IMG/VR virus record: IMGVR_UViG_3300044568_003163
Coordinates: 14,879-78,878 of that record
From: a virus
Reading direction: 5' to 3' (one strand)
Length of the DNA stretch: 64,000 nt
Part shown: positions 1-64,000 of the stretch, one piece after another
How the letters are laid out: every line of letters begins with the position of its first letter
Numbering within the stretch: the first letter of the stretch is position 1
Program-made: the position numbers and the translations under genes
The notes under the pieces: model-generated
Told to the model about the DNA's origin: nothing
What the model saw: the letters and a program-made list of their open reading frames with translations, nothing else
The model's database searches: none

Positions 1-240
1 TCTAGCCCAACCATATATAGATCTTTGTTTCGTTGCTGTGTAAATATTTAACTCTACTAAAGAATCTTCTATATAGTAAAATATCAATTGTCCAAATTCT
101 TGGATTACTGCAATAATTTGACCAAATGGCGAAGATTTCGATAACACTGAGCCTGCTTGATTGTATGTATCAATCAACCAATTTCTGATCTTTAATTGTA
201 TATCATTAAAGGATATTTTATTTGTTTCTAAAAATTTCAT
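1..240 (-). CDS. partial CDS (N-terminus only; continues past window start); possibly baseplate wedge gpJ/gp6-like
   Basis: Minus-strand ATG at 240, 13 nt after stop of gp25-like gene; open frame MKFLETNKISFNDIQLKIRNW... runs off the window edge; synteny with W-J order of P2/T4-type baseplate operons. Confidence 0.4.
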   Translation of the reverse strand, partial: MKFLETNKISFNDIQLKIRNWLIDTYNQAGSVLSKSSPFGQIIAVIQEFGQLIFYYIEDSLVELNIYTATKQRSIYGWAR

Positions 241-253
241 TGTTTGTTTTTCT

Positions 254-625
254 TTATGGTTCGACTGCGTAACCAGCAACTTTTGTTCCGTCTATTAATA
301 TGTCTAAAATTATAGTGTCCCATACTTCTCCTTTTAAGAAGTTAACGTCGACATCTAAATTAATGCCTTTAAATGTTTCTTGATCGATATATTTTAAAAA
401 CTGAGTCATCGCATCTTGTTTAATATGCGAAGATCCTTTTGATGTCGACCAAATATATGCATCTAAAGATAATCCAAAATCAGGATCGCCTAAAACACTC
501 CCTTTAGGAGTAGTCAAAATCATTTCTACTTCCTGCAAAAACATTTCCATTCGATTATTAGTTTCAATTTCATCGGCATCATAATAAGGATATGTGTCCA
601 TTTTGAAATATAGGTCTATAGCCAT
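254..625 (-). CDS. baseplate wedge protein, gp25/GPW family
   Basis: 123 aa; motif TPKGSVLGDPDFGLSL matches T4 gp25 TRKGSRPFDPEFGCDL (recalled); size typical of gp25/gpW. Confidence 0.75.
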   Translation of the reverse strand: MAIDLYFKMDTYPYYDADEIETNNRMEMFLQEVEMILTTPKGSVLGDPDFGLSLDAYIWSTSKGSSHIKQDAMTQFLKYIDQETFKGINLDVDVNFLKGEVWDTIILDILIDGTKVAGYAVEP

Positions 626-641
626 ATTAGTAGTTTATTTA

Positions 642-1388
642 TTAAGAACCTCCAGAAGTAAAGAAAAAATCCATTCCTTCTTCTTCTTTTACTTCAGTTT
701 CGATTTTTTCGATTTCTTCTTTACCTTCGTCTCGAATCAAATCATAATTAATTTTAATTCCACCGGGTAAATTGAAGTCGAAAGTTCCAAGAATACGAGA
801 AAGTTGAACTTTACATTTAGCAACTACATATCGGTAGAATATTTCGTCGTTCATCAAATGTTCTAAAGGTATTTTTGCGTAGCACATTGCAACACAATCT
901 CTATTAGGAGTTTCTCCACCAATAAATAGTCTATGCGAGTTTCTATTGTAATTAAAACTAATAGTGTGATTAATTATGTGTGATGCAACATCCATCCAAT
1001 ACATATTTAATGTATAGTACATTAAGTTTTCAGTACCTTGTCCTAATGATACAGAATCAGAAAGAAACAATCTTTCAATACCAAAATCCGCAGTACCATC
1101 AAAAGACATAGATCTAGCAAAATCTTCTTTTAATTTTTTAAGTTGCCAAACCGAAAATACACAATCTGGCATAGTAACAGTTCTATCTGTTTTAAATTGA
1201 GTTTGTTTAAATAACTCAGTCGTAATAAAATAATATCTTTCTTCGACTGCATCTTCGTATTTTTTATAAAACCAATCAGCTGAATATTTTATGATTCTAT
1301 TTATTTCCGGAATAGGAACCGTAAATGGTAATGCACAAGCAACAGAAAGTTCTTGTTGTACGTTTGCTATGAATTCATCGTTCGTCAC
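642..1388 (-). CDS. hypothetical protein (baseplate module)
   Basis: 248-aa ORF, 4-bp overlap with upstream gene, within structural operon. Confidence 0.5.
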   Translation of the reverse strand: MTNDEFIANVQQELSVACALPFTVPIPEINRIIKYSADWFYKKYEDAVEERYYFITTELFKQTQFKTDRTVTMPDCVFSVWQLKKLKEDFARSMSFDGTADFGIERLFLSDSVSLGQGTENLMYYTLNMYWMDVASHIINHTISFNYNRNSHRLFIGGETPNRDCVAMCYAKIPLEHLMNDEIFYRYVVAKCKVQLSRILGTFDFNLPGGIKINYDLIRDEGKEEIEKIETEVKEEEGMDFFFTSGGS

Positions 1389-2749
1389 AGTTGGTTAAAT
1401 TTTTTTGTAGGTATAATGATTTGGTCTCCGGCAACAACATAACCAGATTTTAGTGGCTGATATTGTATAACTTTTGTATCTTTCGATACATCAGCAAATA
1501 AACCTATTTTTCCTTTTTTGAAAATACCTTTAGTCATTTTGCCATTTAGTACTCCATTCATTCCATCGAACTCGCAATCTATTAAATTAGTAGTTCGATT
1601 AGAGAAAGAATTCATTAAATTGCAATTCGTAACAATAGAATCTAGATATACGTTTGATTGTATAATTGTTGCATTAACAATTTTACAGTCGTAGAAATCC
1701 GATCTATGGAAGATACCATTTTCAATTTCACAACTGATAAATTCAAGACCTTCTATTTCTTTACATTTAATTTTTGCATCTCTAATCTGTATTACTGAAA
1801 GTGTTGAATCGTAGTTAATTTCGAATTCGTTATTAGAAAATTGGCAATTAGTAAATATTGTAAAAAGACGATCTCGGAGTATATTGTAATAAGATTCAAG
1901 TACTTTTTGATCTGAAACTAAATCTGCGGTAAATTTAACTTTAGGAAAGTTTTTCTTAAACAGAGCATAGTCTAAATAAGATTGTCTAATCTTTTCTTTT
2001 ACGGAAATAGCCTTTTCAAAAGCCTTAAGATTTTCTTTTGTAAATGATTTATTTATTACGCAATCCCATGAAGTAACAATAAATTGATTGATAGTATCTA
2101 GAACAAGACCTACTTTAGATTGATAACCGGAACCTCCAATATATTGCATTCTCAAAAATCCTTGATTAAGGGTTTCGAAATTAATGCCACAATTTTGAGT
2201 AGATGGAATATCATAAACTCTTGGATCTACGGCTTCTGCCTCTCTCGGTATAAATTTTTGGGTTGGTTCGAATCTTATTATTGATTGCGAATTAAACGAA
2301 TCCTTCCTAGAAGGAAACGCTTTATAGACTTTCTCTTCGTCAAACTCTAATATAAATTTAAGTTTGTCAATATTGTCTATTTTTGTAGCAGTTGAAAAAA
2401 GAGTTCCTTTAAAAGGTCCTTTCTCTTCGTCTAAAAATTTTAGATCTACGAAGAAATTGTCGTTTCTTCCAGTAGAACCATTTCGTTCAATCCATTTTAA
2501 TAAATCGATAGTAATTAATCTAGCATCTCTACATAACATAAAGCTAGTAGAAAAATGATACACACCATCTTCTGATCTTTTTAATTGGAAATTATACGAA
2601 GAAGCTTCATTTGGAGAAATCTTCGTCTTAAGTAATTTAGACAATTCGGAAACTGCTGATTTAGGCTCTTTAGTAGATTCAAAATCAGCAGTTATGCGAA
2701 TTAAAGATTTTTCAAATAAAGCTGTTAAATTGTAGGAGTTGAAATTCAT
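1385..2749 (-). CDS. hypothetical structural protein with C-terminal repetitive beta-helix-like segment
   Basis: 454-aa ORF; C-terminal short hydrophobic-polar repeats (CEIENGIFHRSDFYDCKIVNATIIQSNVYLDSIVTNCNLMNSF); location in baseplate operon. Confidence 0.5.
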   Translation of the reverse strand: MNFNSYNLTALFEKSLIRITADFESTKEPKSAVSELSKLLKTKISPNEASSYNFQLKRSEDGVYHFSTSFMLCRDARLITIDLLKWIERNGSTGRNDNFFVDLKFLDEEKGPFKGTLFSTATKIDNIDKLKFILEFDEEKVYKAFPSRKDSFNSQSIIRFEPTQKFIPREAEAVDPRVYDIPSTQNCGINFETLNQGFLRMQYIGGSGYQSKVGLVLDTINQFIVTSWDCVINKSFTKENLKAFEKAISVKEKIRQSYLDYALFKKNFPKVKFTADLVSDQKVLESYYNILRDRLFTIFTNCQFSNNEFEINYDSTLSVIQIRDAKIKCKEIEGLEFISCEIENGIFHRSDFYDCKIVNATIIQSNVYLDSIVTNCNLMNSFSNRTTNLIDCEFDGMNGVLNGKMTKGIFKKGKIGLFADVSKDTKVIQYQPLKSGYVVAGDQIIIPTKKFNQL

Positions 2750-2782
2750 CTATAGCTTTCTTTTATTATATATTCCAGAAGG

Positions 2783-3946
2783 CTACATAGCAAAATCAAC
2801 TTTTTTAGATTCTTTATCGATTCTAGTTATTTTAACGTCAATTTCTTGACCTACTTCTAATTCAATATCTTCTCTTAAATAAGTTTTGTGAAGTAGACCA
2901 ACTATTTTAGGTTCAATCTCTACGAAAGCACCATATCTAACGATCTTTTTAACTCTACCTGTAACTGTTGATGGAACTTTATATCTATCTTCGATATCGT
3001 CCCAAGCAGATGGTTGAACTTCAATAACTTTCTGTGAAAGTACAATTTTATCGTTATCAATAATTTCTTTGATGTAGAATTCAATTGCATCACCTGGTTT
3101 AATTTTTTGAGCATCGAAATTATCAACATTTTCAGGAAGAATATCGTTTCTACCAATAAGACCAGTTAAGCAACCGTTGAATTCCGCAAATATACCATGA
3201 CGTGAACATCCAGTTACAAATCCTTTGTATAAAATACCCATTTGTAACTCTGATATCGTTTGTGGTACTAAAGCCTTTAGATATTCTCTATGAGATACAA
3301 CAATATAATCTTTCTCTTTTGAGTAGTTTATAGCAGTAACATAAAGAGATTTACCAATAAGGGCATCAAAATCGATTAATTTGTTCATTCCACCAAGAGA
3401 ACCTGGCATGAAACATTGAACTCCGGCGATATTTACAAAATAACCTCCATGGATTAATTCAGTCACAATTCCAAGATAAGCCATTGGTTTTCCTATTGCA
3501 TCTAATAACTCATCACGTTTCTTCGAGATAATGTTCTTAGAATAAGAAGCTTGAATGTTATAAACTGAATTAGTGTGGGTTGTACCAACTCGATCAATAA
3601 TTACTTCAATAGGAAATCCTACTTGAATGTATTTAAGGTATTCTGGATTTTCTTTTCTTAGCTCGATCATTGCATCTTCTCTCCAATTGATGTCAATAAT
3701 TGCATGATCTGCATTAATAGAAACTACTGTTCCTTGTACTACTGAACCAGTTTTAGGTTCAACGAAATTAGTAAGAGAACCTTCATAAAGCTCGTATAAT
3801 TCTTGAGCATAAGGTGCTGAACAATAAATTTTAGAAGAATCTCCTGTATGTTTTTTGATTCGTTTATTTATTGTAAGTTTTGTAGGATTTTCAGATTCAA
3901 AAGAATCCCAATCAAATTCGCCATTTGGCGTTTTTAGTTCTTGCAT
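2783..3946 (-). CDS. S1 RNA-binding domain protein with four S1 repeats (ribosomal protein bS1 homolog)
   Basis: 387 aa; four ~75-aa repeats with S1 signature G-V-G-V--I---GAFV-I--G--GLLH/GLI (e.g. VTGRVKKIVRYGAFVEIEPKIVGLLHKTYL...VGQEIDVKITRIDKESKKVDF). Confidence 0.7.
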   Translation of the reverse strand: MQELKTPNGEFDWDSFESENPTKLTINKRIKKHTGDSSKIYCSAPYAQELYELYEGSLTNFVEPKTGSVVQGTVVSINADHAIIDINWREDAMIELRKENPEYLKYIQVGFPIEVIIDRVGTTHTNSVYNIQASYSKNIISKKRDELLDAIGKPMAYLGIVTELIHGGYFVNIAGVQCFMPGSLGGMNKLIDFDALIGKSLYVTAINYSKEKDYIVVSHREYLKALVPQTISELQMGILYKGFVTGCSRHGIFAEFNGCLTGLIGRNDILPENVDNFDAQKIKPGDAIEFYIKEIIDNDKIVLSQKVIEVQPSAWDDIEDRYKVPSTVTGRVKKIVRYGAFVEIEPKIVGLLHKTYLREDIELEVGQEIDVKITRIDKESKKVDFAM

Positions 3947-4005
3947 TTTTTAAATGTTAGAAGGTTAAAGATTATTGTAGTATTTTATTATATATCCAAG
4001 GCATC

Positions 4006-4419
4006 TTATGAAATTTTGGCCTTAGGTGAATCTTCAGTAGATTCTCCGGTGTATTCAGTCGAATTTATTTGACTTGCTATGTCTGAAGCAGTAAGAACTG
4101 CAGCTGCTGGAGTAGCAGTAGCAGTAGTATCTGTGGCTGGAGTCGGAGCAGATGGACCTTCAGCAGCAACAGAATTAGCGTTTACTCCTACTTTGATTCC
4201 TTGTGGAATCACGATATCTGCTGATTTTATATAAGCATCAATTGCATCGGCTACTTGATTAGCAAATACTGTAGCTGCTTGTTCTATTGCAACTGGTTGA
4301 GGCTTTTCTACGGGATTTTCGGAAGCCGCATTATTATCTAAAACTGCGATAAATGTTTTCCATCCATCAGCATAAGCTTTTTGAATTTGTTGATTGAACG
4401 TTGGTTTGTCTAATGCCAT
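4006..4419 (-). CDS. hypothetical protein, Ala/Thr/Pro-rich C-terminus (possible spike-associated)
   Basis: 137-aa ORF start overlapping stop of spike gene (ATGA); low-complexity PTPATDTTATATPAAA tail. Confidence 0.45.
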   Translation of the reverse strand: MALDKPTFNQQIQKAYADGWKTFIAVLDNNAASENPVEKPQPVAIEQAATVFANQVADAIDAYIKSADIVIPQGIKVGVNANSVAAEGPSAPTPATDTTATATPAAAVLTASDIASQINSTEYTGESTEDSPKAKIS

Positions 4420-5288
4420 TATAAAGTTTTTACGGATTTTTGTGATAATTCTCCTGGAGTCATTTTTTGATTAGGAGGAGATGTAGGAGAACCTAAGTTA
4501 CCTGTATGTGTATGCTTATTAAAGAGTGCCATAAATTTTTCACCTAAAACTAAACTTTGAGCAGCACCAGCACCTAATGATATAGATGATGCATGATTGA
4601 TCGTAACAGAAGCTCCAGATTTAATGGTTATAGCTCCACCGGATTCGATATCGGTAGTGGCAGATGTCTTCACTAAAGTTTTACCGGAAGTAGTAACTGT
4701 AGTATCTCCGGTTATTGTAACATTCAATTTAGCATCGCCAATTATATTGATGTTATTTTTATGATAGATGTTCATTGTACCATCATCTAACATTTCTACG
4801 ATACTTTTTCGCGAATCCGTATGTAAAATGATAGATTTATCCGGTCGTATATTAATTTGACTATTCTTATAATCTAACATCAATCCTTTTTGTTCAGTAA
4901 AGTAAACCTTTACAAATCCTTCGGTTATCGTGTCGTAAAGTAAAGAGTGAGCATTTGTATATGAGCCTTTGATTTCGTCTCGAAGTTGATCTGATATATT
5001 CTGTAAGAAAAAATACTCAGGATGTCCAGTATTTCCACAATCAAATTTAATAGAAACTAAAGAACCTACTTTAGGTACAGAATAAAAACCACCACCAGTA
5101 TCTGATCCACCAGTATGATTATTTCCTGGATATGCCCACGGTATATCGGCAGTTGGAATTTCATCAAATTTCCCAAAAACTTTAACTTTAATTCGACCCA
5201 TTTTCTGTGGATCTGCCACATCCATAACTTCTCCTAACCACGTAGTAGATAGTAAGTCATCAGCGTATGCATTTTGGTCATTTATCAT
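4419..5288 (-). CDS. baseplate central spike protein (gp5/gpV/VgrG-like OB-fold N-terminus)
   Basis: 289 aa; N-terminal WLGEVMDVADPQKMGRIKVKVFGKFDEIPTADIPWAYP resembles gpV/gp5 OB-fold motif (V-D--DP---GR-KVR-P-------PWA-P); C-terminal Thr/Gly/Ser-rich beta-strand repeats. Confidence 0.7.
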   Translation of the reverse strand: MINDQNAYADDLLSTTWLGEVMDVADPQKMGRIKVKVFGKFDEIPTADIPWAYPGNNHTGGSDTGGGFYSVPKVGSLVSIKFDCGNTGHPEYFFLQNISDQLRDEIKGSYTNAHSLLYDTITEGFVKVYFTEQKGLMLDYKNSQINIRPDKSIILHTDSRKSIVEMLDDGTMNIYHKNNINIIGDAKLNVTITGDTTVTTSGKTLVKTSATTDIESGGAITIKSGASVTINHASSISLGAGAAQSLVLGEKFMALFNKHTHTGNLGSPTSPPNQKMTPGELSQKSVKTL

Positions 5289-5321
5289 ATCTTATTATAT
5301 GAGGTTTAAATTGTTTTGTTT

Positions 5322-6722
5322 TTATCCGTAAATATTACCTAAACTTGCTCTATCATCTGTATCATTTCGTAAAGATTTACTAGGTCCGGAATTTAATATA
5401 GCAGAAGCAGCATTGACTATTGCCGTTGGATCTCCGGTTAATGCTCCAGCGGCTAAACCTCCAGCAGTAGTAGCAGAAAATCCATATATGTTACCCATTA
5501 ATAATTTACCAATTGATGAACTAATAAGTCTTTCTATTTTATCAGCGGCTAAAGAAGCAAAAGGCAATATTGCGTTATATTTTGGATTTAATACTGAAGA
5601 TAATCCATAAGACATTTTAGTTGGATCGTCTCCGCTTTGTAATTGTCCAAAGGTCGATGTATTATCTTTACCACTAGCTTGAGACGATGATAGAGATGCA
5701 TTATCTACTGCAGCACCATCTAATAGGTTTATAATTGTATCTTGTATAAATTGATCGTTCGAATAAATGTTGTATAAATTTACTTCTTCTACCGATTTAT
5801 AATTAAATACTATTTTTTGAGTAGCTTCTGCATCAGCTGAAGCAGAAGATATTTTAGTAAGATGAACGTTAGATTCGTCAGGTAGCCATTCACAGCTATC
5901 AAATTTGAATAAAAATCTATTGATATATGGATTTATTGTATTTGCAGATTCGTTACCGTCGGATGGTGAGATTGCATCTTTAATACCTTTAATAGGATCT
6001 TTTTTAAATTCCTGAATTTTATCTTTTATTTGACTTGTTGGTGATTTTTTAGAATCATTACCATACGGATCCTTACCTAAAAGTGTTTCATTTTGTTTTT
6101 GTTGTTCTGCATTAATATCAGGAATACCTGCCATCCTAGAAAGATCTAATAATCCACTAGGAGAAGGTTTTCCTTCTCTATTGATAGTTCTAAGTTCATA
6201 TACGTAAATATAAACAGTAAAAGTTCGTAAATTATAAGGAACAATTTCTCTACGATATTGATAATCAAAACACGATTTTCTATAAAGGTCCATCAACGCC
6301 GACATTCTTAAGTCAATAGATTCTAAACAATCGATTGATATTTTTCTATCTTCTGGAAGTTTAGATATAAACTCCTCTTCATGAAATCCTCTTTTCCATG
6401 CATCAGCTAACCCATCGATTGATTGAAAGAACCACGGAGTTGTTTTATTTATTAATTCTAAATGAGATACAAATTTCTTAAGATATTTAGCTCTCGCTAA
6501 ATCTCCAATATTATTGAGATAATTTAACGCGGTATTAGGCATTTCATCATTATAACATAATAATTTACCTTCTGGTTGATTAAAAAAGAAAAGTAATTTA
6601 AACCCAAGATATGTTGGATCTTGATAAAGCAAATATGGGTTCGTTGCAAAATGAAGATTAGTCTTTTTAAATTTATTAAGACCAGGATCTGTATATTTTG
6701 AACTTTTTAACGATAATGGCAT
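5322..6722 (-). CDS. hypothetical protein; putative baseplate hub (position of gp27-like gene upstream of spike)
   Basis: 466-aa ORF immediately upstream of spike gene; no motif recognised. Confidence 0.4.
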   Translation of the reverse strand: MPLSLKSSKYTDPGLNKFKKTNLHFATNPYLLYQDPTYLGFKLLFFFNQPEGKLLCYNDEMPNTALNYLNNIGDLARAKYLKKFVSHLELINKTTPWFFQSIDGLADAWKRGFHEEEFISKLPEDRKISIDCLESIDLRMSALMDLYRKSCFDYQYRREIVPYNLRTFTVYIYVYELRTINREGKPSPSGLLDLSRMAGIPDINAEQQKQNETLLGKDPYGNDSKKSPTSQIKDKIQEFKKDPIKGIKDAISPSDGNESANTINPYINRFLFKFDSCEWLPDESNVHLTKISSASADAEATQKIVFNYKSVEEVNLYNIYSNDQFIQDTIINLLDGAAVDNASLSSSQASGKDNTSTFGQLQSGDDPTKMSYGLSSVLNPKYNAILPFASLAADKIERLISSSIGKLLMGNIYGFSATTAGGLAAGALTGDPTAIVNAASAILNSGPSKSLRNDTDDRASLGNIYG

Positions 6723-8284
6723 TAGTAGTTTTTATTTTTAGAAGGGATATTCCATTCTCTTCTTATTAAATTCAATTTCATCTTCACTGGTCCAGGTGAT
6801 GAATAAGTATATTTTATAGTGTTGATAACGTAATATCCACTAATATGTTCGTTCTTAATCTGATCTCTAGGATCCGTGCCAGATTTTTCTTTTGTAGTAG
6901 GGTCGGCATCTCCTGAACCACTTTCACTACTTCTTCCTCCAGTAGCATCTGCACTAGGATCAGGTGCTTTATCATATCCACCATCTTCTCCTAAAGCAGT
7001 ATCTCGATCTTTCATTTTTTCCATTCTAGTAGGATCCTTAGCAGAACCTTCATATATCAAAATAGGAATTCTCATATATCGATACAAATAGAAATTCATA
7101 CCAGCTAATTCAACATCGATACTAGTTTTATTAATTTCTTGTAGATTTTGGAAATTAAGTAAACCAGAAAATATATAGCTAGGATGTACGTTATCTGCCG
7201 ATTGCTTTCCTAACCACTTATATTTTACTTGGGATTTATAAGAATCATCACCCTTACGTCCTTTAGGTAGTATTGATTCTGTTTCTGATCCAGGAGTAGT
7301 TAAAGGATCTACAAACGTACTAATATATTCTGGTTTACCGGCACTGTCAATATCTAAGTATTGAGAATATCTCTTATATCCATTTTTAATCCAAACAGCA
7401 GCACTATTATTATTTGGTGCCCAATTTTCAATAAATACATTAGTTCCTGTTCTATCAGCTCTATTTGTTAGTACTAATGTACCTTTAATAGAATCCTTTA
7501 CGTCTTGTTGATTATATCCACCACTGGCAGGAGATGCCATACTTATATTAACGGTCTCAGTTTTATCTTCTAAATCAAATTGCTTATTGACATTAACTAA
7601 ACATAAATAATAATATGGGTCAATATACCAAGTAAAAAATGAATCATCATCTTTATAAACATTACATAAAGTGTCTTTTACGAAATGTTCGTATGTATCA
7701 AATGCACATATACGAGTCATTGAATCATCGGTTGAAGTTTCATTAGATGCAAAACCTAATTTAACGTCTTCGCATACCGTTTGTAATTGATCGAATGAAT
7801 TAGCGCTAGGAAATGATTTGCATCTTTCTGCTAAAAATCCTGGTATTTTCATTATACCTCTAAAAGAATATGATTGAGTTGCAGGACTACCGGAAATATC
7901 CATTATATCAAAATCTATTCTTATAGGTTTTTGATTATCTTCATCTGGTGGTTTTAAATATAAAGATATAACATCTCCATCAGTAGGAGCATCTAAAGAT
8001 AATTTACCTTCACTGTCATTAATTGCTAAGTCAAGAGTAGGTATATGGCTAGTCAAATCTAACGCCATATTAGTTATTTGGTCTTGATCGAATCGTGAAG
8101 AATTTACCATAATCAAAGGCATATAAGCACCCCATCTCGAAGTATTCTTCGTATTTACTGCTGGATCGATGGTTTCGGCAGCTTCGTCTCTGGCTTCTTT
8201 TGATTCTGTGTCTTGTTGAGTAATCAGATCGACTTTAATCTTTGGATCTATTATTGATACAATACTTCTTGATATAGTACTCAT
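6722..8284 (-). CDS. hypothetical structural protein
   Basis: 520-aa ORF, overlapping stop/start (ATGA) with neighbours, structural operon. Confidence 0.5.
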   Translation of the reverse strand: MSTISRSIVSIIDPKIKVDLITQQDTESKEARDEAAETIDPAVNTKNTSRWGAYMPLIMVNSSRFDQDQITNMALDLTSHIPTLDLAINDSEGKLSLDAPTDGDVISLYLKPPDEDNQKPIRIDFDIMDISGSPATQSYSFRGIMKIPGFLAERCKSFPSANSFDQLQTVCEDVKLGFASNETSTDDSMTRICAFDTYEHFVKDTLCNVYKDDDSFFTWYIDPYYYLCLVNVNKQFDLEDKTETVNISMASPASGGYNQQDVKDSIKGTLVLTNRADRTGTNVFIENWAPNNNSAAVWIKNGYKRYSQYLDIDSAGKPEYISTFVDPLTTPGSETESILPKGRKGDDSYKSQVKYKWLGKQSADNVHPSYIFSGLLNFQNLQEINKTSIDVELAGMNFYLYRYMRIPILIYEGSAKDPTRMEKMKDRDTALGEDGGYDKAPDPSADATGGRSSESGSGDADPTTKEKSGTDPRDQIKNEHISGYYVINTIKYTYSSPGPVKMKLNLIRREWNIPSKNKNY

Positions 8285-8841
8285 TAATTAGTTGTTTGAG
8301 TGAATTTTCCAGTTGATGACATCGAAGGAGCAAATAAGATATTCTCTCCGTCTGTTTTATATGGTACTTCTCCATTTCTAAGGAGATTTGTTGGTTTTAT
8401 TTCGGTTGCTCCATTAACTCTTTTATTTGCTATTTTTTGCAATTGAGCTATTCTAGCAATATCTTTCTGGCTAGCCTTAGTTGGATCTAAAAATAAAGCT
8501 TTTGTATCTATTATTGCCTGTGTTTGCGTTAGTTTTTCTTGTCGATAAAATTTAAGACCAGAAGCTAAAGTAGGAATTACTATAAAATCATATAATTCCA
8601 TAGAAAATGGATTAGATATTTGATTAAATTTTAAAATCATATCCACATAATCAATCGAATTATATGAATCATAAGAAATTAAATCCGGTCTACATATATG
8701 TCGATCTTCAATTAACATAACCTTAGCAATCTGTAAATTAGGATCAGAATAAGATATTTTAAAATTGTTCTCAAGAAAATCCATCACCATGATTCCCTCT
8801 CGTTTCATTTCAGATTTTAAGTCAAATAAGTGAATTTGCAT
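8284..8841 (-). CDS. hypothetical protein
   Basis: 185-aa ORF tightly packed in operon. Confidence 0.5.
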   Translation of the reverse strand: MQIHLFDLKSEMKREGIMVMDFLENNFKISYSDPNLQIAKVMLIEDRHICRPDLISYDSYNSIDYVDMILKFNQISNPFSMELYDFIVIPTLASGLKFYRQEKLTQTQAIIDTKALFLDPTKASQKDIARIAQLQKIANKRVNGATEIKPTNLLRNGEVPYKTDGENILFAPSMSSTGKFTQTTN

Positions 8842-8844
8842 TTG

Positions 8845-10548
8845 TTATCTTATTGTTTTTGCTGATTGGGTAACCTGTTCTGGTGTGTGATTAGGGAATC
8901 TAGAAGTAACAAAATCATGAGGTATTTGACTAAAATCTTGAGTTTTGAGCGAATCTGCTTTAGATTGACCTCTAGGCGTTACACCACCATTCTGTCCGCC
9001 ATTTCTTCTATTACCTGCATATTTAGTTTCTTGTGAAGGAGAAGTCAAATAAGTTCTACCGTTTCTAGAAAACATACCTAATATTTCAGTTCTATCTCTA
9101 GGTCTTGCTGGTGCTAATTTACATGTTACTCTTACCTTTGAAGGAAAATCGTCAAAACCTAAAGCTCCATATACCTCTACGTCAGTTTCAGTCAATACTA
9201 AGTTACCAATAGATATTATTGGATTTGCTGGGTTTCCTACCATTAGGTGCCATTCTCCAGTAGATTCTCCGGAAAGTAAAGCATTAAGTGCTTGTACACC
9301 AGGTCTACCCATTTTATCTAAAGCTCCACCTGCTATCTGAGACATTAAATTACCTCCCATAGTTTTTGCAGCATTCTTAATTCCTTCCCATGATAAACCT
9401 TTACCTCCAGAAAGACCGTTAAGTTTTCCAGAAATACCAGAAACTAGAGAATCAAAATATCCACTATAATCACCAGCTGCTAATTTATCCGGATCACCAA
9501 TAGGCTTCATTTGACGAGGATTTCCTCCATAATACCTAACATCACCTCCCCAGAAAGTACCTCTATTCATCGTACATATCATTATATTTGATAGTAAATC
9601 TAACATAGCAACTCTAGGATTTACTCCATCGATACTTCTAAGTTCATATTCAAATACGACTGTCATATCTTGCTTAAATTCTAGCCCAGTATCTCTAATT
9701 TGCATAGTTTTGATAACATCGATAGGACCAAATACTACATTTTCATTTTCGTATGGATTGAAACTATTAGTTGCAGGATTATTTGTTCGAGCAGCAGTTG
9801 ATGCAGCGGTATCTGTAATAGACATTAAAGATTTAATCAATCCACCACCTGGAAGTCCTTCCATTGCACCGGCCTCATTACCGTATCCAGGCTGAGATTC
9901 TTTAGTTTGTAATTCTGCAGTTAATTGCTTAAAATTTAATTTATGATTCCATTTAAGACCTACACTTTCCCATTTATTAGTATCTCCATCTACCCACGTA
10001 ATTAAACGTGCTATATCCGGATTCATATTCTTTTCTTTTGAAAATAAATCATCTTCAGGAGGCAGTTTAAATCTTCTAAGAGTTACCATATAATTATTAG
10101 GAACTCTACCATAATTTCTACACCAAAGGAAATCTTCCCATGCATATTCAACCGCATTAGATTTTCCTTCTCTACTCCAAGCTATAATATTCGAAGACGT
10201 AGGATTAGTTCGTAATTTTTGTAATGCTTCATCCTTAATACGGTTTGGTGAGTCTAAATAATCTTCTGGAGCGATAGCTACGGAATTCTGTTGATTAACA
10301 AAGAAAATCGAGTATCTGTTAAAAATAGCAGGCTTTCCTTTTTTATCGTAAGTTAGGTATTTTTTACCTGTACCTTTACCGTCTTTACCCTTTATTTCTA
10401 CACTAGATGGACCAGGAAAATCTTGGTCTTCAGTAGTGTAATATGTACCAATTCTCATTCCAGTGTTTGGCGGTTTTGGTGGTTCGTTTTCTGGACCGAT
10501 AGCATTATTGGTATTGCCTGACAGAATTGACGGTATGGGTGCAGCCAT
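8845..10548 (-). CDS. hypothetical structural protein (Gly-rich)
   Basis: 567-aa ORF; Gly/Asn-rich segments; structural operon context. Confidence 0.5.
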   Translation of the reverse strand: MAAPIPSILSGNTNNAIGPENEPPKPPNTGMRIGTYYTTEDQDFPGPSSVEIKGKDGKGTGKKYLTYDKKGKPAIFNRYSIFFVNQQNSVAIAPEDYLDSPNRIKDEALQKLRTNPTSSNIIAWSREGKSNAVEYAWEDFLWCRNYGRVPNNYMVTLRRFKLPPEDDLFSKEKNMNPDIARLITWVDGDTNKWESVGLKWNHKLNFKQLTAELQTKESQPGYGNEAGAMEGLPGGGLIKSLMSITDTAASTAARTNNPATNSFNPYENENVVFGPIDVIKTMQIRDTGLEFKQDMTVVFEYELRSIDGVNPRVAMLDLLSNIMICTMNRGTFWGGDVRYYGGNPRQMKPIGDPDKLAAGDYSGYFDSLVSGISGKLNGLSGGKGLSWEGIKNAAKTMGGNLMSQIAGGALDKMGRPGVQALNALLSGESTGEWHLMVGNPANPIISIGNLVLTETDVEVYGALGFDDFPSKVRVTCKLAPARPRDRTEILGMFSRNGRTYLTSPSQETKYAGNRRNGGQNGGVTPRGQSKADSLKTQDFSQIPHDFVTSRFPNHTPEQVTQSAKTIR

Positions 10549-10575
10549 GGTATAAAAGACTATTTTATTATATAT

Positions 10576-11151
10576 CTACCCTATATTCTCGATGAATTTT
10601 TTAGCTTCATCCGAGGTTGCGAATAAGTCAGAAAATGCTCGTTCGATTCTAATCGAATATTCTGCAGTAGAGTTTAATTTTAAAGGTCCATCATAAGGAG
10701 TTCTGAGAACTATTTTACGAATTGCCCTTAATTTTTGAAGTAAGAGATATTCACCTATTCGATTAAATAATTCCATCATCTCATTTTTTGTTTTCACAAC
10801 TAAATTTGATTCGATGCAAAATCGATATTTAGAAGATTCCCCTAACCAATTCTCCATTTCAGTAATGGTCTTAATTTCTTTTGGTATTTGTATCGGTTTT
10901 GGTTTTCCTTTATAATTAGTAAGGAAAGATTTCCCTATAAAATTAGATTTAAGGAAATGAATATTATCATAGAATTTGATAATTCGTATAGAATATACTG
11001 GGATGTTTTCTTCGAAGTAAACTTCTTCAATAATTCCTTTTATAGGAATCATTACTTCTGGGTCGTAAGTTGAAGTTAATAATGCATGGCAAATACTTCT
11101 TTTATCAAGGATTTGGGTTTTTATCATATTCGATTTGTGTTGCGGAATCAA
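10576..11151 (-). CDS. hypothetical protein
   Basis: 191-aa ORF. Confidence 0.5.
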   Translation of the reverse strand: MIPQHKSNMIKTQILDKRSICHALLTSTYDPEVMIPIKGIIEEVYFEENIPVYSIRIIKFYDNIHFLKSNFIGKSFLTNYKGKPKPIQIPKEIKTITEMENWLGESSKYRFCIESNLVVKTKNEMMELFNRIGEYLLLQKLRAIRKIVLRTPYDGPLKLNSTAEYSIRIERAFSDLFATSDEAKKFIENIG

Positions 11152-11509
11152 ATTCCGATAAGAGCAATTCGTCTTCTATATTTGTATCTATCAACAGATG
11201 ATAGTATACTGGAACGTAACACCCTACAAAAAATCCTTTTAATCGATCGATGAATTCTGCGTCTATACTTTCACTAAGCATATAAACAAAATCTGTTTTT
11301 CTACACAATCTAAATTTGTTTAGTTTTTTAACTATTTGAAAATTCACTATATCATCAGACGGCGGTATTTTAGAAGAATCATTGTTGGTCAGTTTTTGGT
11401 GTATTTCATAAAAATTAATTACATCGGAATTTTTCTTCCTTACAAAACTGCGCTCAAATGAATCTCTACCACATTTAACAATAAAAACATTTTTAGACAT
11501 TATTGGCAT
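11105..11509 (-). CDS. hypothetical protein
   Basis: 134-aa ORF; 46-nt overlap with downstream gene suggests the true start may be internal. Confidence 0.45.
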   Translation of the reverse strand: MPIMSKNVFIVKCGRDSFERSFVRKKNSDVINFYEIHQKLTNNDSSKIPPSDDIVNFQIVKKLNKFRLCRKTDFVYMLSESIDAEFIDRLKGFFVGCYVPVYYHLLIDTNIEDELLLSEFDSATQIEYDKNPNP

Positions 11510-11843
11510 TTTCTATTAAGACCTTTTTTAGAACTTTTAGATTTTTAATCTCTGAATTTAGCTCTTTGATTCTATCATCTATTTCTTCTACTTTAGGTTG
11601 ATATTTTTCTCCCCAATCAACATAAAAATCAATTTGCTCAGCATCAAAATCCGAACCCAATTCCAACCCTAAATCGTTTGAAATATCTTGAAGCAAATCA
11701 ATGATATCATCGAATGAATTAGGATTAGTTTCGTTGTCGGTCTTATAAACTTTAAGCTCTTCAGTTTTTTCTTGATTAGATCGAGTATCTGTTACGGTTC
11801 GGATTACTCCGTTTGACGAATTAATTAACTCAATTTTTATCAT
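11493..11843 (-). CDS. hypothetical protein
   Basis: 116-aa ORF, acidic, coiled-coil-like C-terminus. Confidence 0.5.
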   Translation of the reverse strand: MIKIELINSSNGVIRTVTDTRSNQEKTEELKVYKTDNETNPNSFDDIIDLLQDISNDLGLELGSDFDAEQIDFYVDWGEKYQPKVEEIDDRIKELNSEIKNLKVLKKVLIENANNV

Positions 11844-11854
11844 GGAATTTACAT

Positions 11855-12184
11855 TTAAGCTTTTTGAGCCTTTTTAATTTCGGCTAATTTGAGTGGTTTT
11901 TCAGATGAGCCCCAAACTTTTATAGTTTTAACCCAATCTTCTATATACTCATCAATTTCTTCTGAAGTCTTACCGTCAGCTTTCATTGCTTGTATAATTT
12001 TAGTTTGTTTATCTTCATAATAAGCTTCTTCAGATTCAGCAACCGCTGATGCCATAGCATTATTAAGTTTTGCTCCTCTTTCAATAACACCAGACTTATA
12101 TTCAGCGTATTTGGCAGGATCAGTTTTCTTTAACATTTTCTCATATGCTCTTCTTTGAGCACGTGATTGTGACATACCTTTCAT
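11855..12184 (-). CDS. hypothetical Lys/Glu-rich protein
   Basis: 109-aa ORF. Confidence 0.5.
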   Translation of the reverse strand: MKGMSQSRAQRRAYEKMLKKTDPAKYAEYKSGVIERGAKLNNAMASAVAESEEAYYEDKQTKIIQAMKADGKTSEEIDEYIEDWVKTIKVWGSSEKPLKLAEIKKAQKA

Positions 12185-12387
12185 TTTTTGTCGGGTTTAG
12201 CGTTAGTTTTCTTTGTTGTTATTTTATATATCAGTGGTGGAAGTTCCTCTCCGTCAGTCTCACATAATTTGTAATACTTAATCATCGAAGTTAAACTGTT
12301 TCGGAATTCTTCCAATTCTAAAAGTGAATCGAATTCTATTTGAAAATTTTTGTCGGCATAGGGATTATCGACTAGTCGGCTTTTCAT
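12181..12387 (-). CDS. hypothetical small protein
   Basis: 68-aa ORF with 4-bp overlap to next gene. Confidence 0.45.
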   Translation of the reverse strand: MKSRLVDNPYADKNFQIEFDSLLELEEFRNSLTSMIKYYKLCETDGEELPPLIYKITTKKTNAKPDKK

Positions 12388-12949
12388 TTTTTATGTCATC
12401 TTTTTCGACCTCTTCTTCAAAATACGAAGAGATTTTTTCCTTAATTGAAGTTTTGACTGCTTCAGTTATGGATTCTATGTTTATTTTTTCGGTAGAAGAC
12501 TTTATGATTTCATCGATGACTTCTTCTCTATCAAACATCAGATCTAATAATTCAAGTACTTTCTTTGTTGGTATTTCAAAATCGAAATCTACTAAAAGGG
12601 TGACTGTTTCTTTTTTCTTTTGTTTGTCGAGTATGATTTTTATAGGGTTCTGTTCTACTACCTGTGCAATATGTTGTGCTGGCTGAGGTTCGTTTCCTAA
12701 AAGTTTTTCCATTTCTATGAAATGGTCTACGGTTTTTGGAGATTCGATCTCGGGTTGTTGACTGTTTTTATAATTGAAAGTTTCTTCGTCAATTTCCTTC
12801 AATAGATTTTGAATGTCCGAAGTAGGCACGACTCTTCCACTTTCAAAATATGTATTATTACTTTCGTCTTCTGCTAAATAAGTTTCAACTCTTCCTAAAC
12901 GTGAAGTTGAAATCCATTCATATCTTTTTTTAACTTCTCCTGGTTCCAT
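12365..12949 (-). CDS. hypothetical acidic protein (possible tail fibre assembly/chaperone by position)
   Basis: 194-aa ORF directly downstream of tail-fibre gene. Confidence 0.45.
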   Translation of the reverse strand: MEPGEVKKRYEWISTSRLGRVETYLAEDESNNTYFESGRVVPTSDIQNLLKEIDEETFNYKNSQQPEIESPKTVDHFIEMEKLLGNEPQPAQHIAQVVEQNPIKIILDKQKKKETVTLLVDFDFEIPTKKVLELLDLMFDREEVIDEIIKSSTEKINIESITEAVKTSIKEKISSYFEEEVEKDDIKNEKPTSR

Positions 12950-13016
12950 AAAATTAGTTCTATTTAATTTTTATTTTATGAACTAAATATAAAACTGTTT
13001 CTATCATAAATTCTGA

Positions 13017-15976
<2,960 letters not shown>

Positions 15977-15977
<1 letters not shown>

Positions 15978-16522
15978 TATATAATGCTATTAATTTGTAG
16001 ATCTACTCTAGGGTTATATTTAGTAATGTTGCTCTCAACATATTTTTCATCAACATAGCATGGATCCATATAAGAATTAAGTCTAACTGTTATAGTACTA
16101 TTAATATTTCTTGAGTAATTATTGAATAAAGTATTTAATAGGTTTTCATATCTAATCACTTCGCTATCTCGAAATTCCTTTCGAAAAGAATCGTATTGTA
16201 TACTTTTTACGAAATATCGATTTTCACTAATGTTGTAGAACTTGTAATTATTGATAAAACCGATATTTTGATTTTCTAATTCGAGGTTTTCGATAATAGG
16301 GAAATCTCCAGCCGAACATAGATATTTAGGCGAATTTAAAATACTAGCAAAAAAAGATGTAAAACTTTCTATTGTATTGAAATTTCTATATCGATGACCT
16401 TTCTTACCAACATCCCTAATTAAAAAACGAACTTTAATACTTTTGATTTTAATTCCTCGTTTTTGTAGATCTACGACAAAGTCGTTATTTCTTTTGATTA
16501 ATAATCCGTCCACGTAGTACAC
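15977..16522 (-). CDS. hypothetical protein
   Basis: 181-aa ORF, stop overlaps start of tail-fibre gene. Confidence 0.5.
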
Positions 16523-16592
16523 TTTATTTTATATATCCTACAAAAAAAGCTTCCAAGCGGAAGCTAATGAATATCTAAAACGATAGATTATT

Positions 16593-17021
16593 TTATTGAA
16601 TTCTTTTAGTTTTGTCTATTAATTCAGGAAAAAAGAAGGACACTTCAGTAAGTGCATTTTCATCTGAATCAGAACCATGTATTGCATTCGAGGCTATAGA
16701 CGAGCCATACATACTACGGATAGTTCCTGGATTAGCTAATTTAGGGTCAGTATCACCTATCAAAGTTCTAAAATCTTCGATTGCATTTGTTTTTTGTAGT
16801 GCAATTGCAACAATCGGTCCAGAAGTCATGAATTTTATTAGGTCATCGTAGAAATCCTTAGATTTATGAACTGAATAAAATTCCGCAGCTTTATCAGGAG
16901 TCAGCATAGTAACTTTCATTCCTACGGTTTTGAAACCTTCAAAGCTAATTCGTTGTATTAATTGATCTGCCGATGCAAATACATCCGGCTTAATCATGGT
17001 CAATGTGTATGTTCCTATCAT
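16593..17021 (-). CDS. ndk: nucleoside diphosphate kinase
   Basis: 142 aa; MIKPDVF, PGTIRSMYG, NAIHGSDS motifs typical of NDK. Confidence 0.85.
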   Translation of the reverse strand: MIGTYTLTMIKPDVFASADQLIQRISFEGFKTVGMKVTMLTPDKAAEFYSVHKSKDFYDDLIKFMTSGPIVAIALQKTNAIEDFRTLIGDTDPKLANPGTIRSMYGSSIASNAIHGSDSDENALTEVSFFFPELIDKTKRIQ

Positions 17022-17024
17022 GAA

Positions 17025-17516
17025 TTATTTATCTTCGGAAAGATAAATCTTGCTGTACCAATCGAGTTTTAATTTTTCAATGTTACCATATTTGATTCCA
17101 CATTCGTCAAAGATGTGAAGATGTCCTTGTTCTCGGTAATCTTCTATCCAATAAACATATTTGAATCCCGAATTAACTAAGATTTTTGTACACATCTTAC
17201 ATGGAGAAAGAGTTAAGAGGATGATGTAATTCTTTGGATCGAATTCTCGGAACTTAGCAATCATATTAACTTCGGCATGAATGAATCCGCTTTCACCTGG
17301 AATTAGGGAATCCTCTTCAGTTCCTGTTACTTCATTTATTGGTGCACCTTTGTAGGAGCCATTATAGCCAAAAGAAGCTATTTTTGTAAAGTTTTTGTGC
17401 AATGCCATACATGCAACTTTTTTAGTTGATGCATTAGATAATGTAGCTATTTGCTGAATCATACCAGCAAAGGTATCAATTTTAAAGTCTATTCTTTCTT
17501 GTGTCATTATTTCCAA
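17025..17516 (-). CDS. dCMP deaminase (cytidine/deoxycytidylate deaminase family)
   Basis: 163 aa; zinc-binding HAEVNMI ... SPCKMCTKIL signature. Confidence 0.8.
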   Translation of the reverse strand: MEIMTQERIDFKIDTFAGMIQQIATLSNASTKKVACMALHKNFTKIASFGYNGSYKGAPINEVTGTEEDSLIPGESGFIHAEVNMIAKFREFDPKNYIILLTLSPCKMCTKILVNSGFKYVYWIEDYREQGHLHIFDECGIKYGNIEKLKLDWYSKIYLSEDK

Positions 17517-18100
17517 TCTGAATTTACGAGTCGAGTCTTAATACTAATTCCTTTTATTTCTTTGCCTAAAGCATCGGCAATCTTAATGTTTTCTCTATCA
17601 TCGTCATAGAAAATAAAATCTCTAAAACCTATTTTAATAAGTTCCATAAAAGCTTGTTTCTTTCTATCGGCAATTGAACCATCAAATCCATTGTTAGGAT
17701 CAGAAACTGCAAAGATATATTTCGGATTGACGTCTACTCCATGATGAGATAGGAATTGATAAATTAAATCTTTGTCGTCTCTAGCAGTAATGATACCTAC
17801 ACGCCTTCCTCTTTGCATTGTTTTCTTAAGTACATTGAAAACTCGTTCTATTAACTTACCGGCTTTTAAGATTTCTAAATTTTTAAAATCGGAAAAATCC
17901 ATTTCATGATGAGCGTGCTTTTCAAATTCATTGAATTCTGCAGGTGACAAGGTAAAAGTTTCACCGGTTTGACTATCATTAACTTTGATTTGTGAATTGG
18001 TAATTACCAATGTATCATCAACGTCAAATATAGTAATCGCTTCGAATTTTTCTTTACGAGTCGGATCTACAAAATCCTGATATTTTAAAAATTTATTCAT
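17507..18100 (-). CDS. HAD-superfamily phosphatase (nucleotidase-like)
   Basis: 197 aa; motif I FDVDDTL (DxDxT), downstream S/T and K/D motifs. Confidence 0.55.
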   Translation of the reverse strand: MNKFLKYQDFVDPTRKEKFEAITIFDVDDTLVITNSQIKVNDSQTGETFTLSPAEFNEFEKHAHHEMDFSDFKNLEILKAGKLIERVFNVLKKTMQRGRRVGIITARDDKDLIYQFLSHHGVDVNPKYIFAVSDPNNGFDGSIADRKKQAFMELIKIGFRDFIFYDDDRENIKIADALGKEIKGISIKTRLVNSDWK

Positions 18101-18112
18101 AAGTGTTCATTT

Positions 18113-18182
18113 AGTTATAAGACAAATATAACAAAAAAGCTCAACATAATGAAATATTGAGCTTAAAAGTTATTAACAATTT
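18113..18182 (-). promoter_or_regulatory. intergenic cassette: TTGTTAATAAC box + hairpin/T-run (terminator) + GTTATATTTGTCTTAT (-7 TAnnTTTG)
   Basis: minus strand reads TTGTTAATAACTTTTAAGCTCAATATTTCATTATGTTGAGCTTTTTTGTTATATTTGTCTTAT, ends ~15 nt before ATG of 17507-18100. Confidence 0.55.
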
Positions 18183-18187
18183 ATTAT

Positions 18188-18721
18188 TTAGTAATCGTTT
18201 TCGAAATCAGCTTCGGTCATGTTGTCATTAACCCATTTTTCTAATTTCTTAGCATCTTTAGTAAGACAAGCAACATGTTGGAAAGATGAATATTCATCAC
18301 CTTCTTCCCATACTGCAACATCCACGTTTATATCTTTAATGTTGTAGATATAACCTGATAAATTAGAACCACCAAAAGGAGCTTCTCCACCAATACCTTT
18401 AAGTTCTTTAATGTTAAGATCCTTTTCTTCTACTCTGTGAGCTAATCCATAATATAAAGCTACTACGAATCGATAATCATCGTCTTCTGACATTGCATAA
18501 GTAACCGAATTGATATTTCCTTTCAATTGTTTAGCGATAGTTTCGAAGTTAGTTTTCATCTTAGCCAGCATATCATCATCTACCTCACCAGTTTCTTGTT
18601 GCATTTTAATCTGTGATGCTAAAGTAGTCTTAGTTTCAAAAGGGAATCCTGTATTATAATCGTATTTTTCGTTAATAAAATTCTCATTAACGAATTCTTG
18701 AAATGTTTGTAAATTTTTCAT
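18188..18721 (-). CDS. CTS-like N-terminal family member (putative capsid-packaged internal protein)
   Basis: 177 aa; N-terminus MKNLQTFQEFVNEN shared with 6 paralogs; resembles T4 IP capsid-targeting sequence MKTYQEFIAE (recalled). Confidence 0.5.
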   Translation of the reverse strand: MKNLQTFQEFVNENFINEKYDYNTGFPFETKTTLASQIKMQQETGEVDDDMLAKMKTNFETIAKQLKGNINSVTYAMSEDDDYRFVVALYYGLAHRVEEKDLNIKELKGIGGEAPFGGSNLSGYIYNIKDINVDVAVWEEGDEYSSFQHVACLTKDAKKLEKWVNDNMTEADFENDY

Positions 18722-18733
18722 TTGTTTATTTGT

Positions 18734-19237
18734 TTAATATCTGTCGTCTTCTTCCCATTCATCATCGCTTCCATAATCATCGTCATCATCATATTCTTCT
18801 TCTTGGTACCATGATTGGTTAGGGTCGTTGTCAGGTTGTTCTGTAAAATCGTGACGATCTGCGTTAAAACGTCTTGGATCTTCTACTAAAGCAGGAAAAA
18901 GCACTTTACCACCTTTTACTCTAGTTTTTGCATGACCAAAAGCTAAATCAATACCTACGTTTCTTAATTCTTTACCAGGTTTTTTATCAGATTCGGTATA
19001 ACCATTCATTTGGGCTAATAACTCATAATAGTCTTTACCTCCAAATACTCCGTAACCTTCGTAACTATTTTCTTCGTATCTAGTACCTTTATCATCAAAC
19101 ATGTAAACGGTAATAGTATTTTGTCTTTCTGAACCAATTTGTCTTCCAGAATCTTGGGTCATCCATGAAAATTGACCTTCATTTAAAGGTTTAGAATTTT
19201 CATTAACAAACTCGCTGAAGGTTTTTAAATTTTTCAT
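18734..19237 (-). CDS. CTS-like N-terminal family member, acidic C-terminus
   Basis: 167 aa; MKNLKTFSEFVNEN...; C-terminal EEEYDDDDDYGSDDEWEEDD. Confidence 0.5.
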   Translation of the reverse strand: MKNLKTFSEFVNENSKPLNEGQFSWMTQDSGRQIGSERQNTITVYMFDDKGTRYEENSYEGYGVFGGKDYYELLAQMNGYTESDKKPGKELRNVGIDLAFGHAKTRVKGGKVLFPALVEDPRRFNADRHDFTEQPDNDPNQSWYQEEEYDDDDDYGSDDEWEEDDRY

Positions 19238-19238
19238 A

Positions 19239-19631
19239 TTATTTACCTAATCCTGAAGTTATTTTACCAACTGCAGCACCCCAATCGTCACCTTTAACGT
19301 CTTTAGAAATACCAGCAATTACTTTGTCAGCAATTTTTTGATCGTATTTATCTCCGTGAGCTTTTTTCAAAAGCGTTTCTGCGTATTCTTTAAAGTCTTT
19401 TTCGTTTTTAATGTCAGCTTCATTTACTTTACCTTCATTAACTATCGAAATACTTTTTATGTAATCGAAAAATTCCGCAGATTGCTCTTCATTTAATTCG
19501 ATAGGTGAAGTAACACCAAATTGTTTAAGTTTGTTTTCGTATAGTTCATTGAACTTATGTGCTTGGTCTTCTTTAGTTTTTGCAACTTTTTGAAGTTTCT
19601 GCTCATTAACGAATTCTGAAAATTTTTGCAT
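19239..19631 (-). CDS. CTS-like N-terminal family member (short variant)
   Basis: 130 aa; MQKFSEFVNEQ... Confidence 0.45.
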   Translation of the reverse strand: MQKFSEFVNEQKLQKVAKTKEDQAHKFNELYENKLKQFGVTSPIELNEEQSAEFFDYIKSISIVNEGKVNEADIKNEKDFKEYAETLLKKAHGDKYDQKIADKVIAGISKDVKGDDWGAAVGKITSGLGK

Positions 19632-19650
19632 TGTTTTATGTTTGTTTATT

Positions 19651-20193
19651 TTATCCGAAATATTCGTTTTCGAAGTATAACAACTCGAAGTTGTTTTCTG
19701 GGTTTATTAATTGTAGTGCATTTAAGAATCCTGCATACTCAGCAGTAGAAGATGTATTTTGCTTAACATAGTCTTGTAAGAATACGAAAGTAGCCATATC
19801 ATTTAATCCAAAAATAGTTTTAGAATTTTCAGAATATGATTGAAGTAAACCATATTCCATGTCGTAAGCTTTTACGATGATGTCAGCCAAATTGTCGAAA
19901 TTCATATCAGTCGTAACTGTAGGAATTGTAGGTTTAACATCCCAATCGGTCATATATTTTTGTAGACCTTGAGCATGAATTAGTTCATCTGTAGCTTCAT
20001 TGTCAAAGAAAACAGCAGCTTTCTTATATTCCATGTTGTGGCACCAGTTAGCAGCACTACGATAGAAATAATGAGCAGTATATTCATCACCTATTCGTTG
20101 ATTGATAAGTTTAACAACTTCACTCCTAAGAGTATTAGGCTTTTTAACGATAGTTGGATCTACCGATTTAATTGATTCGTTTATGATATTCAT
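19651..20193 (-). CDS. ferritin-like protein
   Basis: 180 aa; EYTAHYFYRSAANWC...AAVFFDNEATDELIHAQGLQKYM matches ferritin diiron pattern E..Y.Y.S.A..(L..A.FF)..E..HA..L..Y. Confidence 0.5.
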   Translation of the reverse strand: MNIINESIKSVDPTIVKKPNTLRSEVVKLINQRIGDEYTAHYFYRSAANWCHNMEYKKAAVFFDNEATDELIHAQGLQKYMTDWDVKPTIPTVTTDMNFDNLADIIVKAYDMEYGLLQSYSENSKTIFGLNDMATFVFLQDYVKQNTSSTAEYAGFLNALQLINPENNFELLYFENEYFG

Positions 20194-20226
20194 ATAATAG
20201 TTTTAGTTCTTTTATATATCCAACAA

Positions 20227-20787
20227 TTACATGTTGGCGTCTAGAACTTTTTTGAATGATTTAGCATCAGTAACTTCTTCTCCGTGCAATTCAATAGTTT
20301 CTCTATCCAAATTGATGTAGATTTCTGAACCTTGATATTTCATATCTAAGATAATAGTGCTGTAGTTTTTTCCAATAGCTGTACCACCACTAATTCTTTT
20401 GCCTGCCTTTTCTGCCCATGTAGCAGCCTTTTTAACTAATGCAGTTGCATAGGAACCTTTACGTTTAGCAAATTCCATGATATTAGAAGGTACAGATGCA
20501 GCTTCATTAATTACAGATTCTTCTACTTTAAAAGTTTTGTTTCCTACTTTAACGGTTTTACCTATCAGATCATCAACACCATAAGGTTTTCCTAATTTGT
20601 CTTCGAAAGTTTGATCGTCTGACCAATCATCAGGAGTTTGTAAAAGTTTTGCAATCACATCGGCTTTAGAAGACGATTCAGTTCTACCCCAGTTGTCGAT
20701 AACCTCAGAGTAATAAACTATTTCGATTGCTCCTTCATTAACTGAAGATTCGTTAATGAATTCGTTGAATGTTTGTAAGTTTTTCAT
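20227..20787 (-). CDS. CTS-like N-terminal family member
   Basis: 186 aa; MKNLQTFNEFINES... Confidence 0.5.
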   Translation of the reverse strand: MKNLQTFNEFINESSVNEGAIEIVYYSEVIDNWGRTESSSKADVIAKLLQTPDDWSDDQTFEDKLGKPYGVDDLIGKTVKVGNKTFKVEESVINEAASVPSNIMEFAKRKGSYATALVKKAATWAEKAGKRISGGTAIGKNYSTIILDMKYQGSEIYINLDRETIELHGEEVTDAKSFKKVLDANM

Positions 20788-21176
20788 TATTGATCGATGA
20801 ATTCTCCATTTAGGAATCTAAGTAGAATTTTATCAGTGGGTTGTACATTTAAGTTTCCGTTGATAAAAATCTCATAAGAATCATCAGCATATTTGCCGAT
20901 GCCATAAAGCTCATTGGCTTTAGAGAATTTTTTATTTATATATTCATATGAGAACTTAATAATTCGCTGAGTTCTGACGTTATAAAATCCTAGAGTTCGG
21001 ATATGTTCTCGGATTTCATTTTCATCGGCATTAAGAACCGATTGTGGACTAGGCCATTTGTCAAAAAATGAGTAAATTACCTTTCTAACATTTTTGTTGC
21101 CTGTTTGATTTAACATAATGCAACCAATAAGCATTTTCCAGGGATCGTGTTGAAATTCTTGTTGAATAATTGCCAT
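20787..21176 (-). CDS. HhH-GPD superfamily DNA glycosylase-like protein (short)
   Basis: 129 aa; LIGCIMLNQT...ELYGIGKYADDSYEIF...NVQPTDKILLRF resembles EndoIII/HhH-GPD core. Confidence 0.45.
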   Translation of the reverse strand: MAIIQQEFQHDPWKMLIGCIMLNQTGNKNVRKVIYSFFDKWPSPQSVLNADENEIREHIRTLGFYNVRTQRIIKFSYEYINKKFSKANELYGIGKYADDSYEIFINGNLNVQPTDKILLRFLNGEFIDQ

Positions 21177-21183
21177 ATCTATT

Positions 21184-21822
21184 TTATGCTGATTTTTTTA
21201 ATTTGATTTTCTTTTCAGGTACCGGATTAGGTACATATTGAGAAACTGCTGAATTTACAAACTCCGAAGTCCACCATTCAGGTTGATTATTTAATTTGTT
21301 CCAGGAGACATTCATGTACGTCGTCTTGAACGCATAGTATTTTTTATAAGATATTACAGCATCACTAGATTGATAACAGATTGGCATCGCAGTGGCAAAA
21401 GGAGTAAGGCCTTTTGATATAATGTTTGGTGGATTTAATTTCATCCAATCAATAATTAATTTAACCGAGTGTGGATTGTTTTTCCATCGATTAAGAAATT
21501 CTTGACAAAGTTCTTCTGTGCATTCAATTAGCCAATTGAAATTTTCTTTAGATTCTCGAGTCCATATAGTGCATGGATGATTAACGTGACTGATTGCATA
21601 TGGATGATCTGTGCCATCTGGATGCTTTCTAGGCCAGCCTTTAAATATTTTACTAACTGCATCTTGATTTTCTGCAATTTCTTTCTTTTTGGAAATTCCT
21701 AACGTATGATAGTATGCAGCTGCTAACATTTGTGTGTGTTCGATTATCATTTTTGAAATGTGTTTATCGCAATGCATCTGTGCCGCAATTCTAGGATTTT
21801 CATCCAATACAAATATGTTCAT
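21184..21822 (-). CDS. hypothetical protein (start moved to internal Met MNIFVLDENPRIAAQMHCDKH)
   Basis: 6-frame ORF extends to 21912 through AT-rich cassette; the hydrophobic low-complexity N-terminus is unlikely to be coding; the internal ATG at 21822 lies just downstream of the 21838-21918 cassette. Confidence 0.45.
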   Translation of the reverse strand: MNIFVLDENPRIAAQMHCDKHISKMIIEHTQMLAAAYYHTLGISKKKEIAENQDAVSKIFKGWPRKHPDGTDHPYAISHVNHPCTIWTRESKENFNWLIECTEELCQEFLNRWKNNPHSVKLIIDWMKLNPPNIISKGLTPFATAMPICYQSSDAVISYKKYYAFKTTYMNVSWNKLNNQPEWWTSEFVNSAVSQYVPNPVPEKKIKLKKSA

Positions 21823-21837
21823 TGTAGTTAATTTATT

Positions 21838-21918
21838 TAAAGTAAAAATAATCAAATTAATTGACAAGAAAAAATAAAGTGAGTAGAAGTTATTAACAAA
21901 AAAGGAACTCAATAGAGT
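21838..21918 (-). promoter_or_regulatory. intergenic cassette (GTTAATAAC box + hairpin GGAACTCTATTGAGTTCC + T-run)
   Basis: plus strand gttattaacaaaaaaggaactcaatagagttcc. Confidence 0.45.
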
Positions 21919-21951
21919 TCCTTAATGTGTGCTTCGATTTGTGTTTGTTAT

Positions 21952-22320
21952 TTAGCTATTTAGCTGTTGGTATTCTCCGGTTGTATCATTTACTTTAGCC
22001 AATGAATCAGCATAAAATTTTTGATATAATTTATCGAATCTTCTATCTATCTCAGATTTGAGATTGTCGATATTATTTTCTGTCGCTAAAGTATATTCTT
22101 CGATTCGTCTTCCTCGTTCATCGATATTAGATATTAAGCTTTCTTCAACTTCATCAATTTTACGTTGAGTGTCGTCGTGTAAGTGGTGCAAATCTAAAAT
22201 TTGCTTTTCGTGAGTTATGTCGTTTTTTTGTGCCTTACGTATTCCTCTAACCATCCATATTTGCAGAATGACCAAAAGAGTTGCTAGTACGCTCAACACC
22301 GATATTAAAATTGGTTCCAT
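21952..22320 (-). CDS. membrane-anchored coiled-coil protein
   Basis: 122 aa; N-terminal TM helix ILISVLSVLATLLVILQIWMV then charged heptad-like region. Confidence 0.5.
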   Translation of the reverse strand: MEPILISVLSVLATLLVILQIWMVRGIRKAQKNDITHEKQILDLHHLHDDTQRKIDEVEESLISNIDERGRRIEEYTLATENNIDNLKSEIDRRFDKLYQKFYADSLAKVNDTTGEYQQLNS

Positions 22321-22355
22321 GTGTTTGTGTTTTATTTTTAAATCGAAGCACCAAT

Positions 22356-23501
22356 TTATTTTTTATTCATTTCAAAATCGATCATTTGTTTGATGGTTTC
22401 GTGTAATGATATTGTAATTCCTTTCCATTCTGGATAATCAGTTTTAAATTTAGTCAAATCTGAAATATACCAAATATGGTCACCAATTCGATTGTCTTCT
22501 AGAACTGTGAAGTCGTTCCAATCTTTATGTTCTGGATTTATTTCTCTTAAGATAGAATTTGCCGAATCGATTGCTTCTAGAATCGAAGTTGAATTTTCTC
22601 TACCACCACCTGCATTATAGACTGCACCAGGTATAGGGTTGTTATGATATTCTAAGAACATACTTACTAAGTCATCGGAATGGATATTATCTCTAACTTG
22701 TTTTCCTTTATAACCAAAGATGTTGTAATGTTTGTTGTTGACAATACACTTAATCAAATAAGCAAGAAATCCATGAAGTTCTGCACCTTGATGATTTGGT
22801 CCGGTTAAACAACCACCTCGAAATACAACCGTATTCATACCAAAATATCTGCCATATTCTTGAACCATAATATCAGCAGCTACTTTAGAAGCACCAAAGA
22901 TTGAATGTTTTGTATGGTCAATCGACATAGTTTCGTCTACTTCTATTTGACGAGCAGATAGATTCGAAAGAGCTTCATAACGAGTTTCTTGTTCAACGAT
23001 GTTTAATCGATTAGGAGTATCACCATAAACTTTATTAGTTGATGTGAATATGAATGTAGCAGTTGGACAATATAAACGAGTAAGTTCTAACAGGTTCATT
23101 GTACCTATTGCATTTACTGAGAAGTCAGTCAAAGGTTCTTTTGCTGCCCAATCATGTGAAGGTTGTGCTGCAGTATGTACGATCATTTGAATATCATAAA
23201 CTTCATGAGATTTGCCGAATATTGTAAGTTCGCTATCTTCTAAAGTAAGGCCTTTGAAAATTGTTTCTAATGTTGCATAATCTCGAATATCGATAGACAA
23301 TGGATTAAAGTTTGTTCCATAATCTAATTTCATTTTATTTTCTGATTCTTTCGTAGAAGCATCTTCACCAAAGAAATAAGCTCGCATATCATTATCGATA
23401 CCAACAACATAATAACCTTCATTAATAAGACGTTTAACAGTTTGAGAACCTATCAAACCTGAAGATCCTGTAACAATTGCAGTTTTAACTTTATTTTGCA
23501 T
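22356..23501 (-). CDS. NAD-dependent epimerase/dehydratase (SDR family, sugar-nucleotide modifying)
   Basis: 381 aa; Rossmann motif TAIVTGSSGLIGSQ; YxxxK-type catalytic region (YGASKVAAD). Confidence 0.75.
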   Translation of the reverse strand: MQNKVKTAIVTGSSGLIGSQTVKRLINEGYYVVGIDNDMRAYFFGEDASTKESENKMKLDYGTNFNPLSIDIRDYATLETIFKGLTLEDSELTIFGKSHEVYDIQMIVHTAAQPSHDWAAKEPLTDFSVNAIGTMNLLELTRLYCPTATFIFTSTNKVYGDTPNRLNIVEQETRYEALSNLSARQIEVDETMSIDHTKHSIFGASKVAADIMVQEYGRYFGMNTVVFRGGCLTGPNHQGAELHGFLAYLIKCIVNNKHYNIFGYKGKQVRDNIHSDDLVSMFLEYHNNPIPGAVYNAGGGRENSTSILEAIDSANSILREINPEHKDWNDFTVLEDNRIGDHIWYISDLTKFKTDYPEWKGITISLHETIKQMIDFEMNKK

Positions 23502-24063
23502 TTTTTATAATTGAGTTTTTAATTAAGAGTTTTTCGATTTCTACTATTGATTGTTCAATAGATTTTACAGATGAATCAATTTCGATAAATCGATTTTTCC
23601 ATTTACCAGAATCCGAATGATTTTTGTAATAGTCATAATACCAATCGAACGAATCTTTTTGTTTAATAAAGTCGTTTTGAGAATAGATGATTCGATCTTT
23701 TGGTTTTCGTTCTACGTATTTTTCGTATGTAGTTGAAAGATAAATTATGGCAAAATTATTATCAAGGAGTAAATCACTTAATGAATCATCTTCTTTGATT
23801 AGAGATTTTCTTTCAAAGAATTTTGAGTAAACTAATTCAGAAAGAAAAGAACGATCTAAGATGAAAGTTTCTTCAGGAAATGCAGAGTACATCATATTAG
23901 CCATCACATGAATTCCGTGATAGAATTCATGTAAGTTTTCAATACATTCAGGCATTTTGTCTTTTACTGACATTTGACGGAATCCGTATTTTTTAGAAAG
24001 TATTTCTGCAATCGAAGATTTTCCTGTTCGAGAAAGTCCTTCAAGTATAATTAGTTTTGCCAT
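23491..24063 (-). CDS. P-loop deoxynucleoside monophosphate kinase-like protein (T4 gp1-like)
   Basis: 190 aa; MAKLIILEGLSRTGKSSIAEIL resembles T4 gp1 MKLIFLSGVKRSGKDTTADFI (recalled). Confidence 0.55.
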   Translation of the reverse strand: MAKLIILEGLSRTGKSSIAEILSKKYGFRQMSVKDKMPECIENLHEFYHGIHVMANMMYSAFPEETFILDRSFLSELVYSKFFERKSLIKEDDSLSDLLLDNNFAIIYLSTTYEKYVERKPKDRIIYSQNDFIKQKDSFDWYYDYYKNHSDSGKWKNRFIEIDSSVKSIEQSIVEIEKLLIKNSIIKNAK

Positions 24064-24085
24064 AATTGTTATATGATGAAATCGA

Positions 24086-25375
24086 TTATTTGGTTAAGCA
24101 AGTGCGAATATCATTTACAATTCTATCACATGCAGACTCATATGATTCGTGGTCATATCCTACTTTGTGACATAATTCTCGCATTTGAGTTTCGCCGATA
24201 GTGCCAATCGTATGTAATGCAGTTCTTAATTGATATGCAACATCTTTTACGTCGGGTTTGTGAGTATTAACAGAATCAATTTTCGTGAAGTAAGGATATT
24301 CAGCATGACCAGCTTTTATCATTTTGTGCAGGTAGTTATTTACTCGAGGAAATACTAAAATGTTTTTTGCCATCATAGCTTCGCAATGAGTTACACCACC
24401 ATGAACTTCAGTAACAAATAAATTACAAGCAATATGGGTTTTGTTGATAAACCTTAAATAATCTTCTCGAGTAAATTTTTCGTTATTTGGCATTACTTCG
24501 ACGTGACCTTTTGATAAATCATTAATCAATTGTAATTGTTCATCAGTTACTTTACGAGTAGGATTTAACATTACAGCTCTGAAAGGTTTGTCGGTGATAG
24601 TAGATAAAATTCCAATTGCTTCGGCAAATGAATCGTAATTAGTGTAACGATTTGCAGTATCTGAAATTCGATTACCAAAGTAAATTGTAGGAATTTCAAA
24701 TTTTTCATCGTTATGGTATTTTGCAATTTCTGCATAATGAGCACCTACACCCCATACTGACTGAGGAGCAAGTATTTCTCGAGTTTTAAATAGAATATCA
24801 TAAGCTTCCATTGCTTCTACTCTACCAGCTTCACATTGAAATGCAGCAATATCAGATGCAATAAAAGATTCCATTTGTCTTTCGTAATAACGAATTTTCT
24901 GCGGAACTTTATTTGCAATAGGAGAATCTAAGAAATAATTTGTAGAAATGATTTTCACTTCTTTGTTTCCAATAGTTTCAAATGCAACTCGCCAATTTTT
25001 TGTTAATGTGTTTTCGTCATTAATCATTACATCGACATGAGGAAATCTTACAAGATTTGTTTGATGGTAATCGAAGTTGAAATTGTAACGAGAGGTCACA
25101 GGAGAAATAGGAATAATGTCTTCGTAAATTTGAATTGATGAATGATATTTCTCATCAAATAATTCGTAAATGTCGATCACATCATCGCAATGACCTGCAG
25201 GTGGTAATTTTACAATGAAATGGAATTCGTTAGGATTTTGTTCTAATATGGTTGAAATTATACCAACCGCAATATTAGTACATGCATCGTTTCTTAATAA
25301 CCATTGAGGATAACCATTTCGATTAGTGAAATTAGAAACTTGAATTGCATAAAAGATTGTTGTTTTTTTATTCAT
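24086..25375 (-). CDS. hypothetical protein (429 aa) within nucleotide-modification cluster
   Basis: ORF extends to 25432 but overlaps upstream gene; ATG at 25375 (MNKKTTIFYAIQ) sits 5 nt after stop of 25380-26105. Confidence 0.5.
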   Translation of the reverse strand: MNKKTTIFYAIQVSNFTNRNGYPQWLLRNDACTNIAVGIISTILEQNPNEFHFIVKLPPAGHCDDVIDIYELFDEKYHSSIQIYEDIIPISPVTSRYNFNFDYHQTNLVRFPHVDVMINDENTLTKNWRVAFETIGNKEVKIISTNYFLDSPIANKVPQKIRYYERQMESFIASDIAAFQCEAGRVEAMEAYDILFKTREILAPQSVWGVGAHYAEIAKYHNDEKFEIPTIYFGNRISDTANRYTNYDSFAEAIGILSTITDKPFRAVMLNPTRKVTDEQLQLINDLSKGHVEVMPNNEKFTREDYLRFINKTHIACNLFVTEVHGGVTHCEAMMAKNILVFPRVNNYLHKMIKAGHAEYPYFTKIDSVNTHKPDVKDVAYQLRTALHTIGTIGETQMRELCHKVGYDHESYESACDRIVNDIRTCLTK

Positions 25376-25379
25376 TAAA

Positions 25380-26105
25380 TTACATTTTAGAATAGTTAAT
25401 AGTAGAGTGTGGTAGGTTTTGTATGTAATCAAAATCCTTTTTGAAAACGTGAGCAGAAACTACAGACGAAGAAAATTTACCTGGTTCAACTTCTAGTTTT
25501 TCTGCTAATTCGCAAGTAAATCGACCCCATAAGTACATATCAAGCTTAAGGACTTGTGCCATATTTTGAGATCGCATATGAACATGAACATTTAGCTTTT
25601 CATCTCGGATAAAGAAAGTAGCAGAATCGGTACATGGAAATTCTAAAGATTCGTTTTTATCTAAAAGATTAAGGTCATCTTTATCGAGAATCATAATGAC
25701 TGCTCTTCGAGTATCAGGTTTATCTCGCAATTCCTTTTCGATTGTAGGTAATTGTGATAAAATACGAGGACCATAGAAGGTATTGAAGTTTTCTGGAAGT
25801 TGGTCAGACTTTGGCTTTTCCATAAACTTAGTGACGTTTGGATATTTGTCGATAATTTCGGTTGAGTCTGTGCAACCGTTCATCATCCAACGATAAAAGG
25901 TATCAGCATAATCATAGTCTAATTTACCAATCAACTCGTTCGTAAATTGATAACTGGTTAAATCGAGTACATCATAACTCAATCCTGTAATTTCATGTAC
26001 TTCACCAATGCGAGAAGTAGTTTGAAATTCAGGATTGTCTATAATATGCTGAGAAGTTTGTAAGAAAGCTTCTTCAAAAGTTTCAAATGTAGAATATTTG
26101 TGCAT
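25380..26105 (-). CDS. thymidylate synthase superfamily enzyme; dCMP hydroxymethylase-like
   Basis: 241 aa; DTRRAVIMI, FPCTDSATFFIRDEKLNVHVHMRSQN...KLD closely parallels T4 gp42 DSRRGIMIY...FMCTNTVQYLIRDKKINAVVNMRSND...RND (recalled); Asp at the position that is Asn in ThyA. Confidence 0.6.
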   Translation of the reverse strand: MHKYSTFETFEEAFLQTSQHIIDNPEFQTTSRIGEVHEITGLSYDVLDLTSYQFTNELIGKLDYDYADTFYRWMMNGCTDSTEIIDKYPNVTKFMEKPKSDQLPENFNTFYGPRILSQLPTIEKELRDKPDTRRAVIMILDKDDLNLLDKNESLEFPCTDSATFFIRDEKLNVHVHMRSQNMAQVLKLDMYLWGRFTCELAEKLEVEPGKFSSSVVSAHVFKKDFDYIQNLPHSTINYSKM

Positions 26106-26137
26106 AAAAAATAGTTTTAAATCTTATGCAAAATTTG

Positions 26138-26491
26138 CTATTTTGTATCAAGTAATTTTACTTTAGCAACACAAAGTTTTTCTTTGATTTTATCAGTTTT
26201 GATTTTACCAAATCTAGAGAAGACCATTCGGGTCATATTAGGATTGATTCTATCCTTAATGATATTATCTAGTTCCTCACCTTTAATATTTGAATAAGTT
26301 CTCAATTCAAATCGATCTTCTTCAATGTGAGTTAACATAATTGAACCGTTCATAAAGAAAAGCCTTTTTGCAGTTTCGAAATCTTGCTTCAAAATGAAGT
26401 CGTTCATAAACTCGTTTTTCATAGTCTTATTTAGTGTTAAGACTACCAATGATTCGTTAATGAACTCATCGTATTTTTTAAATGTGCTCAT
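26138..26491 (-). CDS. CTS-like N-terminal family member
   Basis: 117 aa; MSTFKKYDEFINESL. Confidence 0.45.
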   Translation of the reverse strand: MSTFKKYDEFINESLVVLTLNKTMKNEFMNDFILKQDFETAKRLFFMNGSIMLTHIEEDRFELRTYSNIKGEELDNIIKDRINPNMTRMVFSRFGKIKTDKIKEKLCVAKVKLLDTK

Positions 26492-26976
26492 TACTTATTT
26501 AATTTTACCTCTATGATATTTTTAGGTCCTTTAGAAATAGTGGCCTTAGGGAATTCATGTTTAATATATTTAGAATAGAGATTAAGTCTAGCTATGTTTG
26601 TAGTTTCTCCTTTCTTTTTTGCTGGTGTAAATACGAGAATATCTACTTCGGGATGTGTACTTAAGTCTTTCTTAATTACATCTACGACGGTTGCCATTAC
26701 TTTAAATAGTTCTCCCTTATTTGTTACAATATCATCTCTTTCAATGTCTGGATCTTCATCATCCGGAACATAGAATCTCACAGATAAAACGTTGTTTGCA
26801 CCTTCATAATCGTCTATGTCGTCGTATTGTAGTTCTACCGTATATGGATAGCTTGGTGTTTCAAATCCATATATTCTTGCATTGCCATAATCACCATAAA
26901 AATCAGGATGATATGCCTTTGAACTGGAATCTCCTATTTCGTTTAAGAATTCGTCGTATGATGGTAAATTTTTCAC
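26491..26976 (-). CDS. CTS-like N-terminal family member
   Basis: 161 aa; MKNLPSYDEFLNEI. Confidence 0.5.
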   Translation of the reverse strand: MKNLPSYDEFLNEIGDSSSKAYHPDFYGDYGNARIYGFETPSYPYTVELQYDDIDDYEGANNVLSVRFYVPDDEDPDIERDDIVTNKGELFKVMATVVDVIKKDLSTHPEVDILVFTPAKKKGETTNIARLNLYSKYIKHEFPKATISKGPKNIIEVKLNK

Positions 26977-27338
26977 TAGTCTTGTTTTGGTTTTTCGCCT
27001 TTACCTTTTAACCAATCGGCAACATCAGAATCCGTAGTTTCGTATCCTTTAGTTTTTCTAATGAAAGCATTTAAACGAGCATAACCCCATGCAGTATATG
27101 CTGCAGGACCTCTACCAATTTTTTGAATGTTAGGATTAACAGCACCCCAATTAGTTTCAGCTGCACCATAACCTCTTTTAAAGAGCATAGTTAATGCATC
27201 TTCGATTTGAGCAGGAGATCCACCAATAGCTTTTTTAGTTTTTGGATCGTTTGCAAGTTCCTTTATTCTATCATCTACTTTGCTATCTTCATTTAATGCA
27301 AAATCGACGAATTCGTCGTAAGTTATTAGATTTTTCAC
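26976..27338 (-). CDS. CTS-like N-terminal family member
   Basis: 120 aa; MKNLITYDEFVDFALNE. Confidence 0.5.
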   Translation of the reverse strand: MKNLITYDEFVDFALNEDSKVDDRIKELANDPKTKKAIGGSPAQIEDALTMLFKRGYGAAETNWGAVNPNIQKIGRGPAAYTAWGYARLNAFIRKTKGYETTDSDVADWLKGKGEKPKQD

Positions 27339-27346
27339 TTATTGAA

Positions 27347-28156
27347 TTATTTTGGTGTCCAAATCTTTTGAACTTTTTTATTTATATATTCAATGAGTTC
27401 GCTGAAATTAGGATCTAACGCCTGAGAGTCGAATGATTCTTTATTTGTAGAAAACGAAATCTTACCGTAAACTTCTCGAGTATCTAAATATTGAGATATT
27501 CCAGCTTTTCGCAAAGAATCTGAAAATATAACATACTCATATCTACCAGAATTATCGTCATATATAATATTAGGTAAAACTTCGTTCTTAACAAAGTATG
27601 TACAATGTACTACTGGAACTTGGATTAGTCCTTTATATTTTTGATATAATAATGTAGAGTACATATCATCATTTTCGAAATATCCATTGGTATCTATTGA
27701 TGAATGGAAATTTGAGTACATAGAGTTAGAATCTACTGAATGCAATAAAGGTGCTACTACTGGTAAATTAGTGGCCATTAGAGAATTGATAGTATGAGGT
27801 TTGATTATATTATCACAATCTGCGATAAAATAATCTGCCTTTTCGCTCATGGCAAATTGAATAGAGTCTTGTCTAATTGCTCCTAATATTTTAAATCGAT
27901 GAGTATTCCAATCGTGATTTTCTACTAACTTTAGGCTTTCATCTATCGATGAATCATCAAATACCATTTTCCATTTCCATTTCCACTTATTGTACCAATC
28001 AAATAAAACATTAGCAGTATCGTCGTTATTGTCGTTTGTTCGAATATAAAATACCGAGTCCCATCCAAGAGCAGTCTGAGCTAACATACTATCTAAATAC
28101 AATGGTAGTATATGGGCTTTTGATTTTGCGATAATAGGAATTACTAATCTACTCAT
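27347..28156 (-). CDS. glycosyltransferase, GT-A fold (DxD motif)
   Basis: 269 aa; N-terminal IPIIAKSKAHILPLYLDSMLAQT (GT2-like) and YFIADCDNII DxD motif. Confidence 0.5.
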   Translation of the reverse strand: MSRLVIPIIAKSKAHILPLYLDSMLAQTALGWDSVFYIRTNDNNDDTANVLFDWYNKWKWKWKMVFDDSSIDESLKLVENHDWNTHRFKILGAIRQDSIQFAMSEKADYFIADCDNIIKPHTINSLMATNLPVVAPLLHSVDSNSMYSNFHSSIDTNGYFENDDMYSTLLYQKYKGLIQVPVVHCTYFVKNEVLPNIIYDDNSGRYEYVIFSDSLRKAGISQYLDTREVYGKISFSTNKESFDSQALDPNFSELIEYINKKVQKIWTPK

Positions 28157-28572
28157 ATATGTTCTAGAATTTCAAGGTGAGCTTTAATCATTCTAGGTCT
28201 AGCCATTTCAAACGGCATAAAACCAGCCCAATCAACTTCTGCAGCTTGTAATTGAGACTTAGGTATGATTTCGGATTGTAAACCTATTTGGTCTAATGAT
28301 TTAATAGGTACAATATAATAAGTTAACTTCTTCCAGGGTTTTCCTGTTTTAGTTTTGATATAAAATAGCTCCATTTCTGGACCAATCAAATTTCGAGGAA
28401 CATCAATACCAATTTCCTCTTTAGTTTCTCTGATTGCTGCTTCTATATTAGTTTCACCGGCATCAACATGACCTTTAGGGATCGAATAGGTTCCATACCA
28501 TCTTCCATTAGTTGGATGAACTAATAAAATTTGGTCTTTATAGATTATTGCTAATCCTGACGAATGTTCCAT
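28153..28572 (-). CDS. Nudix hydrolase
   Basis: 139 aa; Nudix box GHVDAGETNIEAAIRETKEEIGI (Gx5Ex7REUxEExGU). Confidence 0.75.
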   Translation of the reverse strand: MEHSSGLAIIYKDQILLVHPTNGRWYGTYSIPKGHVDAGETNIEAAIRETKEEIGIDVPRNLIGPEMELFYIKTKTGKPWKKLTYYIVPIKSLDQIGLQSEIIPKSQLQAAEVDWAGFMPFEMARPRMIKAHLEILEHI

Positions 28573-30488
28573 TATTGTTTGATTAAATTTACGATGTCAC
28601 CATAAGTAACAATTTTAACTCCTAGCTTTTTAGCTTTTGCAGTTTTAGAAGTAGCAGAATCGATATCGTCAGTAATTAGATATGTTGAATCGGCAGATAA
28701 AGAAGTTTGAACATAACCATGAGGAGCAATTAATTTAACGAATTCCTCTTTAGTTTTAAATCCAAATTCTTTAGGAGAACCAGTCATTTCGAATTTAATT
28801 GAATTAGCATCGATTACTGTTTTAACTTCAGTTTCTATTATATATCCGTTAGCTTTTATCAGGTCGATTAAACGAATTACGGATTGATATTCAGGAGATG
28901 ATTGATTATAGAAAGGTGCATATGCCTCTCTAGATTTTCCTGAGAAATCTGGAGTTCCACCATCGAATAGTTTAGCAATTTGTTCGGATGTAGAGAATCC
29001 TACATTTTTAAAAGCTAATGAAGCAATGATTCGAGGCATTGTAATTGCTTTACGTTTTTCAAATGATTGTAAAATAATTTCTAATGCTCGACCTTTCTTA
29101 AAGTAACCTGACTTAATAAGATTAGCTTCGTTGAATTTTGTTTTGTCGAATAAATCAAACATGGTTTTAATACCTGCATTATAGAGATTTTCAATAGTAG
29201 CACCACCAACATTATCTAATTCGAATGTACCAATTCCTACTGATAATCGACTAATCAATTGTTCTTTACAATTTGGATTTGTACAAAGTAAATGAACACC
29301 ATCAATTTCAATTTTACATTCTAGAGTAGAACATTGAGCAGGTATGTGATCGTTAATGTCTTTAACAAATACTGGAGTGATTACGTGTCTTACGATAGGT
29401 ATAATATCACCTGATTTTACGATTACAACCTTAGCACCAGGAAATAATCCTTTGGTTTGAATATTTCCAAGATTATGTAATGCAACTCTAGAAACAGTAG
29501 TTCCATCTAAATCGATAGGTTCAAGTATACCAACTGGTTTGAATTCACCGGATTGTCCTAAGTTCCATTCGATTCTATTGATATATGTTACTGCTTCGGT
29601 TGGTGGAAATTTGATAGCCATTGCCCATTTAGGGTGATGGTCAGTTTCACCAATTTTGTTTCTTAATTCATGAGGAAATTTAATTACAAAACCATCAAGT
29701 CCATATTCACAATCATGAATTCGGTAATAATGAAACATATTGAAAATAGTTTCGAATTGAGAAGGAAAGAATGTATGAACAAAATCTGGAATAAGAAATC
29801 CATTACGTTTAAGTATTTCGAATTGTTTAGTCCCATGTTCATAAGCATTATTTTCGTGGATTCGATATTCAAAAGCAATAAAATCAAAATCATTGATTAC
29901 GCTTAAGTCTTTAATTTCATCTCGACCTAAGATACCGGCAACAAAGTTACGAGGATTTTTGTAATCCATCGAATATTTTTCGTTGAATAATTTGGTTTTG
30001 ATAATTACTTCACCACGAATTTCGATTAAACCTGGAATGTTGATTTCGTTAGGAACGATATGCATTATTTTAGAAGTAATATCAGTTCCATGAGTTCCAT
30101 TACCTCGAGTAGATGCAGTAATTAGCTTACCGTTTTTGTAAGTTAAGTTACATGAAGAACCATCAAATTTAGGTTCAGCTTCTAATTGTAAAGTTTTTTG
30201 TAATAATGTACCAGCTGAATTTGTAGATTTTTCGATCCAATCGTTGAATTTTTGAATCGGTAAAGATTTATCTTCTAAATCGTTTACTTGTGTTTTTTGT
30301 AAAGATAACATTGGAGATAGGTGCTGATTTTCTTTTGAAGTATCATCAGATCCTACTATGTTGATTACGTTTGAACCTTCAGCTCTTAGTAAATCTTCTA
30401 ATCTATCGAATGCGGTATCGGTCATTAAAGGATTACCATCGTAGTAAGCTTTCTTAGCGTCTAAATAAAGTTTTTCGTTTGTGTTCAT
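28572..30488 (-). CDS. ligA: NAD-dependent DNA ligase
   Basis: 638 aa; adenylation motif EPKFDGSS...TRGNGTHGTDIT; size and domain order of LigA. Confidence 0.85.
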   Translation of the reverse strand: MNTNEKLYLDAKKAYYDGNPLMTDTAFDRLEDLLRAEGSNVINIVGSDDTSKENQHLSPMLSLQKTQVNDLEDKSLPIQKFNDWIEKSTNSAGTLLQKTLQLEAEPKFDGSSCNLTYKNGKLITASTRGNGTHGTDITSKIMHIVPNEINIPGLIEIRGEVIIKTKLFNEKYSMDYKNPRNFVAGILGRDEIKDLSVINDFDFIAFEYRIHENNAYEHGTKQFEILKRNGFLIPDFVHTFFPSQFETIFNMFHYYRIHDCEYGLDGFVIKFPHELRNKIGETDHHPKWAMAIKFPPTEAVTYINRIEWNLGQSGEFKPVGILEPIDLDGTTVSRVALHNLGNIQTKGLFPGAKVVIVKSGDIIPIVRHVITPVFVKDINDHIPAQCSTLECKIEIDGVHLLCTNPNCKEQLISRLSVGIGTFELDNVGGATIENLYNAGIKTMFDLFDKTKFNEANLIKSGYFKKGRALEIILQSFEKRKAITMPRIIASLAFKNVGFSTSEQIAKLFDGGTPDFSGKSREAYAPFYNQSSPEYQSVIRLIDLIKANGYIIETEVKTVIDANSIKFEMTGSPKEFGFKTKEEFVKLIAPHGYVQTSLSADSTYLITDDIDSATSKTAKAKKLGVKIVTYGDIVNLIKQ

Positions 30489-30573
30489 ATCGTTTTTAAT
30501 TATAGAGTAAATTTAATCAATTTTTCCGATACTAGGAAATGTTTTGACAATTATTTACAAAACTTGTTAACAA
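30489..30573 (-). promoter_or_regulatory. intergenic cassette variant (TTGTTAACAA box ... AAATTGATTAAATTTACTCTAT)
   Basis: plus cttgttaacaattact and taaatttaatcaatttttcc; upstream of ligA start. Confidence 0.45.
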
Positions 30574-31017
30574 TTACTCGTTTCTTGCTATGTCTCTTGA
30601 CACATCTCTAGATTTAATTGTTTCTCGTTTATCATATTCTTTTTTACCTTTAGCTAGAAAGATTTCCATTTTGAAAAGTCCTCTTTCATTTTGAAATATT
30701 TTATAAGGTACAATTGAGTGGCCTTTGATGAGGTCCTTTTGTAGCTTTTTAAGTTCTTGTTTTCGCAGCAACAATTTGCGGTTGCAATCCGGTTCGTGAC
30801 TATTAGGCGAATTCTTTGCAACTGGAATATGAAGGCCTCTGACGTAAAGCTCATCATTCTCAAAAATACAATAAGTATCAGTAAGTCCAGCTAATCCTAG
30901 TCGAATAGATTTTACTTCACTGCCTTTTAATTGTATACCTGCAATTTCTGACCTCAATAAGTGATAATCAAATTTAGCTTTTCGATTGATGACGTTTACG
31001 TCTTTGACTTTTTTCAT
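30574..31017 (-). CDS. smpB: SsrA-binding protein SmpB
   Basis: 147 aa; NRKAKFDYHL, GIQLKGSEVKSIR, KRKLLLRKQELKKL, DKRETIKSRDVSRDIARNE match SmpB conserved blocks. Confidence 0.85.
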   Translation of the reverse strand: MKKVKDVNVINRKAKFDYHLLRSEIAGIQLKGSEVKSIRLGLAGLTDTYCIFENDELYVRGLHIPVAKNSPNSHEPDCNRKLLLRKQELKKLQKDLIKGHSIVPYKIFQNERGLFKMEIFLAKGKKEYDKRETIKSRDVSRDIARNE

Positions 31018-31490
31018 TATTTTAAAAATTTTCTAATTGATGAATTTAATCTCTCTAGATGTTCTTCATTTTGCAAACCAGCAAATTTCGTAACATTATC
31101 AGATATAAAAGGAATACAAATCTTTTTATTAAATACTTCTGCACCTATCCATTCAAGAATAGTGTCTAATTGAGTTATTCCTAAAATATTACCAAATGAG
31201 GTATTTGATGTACCTATTAGCAATATGTTGGTTCCTTTAAGTGTTGATGGATATCCGGAATTATCTATCAATTGCTTAAACATATAAGGAAATGATCCGT
31301 TCCATTCAGGAACTATCATAATGATATGTGTGAAATCTTTCATGTTAGGAATATCATCAGTAGCATTTGCTAAAGTAATAATACTTGTCGCACCTTTAAA
31401 TATTTCGTATTGTATGAAAGACTCACAACCTAAGGACAGCTTATAATTTAAGCCGTCCTTTGATGATTGTGTGAGTATGAGTATTTTCAT
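31017..31490 (-). CDS. flavodoxin-like fold protein (NADPH-dependent FMN reductase-like)
   Basis: 157 aa; MKILILTQSS start and alternating beta-alpha pattern. Confidence 0.4.
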   Translation of the reverse strand: MKILILTQSSKDGLNYKLSLGCESFIQYEIFKGATSIITLANATDDIPNMKDFTHIIMIVPEWNGSFPYMFKQLIDNSGYPSTLKGTNILLIGTSNTSFGNILGITQLDTILEWIGAEVFNKKICIPFISDNVTKFAGLQNEEHLERLNSSIRKFLK

Positions 31491-32500
31491 TATTTTTTAT
31501 CAGCACCACCGATGTTCATCATAACGGATTGTCCACTACCCATCATATAAGTAGGTAAGGCACCATCCCATTTTTGAATCCATTCTAATTGAATAATCTT
31601 AGGATTAGTCGAGATAGAGTTACCTTTGATTTGTAACGCTTTAGCTTCACCTTCAGCTTTTTCGATTGCAATGTTTTTATCGATTTGAGCTTGTTTTAAG
31701 GCTTCATCTTTTTGACGAGTAATTTGTACCATTGTAAGTACTTTTTGCTCTTCTAATTTCTTTTGATTAATGGAAGCTTCATATTGTTTGTTGTAGAATA
31801 CCTCTCTAATTTGAGCAACATCAACAATTATACGATTAGCCGCTAATTCTTTTTGTAGAGCTGCTTGCATTTTCGCTTGAATTTCTGCTCTTTTATCAGA
31901 GTAACAATCAATTGGTGTATATCGAGAAACCGTTAATGGCATAATAGATTTGATAGCCGGTCTAATGATATTTTCTTCAATCCAATGATATTTACCGGTA
32001 GCATCATCTGTACCAGAAGAAATATTTGAATAAATCCAAGAAGCTTCTTTAGGATCGATATGCCAGTTAATAGAAACATCGAATCCCATTTTGATACCAT
32101 CAGAGGTTGGAGCCCAAATAGCATCATCAGCCTGTTTAGCACCTTCTCCTTCAGTACCTGATAATGTATATACCCAAACAGTTTTGTCCATCAATTGAAC
32201 TTGATTATAAGGAGCTACTAAGTGCCAACCAGTAGTTAGCTCATCTGGATCTACTCCAGCAGGTGTAACTACAACTCCTACTTCTTGTGCATCAATTTTG
32301 TATAATGTCATAGACAATAATACTGAAACTGCGAAAACGATTGTACTAATTAATAGTGTAAGTTTTCCTGCAGGAAATTGCATGACTTCGTCATAATTTT
32401 TAGGATCAGCCTCATGTTTGGCGTTGATTCTAGATTGGATCGTTCCAATAATTCCATAAATAAGTCCTAATGCGGACGCAATAATTAAAAATGTTAACAT
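31490..32500 (-). CDS. SPFH/band-7 (prohibitin/HflK-like) domain membrane protein
   Basis: 336 aa; N-terminal TM segments, QEVGVVV...AQIREVFYNKQYEASINQKKLEEQ PHB-domain-like, C-terminal coiled coil. Confidence 0.65.
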   Translation of the reverse strand: MLTFLIIASALGLIYGIIGTIQSRINAKHEADPKNYDEVMQFPAGKLTLLISTIVFAVSVLLSMTLYKIDAQEVGVVVTPAGVDPDELTTGWHLVAPYNQVQLMDKTVWVYTLSGTEGEGAKQADDAIWAPTSDGIKMGFDVSINWHIDPKEASWIYSNISSGTDDATGKYHWIEENIIRPAIKSIMPLTVSRYTPIDCYSDKRAEIQAKMQAALQKELAANRIIVDVAQIREVFYNKQYEASINQKKLEEQKVLTMVQITRQKDEALKQAQIDKNIAIEKAEGEAKALQIKGNSISTNPKIIQLEWIQKWDGALPTYMMGSGQSVMMNIGGADKK

Positions 32501-32523
32501 AGTTTTTGTTTAAAGTGTTTGTA

Positions 32524-32973
32524 TTAATATTCAGATTTTAATTGTTCTCTTATTCTAGCCTCGTACTTTTGTTGGTCTTCGACGGCTTTCGCAACTTTTT
32601 GATTGCATGCTTCAATAAATGCCGGATCTAACAGAGCTTCTAGCTTTCTATCAGTGGTTTCCATTACCATTACTGCATAATCTAAAGCAGATTTTAAATC
32701 GTAAAAGGTTTGTAATCCTTGAGGTTCAACATGATTTCCTGCTCTTACTGTAAATTTGTCAGTTTTCCCTGGTCGTTCGATTTGATAAAATATCACATAG
32801 AATTTAGACAATTCTGCTTTGTGGTGAATTTTACCGTAACGAATAAATGTAACATATTTATTATCACACGAATCCATTTGAGTTTCGATCCTCCATTCAG
32901 GTGGTAATTCTGGTTTTAAAATTTCAGCTCTCCAAATAGGTGCTAAATTTGAAATTTCTTTTTCTGTTTTCAT
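32524..32973 (-). CDS. hypothetical protein
   Basis: 149-aa ORF. Confidence 0.5.
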   Translation of the reverse strand: MKTEKEISNLAPIWRAEILKPELPPEWRIETQMDSCDNKYVTFIRYGKIHHKAELSKFYVIFYQIERPGKTDKFTVRAGNHVEPQGLQTFYDLKSALDYAVMVMETTDRKLEALLDPAFIEACNQKVAKAVEDQQKYEARIREQLKSEY

Positions 32974-32982
32974 TTTGTTTGT

Positions 32983-33471
32983 TTAAAAGTTATGGTCTGT
33001 TAATCGAACGTCAAAATCTGTAAAATTTGCAAAGTCCTTTTCATCGGCTTCTAATCTTCGTTCTACTGTATCAGCATCACTTCGTAATGCTAATCTATCT
33101 TTTCGGATATCAAGTGCAATATCGATGTAAATGATGAACGAATTTTTTCGATCAGCTGCATGTAATTTACTAATTCCGGAAGGCGTCATGATAAACACGT
33201 CATCAGTTAAGTGGAATTGTGAATTTGAAGTTCCATAATTCCAACCATTAAATGAAACATGTTCATAGAAGAACTTTTGTTCAATCATCGTTTGGAACTC
33301 ATTATCTTCTAAGAAGTAATAATCTCTGCCATCAACTTCACCATCTCTTGGAGGTCGAGTTGTATAAGAAACTCCATAACGATAACCTCTGCCTTCTAGG
33401 ATTTTTCGCAAATGGTCTTTGCCGGATGCGGCTTTACCGCAAAGTATAATTCTGGATTTTGTACCTGTCAT
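32983..33471 (-). CDS. gmk: guanylate kinase
   Basis: 162 aa; P-loop CGKAASGKDHL and YTTRPPRDGEVDGRDYYF (GMP kinase signature). Confidence 0.8.
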   Translation of the reverse strand: MTGTKSRIILCGKAASGKDHLRKILEGRGYRYGVSYTTRPPRDGEVDGRDYYFLEDNEFQTMIEQKFFYEHVSFNGWNYGTSNSQFHLTDDVFIMTPSGISKLHAADRKNSFIIYIDIALDIRKDRLALRSDADTVERRLEADEKDFANFTDFDVRLTDHNF

Positions 33472-33728
33472 AATAGGTTATTTAATTTTTGTATGTTTTC
33501 CTTTAGAGTTTCTCTCGTTCCTAAATCAAATGCATGCATTTCATCGGTCGACGAACTTTCTAGATGAAGACCTAATTGAAAAGGACTCATCAAATAAAAT
33601 TCACGTTTTTCTTTAGGAATAGATTGGAGATTGATACGGTCTTTGATGCATTGTTCAATTAGATGAAGTTCTTCTAATTGTTCTTCGATGAGCTTTTTAA
33701 TTGCTTCGGATAGTGAACCGTTTTTCAT
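33468..33728 (-). CDS. hypothetical protein
   Basis: 86-aa ORF, 4-bp overlap. Confidence 0.45.
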   Translation of the reverse strand: MKNGSLSEAIKKLIEEQLEELHLIEQCIKDRINLQSIPKEKREFYLMSPFQLGLHLESSSTDEMHAFDLGTRETLKENIQKLNNLL

Positions 33729-33767
33729 ATTGTGTTTTATATTATATGCTGATTTCTAATTTTGTAT

Positions 33768-34049
33768 TTATAAAGATACTGGCATATTGTACATCATCAT
33801 GCAATAGAATTTTAATGCATGAATATTAGTACCATCGGCATTCGCAATAGCACCTTTTAAATCGTTGTTTACGACGGATTGTACGAAAGAACCACCAGCA
33901 TAACCTATTTCATGGCGAGTACAAATAATAGATGTACCTATATTTACAATGTGTTGTTTATCTTCGTTGCTTAAATTTGCAAAGTTAAGAATGTAATTGT
34001 TGGCATATTTATCGAAGTATGCTTGAACTTGTTTTTTGATGTTTTCCAT
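33768..34049 (-). CDS. hypothetical protein
   Basis: 93-aa ORF. Confidence 0.45.
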   Translation of the reverse strand: MENIKKQVQAYFDKYANNYILNFANLSNEDKQHIVNIGTSIICTRHEIGYAGGSFVQSVVNNDLKGAIANADGTNIHALKFYCMMMYNMPVSL

Positions 34050-34051
34050 GA

Positions 34052-34576
34052 TTAAAATATTCTTGAGTTTTCGTTAATATAAGCAGTTGGGTCGTAAGAT
34101 ACAAATTGAATTCTAGCAATATCTTTACAGTGGTTATCTCGAATACCACCAGTATCATGTGAGAATGCTTCGGCTATTTCCATTTCGATTTGTTTGTAGG
34201 TTTCAGGAGTTGCTTTTGATTTGATTACAACTTTTAAACCTTTACCTGAAGGAGTAATAAATGTTGCATGAACATAGTTTAACTTTTCGGCTTTAGCCTT
34301 TAATGTGATTACATCTTCGACATTATCGATATCTAAACAAATTACACCATTGTATTCTTCTAATCCAGCAATTGAACGGTAGTTGAATTGACCGGTTGGC
34401 GTAAATACTGGCAGTTTGTCCTTTTTATGAGATTTTGAAGGATTTTCGTCTTGACGAATTTCTTCGATAATAGATTTGTACTTGTCACTACGAATTTCTT
34501 CGATGATAGTAGATAATGTAGAGACTTCCACCGGTTTGGTGTTTTTGACTGACTTGAAACGTGTGATTTTTAACAT
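34052..34576 (-). CDS. hypothetical protein
   Basis: 174-aa ORF preceded by class-B cassette. Confidence 0.5.
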   Translation of the reverse strand: MLKITRFKSVKNTKPVEVSTLSTIIEEIRSDKYKSIIEEIRQDENPSKSHKKDKLPVFTPTGQFNYRSIAGLEEYNGVICLDIDNVEDVITLKAKAEKLNYVHATFITPSGKGLKVVIKSKATPETYKQIEMEIAEAFSHDTGGIRDNHCKDIARIQFVSYDPTAYINENSRIF

Positions 34577-34584
34577 AAGTTTGT

Positions 34585-34680
34585 TTTAATTAGATAAGTA
34601 AAACTAATCAATTTAGGTGACATATGGAAATGTTTATTGATTTATTTTTTGAAAGTTATTAACAATTTAGTAATTAATCC
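34585..34680 (-). promoter_or_regulatory. intergenic cassette class B (TTGTTAATAAC ... TTTCCATATGTCA ... AAATTGATTAGTTTTACTTATC)
   Basis: three near-identical copies at 34585, 37346, 51587. Confidence 0.5.
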
Positions 34681-34966
34681 AAGTTGTTAATTTTGTAGTA
34701 CCATCTTTCCAAGGCCAGGATTCCATAGCGGCAACCTCATCGCCATTACAGTATTTATGAATCCATAACCATTGTTCCCAATAATCGTCATCACCTAACA
34801 CTGAATAGAAACCAAAACATAACCATTCGATTTTTAACGAAGGCACAGATTCGCATCTAGGAGTATTGAACTTGTCTTTCCATCTTAATGATTGTTTTCG
34901 TACAATAGGAAGCCATGCAAATTCGTAGTTCCAATAAAATTGAGATGTTCTTTTTGGTGATTTCAT
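34667..34966 (-). CDS. hypothetical Trp-rich protein
   Basis: 99-aa ORF. Confidence 0.45.
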   Translation of the reverse strand: MKSPKRTSQFYWNYEFAWLPIVRKQSLRWKDKFNTPRCESVPSLKIEWLCFGFYSVLGDDDYWEQWLWIHKYCNGDEVAAMESWPWKDGTTKLTTWINY

Positions 34967-35184
34967 TATCTTTCAAGTATTACAAATGAACCAAAATAAC
35001 CATCAAAAACCTGCAATAGATTTTCATAATCTCCTGACATCATTTCGTTTATAATTTTTTCTTTGTCTAATCCTAGTTGCTTAGCGAAATTAGAAGCATA
35101 ACCCATTAGAGCAAATGCATTTCCATCAGGTCCAGTTAAGTCAATAACAATAGGTCCAGTTTTTTCTTTTTTCTCTCGTATCAT
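34966..35184 (-). CDS. hypothetical protein
   Basis: 72-aa ORF. Confidence 0.4.
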   Translation of the reverse strand: MIREKKEKTGPIVIDLTGPDGNAFALMGYASNFAKQLGLDKEKIINEMMSGDYENLLQVFDGYFGSFVILER

Positions 35185-35186
35185 AA

Positions 35187-35393
35187 TTAATTAAAAATGT
35201 AATTGTATAACATAGGTCCGTAAATAATTGCAGATGATATGAATCCGCAAAATGAAATAAATACTGAAGCGACCATAACTAAATCGTCATTCACTCGATC
35301 ATTAGTTTTCCTAAACCAGAATCCAGGATCGTTGTGATATAGTTGATAGCCAATGTTTCCAATCATAAAAATAATCCAAGGTAAGTGTATCAT
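35187..35393 (-). CDS. small membrane protein
   Basis: 68 aa, two hydrophobic helices. Confidence 0.4.
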   Translation of the reverse strand: MIHLPWIIFMIGNIGYQLYHNDPGFWFRKTNDRVNDDLVMVASVFISFCGFISSAIIYGPMLYNYIFN

Positions 35394-35395
35394 AA

Positions 35396-35659
35396 TTAAG
35401 CTTTATAAAAGTTAAGTTCGTAGTTTCCTGAATCCATTCGGTACAAAATGACAGTTAAACATTTTTTAGCAAGATTACCAGTTCGCTTTACTATTAGGTC
35501 CAAATGATAAAATACGGTTTGTCCATATGCTACATGTTCGGTCCATATGTTTTCCGGAAATTTGATTTCGTAATGATTTTCATCAATGATAGATTGATAT
35601 GCATTTTGCAATGCTTCATTTTGAGTAGCGAAATAAGTAGTTGGTTGGTATTTTGACAT
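35396..35659 (-). CDS. hypothetical protein
   Basis: 87-aa ORF. Confidence 0.45.
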   Translation of the reverse strand: MSKYQPTTYFATQNEALQNAYQSIIDENHYEIKFPENIWTEHVAYGQTVFYHLDLIVKRTGNLAKKCLTVILYRMDSGNYELNFYKA

Positions 35660-35671
35660 AATGAATTAGTT

Positions 35672-35750
35672 TAATTTGATATACAAATATAACAAAAAAA
35701 CTCGATATTAAAAAATATCGAGTTAAAAGTTATTAACAAAATAACCAGTA
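35672..35750 (-). promoter_or_regulatory. intergenic cassette class A (terminator for tmRNA + promoter for 35396-35659)
   Basis: minus: TTGTTAATAACTTTTAACTCGATATTTTTTAATATCGAGTTTTTTTGTTATATTTGTATAT. Confidence 0.5.
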
Positions 35751-35751
35751 G

Positions 35752-36126
35752 TGGACCTAGTGGGAATCGAACCCACGTCTTGGAAAGATGTACAATGTAT
35801 TCATTCACAGGCTTAGCAATATTTTCTAACTTTGCAAAATATAAGGTTGGGTTAACACAGTTCCTTACCTTCAACTAACTGAGTGATATTATACTCCTGA
35901 CACTAAGGAGTAATCGCTGTCGAATTTCTGTTCCTGAGTAATCGAGACTCGATTGCTTATGCAGCCATTAAGACTTCACCAGCACCAACGAATGCCATAG
36001 CATCTTCGAAGGTCATTGTTGACTTGTTGTCATTTAAAAAGTTACATAGGTGATTTAAGAGTTTCCGATGCTAACTCTGCCTGCATATCAAAGAACTGGT
36101 CTACCAATCAAAGCCTGGTTAGGCCC
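35752..36126 (-). ncRNA. ssrA: tmRNA (SsrA), 375 nt
   Basis: 5' GGGCCUA pairs 3' UAGGUCC-A (G3:U70 wobble, A73); T-arm GUGGGUUCGAUUCCCAC immediately before acceptor; internal frame ...GCU AUG GCA UUC GUU GGU GCU GGU GAA GUC UUA AUG GCU GCA UAA (tag ending ...VLMAA*); no protein ORF; flanked by terminator hairpins. Confidence 0.7.
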
Positions 36127-36166
36127 ATTAGAACTTCGAGTCTAAATCAATAGACTCGAAATTAAA

Positions 36167-36364
36167 TTAATTAGCTGGTGTAGCAGCTGGAGTAGTTGTA
36201 GGAGTTACAACTTTTAATGAATCAACTTTAGTTGAATCTACTTTTACTGAATCAACTTGAACTGCAGTTGAATCTGTTGAAGTTTCTGTTGTAGCAGTTG
36301 TTTGTTTACAAGATACTACTGTTAATGCAGCAATGATTGCTAGGCTTAAAATTACTTTTTTCAT
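36167..36364 (-). CDS. lipoprotein with VDSxK tandem repeats
   Basis: 65 aa; signal peptide + lipobox LTVVSC; repeats VDSVKVDSTKVDSLKV. Confidence 0.5.
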   Translation of the reverse strand: MKKVILSLAIIAALTVVSCKQTTATTETSTDSTAVQVDSVKVDSTKVDSLKVVTPTTTPAATPAN

Positions 36365-36422
36365 TTCGATTTGTTTTTATATTTATTTAAGTTCTGTCAA
36401 CATCCATGACAGTTTGGATTAA

Positions 36423-36707
36423 TTATTCAGTGATTACTGGTTGGTATTCAAAGGTATCTAAATTCAGGTTGAATTCGCCGTATTTTGCAAATAAGACAGA
36501 TCTAAATTCCTCTTCGTCTAAACGAATTTGCTCGATTTGCTGAGACATTTCTGTAATTTTTTGAATTAGCTCAGTTTTTTCTCCTTCAATTTTATTTACT
36601 TCTTCGCTCATACTTTCAATAAGTTCGAACATTTCTGAATATCTTTTAATAAAGGATTTTAATTTTTCTATCTCGCTAGGAGCAAGTCTTTTTACTTCTT
36701 CTGACAT
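36423..36707 (-). CDS. hypothetical coiled-coil protein
   Basis: 94-aa ORF. Confidence 0.45.
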   Translation of the reverse strand: MSEEVKRLAPSEIEKLKSFIKRYSEMFELIESMSEEVNKIEGEKTELIQKITEMSQQIEQIRLDEEEFRSVLFAKYGEFNLNLDTFEYQPVITE

Positions 36708-36937
36708 TATGATTTTTCTATTTTTTCGAAAGGATATACCTTACTAATTGTTTTATTGAATTCAGCACCTACAGAATCTGACGTTGAAAATTTCACATAA
36801 TCATCTTCAGTTACTCCATCATAACGATACATTGCATCGCCTTTAAAAATTACATAAAGTGATTGTGATTTAAAATCATAACTTGAAGATTCGATTGTAG
36901 ATGAATCATAAGTAACATTTTCGGTAGTTTTTCTCAT
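36707..36937 (-). CDS. KTSC-domain-like protein
   Basis: 76 aa; SLYVIFKGDAMYRYDGVTEDDYVKFSTSDSVGAEFNKTI resembles KTSC domain pattern. Confidence 0.4.
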   Translation of the reverse strand: MRKTTENVTYDSSTIESSSYDFKSQSLYVIFKGDAMYRYDGVTEDDYVKFSTSDSVGAEFNKTISKVYPFEKIEKS

Positions 36938-36952
36938 GTTTATTATATGTTA

Positions 36953-37219
36953 TTAGTTAGTTCTAGAATCAAATTTAAACTTAATTCCATTTGAAATTCC
37001 AAAAGATTTTCGATTTCCTAAATGGTGAAGTTTTTGTGCAGTTTCTTGGTCAACAATTTCTATTTGCGAGTATTCGTTTTTCCCTGAAATTATTGTGTGA
37101 CAGGCTACAGCCTTTGTATCTGAACATTTAACACAGGTAGTAGTAAAAGGTAGAATTTCTACTCGCTTAGGATGGATTTGTTCGCCACATCCTTTGCAAT
37201 ATTTCGTAGTTTCGCTCAT
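36953..37219 (-). CDS. TraR/DksA-family C4 zinc-finger protein
   Basis: 88 aa; CKGCGEQI...TTCVKCS Cys4 ribbon. Confidence 0.55.
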   Translation of the reverse strand: MSETTKYCKGCGEQIHPKRVEILPFTTTCVKCSDTKAVACHTIISGKNEYSQIEIVDQETAQKLHHLGNRKSFGISNGIKFKFDSRTN

Positions 37220-37222
37220 AGT

Positions 37223-37345
37223 TTATTTATTTTCAGTTTCGAATTGATTAGCCGTTTCACTGAAACTAGGTGAGTAATTAGCCATTGATGCATAAGAATT
37301 ACGAGATTCTTGTTGTTCTTTTAATTCGATTTGAATAGAGTCCAT
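37223..37345 (-). CDS. small hypothetical ORF (~40 aa)
   Basis: MDSIQIELKEQQESRNSYASMANYSPSFSETANQFETENK directly downstream of class-B cassette; below 60-aa cutoff of ORF track. Confidence 0.3.
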   Translation of the reverse strand: MDSIQIELKEQQESRNSYASMANYSPSFSETANQFETENK

Positions 37346-37440
37346 AATGTGATTGTTTAATTTTGATAAGTAAAACTAATCAATTTCTACAACATAGAGA
37401 AATTTTTCATCATAAAGTTATTAACATATTATACATACTT
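37346..37440 (-). promoter_or_regulatory. intergenic cassette class B; divergent region with plus-strand fibre gene
   Basis: minus: TTGTTAATAACTTTATGATGAAAAATTTCTCTATGTTGTAGAAATTGATTAGTTTTACTTATCAAAATTAAACAATCACATT-ATG. Confidence 0.5.
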
Positions 37441-37494
37441 TTGGGTATGATATATATTATAAGCAACACCTAGGGCTTAAAACAAATACTACTC

Positions 37495-40476
37495 ATGCCA
37501 ACAGCAAATTACCCTAATAATCAAGATTATCGTTTAAATAAGACTCGTCCTCTTACATGGAAAGAAATGGACGATATGTTCAGAAAACCAAATATTTGGA
37601 TTGGAGATTTTAGTTACGTTCAAGGAATGGTCGTGATGTGGGATGATTCAGTTCCACCAGTTAATAATGGAGATGATGGAACTTTATCTTTTTGGTTATG
37701 TGATTCCGATCACGTATCTTCCAATACTAATACTCCAGGAATATTAAATAGTCCATGGAGAAGAATAGGTGGATTAAGTGTTCCAGGACCTACAGGAGAA
37801 TCGGGTGGTCCTATAGGACCTACTGGAATGACCGGTGCTACTGGTAGAACTGGAATGACAGGTGCAACAGGTTCTACTGGAATGACTGGTGCGGTTGGAC
37901 AAACTGGTGCTACTGGACAAACTGGAATGACTGGTGCTGTTGGACCTACCGGAGTTGGTTTACCCGGATCTAAAGGTGATACTGGAAATATTGGTGCTAC
38001 AGGAATGACTGGGTTAGTAGGACCAACTGGAGCAGGAGTAACTGGTGCTACTGGACAAACTGGACAAACTGGACCTACCGGTTTCAACGGACAAACTGGT
38101 CCTACAGGAATGACTGGTGCAGGAGAAACCGGTGCTACAGGAATGACAGGAATGACAGGTGCTACTGGAATGACAGGACCTATAGGACCTACTGGTGCAA
38201 ATGGAATCCCGATGGGTAAACCATCTGATGCATTAGATATGTATTACGATGATGATCCGTCTTCACAAGGTTGTAATCCTGGTGATCCGCTCAAACTATC
38301 GTTTGATGTAGTACGAACTGGAGTTACTTCACTTGCATATGTAGTAGATAATTCCGGTATTTCGACTGCAGGAGGTACAAAAATATTAATACAAAAAGAA
38401 GGAAATTATTTTATATCGGTAAATGTTAATATAAAAATTCTAACTCCGGTCGACGGTAGAGCCGAAGTTTCTTTAAATTTATATTATGATGATACCTCTG
38501 GAAGCTATACTAAATTCGACGGATTTCAAGGAAATGTTATATTAGATGCAGAAGGTTTAACTCCAACTGGAACATTAAAAGATTCTATTATGATTCAAGG
38601 AATTTTTAATGTAGATGCTAGTTGGATTTCTTCAAACAGAAAAATATATGCCGTATTAGAAAATGCTGCAGCAGGAATTTCTCTTTCATCCATCGTCGTA
38701 TCACCTATTTCTACTTCATTATCTATCATCTCGTTAGAAGGTGGAATTGGTGCTACTGGAGCAGGAGTTGCTGGACAAACTGGTGCTACTGGTATGACTG
38801 GATTAGTTGGACCAACTGGAGCAGGTCAAACTGGTGCTACTGGACAAACTGGTGCTACCGGAGAAACTGGAATGACAGGTGCTACTGGAATGACTGGTCC
38901 TACTGGTGCTGGACAAACTGGTGCTACCGGAATGACTGGTCCTACTGGTCTAGGGTACGATCTTACTTCTTCAATATCTGCTACTGCTGGATTAGGGGTA
39001 AAAGTTTTTACCGTAAATAAAGATGCATCTCTTTCTGCATTTTCCATTGGAAACCGAGTAAGAGTAAGTTCATCTTTCGTAATTTGGATGGAGGGAGAGA
39101 TAACATCATATGCAGGAAATACCTTAATTGTGAATGTTGATAAAGTAGTTGGTAGTGGTGCTTCTGCGAGTAGTTGGGATATCGACATTGCTGGACTTCC
39201 TGGACCTACTGGAATGACTGGAATGACTGGTGCTACTGGAAGAACTGGTAGTACAGGAATGACTGGTGCTACTGGAAGAACTGGTAGTACAGGAATGACT
39301 GGAGCTCAAGGTCCTATCGGACCAGCAGGACCATTTGGTGCTACTGGTATGACTGGATTAGTTGGACCAACTGGATCAGGCACTACATTTATTCATGAAA
39401 CTGCTACTTTCGTAGATCCTAACGGTAGCAACAGTACTGGTGCAGTAGGAGATAAACAAAAACCATTTTTGACGATAGAAGAAGCAATAGGTCAAGCTCG
39501 TTCACGAGCAAACGAACAAGGCGGACCATTTACTATCATCGTATATCCGGGTATTTATGAGGAAAACAAGCAATGGAATTTTGAAAACGACGAAGGAACT
39601 ATTAAATTTATCGGTCAAGTTTATATAGAATTTGATAACCCAAACCCGGTAGATTATTTTATCAAAATGAGTAATTCGTATATTAATTTCGTTGGAGATG
39701 ACCGAGGGACGAATAATTTCCAAATTGGCGGTACTTGTAATACTGGAACATATTTAACCATATCTAGTAAATTCGGTACTAATGTGTATTTATTCGATGT
39801 TCGAAATACTAAACTTAAACTATCAAATATTACAATAGATACAGGATTTTTAGGAAAATTTGGAGTAGATTGGAAATACCCCGGTGGTGGTAGTAAAGTA
39901 GATATTGATAATTGTAGAATGAGATCTATTATACATCCTAATATCGAGGTTTCTGCCGACGGCGCAGTTGATGGTCTTTCTAGATTACCAGATATATTAA
40001 TTAGAGATTCAATTCTAGCATCGGCTTTTGGACCTAATATTGGATATTATGCATTTACTAATGGTTTAGAATCTGAAGCTACTTTATTGATTGATAATAG
40101 CACAATCTATCAAGATCCTACCTATGGAGGTTTAGGTAAATTAACACCTGGATTTCCAACTCCAGTAGGAGGAAAATTACCTCACGTAGACAGTTTCATA
40201 TATTCAACGATGAATCTGGATAACCAATTAAGGTTGATATTTTCTGGGACGAAATTCCATATGAACAAATGGTCTCCACCAGCAGAAGGAAGTGGTGGAC
40301 CTGAAGCTTGCGTACATTTTGATAATTCTGGAAATGATTTCAAACATGACACGATGTCAACTTACACTAATACTCGAAATTTTTTAGGAGCCAGCATCTG
40401 GACTCATGTAGTTGACCATATAACGGAGTTAAAAGGTAGTACGAAATCTCCAATTGAATATATGAACATACTTTAA
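37495..40476 (+). CDS. collagen-like tail fibre/tailspike paralog with beta-helix-like C-terminal domain
   Basis: 993 aa; N-terminus [29 protein letters not shown] homologous to 13017-15977; multiple Gly-X-Thr runs; C-terminal region with repetitive short beta-strand motifs (possible pectate-lyase-like fold). Confidence 0.8.
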
Positions 40477-40946
40477 CCTCTTCGTTTATTATTTCTCTTA
40501 ATTAAATGGGCATACGACCAAATACCTTCATTGGTAAAATTAGTTGGTGCCCATTTGTTCATATCTAATGAAATCCACTCTTCGGTGCCGTCTTTGTTAT
40601 TTGCAATATACATATGGATTTCGTCAACTAAAGACTCGAATTGTTTAAATAGAGAGGTGCCACCTAAAACATAAATTGGTCCTTCTGTGTGCAAGTGTAA
40701 ATCATCCGTATCATGAATTACGTTTACATTCATTCGCTTCCATTTTCTATTTCTGGTAATCACCCACGTATTACCACCTTTCCATTTAGTAATATCATAG
40801 GTTTTTCTTCCAATCAAACATACCTCTTTCTTGAGTAAATCTCTAATCAAACATTCATGATGCCAAATCCTTAATCCAAGGTCTGGTACAGTATTTGATT
40901 GGTTATCTACTATTGCAACAAATATGATTTTTTGATTGTGTAGCAT
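40473..40946 (-). CDS. folA: dihydrofolate reductase
   Basis: 157 aa; [10 protein letters not shown]...LIGRKTY...[11 protein letters not shown] matches DHFR pattern (IWA.D.NG.IG...LPW, GRKT, VIGG..LY). Confidence 0.8.
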
Positions 40947-41242
40947 TATTTAATCCATTCTAAATATCCAAAACGTAAAGCCATTGCCGGTGAAAGTGAA
41001 GAATTTTCTTGCATAGCTTTTAGAGCAAAAATAACAACTTCTACTTCTAATTCGTTTCCTATAGCTTCAGTTAACATTGTGCTAATCCACTTCATTTCGT
41101 CGTCAAGATCTTCTTCGTAATTGAATACTGAAAATCCTTCTTCTCTTAACTCATCTTCATCTAACGCATAAATATTGGTAGCCCAAATTAGCTCTCCGTT
41201 AGAAGGAGCTTCAAATCTTGCAGGTATTCTTTTATCGTTCAT
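40946..41242 (-). CDS. hypothetical protein
   Basis: 98-aa ORF. Confidence 0.45.
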   Translation of the reverse strand: MNDKRIPARFEAPSNGELIWATNIYALDEDELREEGFSVFNYEEDLDDEMKWISTMLTEAIGNELEVEVVIFALKAMQENSSLSPAMALRFGYLEWIK

Positions 41243-41618
41243 CGTAGTGTCTTTTGAATTGTTGAATTAAGAATGGATTAGCCCATTCTTTAAAATCTGG
41301 TTTTGTTTCAATTGCAGTAATTTCTGATAATGAATTTTCATCACCTACTAAAACTAGAGTTTGCCTCATTGAGGTTCCATCTTCCATTATTTTAATAGCC
41401 TTATTTGCATCATCCCATCCTCGTTGAAAGACTCCATCTAACGTACCAATAGCCTTATTAGGTTCATACATTAAATTAGTTAGAGTAGCATTCAAAGTAT
41501 CAGAGACTGCCTGTTGTCGCATTTTGTCGACCTCTTCTTGCGGTACAACATAATCGGTTTTCTCATACCAATAGATTATACCTACTGCTCCTTCTTGGAT
41601 TTCGTATAATGGATTCAT
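41232..41618 (-). CDS. hypothetical protein
   Basis: 128-aa ORF. Confidence 0.45.
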   Translation of the reverse strand: MNPLYEIQEGAVGIIYWYEKTDYVVPQEEVDKMRQQAVSDTLNATLTNLMYEPNKAIGTLDGVFQRGWDDANKAIKIMEDGTSMRQTLVLVGDENSLSEITAIETKPDFKEWANPFLIQQFKRHYDER

Positions 41619-41625
41619 GAGTGTT

Positions 41626-42585
41626 CTATGATAGTATCAATTCAAAAGTTTCAACATAATCTGAAGGTTTTACACCTTCGTTCATGTAAGAAATAATTGA
41701 TTTTTCTTTAAGTTTAGCTTCGACCATAATCCAAGCACCAGTACCCCAATCGGTAATTTCTTCGTAAATCCAATCGGCATGAGCCCTTGCCATTTTTTCA
41801 GGTTGTTCGTGATTTATCGTAGATGAAAAGTGAAAACCTGCTGGTATATTACCCCATGTTGATGCAGCAAGTTTAGCGGCTTCTTCATGAGTTAAATTAC
41901 CACTACAAAATTTATGGTGATGTGAATCGAAAGTAATTGGAATTTTGATATCGGCATAGAGTAAGTCGTACAAATCTTTAACCGAATATTGAGAAGCTTT
42001 GTCGTCGTTTTCAATAACCAAACGAGCTTTAGTAGTAGGATGTAGCTTTTTGAAGTTTTCAATAAATCGTTTAGCACATTCTTCTTTACCGCCTTGTGTA
42101 GTATTTAAGTGAATGTTGATTTGATTCCAATGAGAAGGTTCAAGACCCATAGCATCGAAAATTTGAGAGTGCTGATCTAATTCCTTGATGGTTTTCTTAA
42201 CTACAAATTTACTTTGTGAGCCAAGAACATTGAAAGGTCCTGGATGGAATTCTAGACGTTGGCCATATCGAGTAGCTAATGTACCAGCTAATTGAAGATT
42301 CTTTTCGATCATTGACCAATCTGGTAAATCTTGCAATTCATATTCGGACATCCATGGAAACATATTAGAAGAGATACGAAAGAACTTTATTCCTTTACGT
42401 TCATTCCATTGTATGATTTTTACAAGGTCTTTAACATTTTGCAGGGCTAAAGATGAGACTACTGCATTTGTTTCTCGTTGAGCTTCGAAAGTTTTCTTAA
42501 TCATACTTCGATTAGTAAAAATTCCTTCGCTTTCTTGTAATTCTAGGTTGATGCAGCAATAGCCGATTCTTTCGTGTATATTCAT
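41626..42585 (-). CDS. UV damage endonuclease (UvdE/UVDE)-like TIM-barrel protein
   Basis: 319 aa; N-terminal IGYCCINLEL and FFRISSNMFPW resemble UvdE motifs. Confidence 0.55.
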   Translation of the reverse strand: MNIHERIGYCCINLELQESEGIFTNRSMIKKTFEAQRETNAVVSSLALQNVKDLVKIIQWNERKGIKFFRISSNMFPWMSEYELQDLPDWSMIEKNLQLAGTLATRYGQRLEFHPGPFNVLGSQSKFVVKKTIKELDQHSQIFDAMGLEPSHWNQINIHLNTTQGGKEECAKRFIENFKKLHPTTKARLVIENDDKASQYSVKDLYDLLYADIKIPITFDSHHHKFCSGNLTHEEAAKLAASTWGNIPAGFHFSSTINHEQPEKMARAHADWIYEEITDWGTGAWIMVEAKLKEKSIISYMNEGVKPSDYVETFELILS

Positions 42586-42587
42586 AG

Positions 42588-42658
42588 TATATTTTTATAA
42601 GACAAATATAACAAAAAACCTCGATAAAAGAAAATATCGAGGTGAAAGTTGTTAACAA
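42588..42658 (-). promoter_or_regulatory. intergenic cassette class A
   Basis: plus ataagacaaatataacaaaaaacctcgataaaagaaaatatcgaggtgaaagttgttaacaatt. Confidence 0.5.
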
Positions 42659-43768
42659 TTATTTAGAACCAAATCCGATAGTTTTTCTATCGACTTGCAT
42701 TTCTGAATAAACCTCTTCTTGATTATATACTTCTGATACGGTCATTGGTTTATCGATTGTAGTGTTTTTACCTAAATGGTCAGATAACTTTTGAGCAGCT
42801 TTTTGGTCTAGCTTTTTAAATTCATGTTTTAAGATTAGACGACCTTTACGCAATAGAGCTTCATCGATAGTAGTAATGTCACTGTTGAACGTACAGATAA
42901 TTTGAGTACCTAAGAAGTCTGATATAATTCCATCTGATAGATTTAGCAGTTTATCTACAGTTGCACCACCTTGTTTACGAGATTTAATAGCTTCTTCTGC
43001 ATCTTCGATAATCAAAACTGAATTTGGGAAATCTGCCATTAGTGGTAAAAATCCAGGATCAGTTAATGAATTGATTAGTTGATTAGGTAGATAAATCATC
43101 GTTCTCGTTTCAGCTAACAAGGAAATCAGATATCGAATGTACATAGATTTTCCTGTTCCAGGGAGTCCATGTAAAAGAGCAATTCCTTTTTTGTTTTCTC
43201 GAGAAAGAGATTCCATTAAGTAATCATGTTTAGTAGCCCATTCTTCACCATAATTCATTTCGATATCTAATTCGGGAATGTTGATGTCAAACGATCTTAA
43301 ATCTAAGCCACCATCATCTTGAATCACCATATACACTTTAGTTTTATCTACTTTGTATACTTGCATTTTCATTATATCTTTAATGAATTTTTGTGCAAGT
43401 TCTGCTTTATCAAGCGACCAGTAAAATTCAACTTCTAAGGTATATTCTTTCTTAGTTTCTAAATTGTATTTCACGTAAACAACTAAGTCCTTATCGCCGG
43501 TCTTTAATTTACCTCTAACATTTTTAGGAGCCATTAACTCTTTTTTGTTTTTGAATTTGTAATTGGCTGAAAAAACTTCAAAGTTTTCGTTGAACCATTT
43601 ATCCCATTTACGTTTTGGGATTACGATTCCATTTTCACTCCATTCGCTAGGACAAACATCATTATGCATCCACCAAAAGATGTCTTGATGATTGTAAGCT
43701 TGCGTAGTTTCTAGAGTTTTAATGTGTTCAGATGGATTCATATTTTCTTTTCTTTTTATATGCAACAA
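42659..43768 (-). CDS. AAA+ ATPase with ~190-aa N-terminal domain of unknown function
   Basis: 369 aa; Walker A LLHGLPGTGKS, Walker B LIIEDAEE, SRH ALLRKGRL. Confidence 0.7.
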   Translation of the reverse strand: MLHIKRKENMNPSEHIKTLETTQAYNHQDIFWWMHNDVCPSEWSENGIVIPKRKWDKWFNENFEVFSANYKFKNKKELMAPKNVRGKLKTGDKDLVVYVKYNLETKKEYTLEVEFYWSLDKAELAQKFIKDIMKMQVYKVDKTKVYMVIQDDGGLDLRSFDINIPELDIEMNYGEEWATKHDYLMESLSRENKKGIALLHGLPGTGKSMYIRYLISLLAETRTMIYLPNQLINSLTDPGFLPLMADFPNSVLIIEDAEEAIKSRKQGGATVDKLLNLSDGIISDFLGTQIICTFNSDITTIDEALLRKGRLILKHEFKKLDQKAAQKLSDHLGKNTTIDKPMTVSEVYNQEEVYSEMQVDRKTIGFGSK

Positions 43769-43809
43769 AAGAGGGCAAAAGCCCTCTTAATTGTATGGTT
43801 GTTAAAAAC

Positions 43810-44154
43810 TTATTTTGATAGGTCTCGTGTAGCTTTACCTAATTCCATATCGTTAGGAATTGAATTAACAAAATGATTAAACGAAACATGATATGGATCG
43901 ATGTTATATTTTTCTTCGATAGCTTGGCTTCGTAGTAGTTCATGAGTAAATTCAGTAGAATCTCCGAATTCAACAATTACATGAAATTGGTCTTCCCATC
44001 CTGAATGGAAAATTGCTATACTAATAGGTTCGCCTTCTACCCATCCGATTTTAGCAAATCCAGTCTTTGTAGTAAATTCTGCTGGTTTATCATTTGGCAA
44101 TAAGAATCTTTTACCTATAATTCTTTGCATTAATCTGTCGTCTATTTGTCTCAT
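43810..44154 (-). CDS. hypothetical protein
   Basis: 114-aa ORF. Confidence 0.45.
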   Translation of the reverse strand: MRQIDDRLMQRIIGKRFLLPNDKPAEFTTKTGFAKIGWVEGEPISIAIFHSGWEDQFHVIVEFGDSTEFTHELLRSQAIEEKYNIDPYHVSFNHFVNSIPNDMELGKATRDLSK

Positions 44155-44155
44155 A

Positions 44156-44932
44156 TTAAGAATCTTTTTTCATACTTGATAATTTTGAATAAATTCTTTG
44201 TGCAATCATTTTTGTATCAGAAGGCATTTCTGCTTTCTCATATATCCATCTTAAATATTCCTGATCTTCGGCAAATATAGCTTGAACTGTTTTGCCTGAA
44301 TGTTTACCAAAAGTCAAAGTAACTTCACCAGCTTCATTCTTTGCAAACTTACCAGAAAGGTCGAGTTTTTTGTCTAGTCCAGTAGTTTCATTATGAAGGT
44401 GGTCGAATTCAGTTTCATCAAACCACATTTCCATTTGTTTGAAAAATATGCCAGCAGTTGCAGTTACATCAGCTTCTGCACTATGTGCATTTTGCAAATC
44501 AATTCCTAAGAAACGATTAACTGCGCCTTTAAGGTTACGGGTTTCATATTGAGTCCAGATTCTATATGAATCTAAAATTCTGCGCTTTCTATAATCAAAA
44601 AGCTTTTTAGCTCTCAAAAATTCCTCGAATATTAAAGGAATATCATAATGCAAAATGTTATAGCCACCTAAATCAGAATCACCTAAAAATTCTAAAATCG
44701 AATCGGCAATATCTGCAAATGTAGGAGAGTCCTTAACATCTTCGTTTGTAATTCCATGAACAGCCGAAACTTCTTCTGAAATATTAATGGTTGGATTTAC
44801 TAAAGAATAGAATTTGTCAGTAGTTCCATCTGGATTGTACTTAATAATACAAATCTCGACGATTCGATCTTTTGTTGTGCTCAATCCTGTGGTTTCCACA
44901 TCAAAGAACGATATTGGCTTTTGTAATGTCAT
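44156..44932 (-). CDS. DnaQ-like 3'-5' exonuclease (DEDDh)
   Basis: 258 aa; FDVETTGL (Exo I), HSAEADVTAT (Exo III). Confidence 0.7.
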   Translation of the reverse strand: MTLQKPISFFDVETTGLSTTKDRIVEICIIKYNPDGTTDKFYSLVNPTINISEEVSAVHGITNEDVKDSPTFADIADSILEFLGDSDLGGYNILHYDIPLIFEEFLRAKKLFDYRKRRILDSYRIWTQYETRNLKGAVNRFLGIDLQNAHSAEADVTATAGIFFKQMEMWFDETEFDHLHNETTGLDKKLDLSGKFAKNEAGEVTLTFGKHSGKTVQAIFAEDQEYLRWIYEKAEMPSDTKMIAQRIYSKLSSMKKDS

Positions 44933-44934
44933 AG

Positions 44935-45141
44935 TTATATTTCTCCTTTAATTATTTTCCATCTTATATTTCTTTGCTCTTCTTCAGTAGCAAACTCTAG
45001 CAATTCTAGTGTATTATCTGACCATTCATCTTCAAATGTATAAACATCTGGATCGATCATCCACGAAATAAACGTTTCAAAATCTTGCTTTGCCTTTTCT
45101 CGAATATTTTCTTCGTTTAAAACTCTAATAGTTATCGGCAT
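44935..45141 (-). CDS. hypothetical small protein
   Basis: 68-aa ORF. Confidence 0.4.
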   Translation of the reverse strand: MPITIRVLNEENIREKAKQDFETFISWMIDPDVYTFEDEWSDNTLELLEFATEEEQRNIRWKIIKGEI

Positions 45142-45142
45142 C

Positions 45143-45787
45143 TTATTTTGCTTTATGGTGGTCTAATATTGTCATTGGCTCGTTTCTTTCATTTAGGATT
45201 TGCATAATCTCTTCGATATGATATGGCCTAAATTCAGGAGAACCACATATACCTACATCCATTCGTTTACCACCTCCGAAACGATTATCTCCTTTAAGGT
45301 GTTGATGTCCATGTAACATATAAGCACCATAGTGCATTTTGTTCCAACTAATAATTGGATAGTGACATAAAGTAAAGTTAGAAACTTCAGATGCAGCATT
45401 TGTGATTTTTAATTCTTCATAATGCGCAACATGAGAAAATAACTTTCGATACTCACCACCTAATTTATCTCGTTGGATATGATGATCGTGATTTCCTAAA
45501 ATAAGAACAATGTTATGACAGTTAATTTTCTTACGAAGTTCTTTAACTTCAGCTTCACCACCAAAAGACCAATCACCTAAATGAATCAACCAATCTTTAG
45601 CACCTACATTATCGTTGATGTTTTTAATCATTGCCTCATTCATTTCTGTAGTAGTATCAAAGTCTCTAACGCTATCAATAGGAACATTACCATCGAAATC
45701 TCGCCAGTTAGTTTCACCTCTAACAATATTAGAATGTGAGAAGTGAGTATCTGCAGTTATCCAGATATTTTTAGCCGTTAGTTTCAT
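45143..45787 (-). CDS. calcineurin-like metallophosphoesterase
   Basis: 214 aa; ADTHF, GDWSFGG, GNHDHH motifs. Confidence 0.7.
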   Translation of the reverse strand: MKLTAKNIWITADTHFSHSNIVRGETNWRDFDGNVPIDSVRDFDTTTEMNEAMIKNINDNVGAKDWLIHLGDWSFGGEAEVKELRKKINCHNIVLILGNHDHHIQRDKLGGEYRKLFSHVAHYEELKITNAASEVSNFTLCHYPIISWNKMHYGAYMLHGHQHLKGDNRFGGGKRMDVGICGSPEFRPYHIEEIMQILNERNEPMTILDHHKAK

Positions 45788-46385
45788 TTAAGTATTTTAG
45801 TATTTGTTCTTTGATTCCTAATTGTTTTATGCCTTCGGTAGATTTTGGTGTGAGTACAAAATTCGATAAACCCCAAACTCTGGTAAAATTAACAGACCAC
45901 CTCATAACTTCGATTGCCATATCTAAATCATCAACAGCTACCCAATGAGTTACTTCAGGATGGTCTTTCAAGTATTGCATAATTTCTAAAGAACGTTCTT
46001 GCTCGTATTGTTGATGACGATCCCATTCAAATCCTTCAGGCTTTTCACAACCTATAAATGAAGGTGTAAATGCAATAGGTGCTTTTGAAATTCCTTGTGC
46101 CAAGTAATATGAACTCAATTCTTCTAGATTTGCATGTTTCTTCCAATCTGAAGAAACTACAATTTCAGCACCGGTTTCAGCTAATATTTGATTTAATACC
46201 TTTACCGCTTTTTTATCAAAATCGTCAAAACGATATTCAATAGGAGCAGTCTTATACATTCGATCCCATTCAGGATTTGACTTAAGGTATTTTTTCATTT
46301 TATTAGCTCTGCCACCCCAATTGTTGGAAAGACAAATTACACCGTCGTTATCTAAAAATATTACTTTCATAATAGTTATATGCAA
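45771..46385 (-). CDS. HAD-like hydrolase (paralog A)
   Basis: 204 aa; MKVIFLDNDGVI motif I; paralog of 46903-47391. Confidence 0.5.
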   Translation of the reverse strand: MHITIMKVIFLDNDGVICLSNNWGGRANKMKKYLKSNPEWDRMYKTAPIEYRFDDFDKKAVKVLNQILAETGAEIVVSSDWKKHANLEELSSYYLAQGISKAPIAFTPSFIGCEKPEGFEWDRHQQYEQERSLEIMQYLKDHPEVTHWVAVDDLDMAIEVMRWSVNFTRVWGLSNFVLTPKSTEGIKQLGIKEQILKYLNETNG

Positions 46386-46395
46386 TTATTTCTAT

Positions 46396-46725
46396 TTAGT
46401 ATAAATCCTCTGAATAGAGGGTAGTTTTTAATTCTTTGGTTTGTTTAGCTGCAAAAGCGATTTCTCCACCTTCTTTTCGATTAACAAATCTATTTTTACT
46501 CGTTAGGAATCCTTGTTCATTTTCTCCAATACCATCTTCGGCATGAGTAACGGCTCGTAATCCAGTCAAACAACCGATAGTCCAAATGCATTGTCCATGT
46601 CGATGTCCAGTTACAACAATTCCTCGGTCACAATTTATAGGCAGAACTTGAGGGATGTCTTTCTTTAATGGAATTTCCTTACACCAAATTGCTGCACATA
46701 AAATGTATTCTGGATTATCGTACAT
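46396..46725 (-). CDS. hypothetical protein
   Basis: 109-aa ORF. Confidence 0.45.
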   Translation of the reverse strand: MYDNPEYILCAAIWCKEIPLKKDIPQVLPINCDRGIVVTGHRHGQCIWTIGCLTGLRAVTHAEDGIGENEQGFLTSKNRFVNRKEGGEIAFAAKQTKELKTTLYSEDLY

Positions 46726-46902
46726 TAGACCTTTACTATTTTTTCAACAATAGTTGCTCTTATTGGATAGCAACAAATTCGATCACCTTCTTTATTATAG
46801 AAGACATATGCTCCATTGTCGATAACCATTCGTTGGGCTTCAACCGATTCAGTATACATACTGTTATTTCCGGGTAAAATTCTTAAGCGATAAACTTCCA
46901 TA

Positions 46903-47391
46903 TTATTTTCTGTTTAAAATTCTAATTGCTTTGTTTGTGCATTCATTTGTTAGGCCATAACCTATGTCGATACAATCTGGATGATTGATGTTATTTGAAC
47001 AACAAACAAAATTACCTAATTGACTATCTAACATATCTTCGTCATCATCTAAAATAACATAATTGGTGATTTGATAATATTGGTCTAAGATTGCTTGGAT
47101 CTCATCACCTCGTTGTAACTTTTCACGGAATTCCTCATCTTTTACGTTTCTCCAAAGATCTGGTGTAACTCCGATAAGTTCACCAGCTAATCCTCTCTTT
47201 TCCCACATTGCTTGCATTTTAGCAAGTCCAGCATGTCTCCATGAAGAACTCATTACAATCTTAGCTCCAGTTTCATCTACAATTCGTTTTAGATTGTCCA
47301 TGAAATGTTGATGGAATATTTGACCAAACTCATCGTGACCTTGTCCTATCACGTTAAGCACTCCGTCGATATCAAGAAATATTACTTTCAT
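46903..47391 (-). CDS. HAD-like hydrolase (paralog B)
   Basis: 162 aa; MKVIFLDIDGVL motif I, SSSW motif II. Confidence 0.5.
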   Translation of the reverse strand: MKVIFLDIDGVLNVIGQGHDEFGQIFHQHFMDNLKRIVDETGAKIVMSSSWRHAGLAKMQAMWEKRGLAGELIGVTPDLWRNVKDEEFREKLQRGDEIQAILDQYYQITNYVILDDDEDMLDSQLGNFVCCSNNINHPDCIDIGYGLTNECTNKAIRILNRK

Positions 47392-47657
47392 AACTTAAAG
47401 TATTTGCCTACTTTATCTAGCATTACCATATCTCGATTATCTTTAAAGGGCAGATCATCAATATCTTCGTATAAGTTTTGAACAAATACGTCTGCTTTAT
47501 TTTTTGCAATGTAATTATTAAGTTCCTTACGTTTTAAAGCAATTACAATTTCTTTAAGTTCGTCGACAGATAAGCCATCCAAATCACCAGATCCATCACT
47601 ATAAACTTTGATTTCTCGAGCAAGTGTAATAATAAAATTTGGTGATGATTTAACCAT
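47388..47657 (-). CDS. hypothetical protein
   Basis: 89-aa ORF, 4-bp overlap. Confidence 0.45.
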   Translation of the reverse strand: MVKSSPNFIITLAREIKVYSDGSGDLDGLSVDELKEIVIALKRKELNNYIAKNKADVFVQNLYEDIDDLPFKDNRDMVMLDKVGKYFKL

Positions 47658-47825
47658 TTGATTTGTTCATTACGATTCCTAATTTATTCATATCAGCAAG
47701 ATTTCCTTTAACATACTTTTTATTCCATTCTCCGTATGATAGGTTATAATTAATTTCCACCCAAAGATTAAAACCGCCAAACCATCTGCGAGTCCAAAAG
47801 TATTTTCCTGTTAGTCTTTTTTCGT

Positions 47826-48122
47826 TCATATTAATTGGCCGTTTTCAATTTCTTCGGATCTCTTCAATAAACTAACTTCCTTTCTAATTTCACGTCTCCA
47901 CCATTCCTTTGTAAGCTTAGGATTATGAATGTCCTTATAAATAGTAAATGCTACTTTAGGTTTTGCAATTTCTATTTCTTCACCCCATAAAATCCATTTC
48001 TTACGTTTAGTAATTTCCATACCATCGTAAAACTCGGTATATTCATAACTGTCGCATTCATTAGCTTCGCATTGAACGGCATATTGAAATTTTCTACCGT
48101 CGATTTCTATTTCTTTTAACAT
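47826..48122 (-). CDS. hypothetical protein
   Basis: 98-aa ORF. Confidence 0.45.
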   Translation of the reverse strand: MLKEIEIDGRKFQYAVQCEANECDSYEYTEFYDGMEITKRKKWILWGEEIEIAKPKVAFTIYKDIHNPKLTKEWWRREIRKEVSLLKRSEEIENGQLI

Positions 48123-48313
48123 TATTCATTAGATATTAAGGCACCTAGCCAAGTTAATTCAAGTCCAACAACAAGTATTCTTCCACCGATAGAGTCAAAT
48201 AACCACCAATGCATAGGATTAAAGTCCATAGCAACGAAAGAACCTACTACATAACATGATATATGCAATAGAATATAAAGCGCGAGTTTAAATAGATTTC
48301 TCTTCATTATCAA
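48122..48313 (-). CDS. small membrane protein (holin-like candidate)
   Basis: 63 aa, two TM helices. Confidence 0.35.
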   Translation of the reverse strand: MIMKRNLFKLALYILLHISCYVVGSFVAMDFNPMHWWLFDSIGGRILVVGLELTWLGALISNE

Positions 48314-48533
48314 GTATTTGATTTTGGGTAGTATTAACTGATGCCGGAAATAACATTCGAGTAAGTAACATCATTAAGAACATATCGTTATACGATACGA
48401 AAGGTCCATCAAAAATTCTTGGTACAGTAAGATTCCAAAGAATCATGGTTGGAAATGCAAATACGGCAATTACAATAGCAGCAAGAATAAAATACTGAAA
48501 AGTTGCACTTATTCCGAGTAAGATTGTCTTCAT
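48288..48533 (-). CDS. small membrane protein (holin-like candidate)
   Basis: 81 aa, two to three TM helices; preceded by cassette variant at 48540-48630. Confidence 0.35.
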   Translation of the reverse strand: MKTILLGISATFQYFILAAIVIAVFAFPTMILWNLTVPRIFDGPFVSYNDMFLMMLLTRMLFPASVNTTQNQILDNEEKSI

Positions 48534-48714
48534 AATAAATAGTTTATTGTTATATGTTTGAAAGAGTAAATATAATCAACATTATCTAAAAATGAAAACT
48601 TTAGAGCATTTAGTTATTAACAAATACAACAAAAGCTCAATCTTACGATTAAGCTTTATCGAAGGTATATTAGGCCATACCAATAACCAGGACCTTTTCC
48701 CTAGGGAAATGTCG

Positions 48715-48797
48715 TGACCAAAGAGGGACTCGAACCCTCACGCTCAAAGAGCACCAGCTTCTTAGACTGGCGTGTCTACCAATTCCACCACTCGGCC
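48715..48797 (-). tRNA. tRNA, class II (long variable arm), Leu-like; anticodon loop CUAAGAA ambiguous
   Basis: T-arm GAGGGTTCGAGTCCCTC, D-arm GTGG-AATTGGTAG-ACAC (Leu-type), acceptor with G:U pairs. Confidence 0.55.
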
Positions 48798-48925
48798 GTA
48801 ATGAGCAATCCTATGGAATTACTGCAGTTTATCCAAAGGTCGTATATAGCTTGCAGACTAAGATTCTGCTGGATTTTCACCTTCATAAAGCTGGATATCA
48901 ACGACCCTTATCGCGATTCTCATTG

Positions 48926-48999
48926 TACCCGAGATGGGACTCGAACCCACACTGTACAGGGTTTAAGTCTGATGCCTCTTCCAATTGGGCTACCCGGGC
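48926..48999 (-). tRNA. tRNA, class-I-like, anticodon loop CUUAAAC (UAA) with weak anticodon stem
   Basis: T-arm GTGGGTTCGAGTCCCAT; paralog of 49276-49348. Confidence 0.45.
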
Positions 49000-49159
49000 A
49001 AATTAAAGAAGTAAGAAAATGAACTCCTTAACAGCTGAACGTTCAATAACTTTAAGAATCATTTTGCTTGTATCTCTAGGATTTGCAACTCCTATAAATT
49101 CACAAAATGCTTTTTGTTTATTCATTATTGTTCATTTCAATTTTGTTATTGCATTATTA

Positions 49160-49240
49160 GGAATAACGATACTATAGGACTCGAACCTATACCTTCCAGC
49201 TCGCTCGCCGGAATTCTACCAAATTAAACTAAATACCAAC
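49160..49240 (-). other. tRNA-like element with canonical T-arm but unresolved cloverleaf (possible pseudogene)
   Basis: ATAGGTTCGAGTCCTAT T-arm; no acceptor pairing found by eye. Confidence 0.25.
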
Positions 49241-49275
49241 CTTTTTATCTCAATAACAAAAGATGTCCTTCTTTG

Positions 49276-49348
49276 TACCTAAGGAGGGATTCGAACCCAC
49301 ACTGTCATGCTCCTAAGGCATGTGCCTCTTCCGTTGGGCTACTTAGGC
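49276..49348 (-). tRNA. tRNA, class-I-like with anticodon UAG (Leu codon CUA)
   Basis: acceptor GCCTAAG/CTTAGGT, anticodon arm CATGC-CTTAGGA-GCATG, T-arm GTGGGTTCGAATCCCTC. Confidence 0.55.
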
Positions 49349-49556
49349 AAATTGGTAAGTGATGGCCTACTTGTTACCATCTGTCTCTGTTTAGTTGCAA
49401 CCACTAATCCTGAATGTAGAGAACTTACCTTTTGTTTTATGTTAGCTAATAAACATTGTTTCTAATGTTATTAACATCATCTTTTTAATTTTTGTACATT
49501 ATAATATACATTAAGCCACAATATGACGTGTTTTGTATATTATAGTGTACATTTTG

Positions 49557-49629
49557 AGCTGACAATCAGGATCGAACTGATGACCTCTTCGATACCAACG
49601 AAGTGTTCTTCCAACTGAACTATGTCTGC
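49557..49629 (-). tRNA. tRNA-Thr (GGU)
   Basis: D GTTC-AGTTGGAA-GAAC, anticodon arm CTTCG-TTGGTAT-CGAAG, T-arm ATCAGTTCGATCCTGAT. Confidence 0.65.
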
Positions 49630-49649
49630 ATATTACAGGGTTGTTAATT

Positions 49650-49736
49650 ACCTCTTTCGAGGATTTCGGAGTTGAACCGATAGACAAAATTTCAAGTTTC
49701 GTGTTTAACCAATAGTTGTTTGCTGAAACAACCCTT
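49650..49736 (-). other. tRNA-like element (T-loop GGTTCAACTCC) with unresolved structure
   Basis: between two Thr tRNAs; contains hairpin GTTGTTTCAGCAAACAAC. Confidence 0.25.
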
Positions 49737-49739
49737 TTG

Positions 49740-49813
49740 AGCTGACAGTCAGGATCGAACTGACTCTGTTCCGGGTTACAAATCCGGTGCACCACCATTC
49801 ATGCGTTGCCAGC
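49740..49813 (-). tRNA. tRNA-Thr (UGU), tentative
   Basis: acceptor GCTGGCA/TGTCAGC, anticodon loop TTTGTAA, T-arm GTCAGTTCGATCCTGAC. Confidence 0.55.
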
Positions 49814-49823
49814 ATATGTTTCG

Positions 49824-49894
49824 TTGGGATACTAGGTTTCGAACCTAGGCGGACTGGCTCAAAACCAGTAATGCTACCGTTACATCATATCCCA
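49824..49894 (-). tRNA. tRNA-Gln (UUG)
   Basis: U1-A72 acceptor TGGGATA/TATCCCA, anticodon arm ACTGG-TTTTGAG-CCAGT, T-arm CTAGGTTCGAAACCTAG. Confidence 0.7.
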
Positions 49895-49900
49895 ATGTAG

Positions 49901-49971
49901 TTATCCGAGGTGGATTCGAACCACCAATGACTGCACCAAAAACAGTAGTGTTACCGTTACACTATCGGACA
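49901..49971 (-). tRNA. tRNA-Gln (UUG), second copy
   Basis: acceptor TGTCCGA/TCGGATA, anticodon arm ACTGT-TTTTGGT-GCAGT, T-arm GGTGGTTCGAATCCACC. Confidence 0.6.
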
Positions 49972-49972
49972 G

Positions 49973-50046
49973 TGACCATAATAGGATTCGAACCTATAAC
50001 CGCTGGTTTAGAAAACCAGTGCTCTATCCAATTGAGCTATATGGCC
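49973..50046 (-). tRNA. tRNA-Arg (UCU)
   Basis: D GCTC-AATTGGATA-GAGC, anticodon arm CTGGT-TTTCTAA-ACCAG, T-arm ATAGGTTCGAATCCTAT. Confidence 0.75.
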
Positions 50047-50117
50047 AATTAAGTTCTCCAACCCTGGAACTTATACATATCATCATTAAGCGGTCACATA
50101 GAATGTGAGATATGTTG

Positions 50118-50203
50118 AAGAGAAGATGGGACTCGAACCCACAAACCGAATTAACGGTTAACGGATTAGCAATCCGCTGCAGTACCATTATGCTTACTTC
50201 TCT
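50118..50203 (-). tRNA. tRNA-Ser (GCU), class II
   Basis: acceptor AGAGAAG/CTTCTCT, anticodon arm GCGGA-TTGCTAA-TCCGT, long variable arm, T-arm GTGGGTTCGAGTCCCAT. Confidence 0.75.
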
Positions 50204-50311
50204 ATAAAAAGTTAAAGGCAGAATTCCAAATCTGCATTTTTATTCTAAAACGAGAATAACGTGAGTTTTATCGATACGTCTATCGAGGCAATTATCACTA
50301 CTTTAACTTAA

Positions 50312-50401
50312 TGGAGGAGAGAGTGGGATTCGAACCCACGGAACGCTTTCACGCTCAATAGTTTTCAAGACTATCCTAATCAACCTCTCTAGCACCTCTC
50401 C
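50312..50401 (-). tRNA. tRNA-Ser (UGA), class II, CCA encoded
   Basis: parallels E. coli tRNA-Ser; anticodon arm ATAGT-CTTGAAA-ACTAT; variable arm TGAGCGTGAAAGCGTTC; 3' ...TCTCTCC-T-CCA. Confidence 0.75.
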
Positions 50402-50410
50402 ATTATTTGG

Positions 50411-50485
50411 GGTGGAAGACGGGACTCGAACCCGCGATCTCTAGAACCACAATCTAGCGCTTTAACCAACTAAGCTACAACCACC
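50411..50485 (-). tRNA. tRNA-His (GUG) with G-1
   Basis: anticodon arm CTAGA-TTGTGGT-TCTAG; extra 5' G opposite C73; two U:U mismatches in acceptor stem. Confidence 0.6.
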
Positions 50486-50496
50486 ATGTATAAAAC

Positions 50497-50540
50497 AAAA
50501 AAGCTCGATTCATTTGATAGAACCGAGCTTTGCAATTTAG
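50497..50540 (-). terminator. hairpin + T-run immediately upstream of tRNA-His (terminator/processing element)
   Basis: minus: AAGCTCGGTTCTATCAAATGAATCGAGCTTTTTTGTTTTAT. Confidence 0.45.
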
Positions 50541-50644
50541 TATTTATATTTTCACATAAGAACCATCACACTTCGGTACTGTTTTCAGATCTTGTTAGAT
50601 GCTGAAGCGACGTTAACGATAATGTACTTGAAGTTCTCATTGTT

Positions 50645-50715
50645 TGTAATTTATTATTTTTTATATATACTGTTATATGTCTAAAATTGCTGAGAGTTTC
50701 AAAAAACTTTCAATT
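50645..50715. repeat. conserved AT-rich element (copy 1 of 3) preceding tRNA sub-cluster
   Basis: tatatatactgttatatgtctaaaattgctgagagtttcaaaaaactttcaatttatttt; similar copies at 53225 and 56560. Confidence 0.5.
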
Positions 50716-50725
50716 TATTTTCTAG

Positions 50726-50822
50726 TGAAGACAATTGGGATCGAACCAATGGCACGCCTATGTTCCTTATCGATCATACCAATAAGTACTGAAGGTTGCT
50801 CTACCAACTGAGCTATATCTTC
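50726..50822 (-). tRNA. atypical 97-nt tRNA-like gene with ~24-nt insertion between D-arm and T-arm
   Basis: perfect acceptor GAAGATA/TGTCTTC, D-arm GCTC-AGTTGGTA-GAGC and T-arm ATTGGTTCGATCCCAAT but 46 nt where 22 expected. Confidence 0.4.
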
Positions 50823-50827
50823 ATTTG

Positions 50828-50898
50828 TAGCGGATTAAGGACTCGAACCTCGCCATTGGGTTATGAGCCCGATATGCTACCAATTACACTAAACCGCA
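50828..50898 (-). tRNA. tRNA-Met (CAU), initiator-like anticodon stem, irregular acceptor
   Basis: TCGGGCTCATAACCCAA anticodon arm as in fMet tRNA; 1:72 mismatch. Confidence 0.5.
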
Positions 50899-50900
50899 AG

Positions 50901-50998
50901 ATGACCTTAAGGATTCGAACCTTTAACTTGTTTCCTCTTTTAGTTTTGCAAACCTACTCAATTCTACCGTGCCCAATACACTATTGCCAATCGTCATT
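50901..50998 (-). other. tRNA-like element (~98 nt) with T-arm AAGGTTCGAATCCTT, unresolved
   Basis: T-loop motif; possible GCA anticodon loop TTGCAAA; no clean acceptor pairing. Confidence 0.25.
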
Positions 50999-51039
50999 TT
51001 CGAACATGACAGCCTTAAGTTAATTACTCTTAAGATTTG

Positions 51040-51111
51040 TAGTCCCACCGGGAATCGAACCCGACTTTTCAGGATGAAAACCTGATGACCTAACCGATAG
51101 TCGATAGGACC
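51040..51111 (-). tRNA. tRNA-Glu (UUC)
   Basis: D GACT-ATCGGTTA-GGTC, anticodon arm TCAGG-TTTTCAT-CCTGA, T-arm CGGGTTCGATTCCCG. Confidence 0.7.
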
Positions 51112-51152
51112 AATTAAGTTATATCAAATTCTCCCGCAGAGATACCGACCCA

Positions 51153-51260
51153 TTGCTGAGCCAGAGAGGACTTGAACCTCTGATTCTCAATAACTAATTT
51201 AAAAGAATTAAAGAGTAGAGCTCTTCAACGATTTCGGCATTTCAGCTGGATCTTTATGCC
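51153..51260 (-). other. tRNA-like element (T-arm AGAGGTTCAAGTCCTCT) with AT-rich insertion, unresolved
   Basis: no canonical acceptor pairing found by eye. Confidence 0.2.
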
Positions 51261-51295
51261 AACTTCCTAATCCTTAGTCCGTTTAATTCTTGTAG

Positions 51296-51369
51296 TATTA
51301 TGTACGGGACTCGAACCCGTGTTATCAACGTGAAAGGCTGACGTCCTAGACCAACTAGACGAACATAAC
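51296..51369 (-). tRNA. tRNA, probable Glu (UUC) second copy
   Basis: D CGTC-TAGTTGGTCTAG-GACG, anticodon loop CTTTCAC, T-arm ACGGGTTCGAGTCCCGT. Confidence 0.5.
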
Positions 51370-51373
51370 ATTT

Positions 51374-51586
51374 TTAAGCTTCTTCAGAGACAAGTCCTAA
51401 AACTTCTTCTCTGTAAATTTTATTCAATTCACTTACTTCAATATCGATATTCGTTTGTGGATATCGGTGAAGTAAAATCTTAACTAATCTGATTCGTTTC
51501 TCAGCCAAATCTTGATTAAAGTCCATTTCAATCATTGCATCACTTAAATGAGATTGAATTGCGATTGATAATTTGATAGTTTCCAT
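51374..51586 (-). CDS. hypothetical protein
   Basis: 70-aa ORF directly downstream of class-B cassette. Confidence 0.45.
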   Translation of the reverse strand: METIKLSIAIQSHLSDAMIEMDFNQDLAEKRIRLVKILLHRYPQTNIDIEVSELNKIYREEVLGLVSEEA

Positions 51587-51670
51587 AATGTGATTGTTTA
51601 ATTTTAATAAGTAAAACTAATCAATTTAATTGACATATGGAAATTATTTTTCAAAAAGTTATTAACAATT
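51587..51670 (-). promoter_or_regulatory. intergenic cassette class B
   Basis: minus: TTGTTAATAACTTTTTGAAAAATAATTTCCATATGTCAATTAAATTGATTAGTTTTACTTATTAAAATTAAACAATCACATT-ATG. Confidence 0.5.
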
Positions 51671-51674
51671 TTAA

Positions 51675-51850
51675 AATAAAAAGTTTGTCACCGGCACAGA
51701 TTGGTGAATACCCAAGTACAACCGAATGTACCCGATACCTTACTAACAAAATGAACGGATCTGTGTTTCCTGTATGCGGCAAGTGACCTCCTTCCTTGCT
51801 TGTGTTTCCGTATCGATGTGTGCGGCAACATACCATTTTGAGTTCAACAA
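51675..51850 (-). other. GC-richer non-coding segment with long-range complementarity (candidate structured ncRNA)
   Basis: no plausible ORF; CACAGAT (51695-51701) complementary to ATCTGTG (51769-51775). Confidence 0.25.
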
Positions 51851-51858
51851 ACTTCTTG

Positions 51859-51931
51859 TAGCGGGAGCAGGACTCGAACCTGCGACCTTTGGGTTATGAG
51901 CCCACTGAGCTACCAACTGCTCTATCCCGCA
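51859..51931 (-). tRNA. initiator tRNA-fMet (CAU)
   Basis: closely parallels E. coli tRNA-fMet: GAGC-AGTTGGTA-GCTC, GTGGG-CTCATAA-CCCAA, 1:72 mismatch. Confidence 0.7.
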
Positions 51932-51957
51932 ATATACCTTTTAAGTAGAACCATCAA

Positions 51958-52149
51958 CTATATTTCTGTTGATGATTCTAATTGTCTTAATTTTAAACCT
52001 TCTTCAATTGTTTGAATGATGTCCTCAATTATTTGAGCTCGCGTAACATCAAAGTTACCATTCATTCCATTCAAATCTTTTGCATCAATTGCAATAGATC
52101 CTACTGACTTACCGTCTTTCTGTAATTCAATTACTAATGTATCAAACAT
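51958..52149 (-). CDS. hypothetical small protein
   Basis: 63-aa ORF. Confidence 0.4.
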   Translation of the reverse strand: MFDTLVIELQKDGKSVGSIAIDAKDLNGMNGNFDVTRAQIIEDIIQTIEEGLKLRQLESSTEI

Positions 52150-52214
52150 AATATAGCTTTTTATTTAATTGTTTTATGCAATTTGAAATAAATTGTTTCT
52201 CTTCTTATTAACAT

Positions 52215-52673
52215 CTATCTACAGATTCTATCAGCTACATATGAAGCCGAGCATGCATCTGGTTTACATCTAGCGTTATAACCTAATGATTCTACATAAC
52301 CTAAAGCAGAACGCAGAATTGAATTAGATTGATACTTAGGGTCTGGATTAAAATCCAAATCAATAAATGCAGGTTTTTCAATATCATTAGCTTCAAGCCA
52401 TTGAGCTAATTCAACTGAATCTTCTACCTCTTTCCAAAGTCTAGTAAATCTATCTAAGATTCTAGGAATTGATTTACGAGAGTAGATAACGTGACCTCCT
52501 CGATTACCGTAATGTAAAACAATAACCATTGCGTAAATTGTATTTCTTCCAATATTTTGCGAATCTGAACCGATATACATTTTGATGTCTTTACCAGTTG
52601 CGAGTTTGTCCTTTAAATAAGGAATTAAGTCAATTACTTGACCGTTTGTTAACGATTGAAATTTCCGGTCCAT
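52215..52673 (-). CDS. hypothetical protein
   Basis: 152-aa ORF between tRNA sub-clusters. Confidence 0.5.
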   Translation of the reverse strand: MDRKFQSLTNGQVIDLIPYLKDKLATGKDIKMYIGSDSQNIGRNTIYAMVIVLHYGNRGGHVIYSRKSIPRILDRFTRLWKEVEDSVELAQWLEANDIEKPAFIDLDFNPDPKYQSNSILRSALGYVESLGYNARCKPDACSASYVADRICR

Positions 52674-52692
52674 GATTATTAAATTTATGTTA

Positions 52693-52764
52693 GAGGCGAG
52701 TATAGGATTCGAACCTATGTAACTGATTTTGCAGACCAGCGCCTAACCGCTCGGCCAACTCGCC
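52693..52764 (-). tRNA. tRNA-Cys (GCA)
   Basis: acceptor GGCGAGT/ACTCGCC, anticodon arm CTGGT-CTGCAAA-ATCAG, T-arm ATAGGTTCGAATCCTAT. Confidence 0.75.
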
Positions 52765-52769
52765 ATTTG

Positions 52770-52841
52770 TGACTCTAGAGAGACTCGAACTCCCATCTCC
52801 TGATCCGTAGTCAAGTGTTCTATCCATTGAACTATAGAGCC
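52770..52841 (-). tRNA. tRNA-Arg (ACG)
   Basis: D GTTC-AATGGATA-GAAC, anticodon arm CTTGA-CTACGGA-TCAGG. Confidence 0.75.
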
Positions 52842-52850
52842 ATTATTTTG

Positions 52851-52923
52851 TCGGGAAGACAGGACTCGAACCTGCGGCCTCATGCTCCCAAAGCACGCGA
52901 TCTACCAACTGATCTACTTCCCG
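52851..52923 (-). tRNA. tRNA-Pro (UGG)
   Basis: C1-G72 acceptor CGGGAAG/CTTCCCG, anticodon arm CGTGC-TTTGGGA-GCATG. Confidence 0.75.
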
Positions 52924-52969
52924 TGGCAGAGAGGCTTTTGAAGTGCCCTGCTAGTTCATCTTTTAATTT

Positions 52970-53044
52970 GTCGAATAGACAGGAATCGAACCTGCTAACT
53001 GATACGTCCAAGGTACCCGTGCTTAAAACCTTAGTCACTACTCG
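52970..53044 (-). tRNA. tRNA, probable Pro (UGG) second copy with irregular D-arm
   Basis: acceptor CGAGTAG/CTATTCG, anticodon loop CTTGGAC, T-arm GCAGGTTCGATTCCTGT. Confidence 0.45.
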
Positions 53045-53048
53045 TTTA

Positions 53049-53095
53049 AAAACAAAAAAGCCTGAATCGGTTGAATGATTCAGGCTTTTATATGA
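53049..53095 (-). terminator. hairpin + T-run immediately upstream of tRNA (terminator/processing element)
   Basis: minus: AAGCCTGAATCATTCAACCGATTCAGGCTTTTTTGTTTTTAA. Confidence 0.45.
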
Positions 53096-53224
53096 TGATG
53101 TTACTTTATATCATTCAAAAACCTGCATACCATTCTCACATGCCTCAGGACGAGGGCATTCTACTGTTAACTGCGATGTTGTTAGTATGTGTGAAAGTAT
53201 TAACATTTTAATTTTTATTAGCAA

Positions 53225-53290
53225 AGACTCTTTATCTTTGTTTAGTTCTTTTATATATCTTTTATATGTTCCGTTATTGCGGAAGTTTCA
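53225..53290. repeat. conserved AT-rich element (copy 2 of 3)
   Basis: ttatatatcttttatatgttccgttattgcggaagtttcaaaattattttattc. Confidence 0.45.
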
Positions 53291-53442
53291 AAATTATTTT
53301 ATTCTTTTCTATTTGTGCTTTAATCTTAGCAATCTTTTCTGGACTAGGATTTCTATCTATCGTATACGAAACACCCATCTTGTCCATGTAATCGTAAAGA
53401 AGTTGCATATCTTCATTAGTAGTTTTAGTTGTTTTCATAATA
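53274..53442 (-). CDS. small hypothetical ORF (~55 aa)
   Basis: MKTTKTTNEDMQLLYDYMDKMGVSYTIDRNPSPEKIAKIKAQIEKNKIILKLPQ; below ORF-track cutoff. Confidence 0.3.
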
Positions 53443-53450
53443 ACTATTTG

Positions 53451-53524
53451 AGCGGATATTCGGATTCGAACCGAAACTTCAGACTTGGAAGGCCCACGTG
53501 CTAGCCGTTAAACACCATACCCGC
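53451..53524 (-). tRNA. tRNA-Gly (UCC)
   Basis: acceptor GCGGGTA/TATCCGC, anticodon loop CTTCCAA, T-arm TTCGGTTCGAATCCGAA. Confidence 0.6.
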
Positions 53525-53534
53525 ATTTTGTTTG

Positions 53535-53607
53535 AGCAATAAATCAGATTCGAACTGACGACCTCTACCTTGGCAAGGTAATGCTCTACCAACTGAGCTA
53601 TTATTGC
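53535..53607 (-). tRNA. tRNA-Gly (GCC)
   Basis: acceptor GCAATAA/TTATTGC, D GCTC-AGTTGGTA-GAGC, anticodon loop TTGCCAA. Confidence 0.75.
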
Positions 53608-53674
53608 ATTTGAAGGACTTGCACCTTCTGGACATGGTTTGTTTCGCCTAAGTCGCCATGTCAACAGACCCGAG

Positions 53675-53746
53675 AGGGCAGAGTGAGATTCGAACTCACG
53701 ACCAGTTGATTAACAGTCAACTGCTCTACCGCTGAGCTATCCACCC
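53675..53746 (-). tRNA. tRNA-Asn (GUU)
   Basis: anticodon arm GTTGA-CTGTTAA-TCAAC, T-arm GTGAGTTCGAATCTCAC. Confidence 0.7.
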
Positions 53747-53752
53747 TTATTG

Positions 53753-53863
53753 CAGGAATGTAAGGAATCGAACCTTAGCATCTTCCGAGACAGGGAGTAA
53801 TTTATGCAGAATACAATCTTCGCAGATTGAGTTTTAAGCGTGCTACCATTACACCACATTCCT
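53753..53863 (-). tRNA. atypical 111-nt tRNA-like gene with ~38-nt insertion containing a GNRA hairpin
   Basis: perfect acceptor AGGAATG/CATTCCT, D GTGT-AATGGTA-GCAC, T-arm TAAGGTTCGATTCCTTA; 60 nt between D- and T-arms; inserted hairpin AATCTGCGAAGATT. Confidence 0.4.
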
Positions 53864-53869
53864 GTATTT

Positions 53870-53995
53870 TGTGGGCTCATATGGGCTCGAACCATAATCT
53901 CTTCCTAATGACATCCTACCATACTAAAAAGGAATCGAACCTTAGACTCATTATCGAGAAAGCGCTTTGCCAATTAAGCTAATCGCCCATGTAGT
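53870..53995 (-). other. two tRNA-like remnants (T-loops at 53885 and 53931) without complete cloverleafs
   Basis: TATGGTTCGAGCCCATA and TAAGGTTCGATTCCTT motifs; 5' half GGGCGAT-TA-GCTT-AATTGGCA-AAGC lacks matching 3' acceptor. Confidence 0.2.
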
Positions 53996-54127
53996 GAAGA
54001 ATCCTAGACTCGAACTAGGAATGTCAATTAAGACGCCGGTTTTACATCCTTTAAATTGCTGAATAAACACTTTGCACAGTGTTTGCCTTTTTGGACCGGA
54101 GCGTTTACCAATTCCGCCAATTCTTCA
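53991..54127 (-). other. 137-nt tRNA-like gene (class II, Tyr-like GUA loop) with ~46-nt internal insertion, tentative
   Basis: acceptor GAAGAAT/ATTCTTC, D GCGG-AATTGGTAA-ACGC, T-arm CTAGTTCGAGTCTAG; CCGGT...TGTAAA-ACCGG enclosing AACACTGTGCAAAGTGTT hairpin. Confidence 0.3.
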
Positions 54128-54133
54128 TTATTG

Positions 54134-54205
54134 TTCTCCCGCTGGGAGTCGAACCCAGCCTCATAGATTAAAAGTCTATTGCCCACACCAGTCTGCTACG
54201 AGAGA
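54134..54205 (-). tRNA. tRNA-Lys (UUU)
   Basis: anticodon arm ATAGA-CTTTTAA-TCTAT, T-arm CTGGGTTCGACTCCCAG. Confidence 0.65.
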
Positions 54206-54291
54206 TTGTAAAGTTTTCTATTGCCAACCTCTCAACAGTGTAGAGTATTGACCTATCTATGTTTTCGCTTCATGTTCATTATATTATTTAG

Positions 54292-54365
54292 TGGCCAAGC
54301 CTGGACTCGAACCAGGGACCTTCGCATTATGAGTGCGCCGCTCTAACCAACTGAGCTACATGGCC
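54292..54365 (-). tRNA. elongator tRNA-Met (CAU)
   Basis: parallels E. coli tRNA-Met: GCTC-AGTTGGTTA-GAGC, GCGCA-CTCATAA-TGCGA, T-arm CCTGGTTCGAGTCCAGG. Confidence 0.75.
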
Positions 54366-54481
54366 AAAAATGTAGGGTTATCCGGTACCTACACTGATTA
54401 ATGACAATCAGACCATCGTTCACCACCTGTAAGAGCCTAACGATAGATACTGTACTTGCTTACACTCAAGTATCCGCTGGG

Positions 54482-54555
54482 TAGCGAGGACCGGGATCGA
54501 ACCGGCGACCTTTGGTTTATGAATCCAATGTTACTACCAACTGAACTACCTCGCC
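54482..54555 (-). tRNA. tRNA with CAU anticodon (Ile2-lysidine or extra Met)
   Basis: acceptor GGCGAGG/CCTCGCT, anticodon loop TTCATAA, T-arm GCCGGTTCGATCCCGGT. Confidence 0.6.
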
Positions 54556-54594
54556 AAATTGTAAGTTTTGAATGGACTTACAACCATTGATAGA

Positions 54595-54825
54595 TTATTG
54601 GTGATGAGGAATATACTTTCCGTTCTTAACTCTAACTGCCAGTTTGGTCACGTTAAAATTCCAACAATCAAATGTACTTAATGCAGATCTTTGTTTTGCA
54701 AGACTAATGGCTTGCTTTTCTGCTTTTTCTCGACCTTCTTCCGTTGTTTCGACGAAAAAAGTGGGAGCCTGAACACCAGTCTTACTGGTAGGAACTACTC
54801 TCCAAATTCTCAAATTAGTAATCAT
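54595..54825 (-). CDS. hypothetical small protein
   Basis: 76-aa ORF. Confidence 0.4.
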   Translation of the reverse strand: MITNLRIWRVVPTSKTGVQAPTFFVETTEEGREKAEKQAISLAKQRSALSTFDCWNFNVTKLAVRVKNGKYIPHHQ

Positions 54826-54905
54826 AAGTTTTAGCTAAGCTAGACCTATGAGGAATTGTACGATTTTGTTGACATTTGATTTATATTTTTTTATTATATG
54901 TTCGA

Positions 54906-55352
54906 TTAAGCCAGAGATTCAATAACCTCTTTTACTAATTTTGTATCGGCAAGACCTGGAAATTTCTTAACGAAAGCACCCATAGTCATACCTATTAATT
55001 TTTGTTTGTTTAATTCTAAAACAGAACCGAGTAAAACATTAACTTCAGTTTCAATTTCAGCTCTAGTCATTTGCTTTGGCAAGTACTTTTCAATAACACC
55101 TAATTCATTAGCTTCAGATTCCACTAAATCGAATCGACCAGCTTTTGTAAATTCTTCAATAGATTGTCTACGTTGTTTGATTGTAGAAATTACTGCATTT
55201 AGAACTAACTCATCAGTAAGTGGACCAGCATGCTTTGCCTTTTCAGCATCTTGGATTTTTGCCTTTAATCCACTTAATGCATTCTTCGCAATCGCGTTTT
55301 TCTCTTTGAATGCTACTATATAGTCAGCATTGATTGTTTCTCTTAAATTCAT
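54906..55352 (-). CDS. GatB/YqeY-domain protein
   Basis: 148 aa; LTDELVLNAVISTIKQRRQSIEEFTKAGRFDLVESEANELGVIEKYLPKQM matches YqeY pattern (LS--E-L----K---QRRES-E-F-KAGR-DL---E--EL-I---YLP). Confidence 0.8.
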   Translation of the reverse strand: MNLRETINADYIVAFKEKNAIAKNALSGLKAKIQDAEKAKHAGPLTDELVLNAVISTIKQRRQSIEEFTKAGRFDLVESEANELGVIEKYLPKQMTRAEIETEVNVLLGSVLELNKQKLIGMTMGAFVKKFPGLADTKLVKEVIESLA

Positions 55353-55368
55353 CTTTACTAATTTTTAG

Positions 55369-55449
55369 TGGGCAACAGTGGACTCGAACCACTCCCGTGA
55401 GGACCAGATTTACAGTCTGGCTGCCGTATCCGAACGACTTTTGCGGCCC
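55369..55449 (-). tRNA. tRNA-Tyr (GUA), class II
   Basis: anticodon arm CCAGA-CTGTAAA-TCTGG and variable arm TCCTCACGGGAG as in E. coli tRNA-Tyr; T-arm AGTGGTTCGAGTCCACT; imperfect acceptor. Confidence 0.6.
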
Positions 55450-55458
55450 ATTATATTG

Positions 55459-55532
55459 TGACTCCTCTGGGACTCGAACCCAGGACTCCCTCATTAAAAG
55501 TGAGGTGCTCTAGCCGACTGAGCTAAGAAGTC
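55459..55532 (-). tRNA. tRNA-Lys (UUU), second copy
   Basis: acceptor GACTTCT/AGGAGTC, anticodon arm CCTCA-CTTTTAA-TGAGG, T-arm CTGGGTTCGAGTCCCAG. Confidence 0.75.
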
Positions 55533-55542
55533 ATTGTAATAG

Positions 55543-55616
55543 CAGTCCTAACGGAATTCGAATCCGCAATCTCTTCCGTGACAGGGAAGCGTCATACGCC
55601 AATATGCTGTAGGACT
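55543..55616 (-). tRNA. tRNA-Asp (GUC)
   Basis: acceptor AGTCCTA/TAGGACT, anticodon arm CTTCC-CTGTCAC-GGAAG, T-arm GCGGATTCGAATTCCGT. Confidence 0.7.
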
Positions 55617-55703
55617 ATATAAAAATTATTTAGTTTAAGCTCCTTTAAACCATGTAATTTCAGGGAGCTATTTGAGCTTATGCATGGAACTAAATAATAA
55701 TTG

Positions 55704-55777
55704 CCGAGATGACGGGACTCGAACCCGTGACCTTCGCCGTGACAGGGCGACATTGTAACCAACTCTACTACACCTCG
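55704..55777 (-). tRNA. tRNA-Asp (GUC), second copy
   Basis: anticodon arm TCGCC-CTGTCAC-GGCGA, T-arm ACGGGTTCGAGTCCCGT. Confidence 0.65.
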
Positions 55778-55836
55778 ATTTCTAATTTCACGCTCACACT
55801 ATGCAGTTCTATAAATTAGTAACAGTCTCATCTGGG

Positions 55837-55910
55837 CTCTCCTGACTGGATTCGAACCAGTAACCCTCACCTTAACAGGGTGTCGCTCTAACCGTTGGAG
55901 CTACAGGAGA
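55837..55910 (-). tRNA. tRNA-Asn (GUU), second copy
   Basis: acceptor TCTCCTG/CAGGAGA, anticodon loop CTGTTAA, T-arm ACTGGTTCGAATCCAGT. Confidence 0.7.
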
Positions 55911-55914
55911 ATAT

Positions 55915-55995
55915 TTGATGTTTTAATTATAAGACAAATATAAACAATGTCATTGACATATGAAAATATTTAATCAAATAGTTATTAACAATTTG
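55915..55995 (-). promoter_or_regulatory. intergenic cassette class A inside tRNA array (between tRNA-Ala and tRNA-Asn)
   Basis: minus: TTGTTAATAACTATTTGATTAAATATTTTCATATGTCAATGACATTGTTTATATTTGTCTTAT. Confidence 0.5.
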
Positions 55996-56067
55996 TGGAG
56001 CTACCGGGATTCGAACCCGGAATAACAGAGTGCAAGTCTATCGTGATGCCAATTTCACTATAGCCCC
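55996..56067 (-). tRNA. tRNA-Ala (UGC) with G3:U70
   Basis: acceptor GGGGCTA/TAGCTCC (G3:U70), anticodon arm ATAGA-CTTGCAC-TCTGT, T-arm CCGGGTTCGAATCCCGG. Confidence 0.8.
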
Positions 56068-56077
56068 ATTAAATTTG

Positions 56078-56152
56078 TAGGAGATGACGGAATCGAACCG
56101 ACGACCTTTTGCGTGTAAAACAAACGCTCTAAACCAACTGAGCTAATCTCCT
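56078..56152 (-). tRNA. tRNA-Val (UAC)
   Basis: acceptor AGGAGAT/ATCTCCT, anticodon loop TTTACAC, T-arm GTCGGTTCGATTCCGTC. Confidence 0.8.
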
Positions 56153-56158
56153 AAATTG

Positions 56159-56232
56159 TAGGTAATATGAGACTCGAACTCATAACCTCCTCGGTATCAG
56201 CGAGGTGCTCTAACCAATTGAGCTAACTACCT
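56159..56232 (-). tRNA. tRNA-Ile (GAU)
   Basis: anticodon arm CCTCG-CTGATAC-CGAGG, T-arm ATGAGTTCGAGTCTCAT. Confidence 0.8.
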
Positions 56233-56239
56233 GTGGCAG

Positions 56240-56310
56240 CACGAATGGAAGGATTCGAACCTTCATCGACGGTTTTGGAGACCGGCATGCTACCATTGCA
56301 CCACACTCGT
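56240..56310 (-). tRNA. tRNA-Trp (CCA)
   Basis: anticodon loop CTCCAAA, T-arm GAAGGTTCGAATCCTTC. Confidence 0.75.
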
Positions 56311-56317
56311 ATTTTAG

Positions 56318-56390
56318 TGGTAAGGGACGGGATCGAACCGTCATCATCGGATTTTCAGTCCGCTGCATAGACCAACTTTGCTACCTCACC
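56318..56390 (-). tRNA. tRNA-Phe (GAA)
   Basis: acceptor GGTGAGG/CCTTACC, anticodon loop CTGAAAA, T-arm GACGGTTCGATCCCGTC. Confidence 0.8.
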
Positions 56391-56392
56391 AA

Positions 56393-56435
56393 AAACAAAA
56401 AACCTCTGAATTTTTGAAGATTCAGAGGTTAAAGT
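56393..56435 (-). terminator. hairpin + T-run immediately upstream of tRNA-Phe (terminator/processing element)
   Basis: minus: AACCTCTGAATCTTCAAAAATTCAGAGGTTTTTTGTTTTTGG. Confidence 0.45.
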
Positions 56436-56559
56436 ATATTGTATTAAAATATCGATACTACATCCGAATCACATTGCTATCCACATAATCATTCCCGGCA
56501 AACTTAATCGCCCAGTCAAAATTCATGTTAATATTTATGTTAGTAGTAGGTATCATTTT

Positions 56560-56640
56560 ATTGATGTTTTAATATTGTTTTATATATACTGTTATATGTT
56601 CTAAATTTCAAAAAGTTTCAACTTATTTTTATATTATTTT
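56560..56640. repeat. conserved AT-rich element (copy 3 of 3)
   Basis: ttttatatatactgttatatgttctaaatttcaaaaagtttcaacttatttttatat. Confidence 0.5.
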
Positions 56641-56648
56641 AATCTTAG

Positions 56649-57212
56649 TTAGTCCCACCAAGAATCATATTCTTTAGCGAAGATTTCCATTGCTAAAGCA
56701 AAGTCTTTACTTCTATTCAAATGAGCAATTTTCATACCCATTATGTATTCTTTGTTCTTTTTTCTCAGCTGAGCAGGTGTATATCGCTCATCATTCCTAT
56801 CCATCAATCTGTGGCAATCTGGACGATCTTCGCAAGGAATAGTATAGTAATCTGACTTACCCCATTTAGCGTCATGCTTTTCTCTATATGGCTCGTCGTA
56901 GTTATCTTCATGCACTTTCGTTAATAACTCTAAACATTCAGTCATCGTTCGAATTTGCTTTTCGCGATTCTCATCGACTGTATGGCCATGGTCTTTAACG
57001 TATTTGATATGAGCTTTCAACTTAAAAAGAATTGGTTCCATAATGTAATGGTTATCCCAATCTCTATCTCGCCATACAATAGGCATCCATCGAATTATAT
57101 TCTTAATTCCTCTCACAAAATCCTTGGAAGGAATCTTGACGTATTCCTTCCAATAAAATTTTGCATTGTCTACCGCTTCTTCAACGTAGAACTTAATTCG
57201 TTCGTTTATCAT
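56649..57212 (-). CDS. hypothetical protein
   Basis: 187-aa ORF downstream of RNA ligase gene. Confidence 0.5.
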   Translation of the reverse strand: MINERIKFYVEEAVDNAKFYWKEYVKIPSKDFVRGIKNIIRWMPIVWRDRDWDNHYIMEPILFKLKAHIKYVKDHGHTVDENREKQIRTMTECLELLTKVHEDNYDEPYREKHDAKWGKSDYYTIPCEDRPDCHRLMDRNDERYTPAQLRKKNKEYIMGMKIAHLNRSKDFALAMEIFAKEYDSWWD

Positions 57213-57226
57213 ATTGATGTTATTGA

Positions 57227-58543
57227 TTAACCTTCAGCTTCTTCGGTATCAATTACTCCAGAATCTTTTACGATTCCTTCAAGTACTTTGAATTCGAAAG
57301 ACTTGAATTTGAATGTTTTGTTTACCAAACCACCTTCAATTCTTACACAAACTCCTTCTTTGATATGTCTAGTATCTAAGATAGATGGACCAGTTCCGAA
57401 TGTTTCGACGGTGTTGCTGAAATATTCTCGCAAATCTCTATCATCGAATTTATGAGTGATTGCTTCTAATTCGTTTAAGGTTATCGTAGCAACATGTGGT
57501 ACAGTTTTTACACCTAATTCATTACAACGTTTTACAACATCATTCCAAGCATAATCGATAGATTGACCATCTTCATTAGCAAATGTCATACGGTAAACAT
57601 AAACCTCAGATTGAGTAGGTTCACAACCATAAGAATAAGCCATAGACTTACCGTATTGTTTCGTAAACTCTTTATCACCCATTTTGGTTGTATCAACAGA
57701 TGGCATAATTGCAGCTCCTGTAGATTCGTAACCTACAATTTCAAAATAAACGGTTTCACCTTTTCTTAAGTTACCTTTGAATAAGTTCATTGCTTTATCT
57801 CGGATGGTTGGGTCATGGAATTGATTTGCGGATTTTGATTCTCCTAAAACAACTCTACGAGTACCATTCAAATAAGCCCATTCTTTGTCGTTGATAGCTA
57901 ATCCAAATTTAGTAACAAGTTTTTCTAACCAACCTAATTCTCTAGTCATTTGAACGTGACCAATACGACCTGAAGTACCGTGAAGTTTTTCAGTAATAAT
58001 GATGTGTTGACCCTTTTCAAATTCGTGGATACTCTTACCAAAGTGTCCGGTATCAAAATGTTCTTTGAACATTACAGAAGATCTAGAAACTCGGGTTTTC
58101 TTACCTTGATTTTCTCTAGCAATTTTAGCCGTATTTGGATTTACATATTTGTTACAGATAGGTACACCTTTCCATTCGTCAAATTCAAATCCTTCTACAT
58201 CTAAACCAGTTACCATAATGAATCCAAAGTAATGTAATGGAACCCAGAAACCATCAGAGATTTCACCTCTAAATTTTTGAGCTCTTACTCTTCGGTTTGC
58301 ATCGAACATTCCACCTTTCTCATCTTTTCTAGCATTTAACTCGGCATCACGATAAAGGTTGTTTGCTTTACAGAACTCATCGGATAACTGACCATCAGAT
58401 GGAAAGTAAACTCCTAAATGTCCTTCTAAAGAATCTAAACCAATTACTACTTGATTACCGTGACAAGTTGCTAATTGAACTTTGTCTGCGTTAGGATGTG
58501 GTCTCACGTTTGTCAACCTAGTGACGATTGCATTGTATGCCAT
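57227..58543 (-). CDS. ATP-dependent RNA ligase-like nucleotidyltransferase (Rnl2/Rnl5-like)
   Basis: 438 aa; motif I IIITEKLHGTSGRIG (cf. T4 Rnl2 EKIHGTN, recalled); ~170-aa N-terminal domain. Confidence 0.55.
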   Translation of the reverse strand: MAYNAIVTRLTNVRPHPNADKVQLATCHGNQVVIGLDSLEGHLGVYFPSDGQLSDEFCKANNLYRDAELNARKDEKGGMFDANRRVRAQKFRGEISDGFWVPLHYFGFIMVTGLDVEGFEFDEWKGVPICNKYVNPNTAKIARENQGKKTRVSRSSVMFKEHFDTGHFGKSIHEFEKGQHIIITEKLHGTSGRIGHVQMTRELGWLEKLVTKFGLAINDKEWAYLNGTRRVVLGESKSANQFHDPTIRDKAMNLFKGNLRKGETVYFEIVGYESTGAAIMPSVDTTKMGDKEFTKQYGKSMAYSYGCEPTQSEVYVYRMTFANEDGQSIDYAWNDVVKRCNELGVKTVPHVATITLNELEAITHKFDDRDLREYFSNTVETFGTGPSILDTRHIKEGVCVRIEGGLVNKTFKFKSFEFKVLEGIVKDSGVIDTEEAEG

Positions 58544-58549
58544 GATTTC

Positions 58550-58628
58550 GTATTTTTAATTTATAAGACAAATATAATCAATGTCTTCGACACTTGAAAA
58601 TAATTTCTCATTAAGTTATTAACAATTA
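58550..58628 (-). promoter_or_regulatory. intergenic cassette class A upstream of RNA ligase gene
   Basis: minus: TTGTTAATAACTTAATGAGAAATTATTTTCAAGTGTCGAAGACATTGATTATATTTGTCTTAT. Confidence 0.5.
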
Positions 58629-58740
58629 GTAGTCAGAACAGGATTCGAACCTGTATGGTGTTACCTAGAGTACTCAATACAGAGCGGTAAATCGGTTACG
58701 AACCATTACTCTTAGCGTCTTCCAATTCCGCCACCTGACT
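58629..58740 (-). other. isolated ~110-nt tRNA-like gene (class II Leu-like D-arm) with extra internal sequence, next to RNA ligase gene
   Basis: acceptor AGTCAGG/TCTGACT, D GCGG-AATTGGAAG-ACGC, T-arm ACAGGTTCGAATCCTGT; anticodon arm not resolved. Confidence 0.3.
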
Positions 58741-58756
58741 CGATAGAACTAGCCTA

Positions 58757-59107
58757 TCATGATTGTGTAGATTTAATGTACACAATTATTCCAATGATTG
58801 AAAGAAAGCACAATGCTAATACTGTTATTGCAGGTAAATAATCTTCTTTCTCTCTCCAAATTTTGTAATTATATCGAGGTTCGTTCTGCTTCCACGAATG
58901 GTCTTCAGACTTCTCAGACTTAACATATTTTTTGTTTAGTTTTTTTAGGGATTTCCTAATTTCCTTTTTACATGGTTCAGCACCACAACAATAAAAAAAT
59001 GATATATCTGTTTCGCTTATCAGCTTAGTAGTAGCTTCTTCCTCGCAACAATAACAATAATTTGGTTTCATATTAATACTCTTTAATGAGTACGGTACCA
59101 TCTCCAT
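58757..59107 (-). CDS. Cys-rich protein with C-terminal TM helix
   Basis: 116 aa; CYCCEEE...FFYCCGAEPCKK; C-terminal ITVLALCFLSIIGIIVYI. Confidence 0.45.
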   Translation of the reverse strand: MEMVPYSLKSINMKPNYCYCCEEEATTKLISETDISFFYCCGAEPCKKEIRKSLKKLNKKYVKSEKSEDHSWKQNEPRYNYKIWREKEDYLPAITVLALCFLSIIGIIVYIKSTQS

Positions 59108-59939
59108 GCTCTAAACAGTCAACGCAAAAGATAGTGTCTTTTACTTCTGGCCATCTACCAGCAGTCGGTTCAGTATCGTATTCAGTTACTTTGTGATGGG
59201 GTGTATGTCCGATTACTTGGTCATAACCTTCTAATGCATCCCATCTTAATCTTCTCGGTCTAATCCAAACAGGACCTGCAAATTCTGAATATCCACCAGA
59301 ATCTCCATCTACGTTAAATAAAATATTTAAACGATATTGCCAAGCTTTATTGATAATCTCATCCGGCCTAAGATTCCAATCTCCTTCAAAATCTGCTTTG
59401 AATCGGAAACCGTCTCTTTTAACCGTTGCATGCAATTGGCGTAACCAACCATGAGTTACTCCAGCATGAGTCCATAAAGTTCGCTTTAACCTACCATCGA
59501 TTTCTCTTTCATGATAATATGCGAAAGTAAATTTGTCGATGTTTTTAGTAAACAACTCTTGAAAATCAAATTTCATTTCAGGTCGATAACCTGAACAGAT
59601 TTGATCGGCTACAATATATTGAATATCGTGATTTCCTAAAAGCAAGACTATTTTGTCTGGATATTCGGTTTTTAAATGTATGATTTCCTCTAGATTTAAT
59701 TTCATCTCTAGGTTTTGTACATCAAATGAATCTACGTAATCTCCAACGAAAACGATTTTATCCATTTCGTTAAAAATAGGATAGGTGTCTTCAAACGCTT
59801 CTTTTGCTCCGTTATCTACTTCCTGTCTCCAGCTATTATAGTCCGTTAGAGAGCCGAATAACACAGTCTTCCAGGTATTTCTTCCGTGGATATCTCCGAT
59901 AGACATGATTTTCATTGTAGTTTTCATTTTATGGTTCAT
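59073..59939 (-). CDS. calcineurin-like metallophosphoesterase
   Basis: 288 aa; IMSIGDIHGR, VFVGDYVD, LLLGNHD motifs. Confidence 0.65.
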   Translation of the reverse strand: MNHKMKTTMKIMSIGDIHGRNTWKTVLFGSLTDYNSWRQEVDNGAKEAFEDTYPIFNEMDKIVFVGDYVDSFDVQNLEMKLNLEEIIHLKTEYPDKIVLLLGNHDIQYIVADQICSGYRPEMKFDFQELFTKNIDKFTFAYYHEREIDGRLKRTLWTHAGVTHGWLRQLHATVKRDGFRFKADFEGDWNLRPDEIINKAWQYRLNILFNVDGDSGGYSEFAGPVWIRPRRLRWDALEGYDQVIGHTPHHKVTEYDTEPTAGRWPEVKDTIFCVDCLEHGDGTVLIKEY

Positions 59940-60012
59940 CTTATTTAGTAAACATCGTTCAAGAGATGAACTCTCGTAGATGCCATTTGTACTATGTTAT
60001 ATGCACCAAATA

Positions 60013-60627
60013 TTAATTAGTATCAAAAACTGATTTCAAATTTCTCTTCTTAATTATTTCCTTTAGTCGGTCCACATAAGTATGGTCTTCTGCGTAATTT
60101 TGTCTCAGATACTCAAAATACTCTCCTTCAGTTTTAATATCATAAAGGTAAGTAGAGTAATATAGAGCATAGTCTAATAAAGAGTCTTGCCAATTATCGT
60201 AATATGCATGATTGCGATGAGTTCCTTTAGCTAAGTTTGCTCGTTGTGCAGCTTCACGCATTCCAAACATATTATTATTTTCTTTAAAGATAACTGATTT
60301 GTAATGTCCAGTTTCTAAATATGTTTGTGCCAATACAATATGTGGATATTTAAAATTCAAAGTTTTGATTTTTGCAATCAAAGCAGTTTCCGTAAATTCG
60401 TTGTATTCTCTTATAACAATTAACTTTTCTTCTTGTGATAGGTTTTTTACTTCTACCCTTGGTGCAGTTGCAAATCCTATCGTAAACATTATTGCTATAA
60501 TTGCTAGCAAATACTTAACATATTTTAAAATGGATATTTTCTCGAAATCTAAGGTTTCTTTGTTAAATCTATACATAATTTTTATTTTCGTTAATACTCT
60601 TTTCGAAGTGCTTGGATTACGTCCCAA
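60013..60627 (-). CDS. peptidoglycan hydrolase, glucosaminidase (FlgJ-like) domain with N-terminal membrane anchor (endolysin candidate)
   Basis: 204 aa; TM LLAIIAIMFTIGFA; LAQTYLETGHYKSVIFKENNNMFGM matches glucosaminidase domain core; overlaps next gene by 37 nt so start may be internal. Confidence 0.55.
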   Translation of the reverse strand: MGRNPSTSKRVLTKIKIMYRFNKETLDFEKISILKYVKYLLAIIAIMFTIGFATAPRVEVKNLSQEEKLIVIREYNEFTETALIAKIKTLNFKYPHIVLAQTYLETGHYKSVIFKENNNMFGMREAAQRANLAKGTHRNHAYYDNWQDSLLDYALYYSTYLYDIKTEGEYFEYLRQNYAEDHTYVDRLKEIIKKRNLKSVFDTN

Positions 60628-61193
60628 GCATCTTCTAATGCATCATGAGTTACTGCACCAGGAATTCCACCTCGTTCTTTGCATTCGTTCAATGATGGCA
60701 ATGCATAATCATTTGCCCAATCTACATAAAGAATAGATGGGTCTAAAATTCTGTTTCTAAACTTAATACATTTCTTAAATGCTGGTAATCTTTCTAGGAA
60801 CAATTTATCGAAGGTTCCAAAGTTTTTACCTGCTACGTTAATAGTCAATTGTTCACCATATTCACCGAAACCATTGTCTACTAAGAATTGATGAAGTAAA
60901 TTTACTGCTTCTGCAGGACTTCTGAATTCCATACCAGTTTTTTCAATCAACTCACATCTAACATCTTTCTTACTGATTAGGTATTTATTGATGTTTGCAA
61001 TTAAGTCTTTGTTCATGTTAATTGCAAAATGAGAACCTTCAATTCTTTCGTGTAGCAAAGCAACGTGGAATTTAGGAAGCTCCTGATATGGGAGCTTCGT
61101 TTTCGTATCTTCTATGATTGCACCAATAGAAAGAATTTGGTCGCGTTTAGAATCGATTCCTGTGGTTTCGATGTCGATTGAAACGTATTTCAT
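60591..61193 (-). CDS. DnaQ-like 3'-5' exonuclease (DEDDh)
   Basis: 200 aa; SIDIETTGID and HDALEDAWD motifs. Confidence 0.75.
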   Translation of the reverse strand: MKYVSIDIETTGIDSKRDQILSIGAIIEDTKTKLPYQELPKFHVALLHERIEGSHFAINMNKDLIANINKYLISKKDVRCELIEKTGMEFRSPAEAVNLLHQFLVDNGFGEYGEQLTINVAGKNFGTFDKLFLERLPAFKKCIKFRNRILDPSILYVDWANDYALPSLNECKERGGIPGAVTHDALEDAWDVIQALRKEY

Positions 61194-61468
61194 TATTTAC
61201 TTTCTTTAAGGATTACCTCACCGTTACCGGTTAAATTTAAAACTGATCCTTTATCTTGTTTAAAGGTGTAAGTTTCAGCAGAATCTTTTGCTGTCATTTT
61301 ACGAGTCAAATACCATAGGTCAGATTCACCTTTCCAAGTAACATTTACTAATTTTTCTCCAGCCGGTAAATCGACTGAATATGTTCCACCAAAAGATTTT
61401 GCTCTTTGATTGTCGGTACATGATACCATTACTAATGCCAATGCGGCTACTACAAATAATTTTTTCAT
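61193..61468 (-). CDS. lipoprotein (spanin/exclusion candidate)
   Basis: 91 aa; signal peptide + lipobox VMVSC. Confidence 0.5.
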   Translation of the reverse strand: MKKLFVVAALALVMVSCTDNQRAKSFGGTYSVDLPAGEKLVNVTWKGESDLWYLTRKMTAKDSAETYTFKQDKGSVLNLTGNGEVILKESK

Positions 61469-61483
61469 AATTTTAGATTTTAG

Positions 61484-61957
61484 TTATTCAACGATTTCGA
61501 TTGCTGGTTCGTAAGACTCATCGTCAAAAGTTTCCATAATAGGTTCAGTTGGAAATTCTTCCTCTTCAACTGCAGCTTTTTTACGAGAAGCTTTAAGAAC
61601 TGGCAAATACATTTTTAGCGGTTCGTAATCTTTTTCGATTGGTGTAGATTTACCGCCTAAATCTTTCCATTCTACGTATTTTCTATCTAACTTCATTTGT
61701 ACAAAATGAGCAGAACATTCCCAGTAGATAGTTTCACCATCTACCTGTTCGGTAACAATCATGTGTTCGTTAGCCGTCATTCCATGAATTTTGAAGGTTC
61801 GGTCATTATGAGTAAACTCAGTTCCTATGTCTTCGACACTTACTAAATATTTAGTAATTAGGTTTTGTGTGAACACATTTAGTTGTTTTTGGTAATGAGC
61901 CGCTAACACTGGTGTTACGTTAGCCTTTTGTCTCATTAATTCTCGTTCTTTAGCCAT
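61484..61957 (-). CDS. hypothetical protein
   Basis: 157-aa ORF. Confidence 0.5.
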   Translation of the reverse strand: MAKERELMRQKANVTPVLAAHYQKQLNVFTQNLITKYLVSVEDIGTEFTHNDRTFKIHGMTANEHMIVTEQVDGETIYWECSAHFVQMKLDRKYVEWKDLGGKSTPIEKDYEPLKMYLPVLKASRKKAAVEEEEFPTEPIMETFDDESYEPAIEIVE

Positions 61958-61986
61958 TTTTTGTTTTAGTTGTTTTTAGTTTATGA

Positions 61987-63186
61987 TTAGTCTTCAATTA
62001 CTTCTTCGATAAATTGTTCAACATCTGAGTCGAAGTCTTCCTCATCTGGTGTTTTGTCAGTGATACCGAAGATTTTGTTAAACTTAGCTTCTTCAGAAAG
62101 TAAGATTTCCTTTTCTTTCTGAAGACGTTTCTTAATATCATCGTCTCTATCTAGACGTTTTTGGTCGTATTCAACTTCGTTTACGTTATCTAAAGAGAAG
62201 TAAATCTTTTCATGTTTAAATCCTCGACGGTTTTTAGTTACTTTTGCGTATCTATCACCAGAGAATTCAGATGAATATCGAAGTTCAATCATTCCGGTAG
62301 TATTGTGTTTTAATTTATTGGATCCTACGAAATTACCACCTTTGGTAACTTGTTGAATCGCTAAAAATGAAGTGTATTTGTTTTCGGCATTTTTACCTTT
62401 ATTGTTTTGGACCATTATATCAATCATCCATTTTTCAGCTTGAGTACGATTCATTCCTGAAGAAGCTTGAATAGATTCTTGAACCTCGACGAAGGAGTCG
62501 ATAAGTATAATATCCCATCCTTGATTGTAGGTTGATTCTAATACTTCGGCAGCATTATCATCGAGATAATCACAAAGAAATAATGTAGGGATTTTACCGA
62601 AAGCTGGATATCGTTGAACATAACCAAACATATCGATATCGTTCATTTCGCCTGAGATAAATAAGACCTTTTTAGAAGGGTCGTTTTTCTTGATTTTTGC
62701 AAGGATATCAAGAGTTTGAGTAGATTTACCAATTCCTGGGTCACCTATAATCATGTAGTTTGTAGCAGGATAGATTCCACCTTCAGATGAAAACATATAG
62801 TCGATTGAATCGTTAGTTTTCATTGGAATAAAGATTGAAGGGTCGTAAGATAAATCAGCAACTTGTACTAAGTTAATTTTTACTGGAGTTTTAATCATAG
62901 GATTTACGGTAGAAGTCGAAGTTTTTCCTTTGAAAGGTACGATGAAATATTCATCTTTTTTATCTGAATTGGATTTTAAAACCCAGTGTTGATTTGAACG
63001 ATACATTCCTTGGAATGTAAAATCAGTGTTTTCGAATTGTTCGCCTATCGTGTATTGATTTGCGAATTTAGAAGCCTGAAAACGTTTTTGGCATTTAATA
63101 AGGATTGCGTTTGAAGTTTCGATTCTTTCCATAAATAGTGTAATTAGATTAATTTGATATACAAATATAACACATATATTTGACAA
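61987..63186 (-). CDS. RecA-superfamily ATPase (DnaB-C/RadA-like)
   Basis: Walker A MIIGDPGIGKST, Walker B DIILIDSF; first ~19 codons are low-complexity and lie in promoter cassette, start likely Met at ~63129. Confidence 0.55.
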   Translation of the reverse strand: MSNICVIFVYQINLITLFMERIETSNAILIKCQKRFQASKFANQYTIGEQFENTDFTFQGMYRSNQHWVLKSNSDKKDEYFIVPFKGKTSTSTVNPMIKTPVKINLVQVADLSYDPSIFIPMKTNDSIDYMFSSEGGIYPATNYMIIGDPGIGKSTQTLDILAKIKKNDPSKKVLFISGEMNDIDMFGYVQRYPAFGKIPTLFLCDYLDDNAAEVLESTYNQGWDIILIDSFVEVQESIQASSGMNRTQAEKWMIDIMVQNNKGKNAENKYTSFLAIQQVTKGGNFVGSNKLKHNTTGMIELRYSSEFSGDRYAKVTKNRRGFKHEKIYFSLDNVNEVEYDQKRLDRDDDIKKRLQKEKEILLSEEAKFNKIFGITDKTPDEEDFDSDVEQFIEEVIED

Positions 63187-63224
63187 TAAAAAATGTTTTG
63201 ACTAAAAGTTATTAACAATTTGAA
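63140..63224 (-). promoter_or_regulatory. intergenic cassette class A
   Basis: plus atatacaaatataacacatatatttgacaataaaaaatgttttgactaaaagttattaacaatt. Confidence 0.5.
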
Positions 63225-63440
63225 TTAATAAATTTTTGCAAAAACACTATCGTTGACAAATTCCGAATTTTGATTTATCTCTTCGATCTGTTCATCGGTC
63301 ATAGGCACTCCATCGTAATCAGCAGACACAATATAAGCGTCGCAGAAATCTGGATAATCTTTAAAGTCGATATTATCTACTACTACGTTACTGATTTTTT
63401 TGACGTCGATTTCTTCTTTAGGATTTTTTGAATTTTTCAT
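63225..63440 (-). CDS. hypothetical small acidic protein
   Basis: 71-aa ORF. Confidence 0.45.
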   Translation of the reverse strand: MKNSKNPKEEIDVKKISNVVVDNIDFKDYPDFCDAYIVSADYDGVPMTDEQIEEINQNSEFVNDSVFAKIY

Positions 63441-63530
63441 AATTGTATTGGTTTAAATTGATATACAAATATAAGCAAAAAACTCGACATATGGAAATGT
63501 CGAGTCATATAGTTATTAACAATAAAATGT
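63441..63530 (-). promoter_or_regulatory. intergenic cassette class A with CCATATG-containing hairpin
   Basis: minus: TTGTTAATAACTATATGACTCGACATTTCCATATGTCGAGTTTTTTGCTTATATTTGTATAT. Confidence 0.5.
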
Positions 63531-63547
63531 ATTCAGGCGCTTGTTAA

Positions 63548-63970
63548 TTATTTAATTGTTAAAGTTTTCGGTTTAGCTTCTTCAGCAATTGGAATATCGA
63601 TGGTCAGTAAACCATGTTCCATTTCTGCTTCTGCGAGGCTCAAGTTAAATTTAGACAAAGGTATTCGATAACCTAAGTCAAACGATTTACGGGAAATACC
63701 TTTATGGTAGTAGTTTCTCTTTGTACTCTCTTCAACGTCTTTGTTGTGAGAGATTTTAAGGACATCGCCTTCAATTGAGATGTTGATGTCTTCTTTAGTT
63801 AGACCTGTTCCGGCAACTGCAAAATGTAGGCCGGCTTCATCTTCGTATATGTCTACAGGATGACCAATTCGAGTATCAATCACTGGAGCGAAGAATGAAT
63901 CGTTGTTAAAGAAGTTTTTAAATAAGACGTCAAATGCGTCCATGTCTCTAGTTATTCTAGTGTGTGTCAT
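63548..63970 (-). CDS. small heat-shock protein (Hsp20/alpha-crystallin family)
   Basis: 140 aa; alpha-crystallin core HPVDIYEDEAGLHFAVAGTGLTKEDINISIEGDVLKISHNK ... RKSFDLGYRIP. Confidence 0.8.
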   Translation of the reverse strand: MTHTRITRDMDAFDVLFKNFFNNDSFFAPVIDTRIGHPVDIYEDEAGLHFAVAGTGLTKEDINISIEGDVLKISHNKDVEESTKRNYYHKGISRKSFDLGYRIPLSKFNLSLAEAEMEHGLLTIDIPIAEEAKPKTLTIK

Positions 63971-64000
63971 AGTTCTTAAATCTATTTTTTTTATTTTTGA

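Follow-up and report, generated by a model that had tools for sequence, protein, structure and literature searches.

A probable gene module for glycosylated 5-hydroxycytosine in an uncultured giant phage with unusual sugar enzymes

The DNA analysed here, the window, is a stretch of 64 kb from a phage genome that may be as large as about 294 kb and belongs to a lineage known from metagenomes alone. All ORFs of the module described below lie on the minus strand, and those named in a preliminary description of this DNA were all found at the positions given there. That description had overlooked two genes, the GT-B glycosyltransferase gene at 24086-25375 (429 aa, left unassigned) and the FMN reductase-like gene at 31017-31490. 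The genes bearing on the argument are the following:

16593..17021 (-) nucleoside diphosphate kinase (NDK), dNDP to dNTP; Pfam NDK, 154.5 bits
17025..17516 (-) dCMP deaminase, pyrimidine pool; Pfam dCMP_cyt_deam_1, 51 bits; phrog_174
17507..18100 (-) predicted phosphatase of the HAD superfamily; Pfam DUF2608, 25 bits; phrog_415
22356..23501 (-) extended SDR nucleotide-sugar enzyme, most like CDP-tyvelose 2-epimerase but with Phe in place of the catalytic Tyr; Pfam, PDB
23491..24063 (-) thymidylate-kinase-like P-loop kinase (cluster kinase), putative 5hodCMP kinase; phrog_761
24086..25375 (-) glycosyltransferase of GT-B fold (GT4-like), predicted to attach the first sugar to 5-hydroxycytosine (5hoC) in DNA; fold, position
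25380..26105 (-) ThyA-superfamily enzyme, predicted flavin/O2-dependent dCMP 5-hydroxylase (5hodCMP synthase); homology and active-site signature
26138..26491 (-) conserved 117-aa protein, function unassigned; directly upstream of the ThyA homolog
27347..28156 (-) GT-A glycosyltransferase with DxD, candidate second (chain-extending) DNA glycosyltransferase; phmmer, Pfam
28153..28572 (-) Nudix hydrolase, outside the conserved module; Pfam NUDIX, 52.9 bits
31017..31490 (-) flavodoxin-fold protein resembling NAD(P)H-dependent FMN reductases, may provide the hydroxylase with FMNH2; ~5 kb upstream of the synthase
32983..33471 (-) guanylate-kinase-like nucleotide kinase; Pfam Guanylate_kin, 70 bits; phrog_1815
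40473..40946 (-) dihydrofolate reductase (DHFR), folate/thymidylate metabolism; Pfam DHFR_1, 34 bits

The source is probably an uncultured giant phage infecting Bacteroidota. Its SmpB is nearest to the SmpBs of Bacteroidota, in agreement with the Bacteroidetes-type phage proposed earlier, the host lineage being Bacteroidota-like and the GC content 32%. No close relative was found among 50,697 GenBank phages. As judged from its genes, this phage probably carries a recently described gene set for sugar-decorated 5-hydroxycytosine in place of cytosine in viral DNA.

The ThyA homolog and RB69 gp48 share 49% identity over 229 aa (243 bits), and phmmer with the window protein against the PDB returned 9iqu/9iqc at E 1.4e-72, the sequence of 9iqu being nearly identical to that of RB69 gp48, and MilA at 5e-10. 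In E. coli ThyA numbering, the alignment revealed Cys146, L143E, D169N and N177D, of which the catalytic Cys is invariant across the window, reference and related-locus alignments. The Asp at the position of Asn177, already pointed out in the preliminary description, is supplied by KLD, and Glu143 by SLEFPC. The motifs quoted in that description, FPCTDSATFFIRDEKLNVHVHMRSQN...KLD for the window and FMCTNTVQYLIRDKKINAVVNMRSND...RND for T4 gp42, are exact, and they already held the diagnostic difference at position 169 (MRSQN vs MRSND). MRSQN, the motif with Asn169, is found in the window protein, RB69 gp48, Bp7 and all seven synthases from related loci, whereas T4 gp42 keeps the Asp (MRSND) and E. 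coli has RSCD. The full signature is common to these seven synthases, even though two of them are just 30-33% identical to the window protein. An Asn at the position of Asp169 has been reported as diagnostic of 5-hydroxy-dCMP synthases; RB69 gp48 and DLP3 gp80 bind flavin and form 5hodCMP with oxygen from O2, and, in a tested set of limited size, 9/9 diverse D169N homologs yielded 5hodC (PMC13326640). Since the ThyA homolog combines 49% identity to the proven enzyme RB69 gp48 with the full signature including Asn169, we infer that it hydroxylates dCMP at C5 with flavin and O2. The 117-aa protein encoded directly upstream had no family match; its homologs (48-62% identity) occupy the same position relative to the ThyA homolog in the related loci L009, L011, L014 and L016.

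Synthase, GT-B and cluster kinase genes are tightly packed, with gaps of 4 nt (synthase-GT-B) and 22 nt (GT-B-kinase) and an overlap of 11 nt between kinase and SDR, and their order, synthase, GT-B, kinase, agrees with that in RB69, DLP3 and RL38J1. We compared the region with eight related metagenomic loci. The synthase-GT-B pair is kept in seven of them, in each case with Asn169 in the synthase, and the cluster kinase lies downstream of GT-B in 7/8. Because this core order is conserved in 7/8 related loci, the clustering is not due to chance. The SDR was found in six of the eight and the dCMP deaminase in five, adjoining the HAD gene in four of these; the guanylate-kinase-like gene is also conserved. 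A variable slot in the relatives holds Gmd, a second SDR, GT11, a DegT aminotransferase or an acetyltransferase.

The best structural neighbours of the GT-B protein are 6kih and BshA. Its sequence has no detectable similarity to the Bp7 arabinosyltransferase, and orthology is thus argued from position and fold only. Its predicted role follows from the fold, the conserved place beside the synthase and the analogy with RB69 gp46:47, DLP3 gp79 and RL38J1 gp215. The cluster kinase matches phrog_761 over residues 1-180 (E 1.2e-16), a family that also holds RB69 gp45 and the Bp7 cluster kinase. T4 gp1 belongs to phrog_139 (222 bits), which covers just residues 1-37 of the cluster kinase. The proposed likeness to T4 gp1 hence stands for the N-terminal P-loop end (28% over 65 residues by BLASTP) but not for the type of kinase, and a T4 gp1-type dNMP kinase was rejected for 23491-24063 since a full-length phrog_139 match is missing and phrog_761 was found instead.

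The SDR scored 122 bits with Pfam Epimerase and matched PDB 1orr at E 4e-29, with HSIFGASK opposite HSPYGCSK. A Phe takes the position of the catalytic Tyr in 120/120 close homologs and in 96 of 150 representatives; without the canonical Tyr, the protein may not be a conventional epimerase. Neither the RB69 arabinose-pathway proteins nor the RB69 gp46/47 transferases nor T4 beta-GT have a homolog anywhere in the window, and no nucleotidyltransferase for a donor sugar was found there. The GT-A glycosyltransferase with a DxD motif was recognized correctly in the preliminary description: phmmer aligns it to the GT-A domain at the N-terminus of procollagen galactosyltransferase 1 (COLGALT1; E 1.7e-19), with DCD opposite DAD, and its precomputed Pfam family is PF13704. 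It is absent from the 50,697 GenBank phage records.

This relationship raises the possibility, to which we give some weight but which we doubt, that only the 5hoC core acts on DNA, with one sugar per cytosine, and that GT-A, possibly together with the SDR, O-glycosylates collagen-like fibre proteins rich in Thr, or some acceptor other than DNA. The only solved relatives of GT-A are collagen glycosyltransferases (COLGALT1, LH3 and mimivirus R699), and nearby genes encode two collagen-like proteins, 986 and 993 aa long, with 68 and 80 G-X-Y triplets that are mostly G-X-Thr. Most of the relatives in which the core is kept are moreover without GT-A, and a Paenibacillus chromosome carries a member of the GT-A family on its own, as an orphan. 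However, in the related locus L017 a GT-A homolog (59% identity) sits inside the core operon, between GT-B and the cluster kinase, and GT-A lies less than 2 kb upstream of the synthase both in the window and in a 226-kb relative. The collagen-like repeats contain almost no Lys and are therefore not substrates of the COLGALT1 type.

Pfam upheld the family assignments made earlier for the NDK, dCMP deaminase, SDR, Nudix, DHFR and HAD-superfamily genes. The HAD protein has no similarity to the HAD protein RB69 gp51. The suggestion that the Nudix protein is an analog of a dCTP/dCDP pyrophosphatase did not hold, as the gene is absent from 8/8 related loci and the protein reached the curated cut-off of no specific NCBIfam family. 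The scanned ORFs of the 64-kb window, which is part of a genome that may reach about 294 kb, include neither a dCTPase nor a dNMP kinase of the gp1 type; the module can thus not be called complete, as had been claimed, and full replacement of cytosine is a candidate reading only. The FMN reductase-like protein may feed the hydroxylase, a link drawn from gene position only, its model being of low confidence.

The preliminary description had taken the ThyA homolog for a folate-dependent dCMP hydroxymethylase of the T4 gp42 type, which would place glycosylated 5-hydroxymethylcytosine in the DNA; we now consider this very improbable. T4 gp42 does share with it the Asp in place of Asn177 and an acidic residue in place of Leu143, and the DHFR gene at 40473-40946 could be counted in favour. 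DHFR is dispensable for a flavin-dependent hydroxylase. The family phrog_160 takes in the window protein and T4 gp42, but does not discriminate because RB69 gp48 belongs to it as well. Against hydroxymethylation, the folate-contacting Asp169, which is kept in gp42, is Asn in the window protein; identity to gp42 is about 25% (50 bits) vs 49% to the proven hydroxylase; the PDB E-values are 9e-7 for gp42 vs 1e-72 for 9iqu/9iqc; and every D169N homolog assayed gave 5hodC (PMC13326640). On Asn169 and the 25% identity we rejected the gp42 type, and, since Asn at this position marks 5-hydroxy-dCMP synthases according to the published work, hydroxymethylcytosine as the starting base. A third reading, in which 25380-26105 encodes an ordinary thymidylate synthase that cooperates with DHFR and dCMP deaminase, both of which are encoded, next to glycosyltransferases that are unrelated auxiliary genes, has a practically negligible chance despite its Pfam and NCBIfam names, as PF00303 scores a mere 40 bits, the NCBIfam thymidylate synthase models reach 20-50 bits against cut-offs of 108-405, Asn177, Asp169 and Leu143 are replaced by Asp, Asn and Glu, and the protein lacks the tail that closes over folate at the C-terminus. 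The profiles thus place 25380-26105 outside the canonical thymidylate synthases, as the preliminary description had expected.

Taken together, the region is likely a biosynthetic module for glycosylated 5hoC in virion DNA, a reading derived from sequence comparison. It retains the T-even logic of cytosine hypermodification proposed earlier, in which dCMP is modified by the ThyA homolog, kinases carry the product up to the triphosphate, and glycosyltransferases add sugars to the base once it is in DNA. In the predicted pathway, the ThyA homolog would hydroxylate dCMP at C5 using flavin and O2, for which the FMN reductase-like protein may, more speculatively, provide reduced flavin. The phrog_761 kinase and then NDK would take 5hodCMP to the triphosphate, which the phage polymerase would build into DNA. 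With an NDP-sugar as donor, GT-B would attach the first sugar to the 5-hydroxyl group of the DNA base, and GT-A would, with less certainty, probably add a further one. The donor sugar, predicted not to be arabinose, would be made by the tyvelose-epimerase-like SDR from a host NDP-hexose.

Compared with hmC glucosylation in T4 (gp42, gp1, gp56, alpha- and beta-glucosyltransferases), C5 in the window phage would be hydroxylated by flavin and O2 without folate one-carbon transfer, the synthase has Asn169 instead of Asp169, and the kinase belongs to phrog_761 instead of phrog_139. The arabinosyl-5-hydroxycytosine system is known from T4-like phages, with RB69 gp45-gp55, Acinetobacter phage DLP3 gp76-gp83 and the Afh genes of E. 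coli phage HY126 (Lee et al. NAR 2026, PMC13326640); the same system is treated by He et al. (Nat Chem Biol 2026) and Mahler et al. (Cell Host Microbe 2025), as cited in PMC13326640. Shared with it are the D169N-signature synthase (49% identical), the order synthase, GT-B, phrog_761 kinase, the structural neighbours 6kih and BshA of the GT-B protein, and dCMP deaminase. Unlike that system, the window lacks arabinose-5-phosphate isomerase, its HAD phosphatase, the kinase/uridylyltransferase and the U32 protein, its scanned ORFs include no gp1-type dNMP kinase or gp56-type dCTPase, sequence comparison detects no homology between the two GT-B proteins, and it adds the Tyr-less tyvelose-epimerase-like SDR, the COLGALT1-like GT-A and the FMN reductase-like gene; host lineage (Bacteroidota-like, 32% GC) and phage lineage differ, too. 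Rhizobium phage RL38J1 and other Pootjesviridae carry hexosyl-5-hydroxycytosine, and RL38J1 encodes the same triad with a synthase of the D169N type (gp214 kinase, gp215 galactosyltransferase, gp216 synthase; PMC13326640). In RL38J1 one phage enzyme, a UDP-galactopyranose mutase, accompanied by two further GT-B proteins, remodels a sugar nucleotide from host NDP-hexose; in the window phage the SDR, accompanied by an extra transferase of GT-A fold, would do the same. The decoration in the window phage is likely a hexose rather than a pentose, as in RL38J1. The module had been thought to be new, but glycosyl-5hoC pathways in diverse viruses were already published in 2025-2026; what is new here is their probable occurrence in a different phage lineage, with sugar enzymes unlike those of the known examples.

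All genes named in the preliminary description were found on the minus strand at the coordinates assigned to them there, and profile searches gave the following identities.

16593-17021 (-), nucleoside diphosphate kinase
17025-17516 (-), dCMP deaminase
17507-18100 (-), HAD-superfamily protein
22356-23501 (-), extended SDR
23491-24063 (-), P-loop kinase
25380-26105 (-), ThyA-superfamily protein
28153-28572 (-), Nudix hydrolase
40473-40946 (-), dihydrofolate reductase

The reading of these genes as a T4-type hydroxymethylcytosine (hmC) pathway did not hold. Judged from sequence, the module is predicted to be one for glycosylated 5-hydroxycytosine (5hoC).

The key enzyme, the ThyA homolog at 25380-26105, was aligned with E. 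coli ThyA, T4 gp42, RB69 gp48 and the homolog from phage Bp7. The motifs quoted previously for the window enzyme and T4 gp42 turned out to be exact. In E. coli ThyA numbering, the window enzyme has Cys146, with Glu in place of Leu143, Asp in place of Asn177 and, where T4 gp42 keeps Asp169, Asn; it shares 49% identity with RB69 gp48 compared to 25% with T4 gp42. Glu143, Cys146, Asn169 and Asp177 were present in all seven related synthases, two of which are just 30-33% identical to the window enzyme. RB69 gp48 and DLP3 gp80 convert dCMP to 5-hydroxy-dCMP with O2 as the oxygen source (Lee et al. NAR 2026, PMC13326640); the enzyme holds loosely bound FMN, and 5-hydroxycytosine in the DNA is subsequently arabinosylated (PMC13326640). 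Asn at the Asp169 position is diagnostic; nine out of nine diverse D169N homologs tested gave 5-hydroxy-dC (PMC13326640). The four residues, together with the two identity values, leave the hmC conclusion unsupported and place the enzyme in the predicted hydroxylase branch. Thus, the earlier residue observation stands, whereas the hydroxymethylation deduced from it does not. Given the active-site residues, we rejected both a canonical thymidylate synthase and a gp42-type hydroxymethylase.

A search of solved structures gave 9iqu/9iqc/9ir2 as top match (E 1.4e-72), an entry titled 'thymidylate synthase' whose 9iqu sequence is nearly identical to RB69 gp48, followed by the CMP hydroxymethylase MilA (5e-10), T4 dCMP hydroxymethylase (9e-7) and, more weakly, ordinary thymidylate synthases. 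A text search for the codes 9IQU, 9IQC and 9IR2 returned nothing relevant. Using tblastn against phage genomes, homologs of about 51% identity were detected in Bp7, Acinetobacter T4-like phages and others, often adjoined by a thymidylate kinase and labelled thymidylate synthase or dCMP hydroxymethylase depending on the record. Automated annotation applies these same two labels to the enzyme, and a single residue, Asn at the Asp169 position, alters the predicted DNA chemistry and hence the expectations for restriction, CRISPR and sequencing of such phage DNA.

Directly downstream of the synthase, after a gap of 4 nt, lies an ORF of 429 aa (24086-25375). Sequence-family searches gave no match for this protein, for which we collected 162 metagenomic homologs; the AlphaFold model built with the homolog alignment is confident (pLDDT 89.8) and has a GT-B fold. 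Since profile comparison showed no similarity between this family and the Bp7 transferase, we claim no sequence orthology, and propose the GT-B protein as a putative equivalent by position and modelled structure. The adjacent kinase (23491-24063) had been likened to T4 gp1, a likeness confined to the P-loop end: over its full length it matches phrog_761, as do RB69 gp45 and the Bp7 cluster kinase, and not phrog_139, the family of T4 gp1. Phosphorylation of the base in DNA by this kinase, as by 5-hmU DNA kinases, was considered and not adopted.

Metagenomic contigs as long as 294 kb carry proteins identical to those of the window. The window proteins were also located in eight related loci. The synthase is followed directly by the GT-B gene in seven of them, and the kinase lies downstream in seven; the SDR was found in six, and six have a gene for an FMN reductase-like protein, upstream of the ligase. 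The Nudix gene was present in none, and its proposed role as a dCTPase was not supported. The GT-A gene (27347-28156) occurs in one locus (L017), between GT-B and kinase, and in the gene table of a 226-kb relative 0.4 kb upstream of the synthase. The relatives have differing sugar genes between or after the core genes, among them those for GDP-mannose 4,6-dehydratase, a second SDR with the normal Tyr, a GT11 fucosyltransferase-family protein, a DegT aminotransferase and a hexapeptide acetyltransferase. Three loci carry differing sugar genes around the common core:

L009, 11287-13266, second SDR and GT11
L014, 11287-16291, Gmd and a 373-aa protein
L017, 13780-16301, DegT, hexapeptide acetyltransferase and a protein of ~425 aa

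The arrangement resembles a constant core plus an exchangeable sugar cassette, and the variation suggests different glycans on one modified base. Members of a small-ORF family with the shared N-terminus MKNLxTFxEF(V/I)NE, divergent beyond it, are found at the following positions; the window has six or more of them and L014 has five in tandem, and the member at 26138-26491 always lies just upstream of the synthase.

18188-20787 (-), window, small ORFs
26138-27338 (-), window, small ORFs
6324-8337, L014, small ORFs

In two divergent relatives, a Peptidase_U32-family gene adjoins the GT-B or kinase gene (L013, 8296-10130; L018, 8117-9187), and in L013 a DAHP-synthase-family gene comes next. A tblastn search of the 16-kb L013 contig, with the synthase of the window as query, gave no ThyA homolog. 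The U32 family includes the prephenate-dependent RNA pyrimidine hydroxylases, and RB69 gp50, annotated as a peptidase, has structural matches to a U32-type collagenase. The U32 genes of L013 and L018 could provide an alternative or auxiliary route of hydroxylation.

With regard to the sugar, we found no homologs of the RB69 arabinose pathway (isomerase, HAD phosphatase, kinase/nucleotidyltransferase, U32 protein), of RB69 gp46/47 or of T4 beta-GT anywhere in the 64-kb window. The nearest match to the SDR is CDP-tyvelose 2-epimerase (E 4e-29), but the YxxxK motif of the SDR has Phe in place of the catalytic Tyr (HSIFGASK compared to HSPYGCSK in the epimerase). All 120 close homologs share this Phe, as do 96 of 150 representative relatives, 43 of the 150 falling outside the search pattern. 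Elsewhere, Phe-type SDRs are fused to GT11, GT2 and WecG glycosyltransferases and to methyltransferases, which argues for a genuine, uncharacterised sugar-pathway subfamily as predicted from these sequences.

The GT-A protein (269 aa) matched the N-terminal GT-A domain of procollagen galactosyltransferase 1 (E 1.7e-19), with its DCD aligned to DAD; our own Pfam run gave no match, and precomputed annotation places it in PF13704. Its solved relatives all act on collagen, a homolog stands alone in a Paenibacillus chromosome, and two collagen-like proteins with many G-X-Thr triplets are encoded in the window:

13017-15977 (-), collagen-like paralog, 986 aa, 68 G-X-Y triplets, mostly G-X-Thr
37495-40476 (+), collagen-like paralog, 993 aa, 80 G-X-Y triplets, mostly G-X-Thr

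Glycosylation of a collagen-like fibre protein rather than DNA is therefore conceivable, if rather unlikely, given that the gene adjoins the core in the window and lies inside the core operon in L017. The genomic context of the Paenibacillus homolog was uninformative. We favour extension of the DNA glycan by GT-A. The two paralogs are inverted, about 21.5 kb apart, and flank the entire nucleotide-metabolism region, with 70-86% complementarity between the DNA arms.

The single-sequence model of the FMN reductase-like protein (31017-31490) was weak, so its fold matches count as supportive only. Megablast of 22000-30500 and tblastn of GT-B, GT-A and FMN reductase against 50,697 GenBank phage records gave no match. 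The host is probably a member of the Bacteroidota, as already supposed, since the phage SmpB shares 45-53% identity with SmpB proteins of which nearly all come from this phylum.

30574-31017 (-), SmpB, Pfam 147 bits, nearest cellular SmpB from Bacteroidota

ARAGORN detected no tmRNA gene in the window. Among its scanned ORFs there was no dCTPase, gp1-type dNMP kinase, ThyA or ThyX; the window covers just 64 kb of the genome, and complete replacement of cytosine is thus no more than presumed.

Further neighbours relate to nucleic acids, with repair genes at 41626-47391 and 57227-59939 (-).

20787-21176 (-), MBD4 mismatch glycosylase-domain homolog, 129 aa, full length, PDB 3iho E 1e-26
21184-21912 (-), phrog_624 'DNA binding protein', E 1e-49
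41626-42585 (-), UvdE UV endonuclease
44156-44932 (-), ExoX-like exonuclease
45143-45787 (-), metallophosphoesterase
45771-46385 (-), HAD_SAK_2 'Swiss-army-knife RNA repair' phosphatase domain
46903-47391 (-), second HAD_SAK_2 domain
48714-56390 (-), tRNA array, 35 genes
52215-52673, RNaseH-like ORF within the array
54906-55352, YqeY-like ORF within the array
57227-58543 (-), RNA ligase
59073-59939 (-), metallophosphoesterase

The MBD4-like protein keeps the catalytic Asp position and is conserved in related loci (58-78% identity), where its gene is located a few kb away from the core; in a 5hoC genome it might act on deamination products, e.g. 5-hydroxyuracil:G. The adjoining phrog_624 gene is conserved in relatives, and its product had a weak match, of 19.6 bits and so under the cut-off, to the pyrimidine-dimer DNA glycosylase family. 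One tRNA (49166-49238) was called with a four-base anticodon (agcg).

A speculative and rather unlikely reading is that this uncultured giant-phage lineage has a self-contained, two-component system in which the phage's own FMN reductase feeds the hydroxylase and 5hoC carries a non-arabinose, perhaps multi-sugar glycan. Its tools, in this reading, would be a GT-B family that cultured phages have not shown, a GT-A resembling collagen galactosyltransferases and a Tyr-less nucleotide-sugar SDR, and relatives would swap in fucose-type and N-acetyl-amino sugar cassettes. If true, this would be a family of DNA sugar decorations chemically not yet described.

It was in T4-like and Rhizobium phages that glycosylated 5-hydroxycytosine was established, as recently as 2025-2026. 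The order of synthase, GT-B and kinase in the window is that of gp48, gp47:46 and gp45 in RB69 and is identical in the triads of DLP3 and RL38J1. With this signature enzyme and triad in an uncultured phage lineage, probably of Bacteroidota, the predicted modification reaches well past phages of Proteobacteria, and the related loci show that the sugar toolkit round a fixed core is exchanged among relatives. The FMN reductase as candidate hydroxylase partner, the Tyr-less SDR and the GT-A are supplied as testable genes. The module is of the kind described in 2025-2026, and it belongs to a new phage lineage with a sugar toolkit unlike those of known systems.

Follow-up and report, generated by a model that had tools for sequence, protein, structure and literature searches.

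The closest described counterparts of the proteins considered here are those of phage T4 that carry a capsid targeting sequence (CTS). Its internal proteins IPII and IPIII begin MKTYQEFIAE, and IPI, to which the initial annotation had ascribed the same peptide, reads MKTFKEFTS...ITE. Residues 4 and 7 of the CTS serve in targeting and residues 8 and 10 in processing (PMC9026906); an Asp at position 10 blocks cleavage, and gp21 cuts after L/I-X-E. The T4 prohead core (gp22, gp67, and gp68) includes a scaffold cut at many L/I-x-E sites, as would be the case in the phages described below, and gp67 ends in a poly-acidic tail. A second point of comparison is provided by the processed head and ejection proteins of the giant phages phiKZ, 201phi2-1, and SPN3US, which belong to another lineage (Chimalliviridae and relatives, with Proteobacteria hosts). 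With these, our phage would share a large capsid with many internal proteins and a gp21-related protease that cuts after the Glu of a three-residue motif, at several sites per propeptide; SPN3US gp53 and gp54, moreover, are paralogues with identical N-termini. Unlike the system described here, however, these phages have an S/A-x-E motif, most of their propeptides exceed 100 residues, and they have no short, portable leader common to dozens of unrelated proteins.

Such a leader is present in an uncultured Bacteroidota phage of about 294 kb, of which we analyzed a 64,000-nucleotide stretch (the window). Seven small genes in the window have a common N-terminal tag of 10 to 13 residues and are otherwise unrelated; all seven open reading frames (ORFs) named in the initial annotation are present at the coordinates given there, on the minus strand. 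They are listed together with one leader-like gene nearby (a slash marks a putative cleavage site; E values are from a leader profile HMM trained on 104 leaders from other phages, window sequences excluded).

18188..18721, minus strand: leader protein, 177 aa, MKNLQTFQEFVNE/NFINE/K..., HMM E = 5.8e-10; predicted propeptide residues 1-13 or 1-18 (nt 18668-18721); cargo acidic, pI 4.5
18734..19237, minus strand: leader protein, 167 aa, MKNLKTFSEFVNE/NSKPLNE/GQFSW...; predicted propeptide residues 1-20 (nt 19178-19237)
19239..19631, minus strand: leader protein, 130 aa, with a short, T4-length leader, MQKFSEFVNE/Q (nt 19602-19631), HMM E = 3.4e-4
20227..20787, minus strand: leader protein, 186 aa, MKNLQTFNEFINE/SSVNE/G (nt 20734-20787); linker site ESVINE/AAS inside the protein, residues 93-95
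26138..26491, minus strand: leader protein, 117 aa, MSTFKKYDEFINE/S (nt 26453-26491), HMM E = 5.6e-7
26491..26976, minus strand: leader protein, 161 aa, GTG start, MKNLPSYDEFLNE/IGDSSS (nt 26938-26976)
26976..27338, minus strand: leader protein, 120 aa, GTG start, MKNLITYDEFVDFALNE/D (nt 27288-27338), HMM E = 1.7e-5
17507..18100, minus strand: HAD/PNK-phosphatase-like protein starting MNKFLKYQDFVDP, HMM E = 0.025; probably not a family member

A strict form of the leader motif, [FY]x[ED]F[VIL][ND][EF], matches the six-frame translation of the window exactly seven times, always at the N-terminus of one of these ORFs, against a chance expectation of 0.13 in triplet-shuffled DNA and of 0.043 in residue-shuffled proteins (0.007 within the first 20 residues). 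Similarly, when all 918 candidate starts of the window are scored with the leader HMM, the seven genes take the first seven places (E = 6e-10 to 3e-4); the eighth match, 17507-18100, is borderline, having a leader-like N-terminus that is conserved in its L025 orthologue but contains no [VIL]xE site, and lower ranks are noise. The genome has a GC content of about 32%, and peptides rich in K, N, F, E, and I are common, so that a chance or low-complexity resemblance, or an artefact of ORF calling, might be considered. Such an explanation is refuted by the shuffles and by the independent HMM, which cleanly parts the seven from 911 other candidate starts, and gene calls on many independent contigs yield identical proteins, leaving its probability close to nil.

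The signature originally proposed, MKNLx[TS][FY]xEF[VIL]NE, is literal in four members (18188, 18734, 20227, and 26491), and the other three deviate from it: 19239 starts MQKFSEFVNE, a 10-residue form with the length and register of the T4 CTS; 26138 starts MSTFKKYDEFINE; and 26976 reads MKNLITYDEFVDFALNE, in which NE is shifted by 4 residues and is missing from positions 12-13. The tripeptide [VIL]-N-E is nonetheless present in all seven, which make up 5.6% of window residues and hold 15 of the window's 27 [VIL]NE tripeptides. The starts of 26138, 26491, and 26976 each overlap the stop codon upstream by 1 nt.

Beyond the leader, the bodies are unrelated, as had been claimed, with likeness in pairwise blastp comparisons confined to the first 10-20 residues and ending after some 13-18. 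In the AF2 models, a confident cargo domain follows a low-confidence N-terminal peptide in which residues 7-13 or 7-11 form a short helix. Because the conserved leader residues are encoded by differing synonymous codons (AAT/AAC, TTA/CTA, GAA/GAG, TTT/TTC) and the DNA upstream of the seven genes shows no conservation, selection appears to act on the peptide and not on the DNA. These features weigh against the N-terminus being a generic, non-capsid signal (a translation-initiation enhancer, a membrane- or partner-binding helix, or a degron) or a DNA-level recombination site for cassette shuffling. Highly expressed genes do often have A-rich codons (AAA AAT) behind the start, and the leader genes do act like shuffled cassettes at syntenic positions; conservation, however, is not limited to the start-proximal codons but falls on the hydrophobic and aromatic residues and the terminal Glu, and, together with the evidence on cleavage and head modules given below, this makes either version highly improbable.

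When the leaders are aligned with the T4 CTS, the conserved [FY]7, F10, [VIL]11, and E13 coincide with its four mapped functional positions, the corresponding residues in the 10-residue form MQKFSEFVNE being F4, F7, V8, and E10. As in the T4 CTS proteins, a propeptide of 10-19 residues stands at the extreme N-terminus of small proteins that are otherwise unrelated, with a common core (T-[FY]-x-E-F-[VI]-x-E) and the cleavage motif (L/I/V)-x-E, and the double sites in several leaders have a parallel in IPII (IAE/...KLE/). The usual form here differs from the T4 CTS in three additional N-terminal residues (MKN-L...), which place the Glu at position 13 rather than 10, and in a P2 residue that is almost always Asn. 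Most homologues of 26491 have instead the 10-residue leader MIKLIDILKE, which follows the same pattern as the T4 gp24 propeptide, MAKINELLRE.

From these features and those given below, we consider it likely that the N-terminus common to the seven proteins combines a T4-type capsid targeting sequence with a prohead-protease cleavage site; resembling the CTS and ending in a likely cutting site of the head protease, the tag probably marks capsid-loaded proteins. The leader would form a short amphipathic helix, whose hydrophobic face (L4, F/Y7, F10, and V/I/L11) would dock the protein onto the scaffold core during prohead assembly. A scaffold-fused serine protease of the gp21 family (Peptidase_S77) would then cut (V/I/L)-N-E behind its invariant Glu, often with a second cut at another (L/I/V)NE about 5 residues on and also at internal linker sites, and thereby release the mature cargo within the capsid, to be ejected with the DNA, like the internal proteins of T4 and like Alt, or to serve as a disposable core component. 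Observations that count against the capsid-targeting reading are that the cargos are mostly acidic, that the genes lie away from the head genes in the window, that the cultured relatives MaF61 and PTm1 lack the leader, and that NE is displaced in 26976.

The predicted cleavage site coincides with a domain boundary in both families in which it was followed. Among homologues of 18734, whose propeptides vary in length between 17 and 163 aa and represent no fewer than 8 unrelated classes, [LIV]xE directly precedes the conserved domain in 117 of 118; for 26491, the same holds in 57/57 homologues. A cargo boundary exactly after [LIV]xE, even behind an unrelated propeptide, argues against a generic signal.

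The phage itself appears to encode the matching protease and substrates. The longest contig for the major capsid protein (MCP) P0260 (PF07068) is 294,034 bp, the same as for an exact copy of window gene 26491 (P0121), and this MCP is found together with window genes in JGI sample 3300043568; from the identical length and shared samples, we infer that its locus, L143, belongs to the window phage genome. L143 encodes Portal_T4, Phage_T4_gp2, and Gp23, a 637-aa fusion of a Peptidase_S77 (PF03420, gp21-family) with a scaffold containing 8 [VIL]NE/[SGT] sites, and a gp23-type MCP that starts MYLINE/, as well as five further leader genes, of which one lies between the gene for the fusion and that for the MCP. 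Together with a gp13-type neck gene in the window, the phage has homologues of T4 gp20, gp21, gp23, gp13, and gp2, and T4 gp21 matches the protease of the clade with an E value of ~1e-10; unlike in T4, the protease is fused to the scaffold. In six scaffold domains, which are homologous and thus not independent, [VIL]NE is enriched 10.7-fold (43 occurrences where ~4 are expected), no P2 residue is more enriched than Asn, and P1' is occupied by S/G/N/T/A both there and after the leaders. The MCP N-terminus carries x(1-6)-[IL]NE in all 77 head loci with a detected MCP (80 head loci examined), and MCPs of the clade begin x-L-I-N-E. The recurrence of this tripeptide, enriched in the scaffold and placed at the head of the MCP, again argues against a generic signal. 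Several independent lines of comparison thus lend strong support to the proposal of a T4-like leader cut after xNE, namely its sequence determinants, the phage's own S77/[VIL]NE head module, and the junction after [LIV]-x-E; packaging, cleavage, and ejection are what we infer from these.

The same leader occurs on different cargo in other phages, as had been suggested for checking: 207 strict-leader ORFs (152 unique) were found, 109 of the unique ones having their Glu at residue 13, and their cargo forms at least 84 unrelated clusters. A DNA pattern search returned 54 ORFs in IMG/VR versus 1 match in 596 Gb of cellular genomes, and the leader is virus-specific. Its carriers, unlike the T-even coliphages, are uncultured huge Bacteroidota phages; the cultured relatives MaF61 and PTm1 are without the leader, and no phage record in INPHARED matches the 18734 or 26491 proteins. 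The family is far larger than that of T4, with no fewer than 12 genes across the 79 kb of the genome examined and the 84 cargo clusters in the loci sampled. Head modules contain runs of up to 8 leader genes, an association with T4-type head modules that speaks against a generic signal, and the cargo turns over at syntenic positions between relatives. The 18188 cargo has a homologue at a syntenic position in L021, with its own leader, and the 19239 homologue in the same locus has the leader MQKFTEFLVE; a leader-bearing homologue of 26138 occurs in L044, and 26976 is the window cargo whose homologues occur in the largest number of the loci sampled (L044, L031, L016, and L023).

In the window, the leader genes lie not beside head genes but among nucleotide-metabolism genes, in a variable region outside the head module, as do the T4 ip genes. 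The surrounding genes encode a TS homologue, a dTMP-kinase-like protein, a sugar epimerase, a GT2-like protein, a glycosylase, a NUDIX protein, and a dCMP deaminase, so that, judged by gene content, a DNA-hypermodification cluster is plausible.

What the cargos do is the point on which a further explanation turns, namely, that the leader targets proteins to the prohead and is cleaved but that the cargos serve, like T4 gp67, gp68, and gp22, as disposable components of assembly or of the core, fragmented and expelled rather than injected as effectors. It departs from the capsid-targeting explanation solely in what becomes of the cargo and what the cargo does. Mature cargos are acidic in five of the six computed (pI 4.3-6.2), 26138 being the sole basic one (pI 9.4); T4 internal proteins, by contrast, are basic and DNA-associated, and the mature parts here have no sequence homology to them and, 26138 apart, lack their small, basic character. 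This acidity favors disposable components, as does the disordered, poly-acidic C-terminal tail of 18734: the initial annotation had likened it to a DNA mimic, but it is equally well explained as a prohead-core feature resembling the gp67 tail. Internal [VIL]NE sites in 19239 (LNE, residues 46-48; VNE, 64-66 and 69-71) lead us to predict that this protein is fragmented, and those in 20227 would have the same effect. Many leader genes, moreover, sit within head modules, one in the slot equivalent to gp22/67/68, between protease-scaffold and MCP genes; the 20227 cargo family occurs in relatives' head modules (homologues at L061 1320-2294, L072 26-862, and L093 7200-8885), and the L093 homologue occupies that position. 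Against this, [VIL]NE is absent from the cores of 18734 and 26491, which are conserved and confidently folded, 84 diverse cargo clusters with turnover between close relatives would be unusual for assembly components, and some cargos contain folded, enzyme-like domains (GNAT-like, RimK ATP-grasp) or pentapeptide repeats. T4 gp22, gp67, gp68, and gp24 are conserved, essential assembly proteins, unlike the variable, non-core members in the window, and we regard disposable components as a rather unlikely account of the cargos.

None of the seven members matches Pfam or PHROG families or known anti-defence proteins, and the anti-defence role suggested in the initial annotation gains no support from these comparisons. 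No PDB entry is a structural neighbour of the conserved 18734 core. For the 26491 cargo, a GNAT-like fold is predicted, which is enzyme-like rather than inhibitor-like; searches with it gave no GNAT match in Pfam (only DUF6934, at a sub-threshold E = 1.8e-4) and no sequence-profile match in the PDB. Leader cargo of relatives includes RimK ATP-grasp and pentapeptide-repeat domains, and these enzyme-like and repeat cargos offer only indirect hints of a host-directed or anti-restriction function after ejection, such as IPI* and Alt have. Two leader proteins of relatives (L044 1981-2364 and L019 3124-3498) look similar to the SPN3US ejection protein gp47, whose mature part begins with a TM helix.

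Returning to the capsid-targeting reading, we tentatively propose, as a possibility somewhat short of even, that the leader and the (V/I/L)-N-E code define a large, rapidly changing repertoire of proteins delivered in the capsid (an "injectome") in an abundant, uncultured clade of huge Bacteroidota phages. The set would comprise enzymes (GNAT-like and RimK-type ATP-grasp), a pentapeptide-repeat DNA mimic, proteins that insert into membranes, and dozens more without a recognizable family, some of which could be new counter-defence or host-takeover effectors, and it would be readable from metagenome sequence. The leader tag may thereby permit capsid-loaded proteins to be predicted from sequence alone.

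The leader at the N-termini of genes 18188, 18734, 19239, 20227, 26138, 26491, and 26976 (each named by its first coordinate) is, judging from sequence comparisons, probably a T4-type capsid-targeting and cleavage tag in a distant clade of uncultured huge phages, the remainder of each protein being its cargo. All seven minus-strand ORFs claimed in the initial annotation were found as described. Its literal consensus fits four of them, but 19239 has a 10-residue form (MQKFSEFVNE), 26138 starts MSTFKKYDEFINE, and in 26976 the NE is displaced (…EFVDFALNE). The strict motif matches seven times across the six frames of the window, always at an ORF N-terminus, and a profile hidden Markov model (HMM) of 104 leaders, all from other phages, independently places the same genes in the top seven ranks among 918 candidate starts of the window (E values of 6e-10 to 3e-4). 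Chance recurrence, expected to yield 0.13 strict motifs in triplet-shuffled DNA and 0.007 at the N-termini of residue-shuffled proteins, is contradicted by both results. The next-ranked start (E = 0.025, without the cleavage motif) belongs to a HAD/PNK-phosphatase-like gene at 17507-18100 on the minus strand; its leader-like N-terminus, MNKFLKYQDFVDP, is kept in an orthologue at 5380-5979 of the relative locus L025 (MPKFLKYSDFVDP) and lacks a [VIL]xE site, and the product may carry a relative of the leader that has degenerated or is not cleaved.

Similarity among the members, as detected by blastp, stops after 10 to 20 residues. Conservation at the DNA level, as in a promoter or recombination box, would also give a shared start, but it is ruled out by comparison of the genes: synonymous codons for the conserved leader residues differ among members, as does the upstream DNA, and selection therefore acts on the peptide. 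The starts of 26138-26491 (ATG) and 26491-26976 (GTG) share one base with the preceding stops (TAATG at 26489-26493 and TAGTG at 26974-26978), which suggests that this three-gene leader block is translationally coupled.

The window has a GC content of ~32% and includes baseplate and tail-fiber genes and a T4 gp13-type neck gene, together with the features listed here.

Features of the window around the leader genes
13017-15977, plus 37495-40476; minus and plus strand, respectively; two tail-fiber-like paralogues of ~990 aa with a common N-terminus (…[LM]DDMF…)
16593-17516; dCMP deaminase and NDK, just downstream of the 20787-28572 minus-strand genes
19651-20193; minus strand; ferritin-like gene among the leader genes (PF00210, E = 1.5e-20)
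20787-28572; minus strand; between leader genes, HhH-GPD glycosylase, NAD-dependent sugar epimerase/dehydratase, and dTMP-kinase-like genes, and further interleaved genes for a divergent thymidylate synthase homologue, a GT2-like protein, and NUDIX
48714-56390; minus strand; cluster of 35 tRNA genes, with four tRNA-Met(cat) and several duplicated isoacceptors

The ARAGORN call at 49166-49238, with the four-base anticodon agcg, was assigned no amino acid. Local GC is raised (~0.40) at both tail-fiber-like genes, the first of which (13017-15977) has collagen-like repeat matches. The ferritin-like product starts MNIINE|S (with | marking a cleavage site, in this protein a putative one), a short N-terminal I-N-E like that of the major capsid protein (MCP) start MYLINE. 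Two ORFs of the 20787-28572 minus-strand region, 21184-21912 and 24086-25432 (448 aa), had no Pfam match. The set of genes lying between the leader genes would fit a putative nucleotide or DNA base-modification pathway, of which gene content is no proof. Syntenic relatives, at 40 to 80% protein identity, keep the flanks (HhH-GPD and dCMP deaminase on one side, the thymidylate synthase homologue and a ligase on the other), and between these flanks the leader-gene sets differ from relative to relative. This is the pattern seen in T4, whose internal proteins (IPs) are poorly conserved in relatives that instead have other proteins bearing the capsid targeting sequence (CTS).

Neither megablast of the region nor tblastn of three members found a match among deposited phages. 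The structural proteins of the window are closest to those of uncultured huge phages (LR756500.1, 462 kb, 36% identity) and next closest to those of Lak, Tenacibaculum, and Flavobacterium jumbo phages. Portal, protease, and MCP genes were sought inside the window and not found, and the DNA reached beyond its left end holds only neck, baseplate, and tail genes. T4-type head genes adjoin leader genes in about ten of the leader loci. There, directly beside leader genes, T4 gp20 matches a portal (E ~1e-26), gp23/24 an MCP, and gp21 the N-terminal protease domain (E ~1e-10) of a protein of ~630 aa. As many as six leader genes run ahead of the portal, and one sits between the gene for the protease-scaffold protein and that for the MCP. 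Eighty further head modules were retrieved, from at least 551 in IMG/VR; those of the sub-clade of locus L012 carry as many as 8 leader genes under a looser pattern and 6 under the strict one. The MCP of a leader-bearing head module is 56% identical to that of LR756500.1, the window's nearest relative, and L012-type heads adjoin clamp loaders that share 81 to 86% identity with the one in the window's 246-kb syntenic relative. Homologues of the 20227 cargo occur inside leader-bearing head modules, one of them 561 aa long, with the leader MKHVKTFDKFIAE and with its gene placed between those for the protease-scaffold protein and the MCP.

A search with an L012-type MCP led to P0260 (PF07068). The longest contig of P0260 measures 294,034 bp, as for gene 26491, the exact protein of which is present on a 294,034-bp contig; P0260 and exact window genes also co-occur in JGI sample 3300043568. 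From this agreement we infer that locus L143 is very probably the head module of the window phage. It encodes Phage_T4_gp2, Portal_T4, Gp23, a 637-aa Peptidase_S77-scaffold fusion, and five more leader genes (MKLSTFDEWLNE, MNRLLKFADFVNE, MKNLLSFAEFINE…LNE, MKKLLSFDEFVNE, and MKNLLTFAEFINESILNE). In T4, protease and scaffold are separate genes (21 and 22), whereas in this clade they form one protein.

Notable proteins of L143 and of relatives
L143 7285-9198, L012 9134-11026, and PTm1 (L055) 37853-39547; gp21-family protease and ~440-residue scaffold domain joined as a single protein; in L143 7285-9198 the S77 protease domain takes up about 190 residues at the N-terminus
L140 15267-16457 (ORF-082) and L141 39854-41695 (ORF-187); large proteins of PTm1 starting MGLLDHVNE|A and MKLFETINE|S, respectively
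L092/L093 1864-2379; leader-tagged pentapeptide-repeat protein, a DNA-mimic fold (PF00805, E = 4e-47)
L071 14478-16190 and L040 12517-14010; leader-tagged ~570-aa protein with RimK-type ATP-grasp, putative Zn-protease, and DUF5661, conserved downstream of the MCP

A [VIL]NE code recurs in the head modules. In the scaffold part of six protease-scaffold proteins, which are homologous to one another, 43 [VIL]NE tripeptides were observed against an expectation of about 4 (10.7-fold). At P2 the strongest enrichment is for Asn, and the P1' residues, S/G/N/T/A, are like those that follow leaders. The L143 fusion has eight such sites. All 77 MCPs detected in the 80 head loci start with a variable stub of 1 to 6 residues and then [IL]-N-E, followed by a conserved P-[IVL]-[IL]-E inside a gp23-like propeptide. 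Within the window, 15 of 27 [VIL]NE tripeptides fall in the seven members, which hold 5.6% of residues. The strongest test of the protease code comes from homologues with differing N-termini. In 117 of 118 proteins of the 18734 family, [LIV]-x-E stands directly before the conserved domain (GQF[ST]W…), behind propeptides of 17 to 163 residues in at least 8 unrelated classes, and in the 26491 family it stands at the domain junction in 57 of 57, most of which have another 10-residue leader, MIKLIDILKE. Among homologues of the GNAT-like cargo of 26491-26976 (P0124-P0161), the majority carry MI[KR]LxD[IL]LKE, a pattern like the T4 gp24 propeptide MAKINELLRE; these sequences suggest that two or more classes of leader can replace one another, and each class has its equivalent in T4. 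A signal unrelated to the capsid is contradicted by the position of leader genes beside T4-type head modules and by the code shared among scaffold, MCP start, and cargo junctions.

The likeness to T4 extends to individual residues. In the T4 genome, MKTYQEFIAE| opens both IPII and IPIII, with a further site (KLE|) in IPII, while IPI starts MKTFKEFTS…ITE|. Mutagenesis assigned CTS residues 4 and 7 to targeting and 8 and 10 to processing (PMC9026906); Asp10 prevents cleavage, gp21 cleaves after L/I-X-E, and the IPs copurify with the scaffold gp22. Once aligned, all four positions are exactly the conserved leader positions. The T4 ip genes likewise lie outside the head module, beside denV, e, nudE, and the tRNA cluster. 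Unlike the CTS, the leader has its own consensus, a 3-residue N-terminal extension, and Asn at P2, and its family is greatly expanded in gene number, with polyprotein and enzyme cargo.

Reports of CTS-like proteins exist for close T-even relatives, and our literature search found no such leader described in Bacteroidota or huge phages. Whole-genome scans found T4-type head genes without the leader family in Flavobacterium phage MaF61, the nearest annotated isolate, and no MKNL-type leader in Tenacibaculum phage PTm1, whose scaffold and MCP propeptide are both rich in [VIL]NE. The MGLLDHVNE and MKLFETINE starts of PTm1, a cultured phage, may represent a short local form of the leader. LR756500.1 has no leader genes near its head region and 2 [VIL]NE sites in its entire protease-scaffold protein; its MCP starts MIKLINE.

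The leader is widespread, specific to viruses, and joined to different cargo in other phages: a degenerate DNA pattern found 54 ORFs in IMG/VR, small diverse proteins with the leader always N-terminal, and a single match in 596 Gb of bacterial and archaeal genomes. That match (L056 3525-3563, minus strand) opens a membrane-protein-like ORF beside masked bases, on a 28.5-kb contig binned to a Candidatus Saccharibacteria MAG, and could be a misbinned phage contig or chance. Across all loci examined, 207 strict-leader ORFs represent 152 unique proteins, with the leader Glu at residue 13 in 109, mostly S/A/N/G at P1', and a second [VILM]NE within 12 residues in 31, most commonly 5 residues after the first. 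In L044 1981-2364 and L019 3124-3498, a hydrophobic TM-like segment directly follows the second LNE (…EMLNE|DSSSLITSFMLLMQSTLMLTLAIQK), which recalls gp47, an ejection protein of SPN3US that begins with a TM helix in its mature form.

The cargo of these 152 proteins falls into 84 unrelated clusters, and just 4 of 41 representatives match Pfam (pentapeptide repeats, RimK ATP-grasp with Zn-protease, DUF3175, and, weakly, DUF6934). For the seven members, Pfam and PHROGs scans gave nothing over threshold; a PDB sequence-profile search with the 26491 family gave no match, and no known anti-defense family was recognized among the cargo. In AF2 models, a confident domain follows an N-terminal peptide that is modeled with low confidence and has a short helix (residues 7-13 or 7-11). 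Of the six mature parts computed, all but that of 26138 are acidic. Long cargo proteins look like polyproteins with putative linkers …[ES][SV][VIL]NE|[GSA]…, and linker-type sites occur inside 20227 (ESVINE|AAS) and 19239 (SIVNE|GKVNE|A). Some members, namely 19239 and perhaps 18734, also fit a role as disposable core components, which departs from a capsid-targeting tag solely in the fate of the cargo. For the tail of 18734, proposed as a DNA mimic, disorder is predicted, and a more mundane parallel can be found in T4 gp67. Injected-effector or anti-defense roles of the cargo are possible, and we hold them tentatively.

The capsid contents of huge phages are largely unknown because almost none have been cultured. 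If the leader acts like the T4 CTS, a sequence-only rule (leader HMM plus [LIV]-x-E junction) would list every capsid-loaded protein across a widespread aquatic phage clade with at least 551 related head modules in IMG/VR, in which one cargo family by itself has more than 900 homologues. It would also predict a protease specificity with Asn at P2 and supply a second, orthogonal packaging tag for engineered protein delivery by phage capsids. A large ORFan pool would be nominated as first-wave effectors and possible anti-defense proteins, and the targeting and processing determinants mapped in T4 would have been kept in phages that have T4-type heads but are separated by a very deep split.

Follow-up and report, generated by a model that had tools for sequence, protein, structure and literature searches.

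A probable large tRNA-rich tailed phage encodes SmpB and a tmRNA with a long, conserved tag frame

Phage genomes that carry parts of the bacterial trans-translation machinery have been described in several groups. Huge phages, Lak megaphages among them, encode both tmRNAs and SmpB (Al-Shayeb et al. 2020, PMC7162821); their tmRNAs were found with ARAGORN and it was proposed that they may sense host state. The supplementary GenBank files of that study annotate an SsrA-binding protein in at least eight huge-phage genomes. Phage-borne ssrA genes are also found in Bxz1-like mycobacteriophages, Bacillus phage G and DS6A, with smpB in none of 543 RefSeq bacterial viruses (Hudson et al. 2014, PMC4131195). 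Our profile scan of IMG/VR returned 356 stretches that encode SmpB, in many cases next to a tmRNA; nhmmer detected a tmRNA in 18 of 76 newly fetched SmpB loci, and Rfam confirmed it in six of the seven SmpB loci tested. In one arrangement (contigs L204, L223, L228, L236 and L252) a tRNA array, a GOLLD RNA, SmpB and a convergent tmRNA occur together, and contig L026 combines SmpB with a permuted tmRNA. Phage-borne tmRNA with SmpB is therefore already known, contrary to a preliminary description of the DNA analysed here, which had taken their presence in one phage to be unusual, and this DNA represents a further lineage. For the tags of huge-phage tmRNAs we found no description in the searchable literature; the modestly novel part of the present case is the long, conserved, phage-specific tag of its lineage.

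We analysed a 64,000-nt (64-kb) stretch of IMG/VR virus record IMGVR_UViG_3300044568_003163 (hereafter the window), in which the following features of the tmRNA locus were located.

35752–36126, minus strand: one-piece tmRNA gene (ssrA), 375 nt long, counted from G1 through the discriminator A
36120–36126 (5′ strand GGGCCUA) with 35753–35759 (UAGGUCC), minus strand: acceptor stem with G3:U70; discriminator A73 at 35752
36044–36078, minus strand: pseudoknot PK1, tmRNA positions 49–83; stem 1 AGAGUU/AACUCU, stem 2 GCAU-GG/CC-AUGU
35957–36031, minus strand: tag frame; resume codon GAC at 36031–36029 (tmRNA position 96), 24 codons, UAA at 35959–35957
35940–35954, minus strand: helix 5-like hairpin AAUCGA-GUC-UCGAUU directly 3′ of the tag stop, predicted by RNAfold
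35816–35842, minus strand: PK4-like 3′-terminal pseudoknot; AUAUUUU/AAAAUAU stem, loop GCAA pairing with UUGC
35760–35776, minus strand: T-arm GUGGG-UUCGAUU-CCCAC, tmRNA positions 351–367
35699–35724, minus strand: intrinsic-terminator-like hairpin, 11-bp stem and T run, 27 nt 3′ of the tmRNA end
36135–36159, minus strand: hairpin UCGAGUCUA...UAGACUCGA, ending 8 nt 5′ of the tmRNA start

The tmRNA that had been proposed at 35752–36126 was borne out by the Rfam model RF00023, which aligned end to end (model positions 1–374) to 35749–36126 on the minus strand with 68.2 bits (E 2.1e-24; gathering score 47 bits), and a tmRNA family profile matched the gene with nhmmer at E 1.9e-89; a copy differing by 2 nt is present in contig L108. 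The tRNA-Ala-like ends noted previously (the two acceptor strands, G3:U70, the discriminator A and the T-arm) were all seen in the sequence. ARAGORN, suggested as a further check, made no call at this position when run on the window, and it also misses half of the related tmRNA family. The gene shares with bacterial one-piece tmRNAs the G3:U70 and A73 acceptor stem, the T-arm, helix 2, PK1 and a 3′ pseudoknot, a resume codon about 12 nt past PK1 and a tag frame ending in AA and UAA. Unlike them it is phage-encoded and ARAGORN-negative, has GGCUUUGAU in place of GGAUUCGAC in the D-loop region, a short middle domain, a 24-codon tag instead of one of about 10 codons, and resumes at Asp (GAC).

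Comparison of 22 distinct family tmRNAs showed covariation in helix 2a, PK1 and the T-arm. Pairing was preserved in 94.6% of cells, against 33–50% when the partners were slid, and two-sided changes occurred at 17 pairs; none of 500 shuffles attained the value observed. In PK1, neither stem of which had served in finding the related sequences, stem 1 carried compensatory changes at five of six pairs with 100% of cells paired, and stem 2 was 91.7% paired. Four of the five T-arm pairs had two-sided changes with 100% of cells paired across the 22 relatives, whose extraction demanded T-arm pairing; likewise, G at position 3 and U at position 70 are found in all family members while the other acceptor positions vary, which is not an independent test because extraction demanded full acceptor pairing. 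For the PK4-like element, 63 of 75 stem-2 positions were paired in 15 distinct relatives, compared with 45.7 ± 3.5 for shuffled partners (0 of 2,000 shuffles reached 63). Positions 190–285 of the tmRNA align poorly to Rfam (posterior probabilities 1–4 on a 0–10 scale), and the fold there is a prediction only; the middle domain (PK2/PK3 region) is about 80–100 nt shorter than in relatives L029 and L031.

The gene ends in A-CUA with CCA unencoded. A check of CCA addition had been suggested on account of this end, which is no anomaly, because CCA is likewise missing from all 35 tRNA genes of the window; as for those genes, post-transcriptional addition would be required. We looked for a tmRNA promoter in the window and identified none. 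The hairpin at 36135–36159 would either terminate transcription of the lipoprotein-like gene upstream or serve as a signal for processing; in L029 and L178 this site is occupied by a hairpin whose sequence differs. The statement that no protein-coding frame is present holds in that no gene there is supported, although the mechanical ORF list contains two frames that overlap the tmRNA, one of 67 aa with a TTG start (35671–35874, minus strand) and one of 45 aa (36016–36153, plus strand); as genes, both are without any support.

The tag frame encodes the peptide DNKSTMTFEDAMAFVGAGEVLMAA. Its ending, ...AFVGAGEVLMAA-UAA, had been read correctly, down to the stop codon at 35959–35957, as had its difference from the ANDENYALAA and GENNYALAA types; what had been missed was the extent, only the last 12 residues having been seen of a tag of 24 codons. 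The start is set by the Rfam alignment, in which GAC falls on the resume codon of the consensus, and by its position 12 nt 3′ of PK1 straight after UUAAAU; in relatives of every subfamily the resume codon starts with G and comes after UAAAU or UAACU. Among relatives, nearly all change within the tag core STxTFEDAMxFV falls at third codon positions (variable sites 2/1/9 by codon position), and seven of the 12 core codons show synonymous variants only. Judging from these patterns of substitution, purifying selection acts on the RNA structure as well as on the tag peptide, and the tag is presumably translated. Among 185,579 species genomes the tag coding pattern occurred in a single contig, a 4.5-kb MAG contig. 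A phage-defined tag, as proposed previously, is a fair reading of the alignments, because the peptide is conserved with synonymous change in related phage tmRNAs and nearly absent from species genomes. Long tags are likewise encoded by other subfamilies of phage tmRNA, at 20–35 residues with alternating hydrophobic residues (for example, NGKKSVWDAINSFGTPVTEVEYAYAA and GNILDKMSAIGLIRAEEVVVA).

The second component, SmpB, and the other protein genes considered below lie at the following positions.

30574–31017, minus strand: smpB, full length, 147 aa
31017–31490, minus strand: FMN_red-like gene, flavodoxin fold (PF03358, E 4.6e-06); its stop overlaps the smpB start codon
42659–43768: classical-clade AAA+ ATPase, retained in the L178 syntenic block
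4419–5288: baseplate spike gene, a phage-type gene

The assignment of SmpB to this gene stood up: it matches PF01668 with E 4.7e-43 (147 bits, cut-off 27) and passes the cut-offs of the NCBIfam equivalogs TIGR00086 (147.8, cut-off 119.1) and NF003843 (146.6, cut-off 130). Solved SmpB structures also align to it along the full protein, the best being 7ljp (E 6.5e-35, residues 7–143 of the phage protein with 15–153 of 7ljp), with the Thermus structures 1j1h and 4v8q at E 3e-27. As in bacterial SmpB, all core blocks are found (NRKAKFDY, GSEVKSIR, RKLLL and the tail GKKEYDKRETIK), and the C-terminal tail with the GKKxYDKR motif, GKKEYDKRETIKSRDVSRDIARNE, is intact. The GKK..DKR tail of SmpB is required for tagging. 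G124, K125, D129, K130, R131 and K135 are invariant in 18 of 18 aligned SmpBs, K126 and R137 nearly so, and the tail AKGKK..DKR..IK.R does not vary within the phage SmpB clade. The tail is as long as that of a Bacteroidota SmpB (P0097) and is presumably about 5 residues shorter than that of E. coli SmpB. At 33.8% GC, smpB matches the mean of the window (34.0%), which argues against recent transfer.

The two genes lie about 4.7 kb apart within a block that runs zf-DksA, KTSC, lipoprotein, tmRNA, BT4734_N, guanylate kinase, FMN_red, SmpB and NAD-ligase. This block is conserved beyond the window, in no fewer than four further phage lineages: the same order recurs in L029/L030, L031, the P0014 contig and L178, with SmpB only 54–63% identical. 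A tmRNA was confirmed in the syntenic gap of L029/L030, L031 and L178, the P0014 contig showing the gap alone, and FMN_red and SmpB stay neighbours in all the relatives examined (L029, L030, L031, L033, L177, L178, L179 and the P0014 contig). The presence of the SmpB partner, about 4.7 kb away within such a block, sets the window apart from the Bxz1-like phages, phage G and DS6A. The GOLLD-group contigs and L026 resemble it in being viral (29 kb to 369 kb), with SmpB beside tmRNA and long tags (20–21 residues in the GOLLD group), but the GOLLD group differs in gene order (tmRNA 0.1–0.9 kb from smpB), in tag families and in a GOLLD RNA adjoining smpB; no match to GOLLD RNA occurs within the window.

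This conservation bears on whether the locus might be a passenger or an artefact, that is, recently captured host DNA, a contig of bacterial origin wrongly taken for phage, or a functionless attP-type ssrA fragment. Temperate phages often insert in ssrA and carry its 3′ fragments, and many SmpB matches in phage databases are prophage-edge artefacts, such as Staphylococcus and Acinetobacter records with smpB at the record end. Here, however, the tmRNA gene is full length, the module is syntenic across lineages with diverged SmpBs, selection acts on both RNA structure and tag, GC matches the phage, the tag type is nearly absent from cellular genomes, and the window holds baseplate and other phage genes. 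These observations contradict a passenger or artefact origin, which we consider very improbable.

We instead favour a phage-encoded trans-translation system that would act as follows. The tmRNA precursor would be trimmed by host RNase P and 3′ exonucleases, given CCA by the host CCA-adding enzyme and charged by host AlaRS, and its tRNA-like domain would be bound by phage SmpB. In complex with EF-Tu it would enter ribosomes stalled on mRNAs that are broken or lack a stop codon; resumption at GAC would add Ala and the tag, termination at UAA would free the ribosome, and the hydrophobic ...LMAA end, probably with the internal STxTFEDAMxFVG segment, would direct the tagged product to a protease, although the tag might be no degron at all. 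Long tags of more than 20 residues, read by Lon through recognition that involves more than the C-terminal tripeptide, occur in Mycoplasma; the phage tag is similar in length, without sequence similarity. The likely benefit would be to keep ribosomes available in infection while host mRNA is being degraded or translation is stalled by RNA-cutting defences of the host, a reading that fits the complete tRNA set, S1-like protein, RNA ligase and two RNA-repair HAD domains in the same window.

The tag itself admits an extension of this scheme, in which the phage pair competes with host tmRNA–SmpB so that stalled products receive the phage tag and a different fate. In that case STxTFEDAMxFVG would serve for recognition and not as a spacer, read by a phage or host adaptor, an unfoldase or a Lon-type protease, or leading to sequestration or even protection from ClpXP. 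A 24-residue tag whose core is under purifying selection goes far beyond the needs of a C-terminal degron, and the long tags of other subfamilies, the near-absence of the pattern from cellular genomes and retention of the AAA+ ATPase gene are in keeping with such re-routing. That ATPase is a weak match, however (E ~1e-5, to Rpt and BCS1 chains), the genes adjoining the module included neither an adaptor nor a protease, and a hydrophobic ending in AA is of the ordinary degron type. We regard re-routing as rather unlikely; it would extend, and not exclude, ribosome rescue, because ribosome release still occurs.

Ribosome rescue by the phage's own pair is also what we prefer over an explanation from the host side. 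Some phages depend on host trans-translation for their development, and an own copy could make a phage insensitive to hosts that lack, down-regulate or cleave tmRNA–SmpB; alternatively, tmRNA activity could gauge host physiology, the sensing idea raised for huge phages (PMC7162821). The full tRNA set and RNA-repair genes that accompany the pair form a pattern of replacing parts of host translation. Independence or sensing would leave the strong tag conservation and its difference from host tags unexplained, and nothing in the sequence bears on sensing; we hold either to be distinctly unlikely.

Taken with its gene content, the window most probably derives from a large tRNA-rich tailed phage with its own core trans-translation system and a host most likely in the Bacteroidota. 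The previous reading of the element, as a phage encoding both SmpB and an apparently functional tmRNA, is thus supported at the level of sequence, and the pair presumably functions in the phage. The 64-kb window has no fewer than 35 tRNA genes; the 35 called by ARAGORN cover all 20 amino acids. Together with the S1-like protein, these match the gene sets of huge and jumbo phages, with their large genomes, many tRNAs and translation factors, tmRNA and SmpB included (Al-Shayeb et al. 2020). Several huge-phage SmpBs have Bacteroidetes best matches; the window SmpB differs in being just 39–50% identical to phage-collection SmpBs, as does the tmRNA in being missed by ARAGORN, the program used there. 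None of the deposited phages searched has a close DNA relationship to the window. The host is probably a freshwater member of the Bacteroidota. The link to that phylum comes from P0097, the nearest SmpB among cellular ones carrying a taxon name (55–59% identity), which is encoded in a chromosomal context in a Bacteroidota MAG, and from TAnnTTTG-type motifs about 25 nt 5′ of start codons in the window; the composite −33/−7 Bacteroidetes promoter pattern showed no enrichment within the window. The IMG/VR contigs that hold relatives are 110–348 kb long.

The Rfam tmRNA model RF00023 aligned over its positions 1–374 to window 35749–36126 on the minus strand, scoring 68.2 bits (gathering score, 47; E = 2.1e-24), which confirms the tmRNA gene proposed in the preliminary description. 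The tRNA-like features claimed for it were also read from the sequence: 5′ GGGCCUA pairs with 3′ UAGGUCC to give G3:U70, the discriminator A lies at 35752, a T-arm GUGGG-UUCGAUU-CCCAC is present and the end after the discriminator is CUA, not CCA. As CCA is encoded by 0/35 of the tRNA genes called by ARAGORN in the window, an A-CUA end is normal for this genome. The proposed partner was confirmed too. The 147-aa product of the smpB gene matched Pfam SmpB (E = 4.7e-43), exceeded the NCBIfam equivalog cut-offs (TIGR00086, 147.8 versus 119.1; NF003843, 146.6 versus 130), aligned over its full length with solved SmpB structures (best 7ljp, E = 6.5e-35; Thermus 1j1h and 4v8q, E = 3e-27) and contains the tail motif GKKEYDKR. 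With 33.8% GC, smpB matches the average of the window (34.0%) and is therefore no recent import. Directly upstream, in the window and in every clade relative examined, lies an FMN_red-like gene whose stop codon overlaps the smpB start.

Genes of the tmRNA–SmpB module in the window
35752–36126, minus strand, tmRNA (ssrA), 375 nt
30574–31017, minus strand, smpB
31017–31490, minus strand, FMN_red-like gene (flavodoxin fold)

The check that failed was ARAGORN, which called 35 tRNAs in the window and no tmRNA. On our own set, the program found 10/10 bacterial-type tmRNAs and 16/32 phage-family tmRNAs, and the tags of the phage-family tmRNAs that it did call were truncated (ADLAVAA, EVEYAYAA) or in the wrong frame. 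Its result was set aside in reaching our verdict on the window tmRNA. Because about half of this family escapes ARAGORN-based surveys, including the one first reporting tmRNAs in huge phages, and the tags of the rest come out truncated or misplaced, phage tmRNA counts that depend on such surveys are likely too low. Readings of the gene as an attP-type ssrA fragment and of the window as a bacterial contig were considered and rejected: the gene is complete, its module is syntenic in lineages with diverged SmpBs, selection acts on RNA structure and tag peptide, and the window holds baseplate and other phage genes. A sigma-70 scan for a tmRNA promoter in the window gave nothing convincing.

Exact look-ups of SmpB relatives among metagenome contigs recovered contigs that share one gene order with the window: zf-DksA/TraR, KTSC, two small genes, a small lipoprotein-like gene, a non-coding gap, small genes, BT4734_N, guanylate kinase, a 144-aa gene, FMN_red, SmpB, NAD-ligase and NUDIX. 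Given how far apart the SmpBs of these contigs are, the phage group must have had this block for a long time and retained it.

Contigs sharing the block, with the identity of their SmpB to the window SmpB and the content of the non-coding gap
L029 and L030: SmpB P0003, 63% identity; tmRNA in gap, Rfam 52.7 bits, L029:3308–3792
L031: SmpB P0010, 56–57% identity; tmRNA in gap by nhmmer, L031:3644–4102
P0014 contig: SmpB P0014, 54–55% identity; gap seen, from gene order only
L178 (110 kb): SmpB P0020, 59–61% identity; tmRNA in gap by nhmmer, L178:6114–6582

The tmRNA of a near-identical relative, L108, recovered like L029 from a lake, differs from that of the window by 2 nt. Right after its 3′ end, about 1.6 kb has been inserted (L108:2175–3800), holding a 222-aa GIY-YIG-like ORF (PF01541, E = 2e-4, just below cut-off) and a 337-aa ORF; by its content the segment looks like a homing-endonuclease insertion. 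A gene of 528–539 aa occupies the equivalent spot in L031 and the P0014 contig.

A search seeded with a helix-2 18-mer (3′ strand) yielded 38 IMG/VR and 103 metagenome loci, among which the family profile identified about 65 full-length tmRNAs, several of them carried by viral contigs of 110–348 kb (IMGVR_UViG_3300027770_000025 is the one of 348 kb). Structure was assessed on 22 distinct family sequences (alignment A3). Paired cells in this alignment reached 94.6%, versus 33–50% with partners slid by 1–3 columns; both-sided changes occurred at 17 pairs, and 0/500 shuffles reached the observed values. Most of the covariation came from helix 2a and PK1 stem 1, which played no part in sequence retrieval; the T-arm covaries too, though extraction of the sequences required T-arm pairing. 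At the 3′-terminal pseudoknot, 63/75 positions pair versus 45.7 ± 3.5 with shuffled partners. Together, these comparisons indicate that the RNA structure of the family tmRNAs is under selection, and they support the 3′-terminal pseudoknot. In the window tmRNA, the middle domain is about 80–100 nt shorter than in L029 and L031, and its fold is predicted only.

About 70 AT-rich, phage-like loci among L035–L175, with L054, L140, L064, L036, L042, L151 and L063 as examples, combine the helix-2 18-mer and a ...UCUCCA end with a non-canonical T-arm. Arms such as ACGAUG-GGCAGUA-CAUCGU and CCGGU-UUCGUC-ACCGG replace GGUUCGAAUCC, and the family profile covers only the 3′ 70 nt of these loci, possibly tmRNAs in which the tRNA-like domain has been remodelled. 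A 25-mer of the T-arm and acceptor had a single IMG/VR match (L028), confined to the 3′ 30 nt and near a contig end.

The Rfam alignment sets GAC (tmRNA position 96, window 36031–36029) on the consensus resume codon, 12 nt past PK1 and directly after UUAAAU. In every subfamily the resume codon starts with G (GAC, GCU, GGC or GCA) and follows UAAAU or UAACU. The tags read in this way are long in the window and in its relatives.

Tag peptides of the window tmRNA and related phage tmRNAs
Window tag (24 codons, then UAA at 35959–35957): DNKSTMTFEDAMAFVGAGEVLMAA
Related tag 1: DNKSTMTFEDAMAFVGADEVLMAA
Related tag 2: DNELSTMTFEDAMSFVSGEVAMAA
Related tag 3: DEKSTFTFEDAMAFVGAEYAVAA
Related tag 4: DNKSTWTFEDAMSFVGADLAVAA
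Related tag 5: DNKSTWTFEDAMAFVGGEVAIAA
Related tag 6: DNTSTFTFEDAMAFVGGEVAIAA
Sister-subfamily long tag 1: NGKKSVWDAINSFGTPVTEVEYAYAA
Sister-subfamily long tag 2: ANNAYDVIANMHNNATPTMVGEVELAMAA
Sister-subfamily long tag 3: AIEKAFSVIENMFNISTPSKVGEVEYAMAA
Sister-subfamily long tag 4: ANTYNVEDIMSIPTSLTFKAPVAVIEEAELLVAA

Across relatives, the 12-codon core STxTFEDAMxFV has 2/1/9 variable sites at the first, second and third codon positions, and seven of its 12 codons show synonymous-only variants; therefore the tag peptide, and not just the RNA, is under selection. An ordinary small ORF beginning at the in-frame ATG (MTFEDAM...) was ruled out, as relatives have TGG, TTC or TTT in place of this ATG. 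Among 185,579 species genomes, the degenerate DNA pattern for TFEDAMxFVG matched once, in an uncultured MAG on a contig 4.5 kb long; the pattern for the tag end GEVLMAA-stop had zero matches in IMG/VR. No description of the tag family was found in the searchable literature.

The length and conservation of the tag suggest that its recognition goes beyond a C-terminal degron. A bolder reading, to which we give rather low credence, is that the long tags of phage tmRNAs constitute a phage-specific protein-marking code, in which the core STxTFEDAMxFVG would be read by a dedicated phage-encoded or host-co-opted adaptor, unfoldase or protease, so that the pair, beyond supplying extra rescue capacity, would bring quality control under phage direction. 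The evidence is compatible with such a code, since the core is under purifying selection and essentially absent from cellular genomes, and the tags of other phage subfamilies are equally long with a similar hydrophobic pattern. If it were true, control over what happens to each truncated protein, of host or phage, would pass to the phage during infection. Should the tag need a dedicated unfoldase, a candidate is the 369-aa AAA+ ATPase at window 42659–43768 (minus strand). The similarity of this protein to unfoldases of the classical clade is weak (BCS1 and Rpt subunits of the proteasome; E about 1e-5), and its gene adjoins UvdE in L178 too. With a conserved ssrA...smpB block, several diverged relatives and a selected tag unlike any cellular tag, the lineage offers a clean test case for two questions: what reads the tag, and how specific the phage SmpB is for the phage tmRNA.

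Phages carrying both tmRNA and SmpB are already known. An earlier survey found ssrA among phages only in Bxz1-like mycobacteriophages, Bacillus phage G and DS6A, and smpB in 0/543 RefSeq bacterial viruses (Hudson et al. 2014, PMC4131195); tmRNAs and SmpB were later reported in huge phages (Al-Shayeb et al. 2020, PMC7162821). An SsrA-binding protein is annotated in at least 8 genomes of the latter study's supplementary GenBank files, in five cases with best hits to Bacteroidetes, and the SmpBs of Lak megaphages and the LR7565xx genomes are 39–47% identical to that of the window. Our profile scan of IMG/VR returned 356 SmpB-encoding stretches. The earlier interpretation of a phage trans-translation system with a phage-defined tag therefore stands, and the rarity claimed for the pair does not, given the huge-phage precedents and these 356 stretches; the points of note are instead the long conserved tag, its reader as a testable question, and the half of the family that ARAGORN misses or mis-annotates.

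Among 76 newly fetched IMG/VR SmpB loci, nhmmer located a tmRNA in 18, and Rfam confirmed 6/7 of those tested; in L026, a 369-kb contig, a permuted tmRNA directly follows smpB. An Rfam tmRNA was found within 10 kb of smpB in 0/8 other IMG/VR loci (L001–L004, L010, L012, L016, L017), so some phage smpB genes lack an ssrA in their vicinity. Six IMG/VR loci have a GOLLD RNA (RF02032, 285–327 bits) upstream of smpB, at a distance of up to about 100 nt in L219, L228 and L236 and of 1–3 kb in L204, L223 and L252. Upstream there is a tRNA array, and smpB is closely followed by a convergent tmRNA in 5/6; in L219, only nhmmer picked up the tmRNA. We have not seen this recurring tRNAs–GOLLD–SmpB–tmRNA block described.

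GOLLD RNAs upstream of smpB
L204:8455–8880
L219:9515–9920
L223:8609–9014
L228:9495–9908
L236:9510–9921
L252:6863–7276

A weaker GOLLD match (212 bits) lies about 2.5 kb after smpB at L027:12860–13278, a locus where no tmRNA was found; the window itself has no Rfam match to GOLLD.

For the window pair, comparative sequence analysis shows that both genes are intact, that they belong to a conserved module, and that selection acts on the RNA structure as well as on the tag peptide. In the mechanism that we propose, host RNase P and exonucleases would process the tmRNA precursor, a host enzyme would add CCA, and host AlaRS would charge the RNA through G3:U70. Phage SmpB would then bind the tRNA-like domain, and the complex would enter stalled ribosomes, tag the nascent chain and free the ribosome. 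The likely benefit would be to keep ribosomes free while mRNAs are cut by phage takeover or by host RNA-targeting defences, a reading in line with the complete tRNA set, the S1-like protein and the RNA-repair genes nearby. Phage tmRNA–SmpB pairs would let large phages replace the ribosome-rescue and protein-tagging step of the host, besides tRNAs and translation factors.

Phage genes and features of the window
4419–5288, baseplate spike/hub protein (phrog_37871, phrog_430; PF04717)
2783–3946, minus strand, S1-like protein, 387 aa
48714–56390, all minus strand, tRNA array, 35 ARAGORN-called genes for all 20 amino acids
57227–58543, 45771–46385, 46903–47391, 45143–45787, 59073–59939, 44156–44932 and 60591–61193, RNA repair/processing genes flanking the tRNA array

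All large ORFs of the window except one share a strand, and the window also has a nucleotide-metabolism gene block. The S1-like protein matches NCBIfam S1 models (E = 5e-49) over most of its length, with scores far below the equivalog cut-offs; S1 is known to be carried by huge phages. Ribosomal protein S1 binds tmRNA in E. coli. The repair and processing set comprises an RNA ligase, two HAD_SAK_2 ('Swiss Army Knife RNA repair') domains, two metallophosphoesterases and two DEDD/RNase T-like exonucleases, and is consistent with a role in protecting translation from RNA-cutting systems. Features that stand out among the tRNA genes (49166–49238, 50726–50822 and 58630–58740) are a 4-base anticodon (agcg) assigned to one gene by ARAGORN and two Rfam-called tRNAs of 97 and 111 nt that may carry introns or long inserts; in all, Rfam adds three tRNA matches beyond the ARAGORN calls. 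Two proteins of about 990 aa with long collagen-like G-x-x repeats (GATGMTG...), at 13017–15977 (minus strand) and 37495–40476 (plus strand), are probably fibre proteins; the latter is the sole large plus-strand ORF. Neither megablast of window 30000–37000 nor blastn of the tmRNA found a match among 50,697 phage records; by these searches, the lineage, its module and its tag family are without a close cultured or deposited relative.

The host is probably a Bacteroidota species, as judged from three features. First, the nearest cellular SmpB bearing a taxon name, P0097, is 55–59% identical to that of the window, and its neighbours in a Bacteroidota MAG are chromosomal genes (DNA polymerase III tau/gamma, topoisomerase I). 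Of ten SmpB hits whose cluster members were looked up, P0097 alone gave any taxonomy, namely 'Bacteroidota bacterium'. Second, the window encodes a protein with a BT4734-like N-terminal domain. Last, the motif TTATATTTGTATATCAAATTAA, present in both the window and L029 about 25 nt upstream of start codons, contains TAnnTTTG, which we take to be the Bacteroidetes −7 box. The composite Bacteroidetes promoter TTG-N19-TAnnTTTG occurred in the window at the expected frequency (2 found versus 1.9 expected), and only the local motif TTATATTTGTATATCAAATTAA recurs. The motif TTATATTTGTATATCA(A/T)(A/T)TTAA, which contains TAnnTTTG and is probably a phage promoter class, is repeated 20–25 nt before start codons, often right after a terminator hairpin; its sites include window 35668–35689, 63146–63167 and 63450–63471 (minus strand) and, in L029, positions 1755, 3925, 4489 and 7642.
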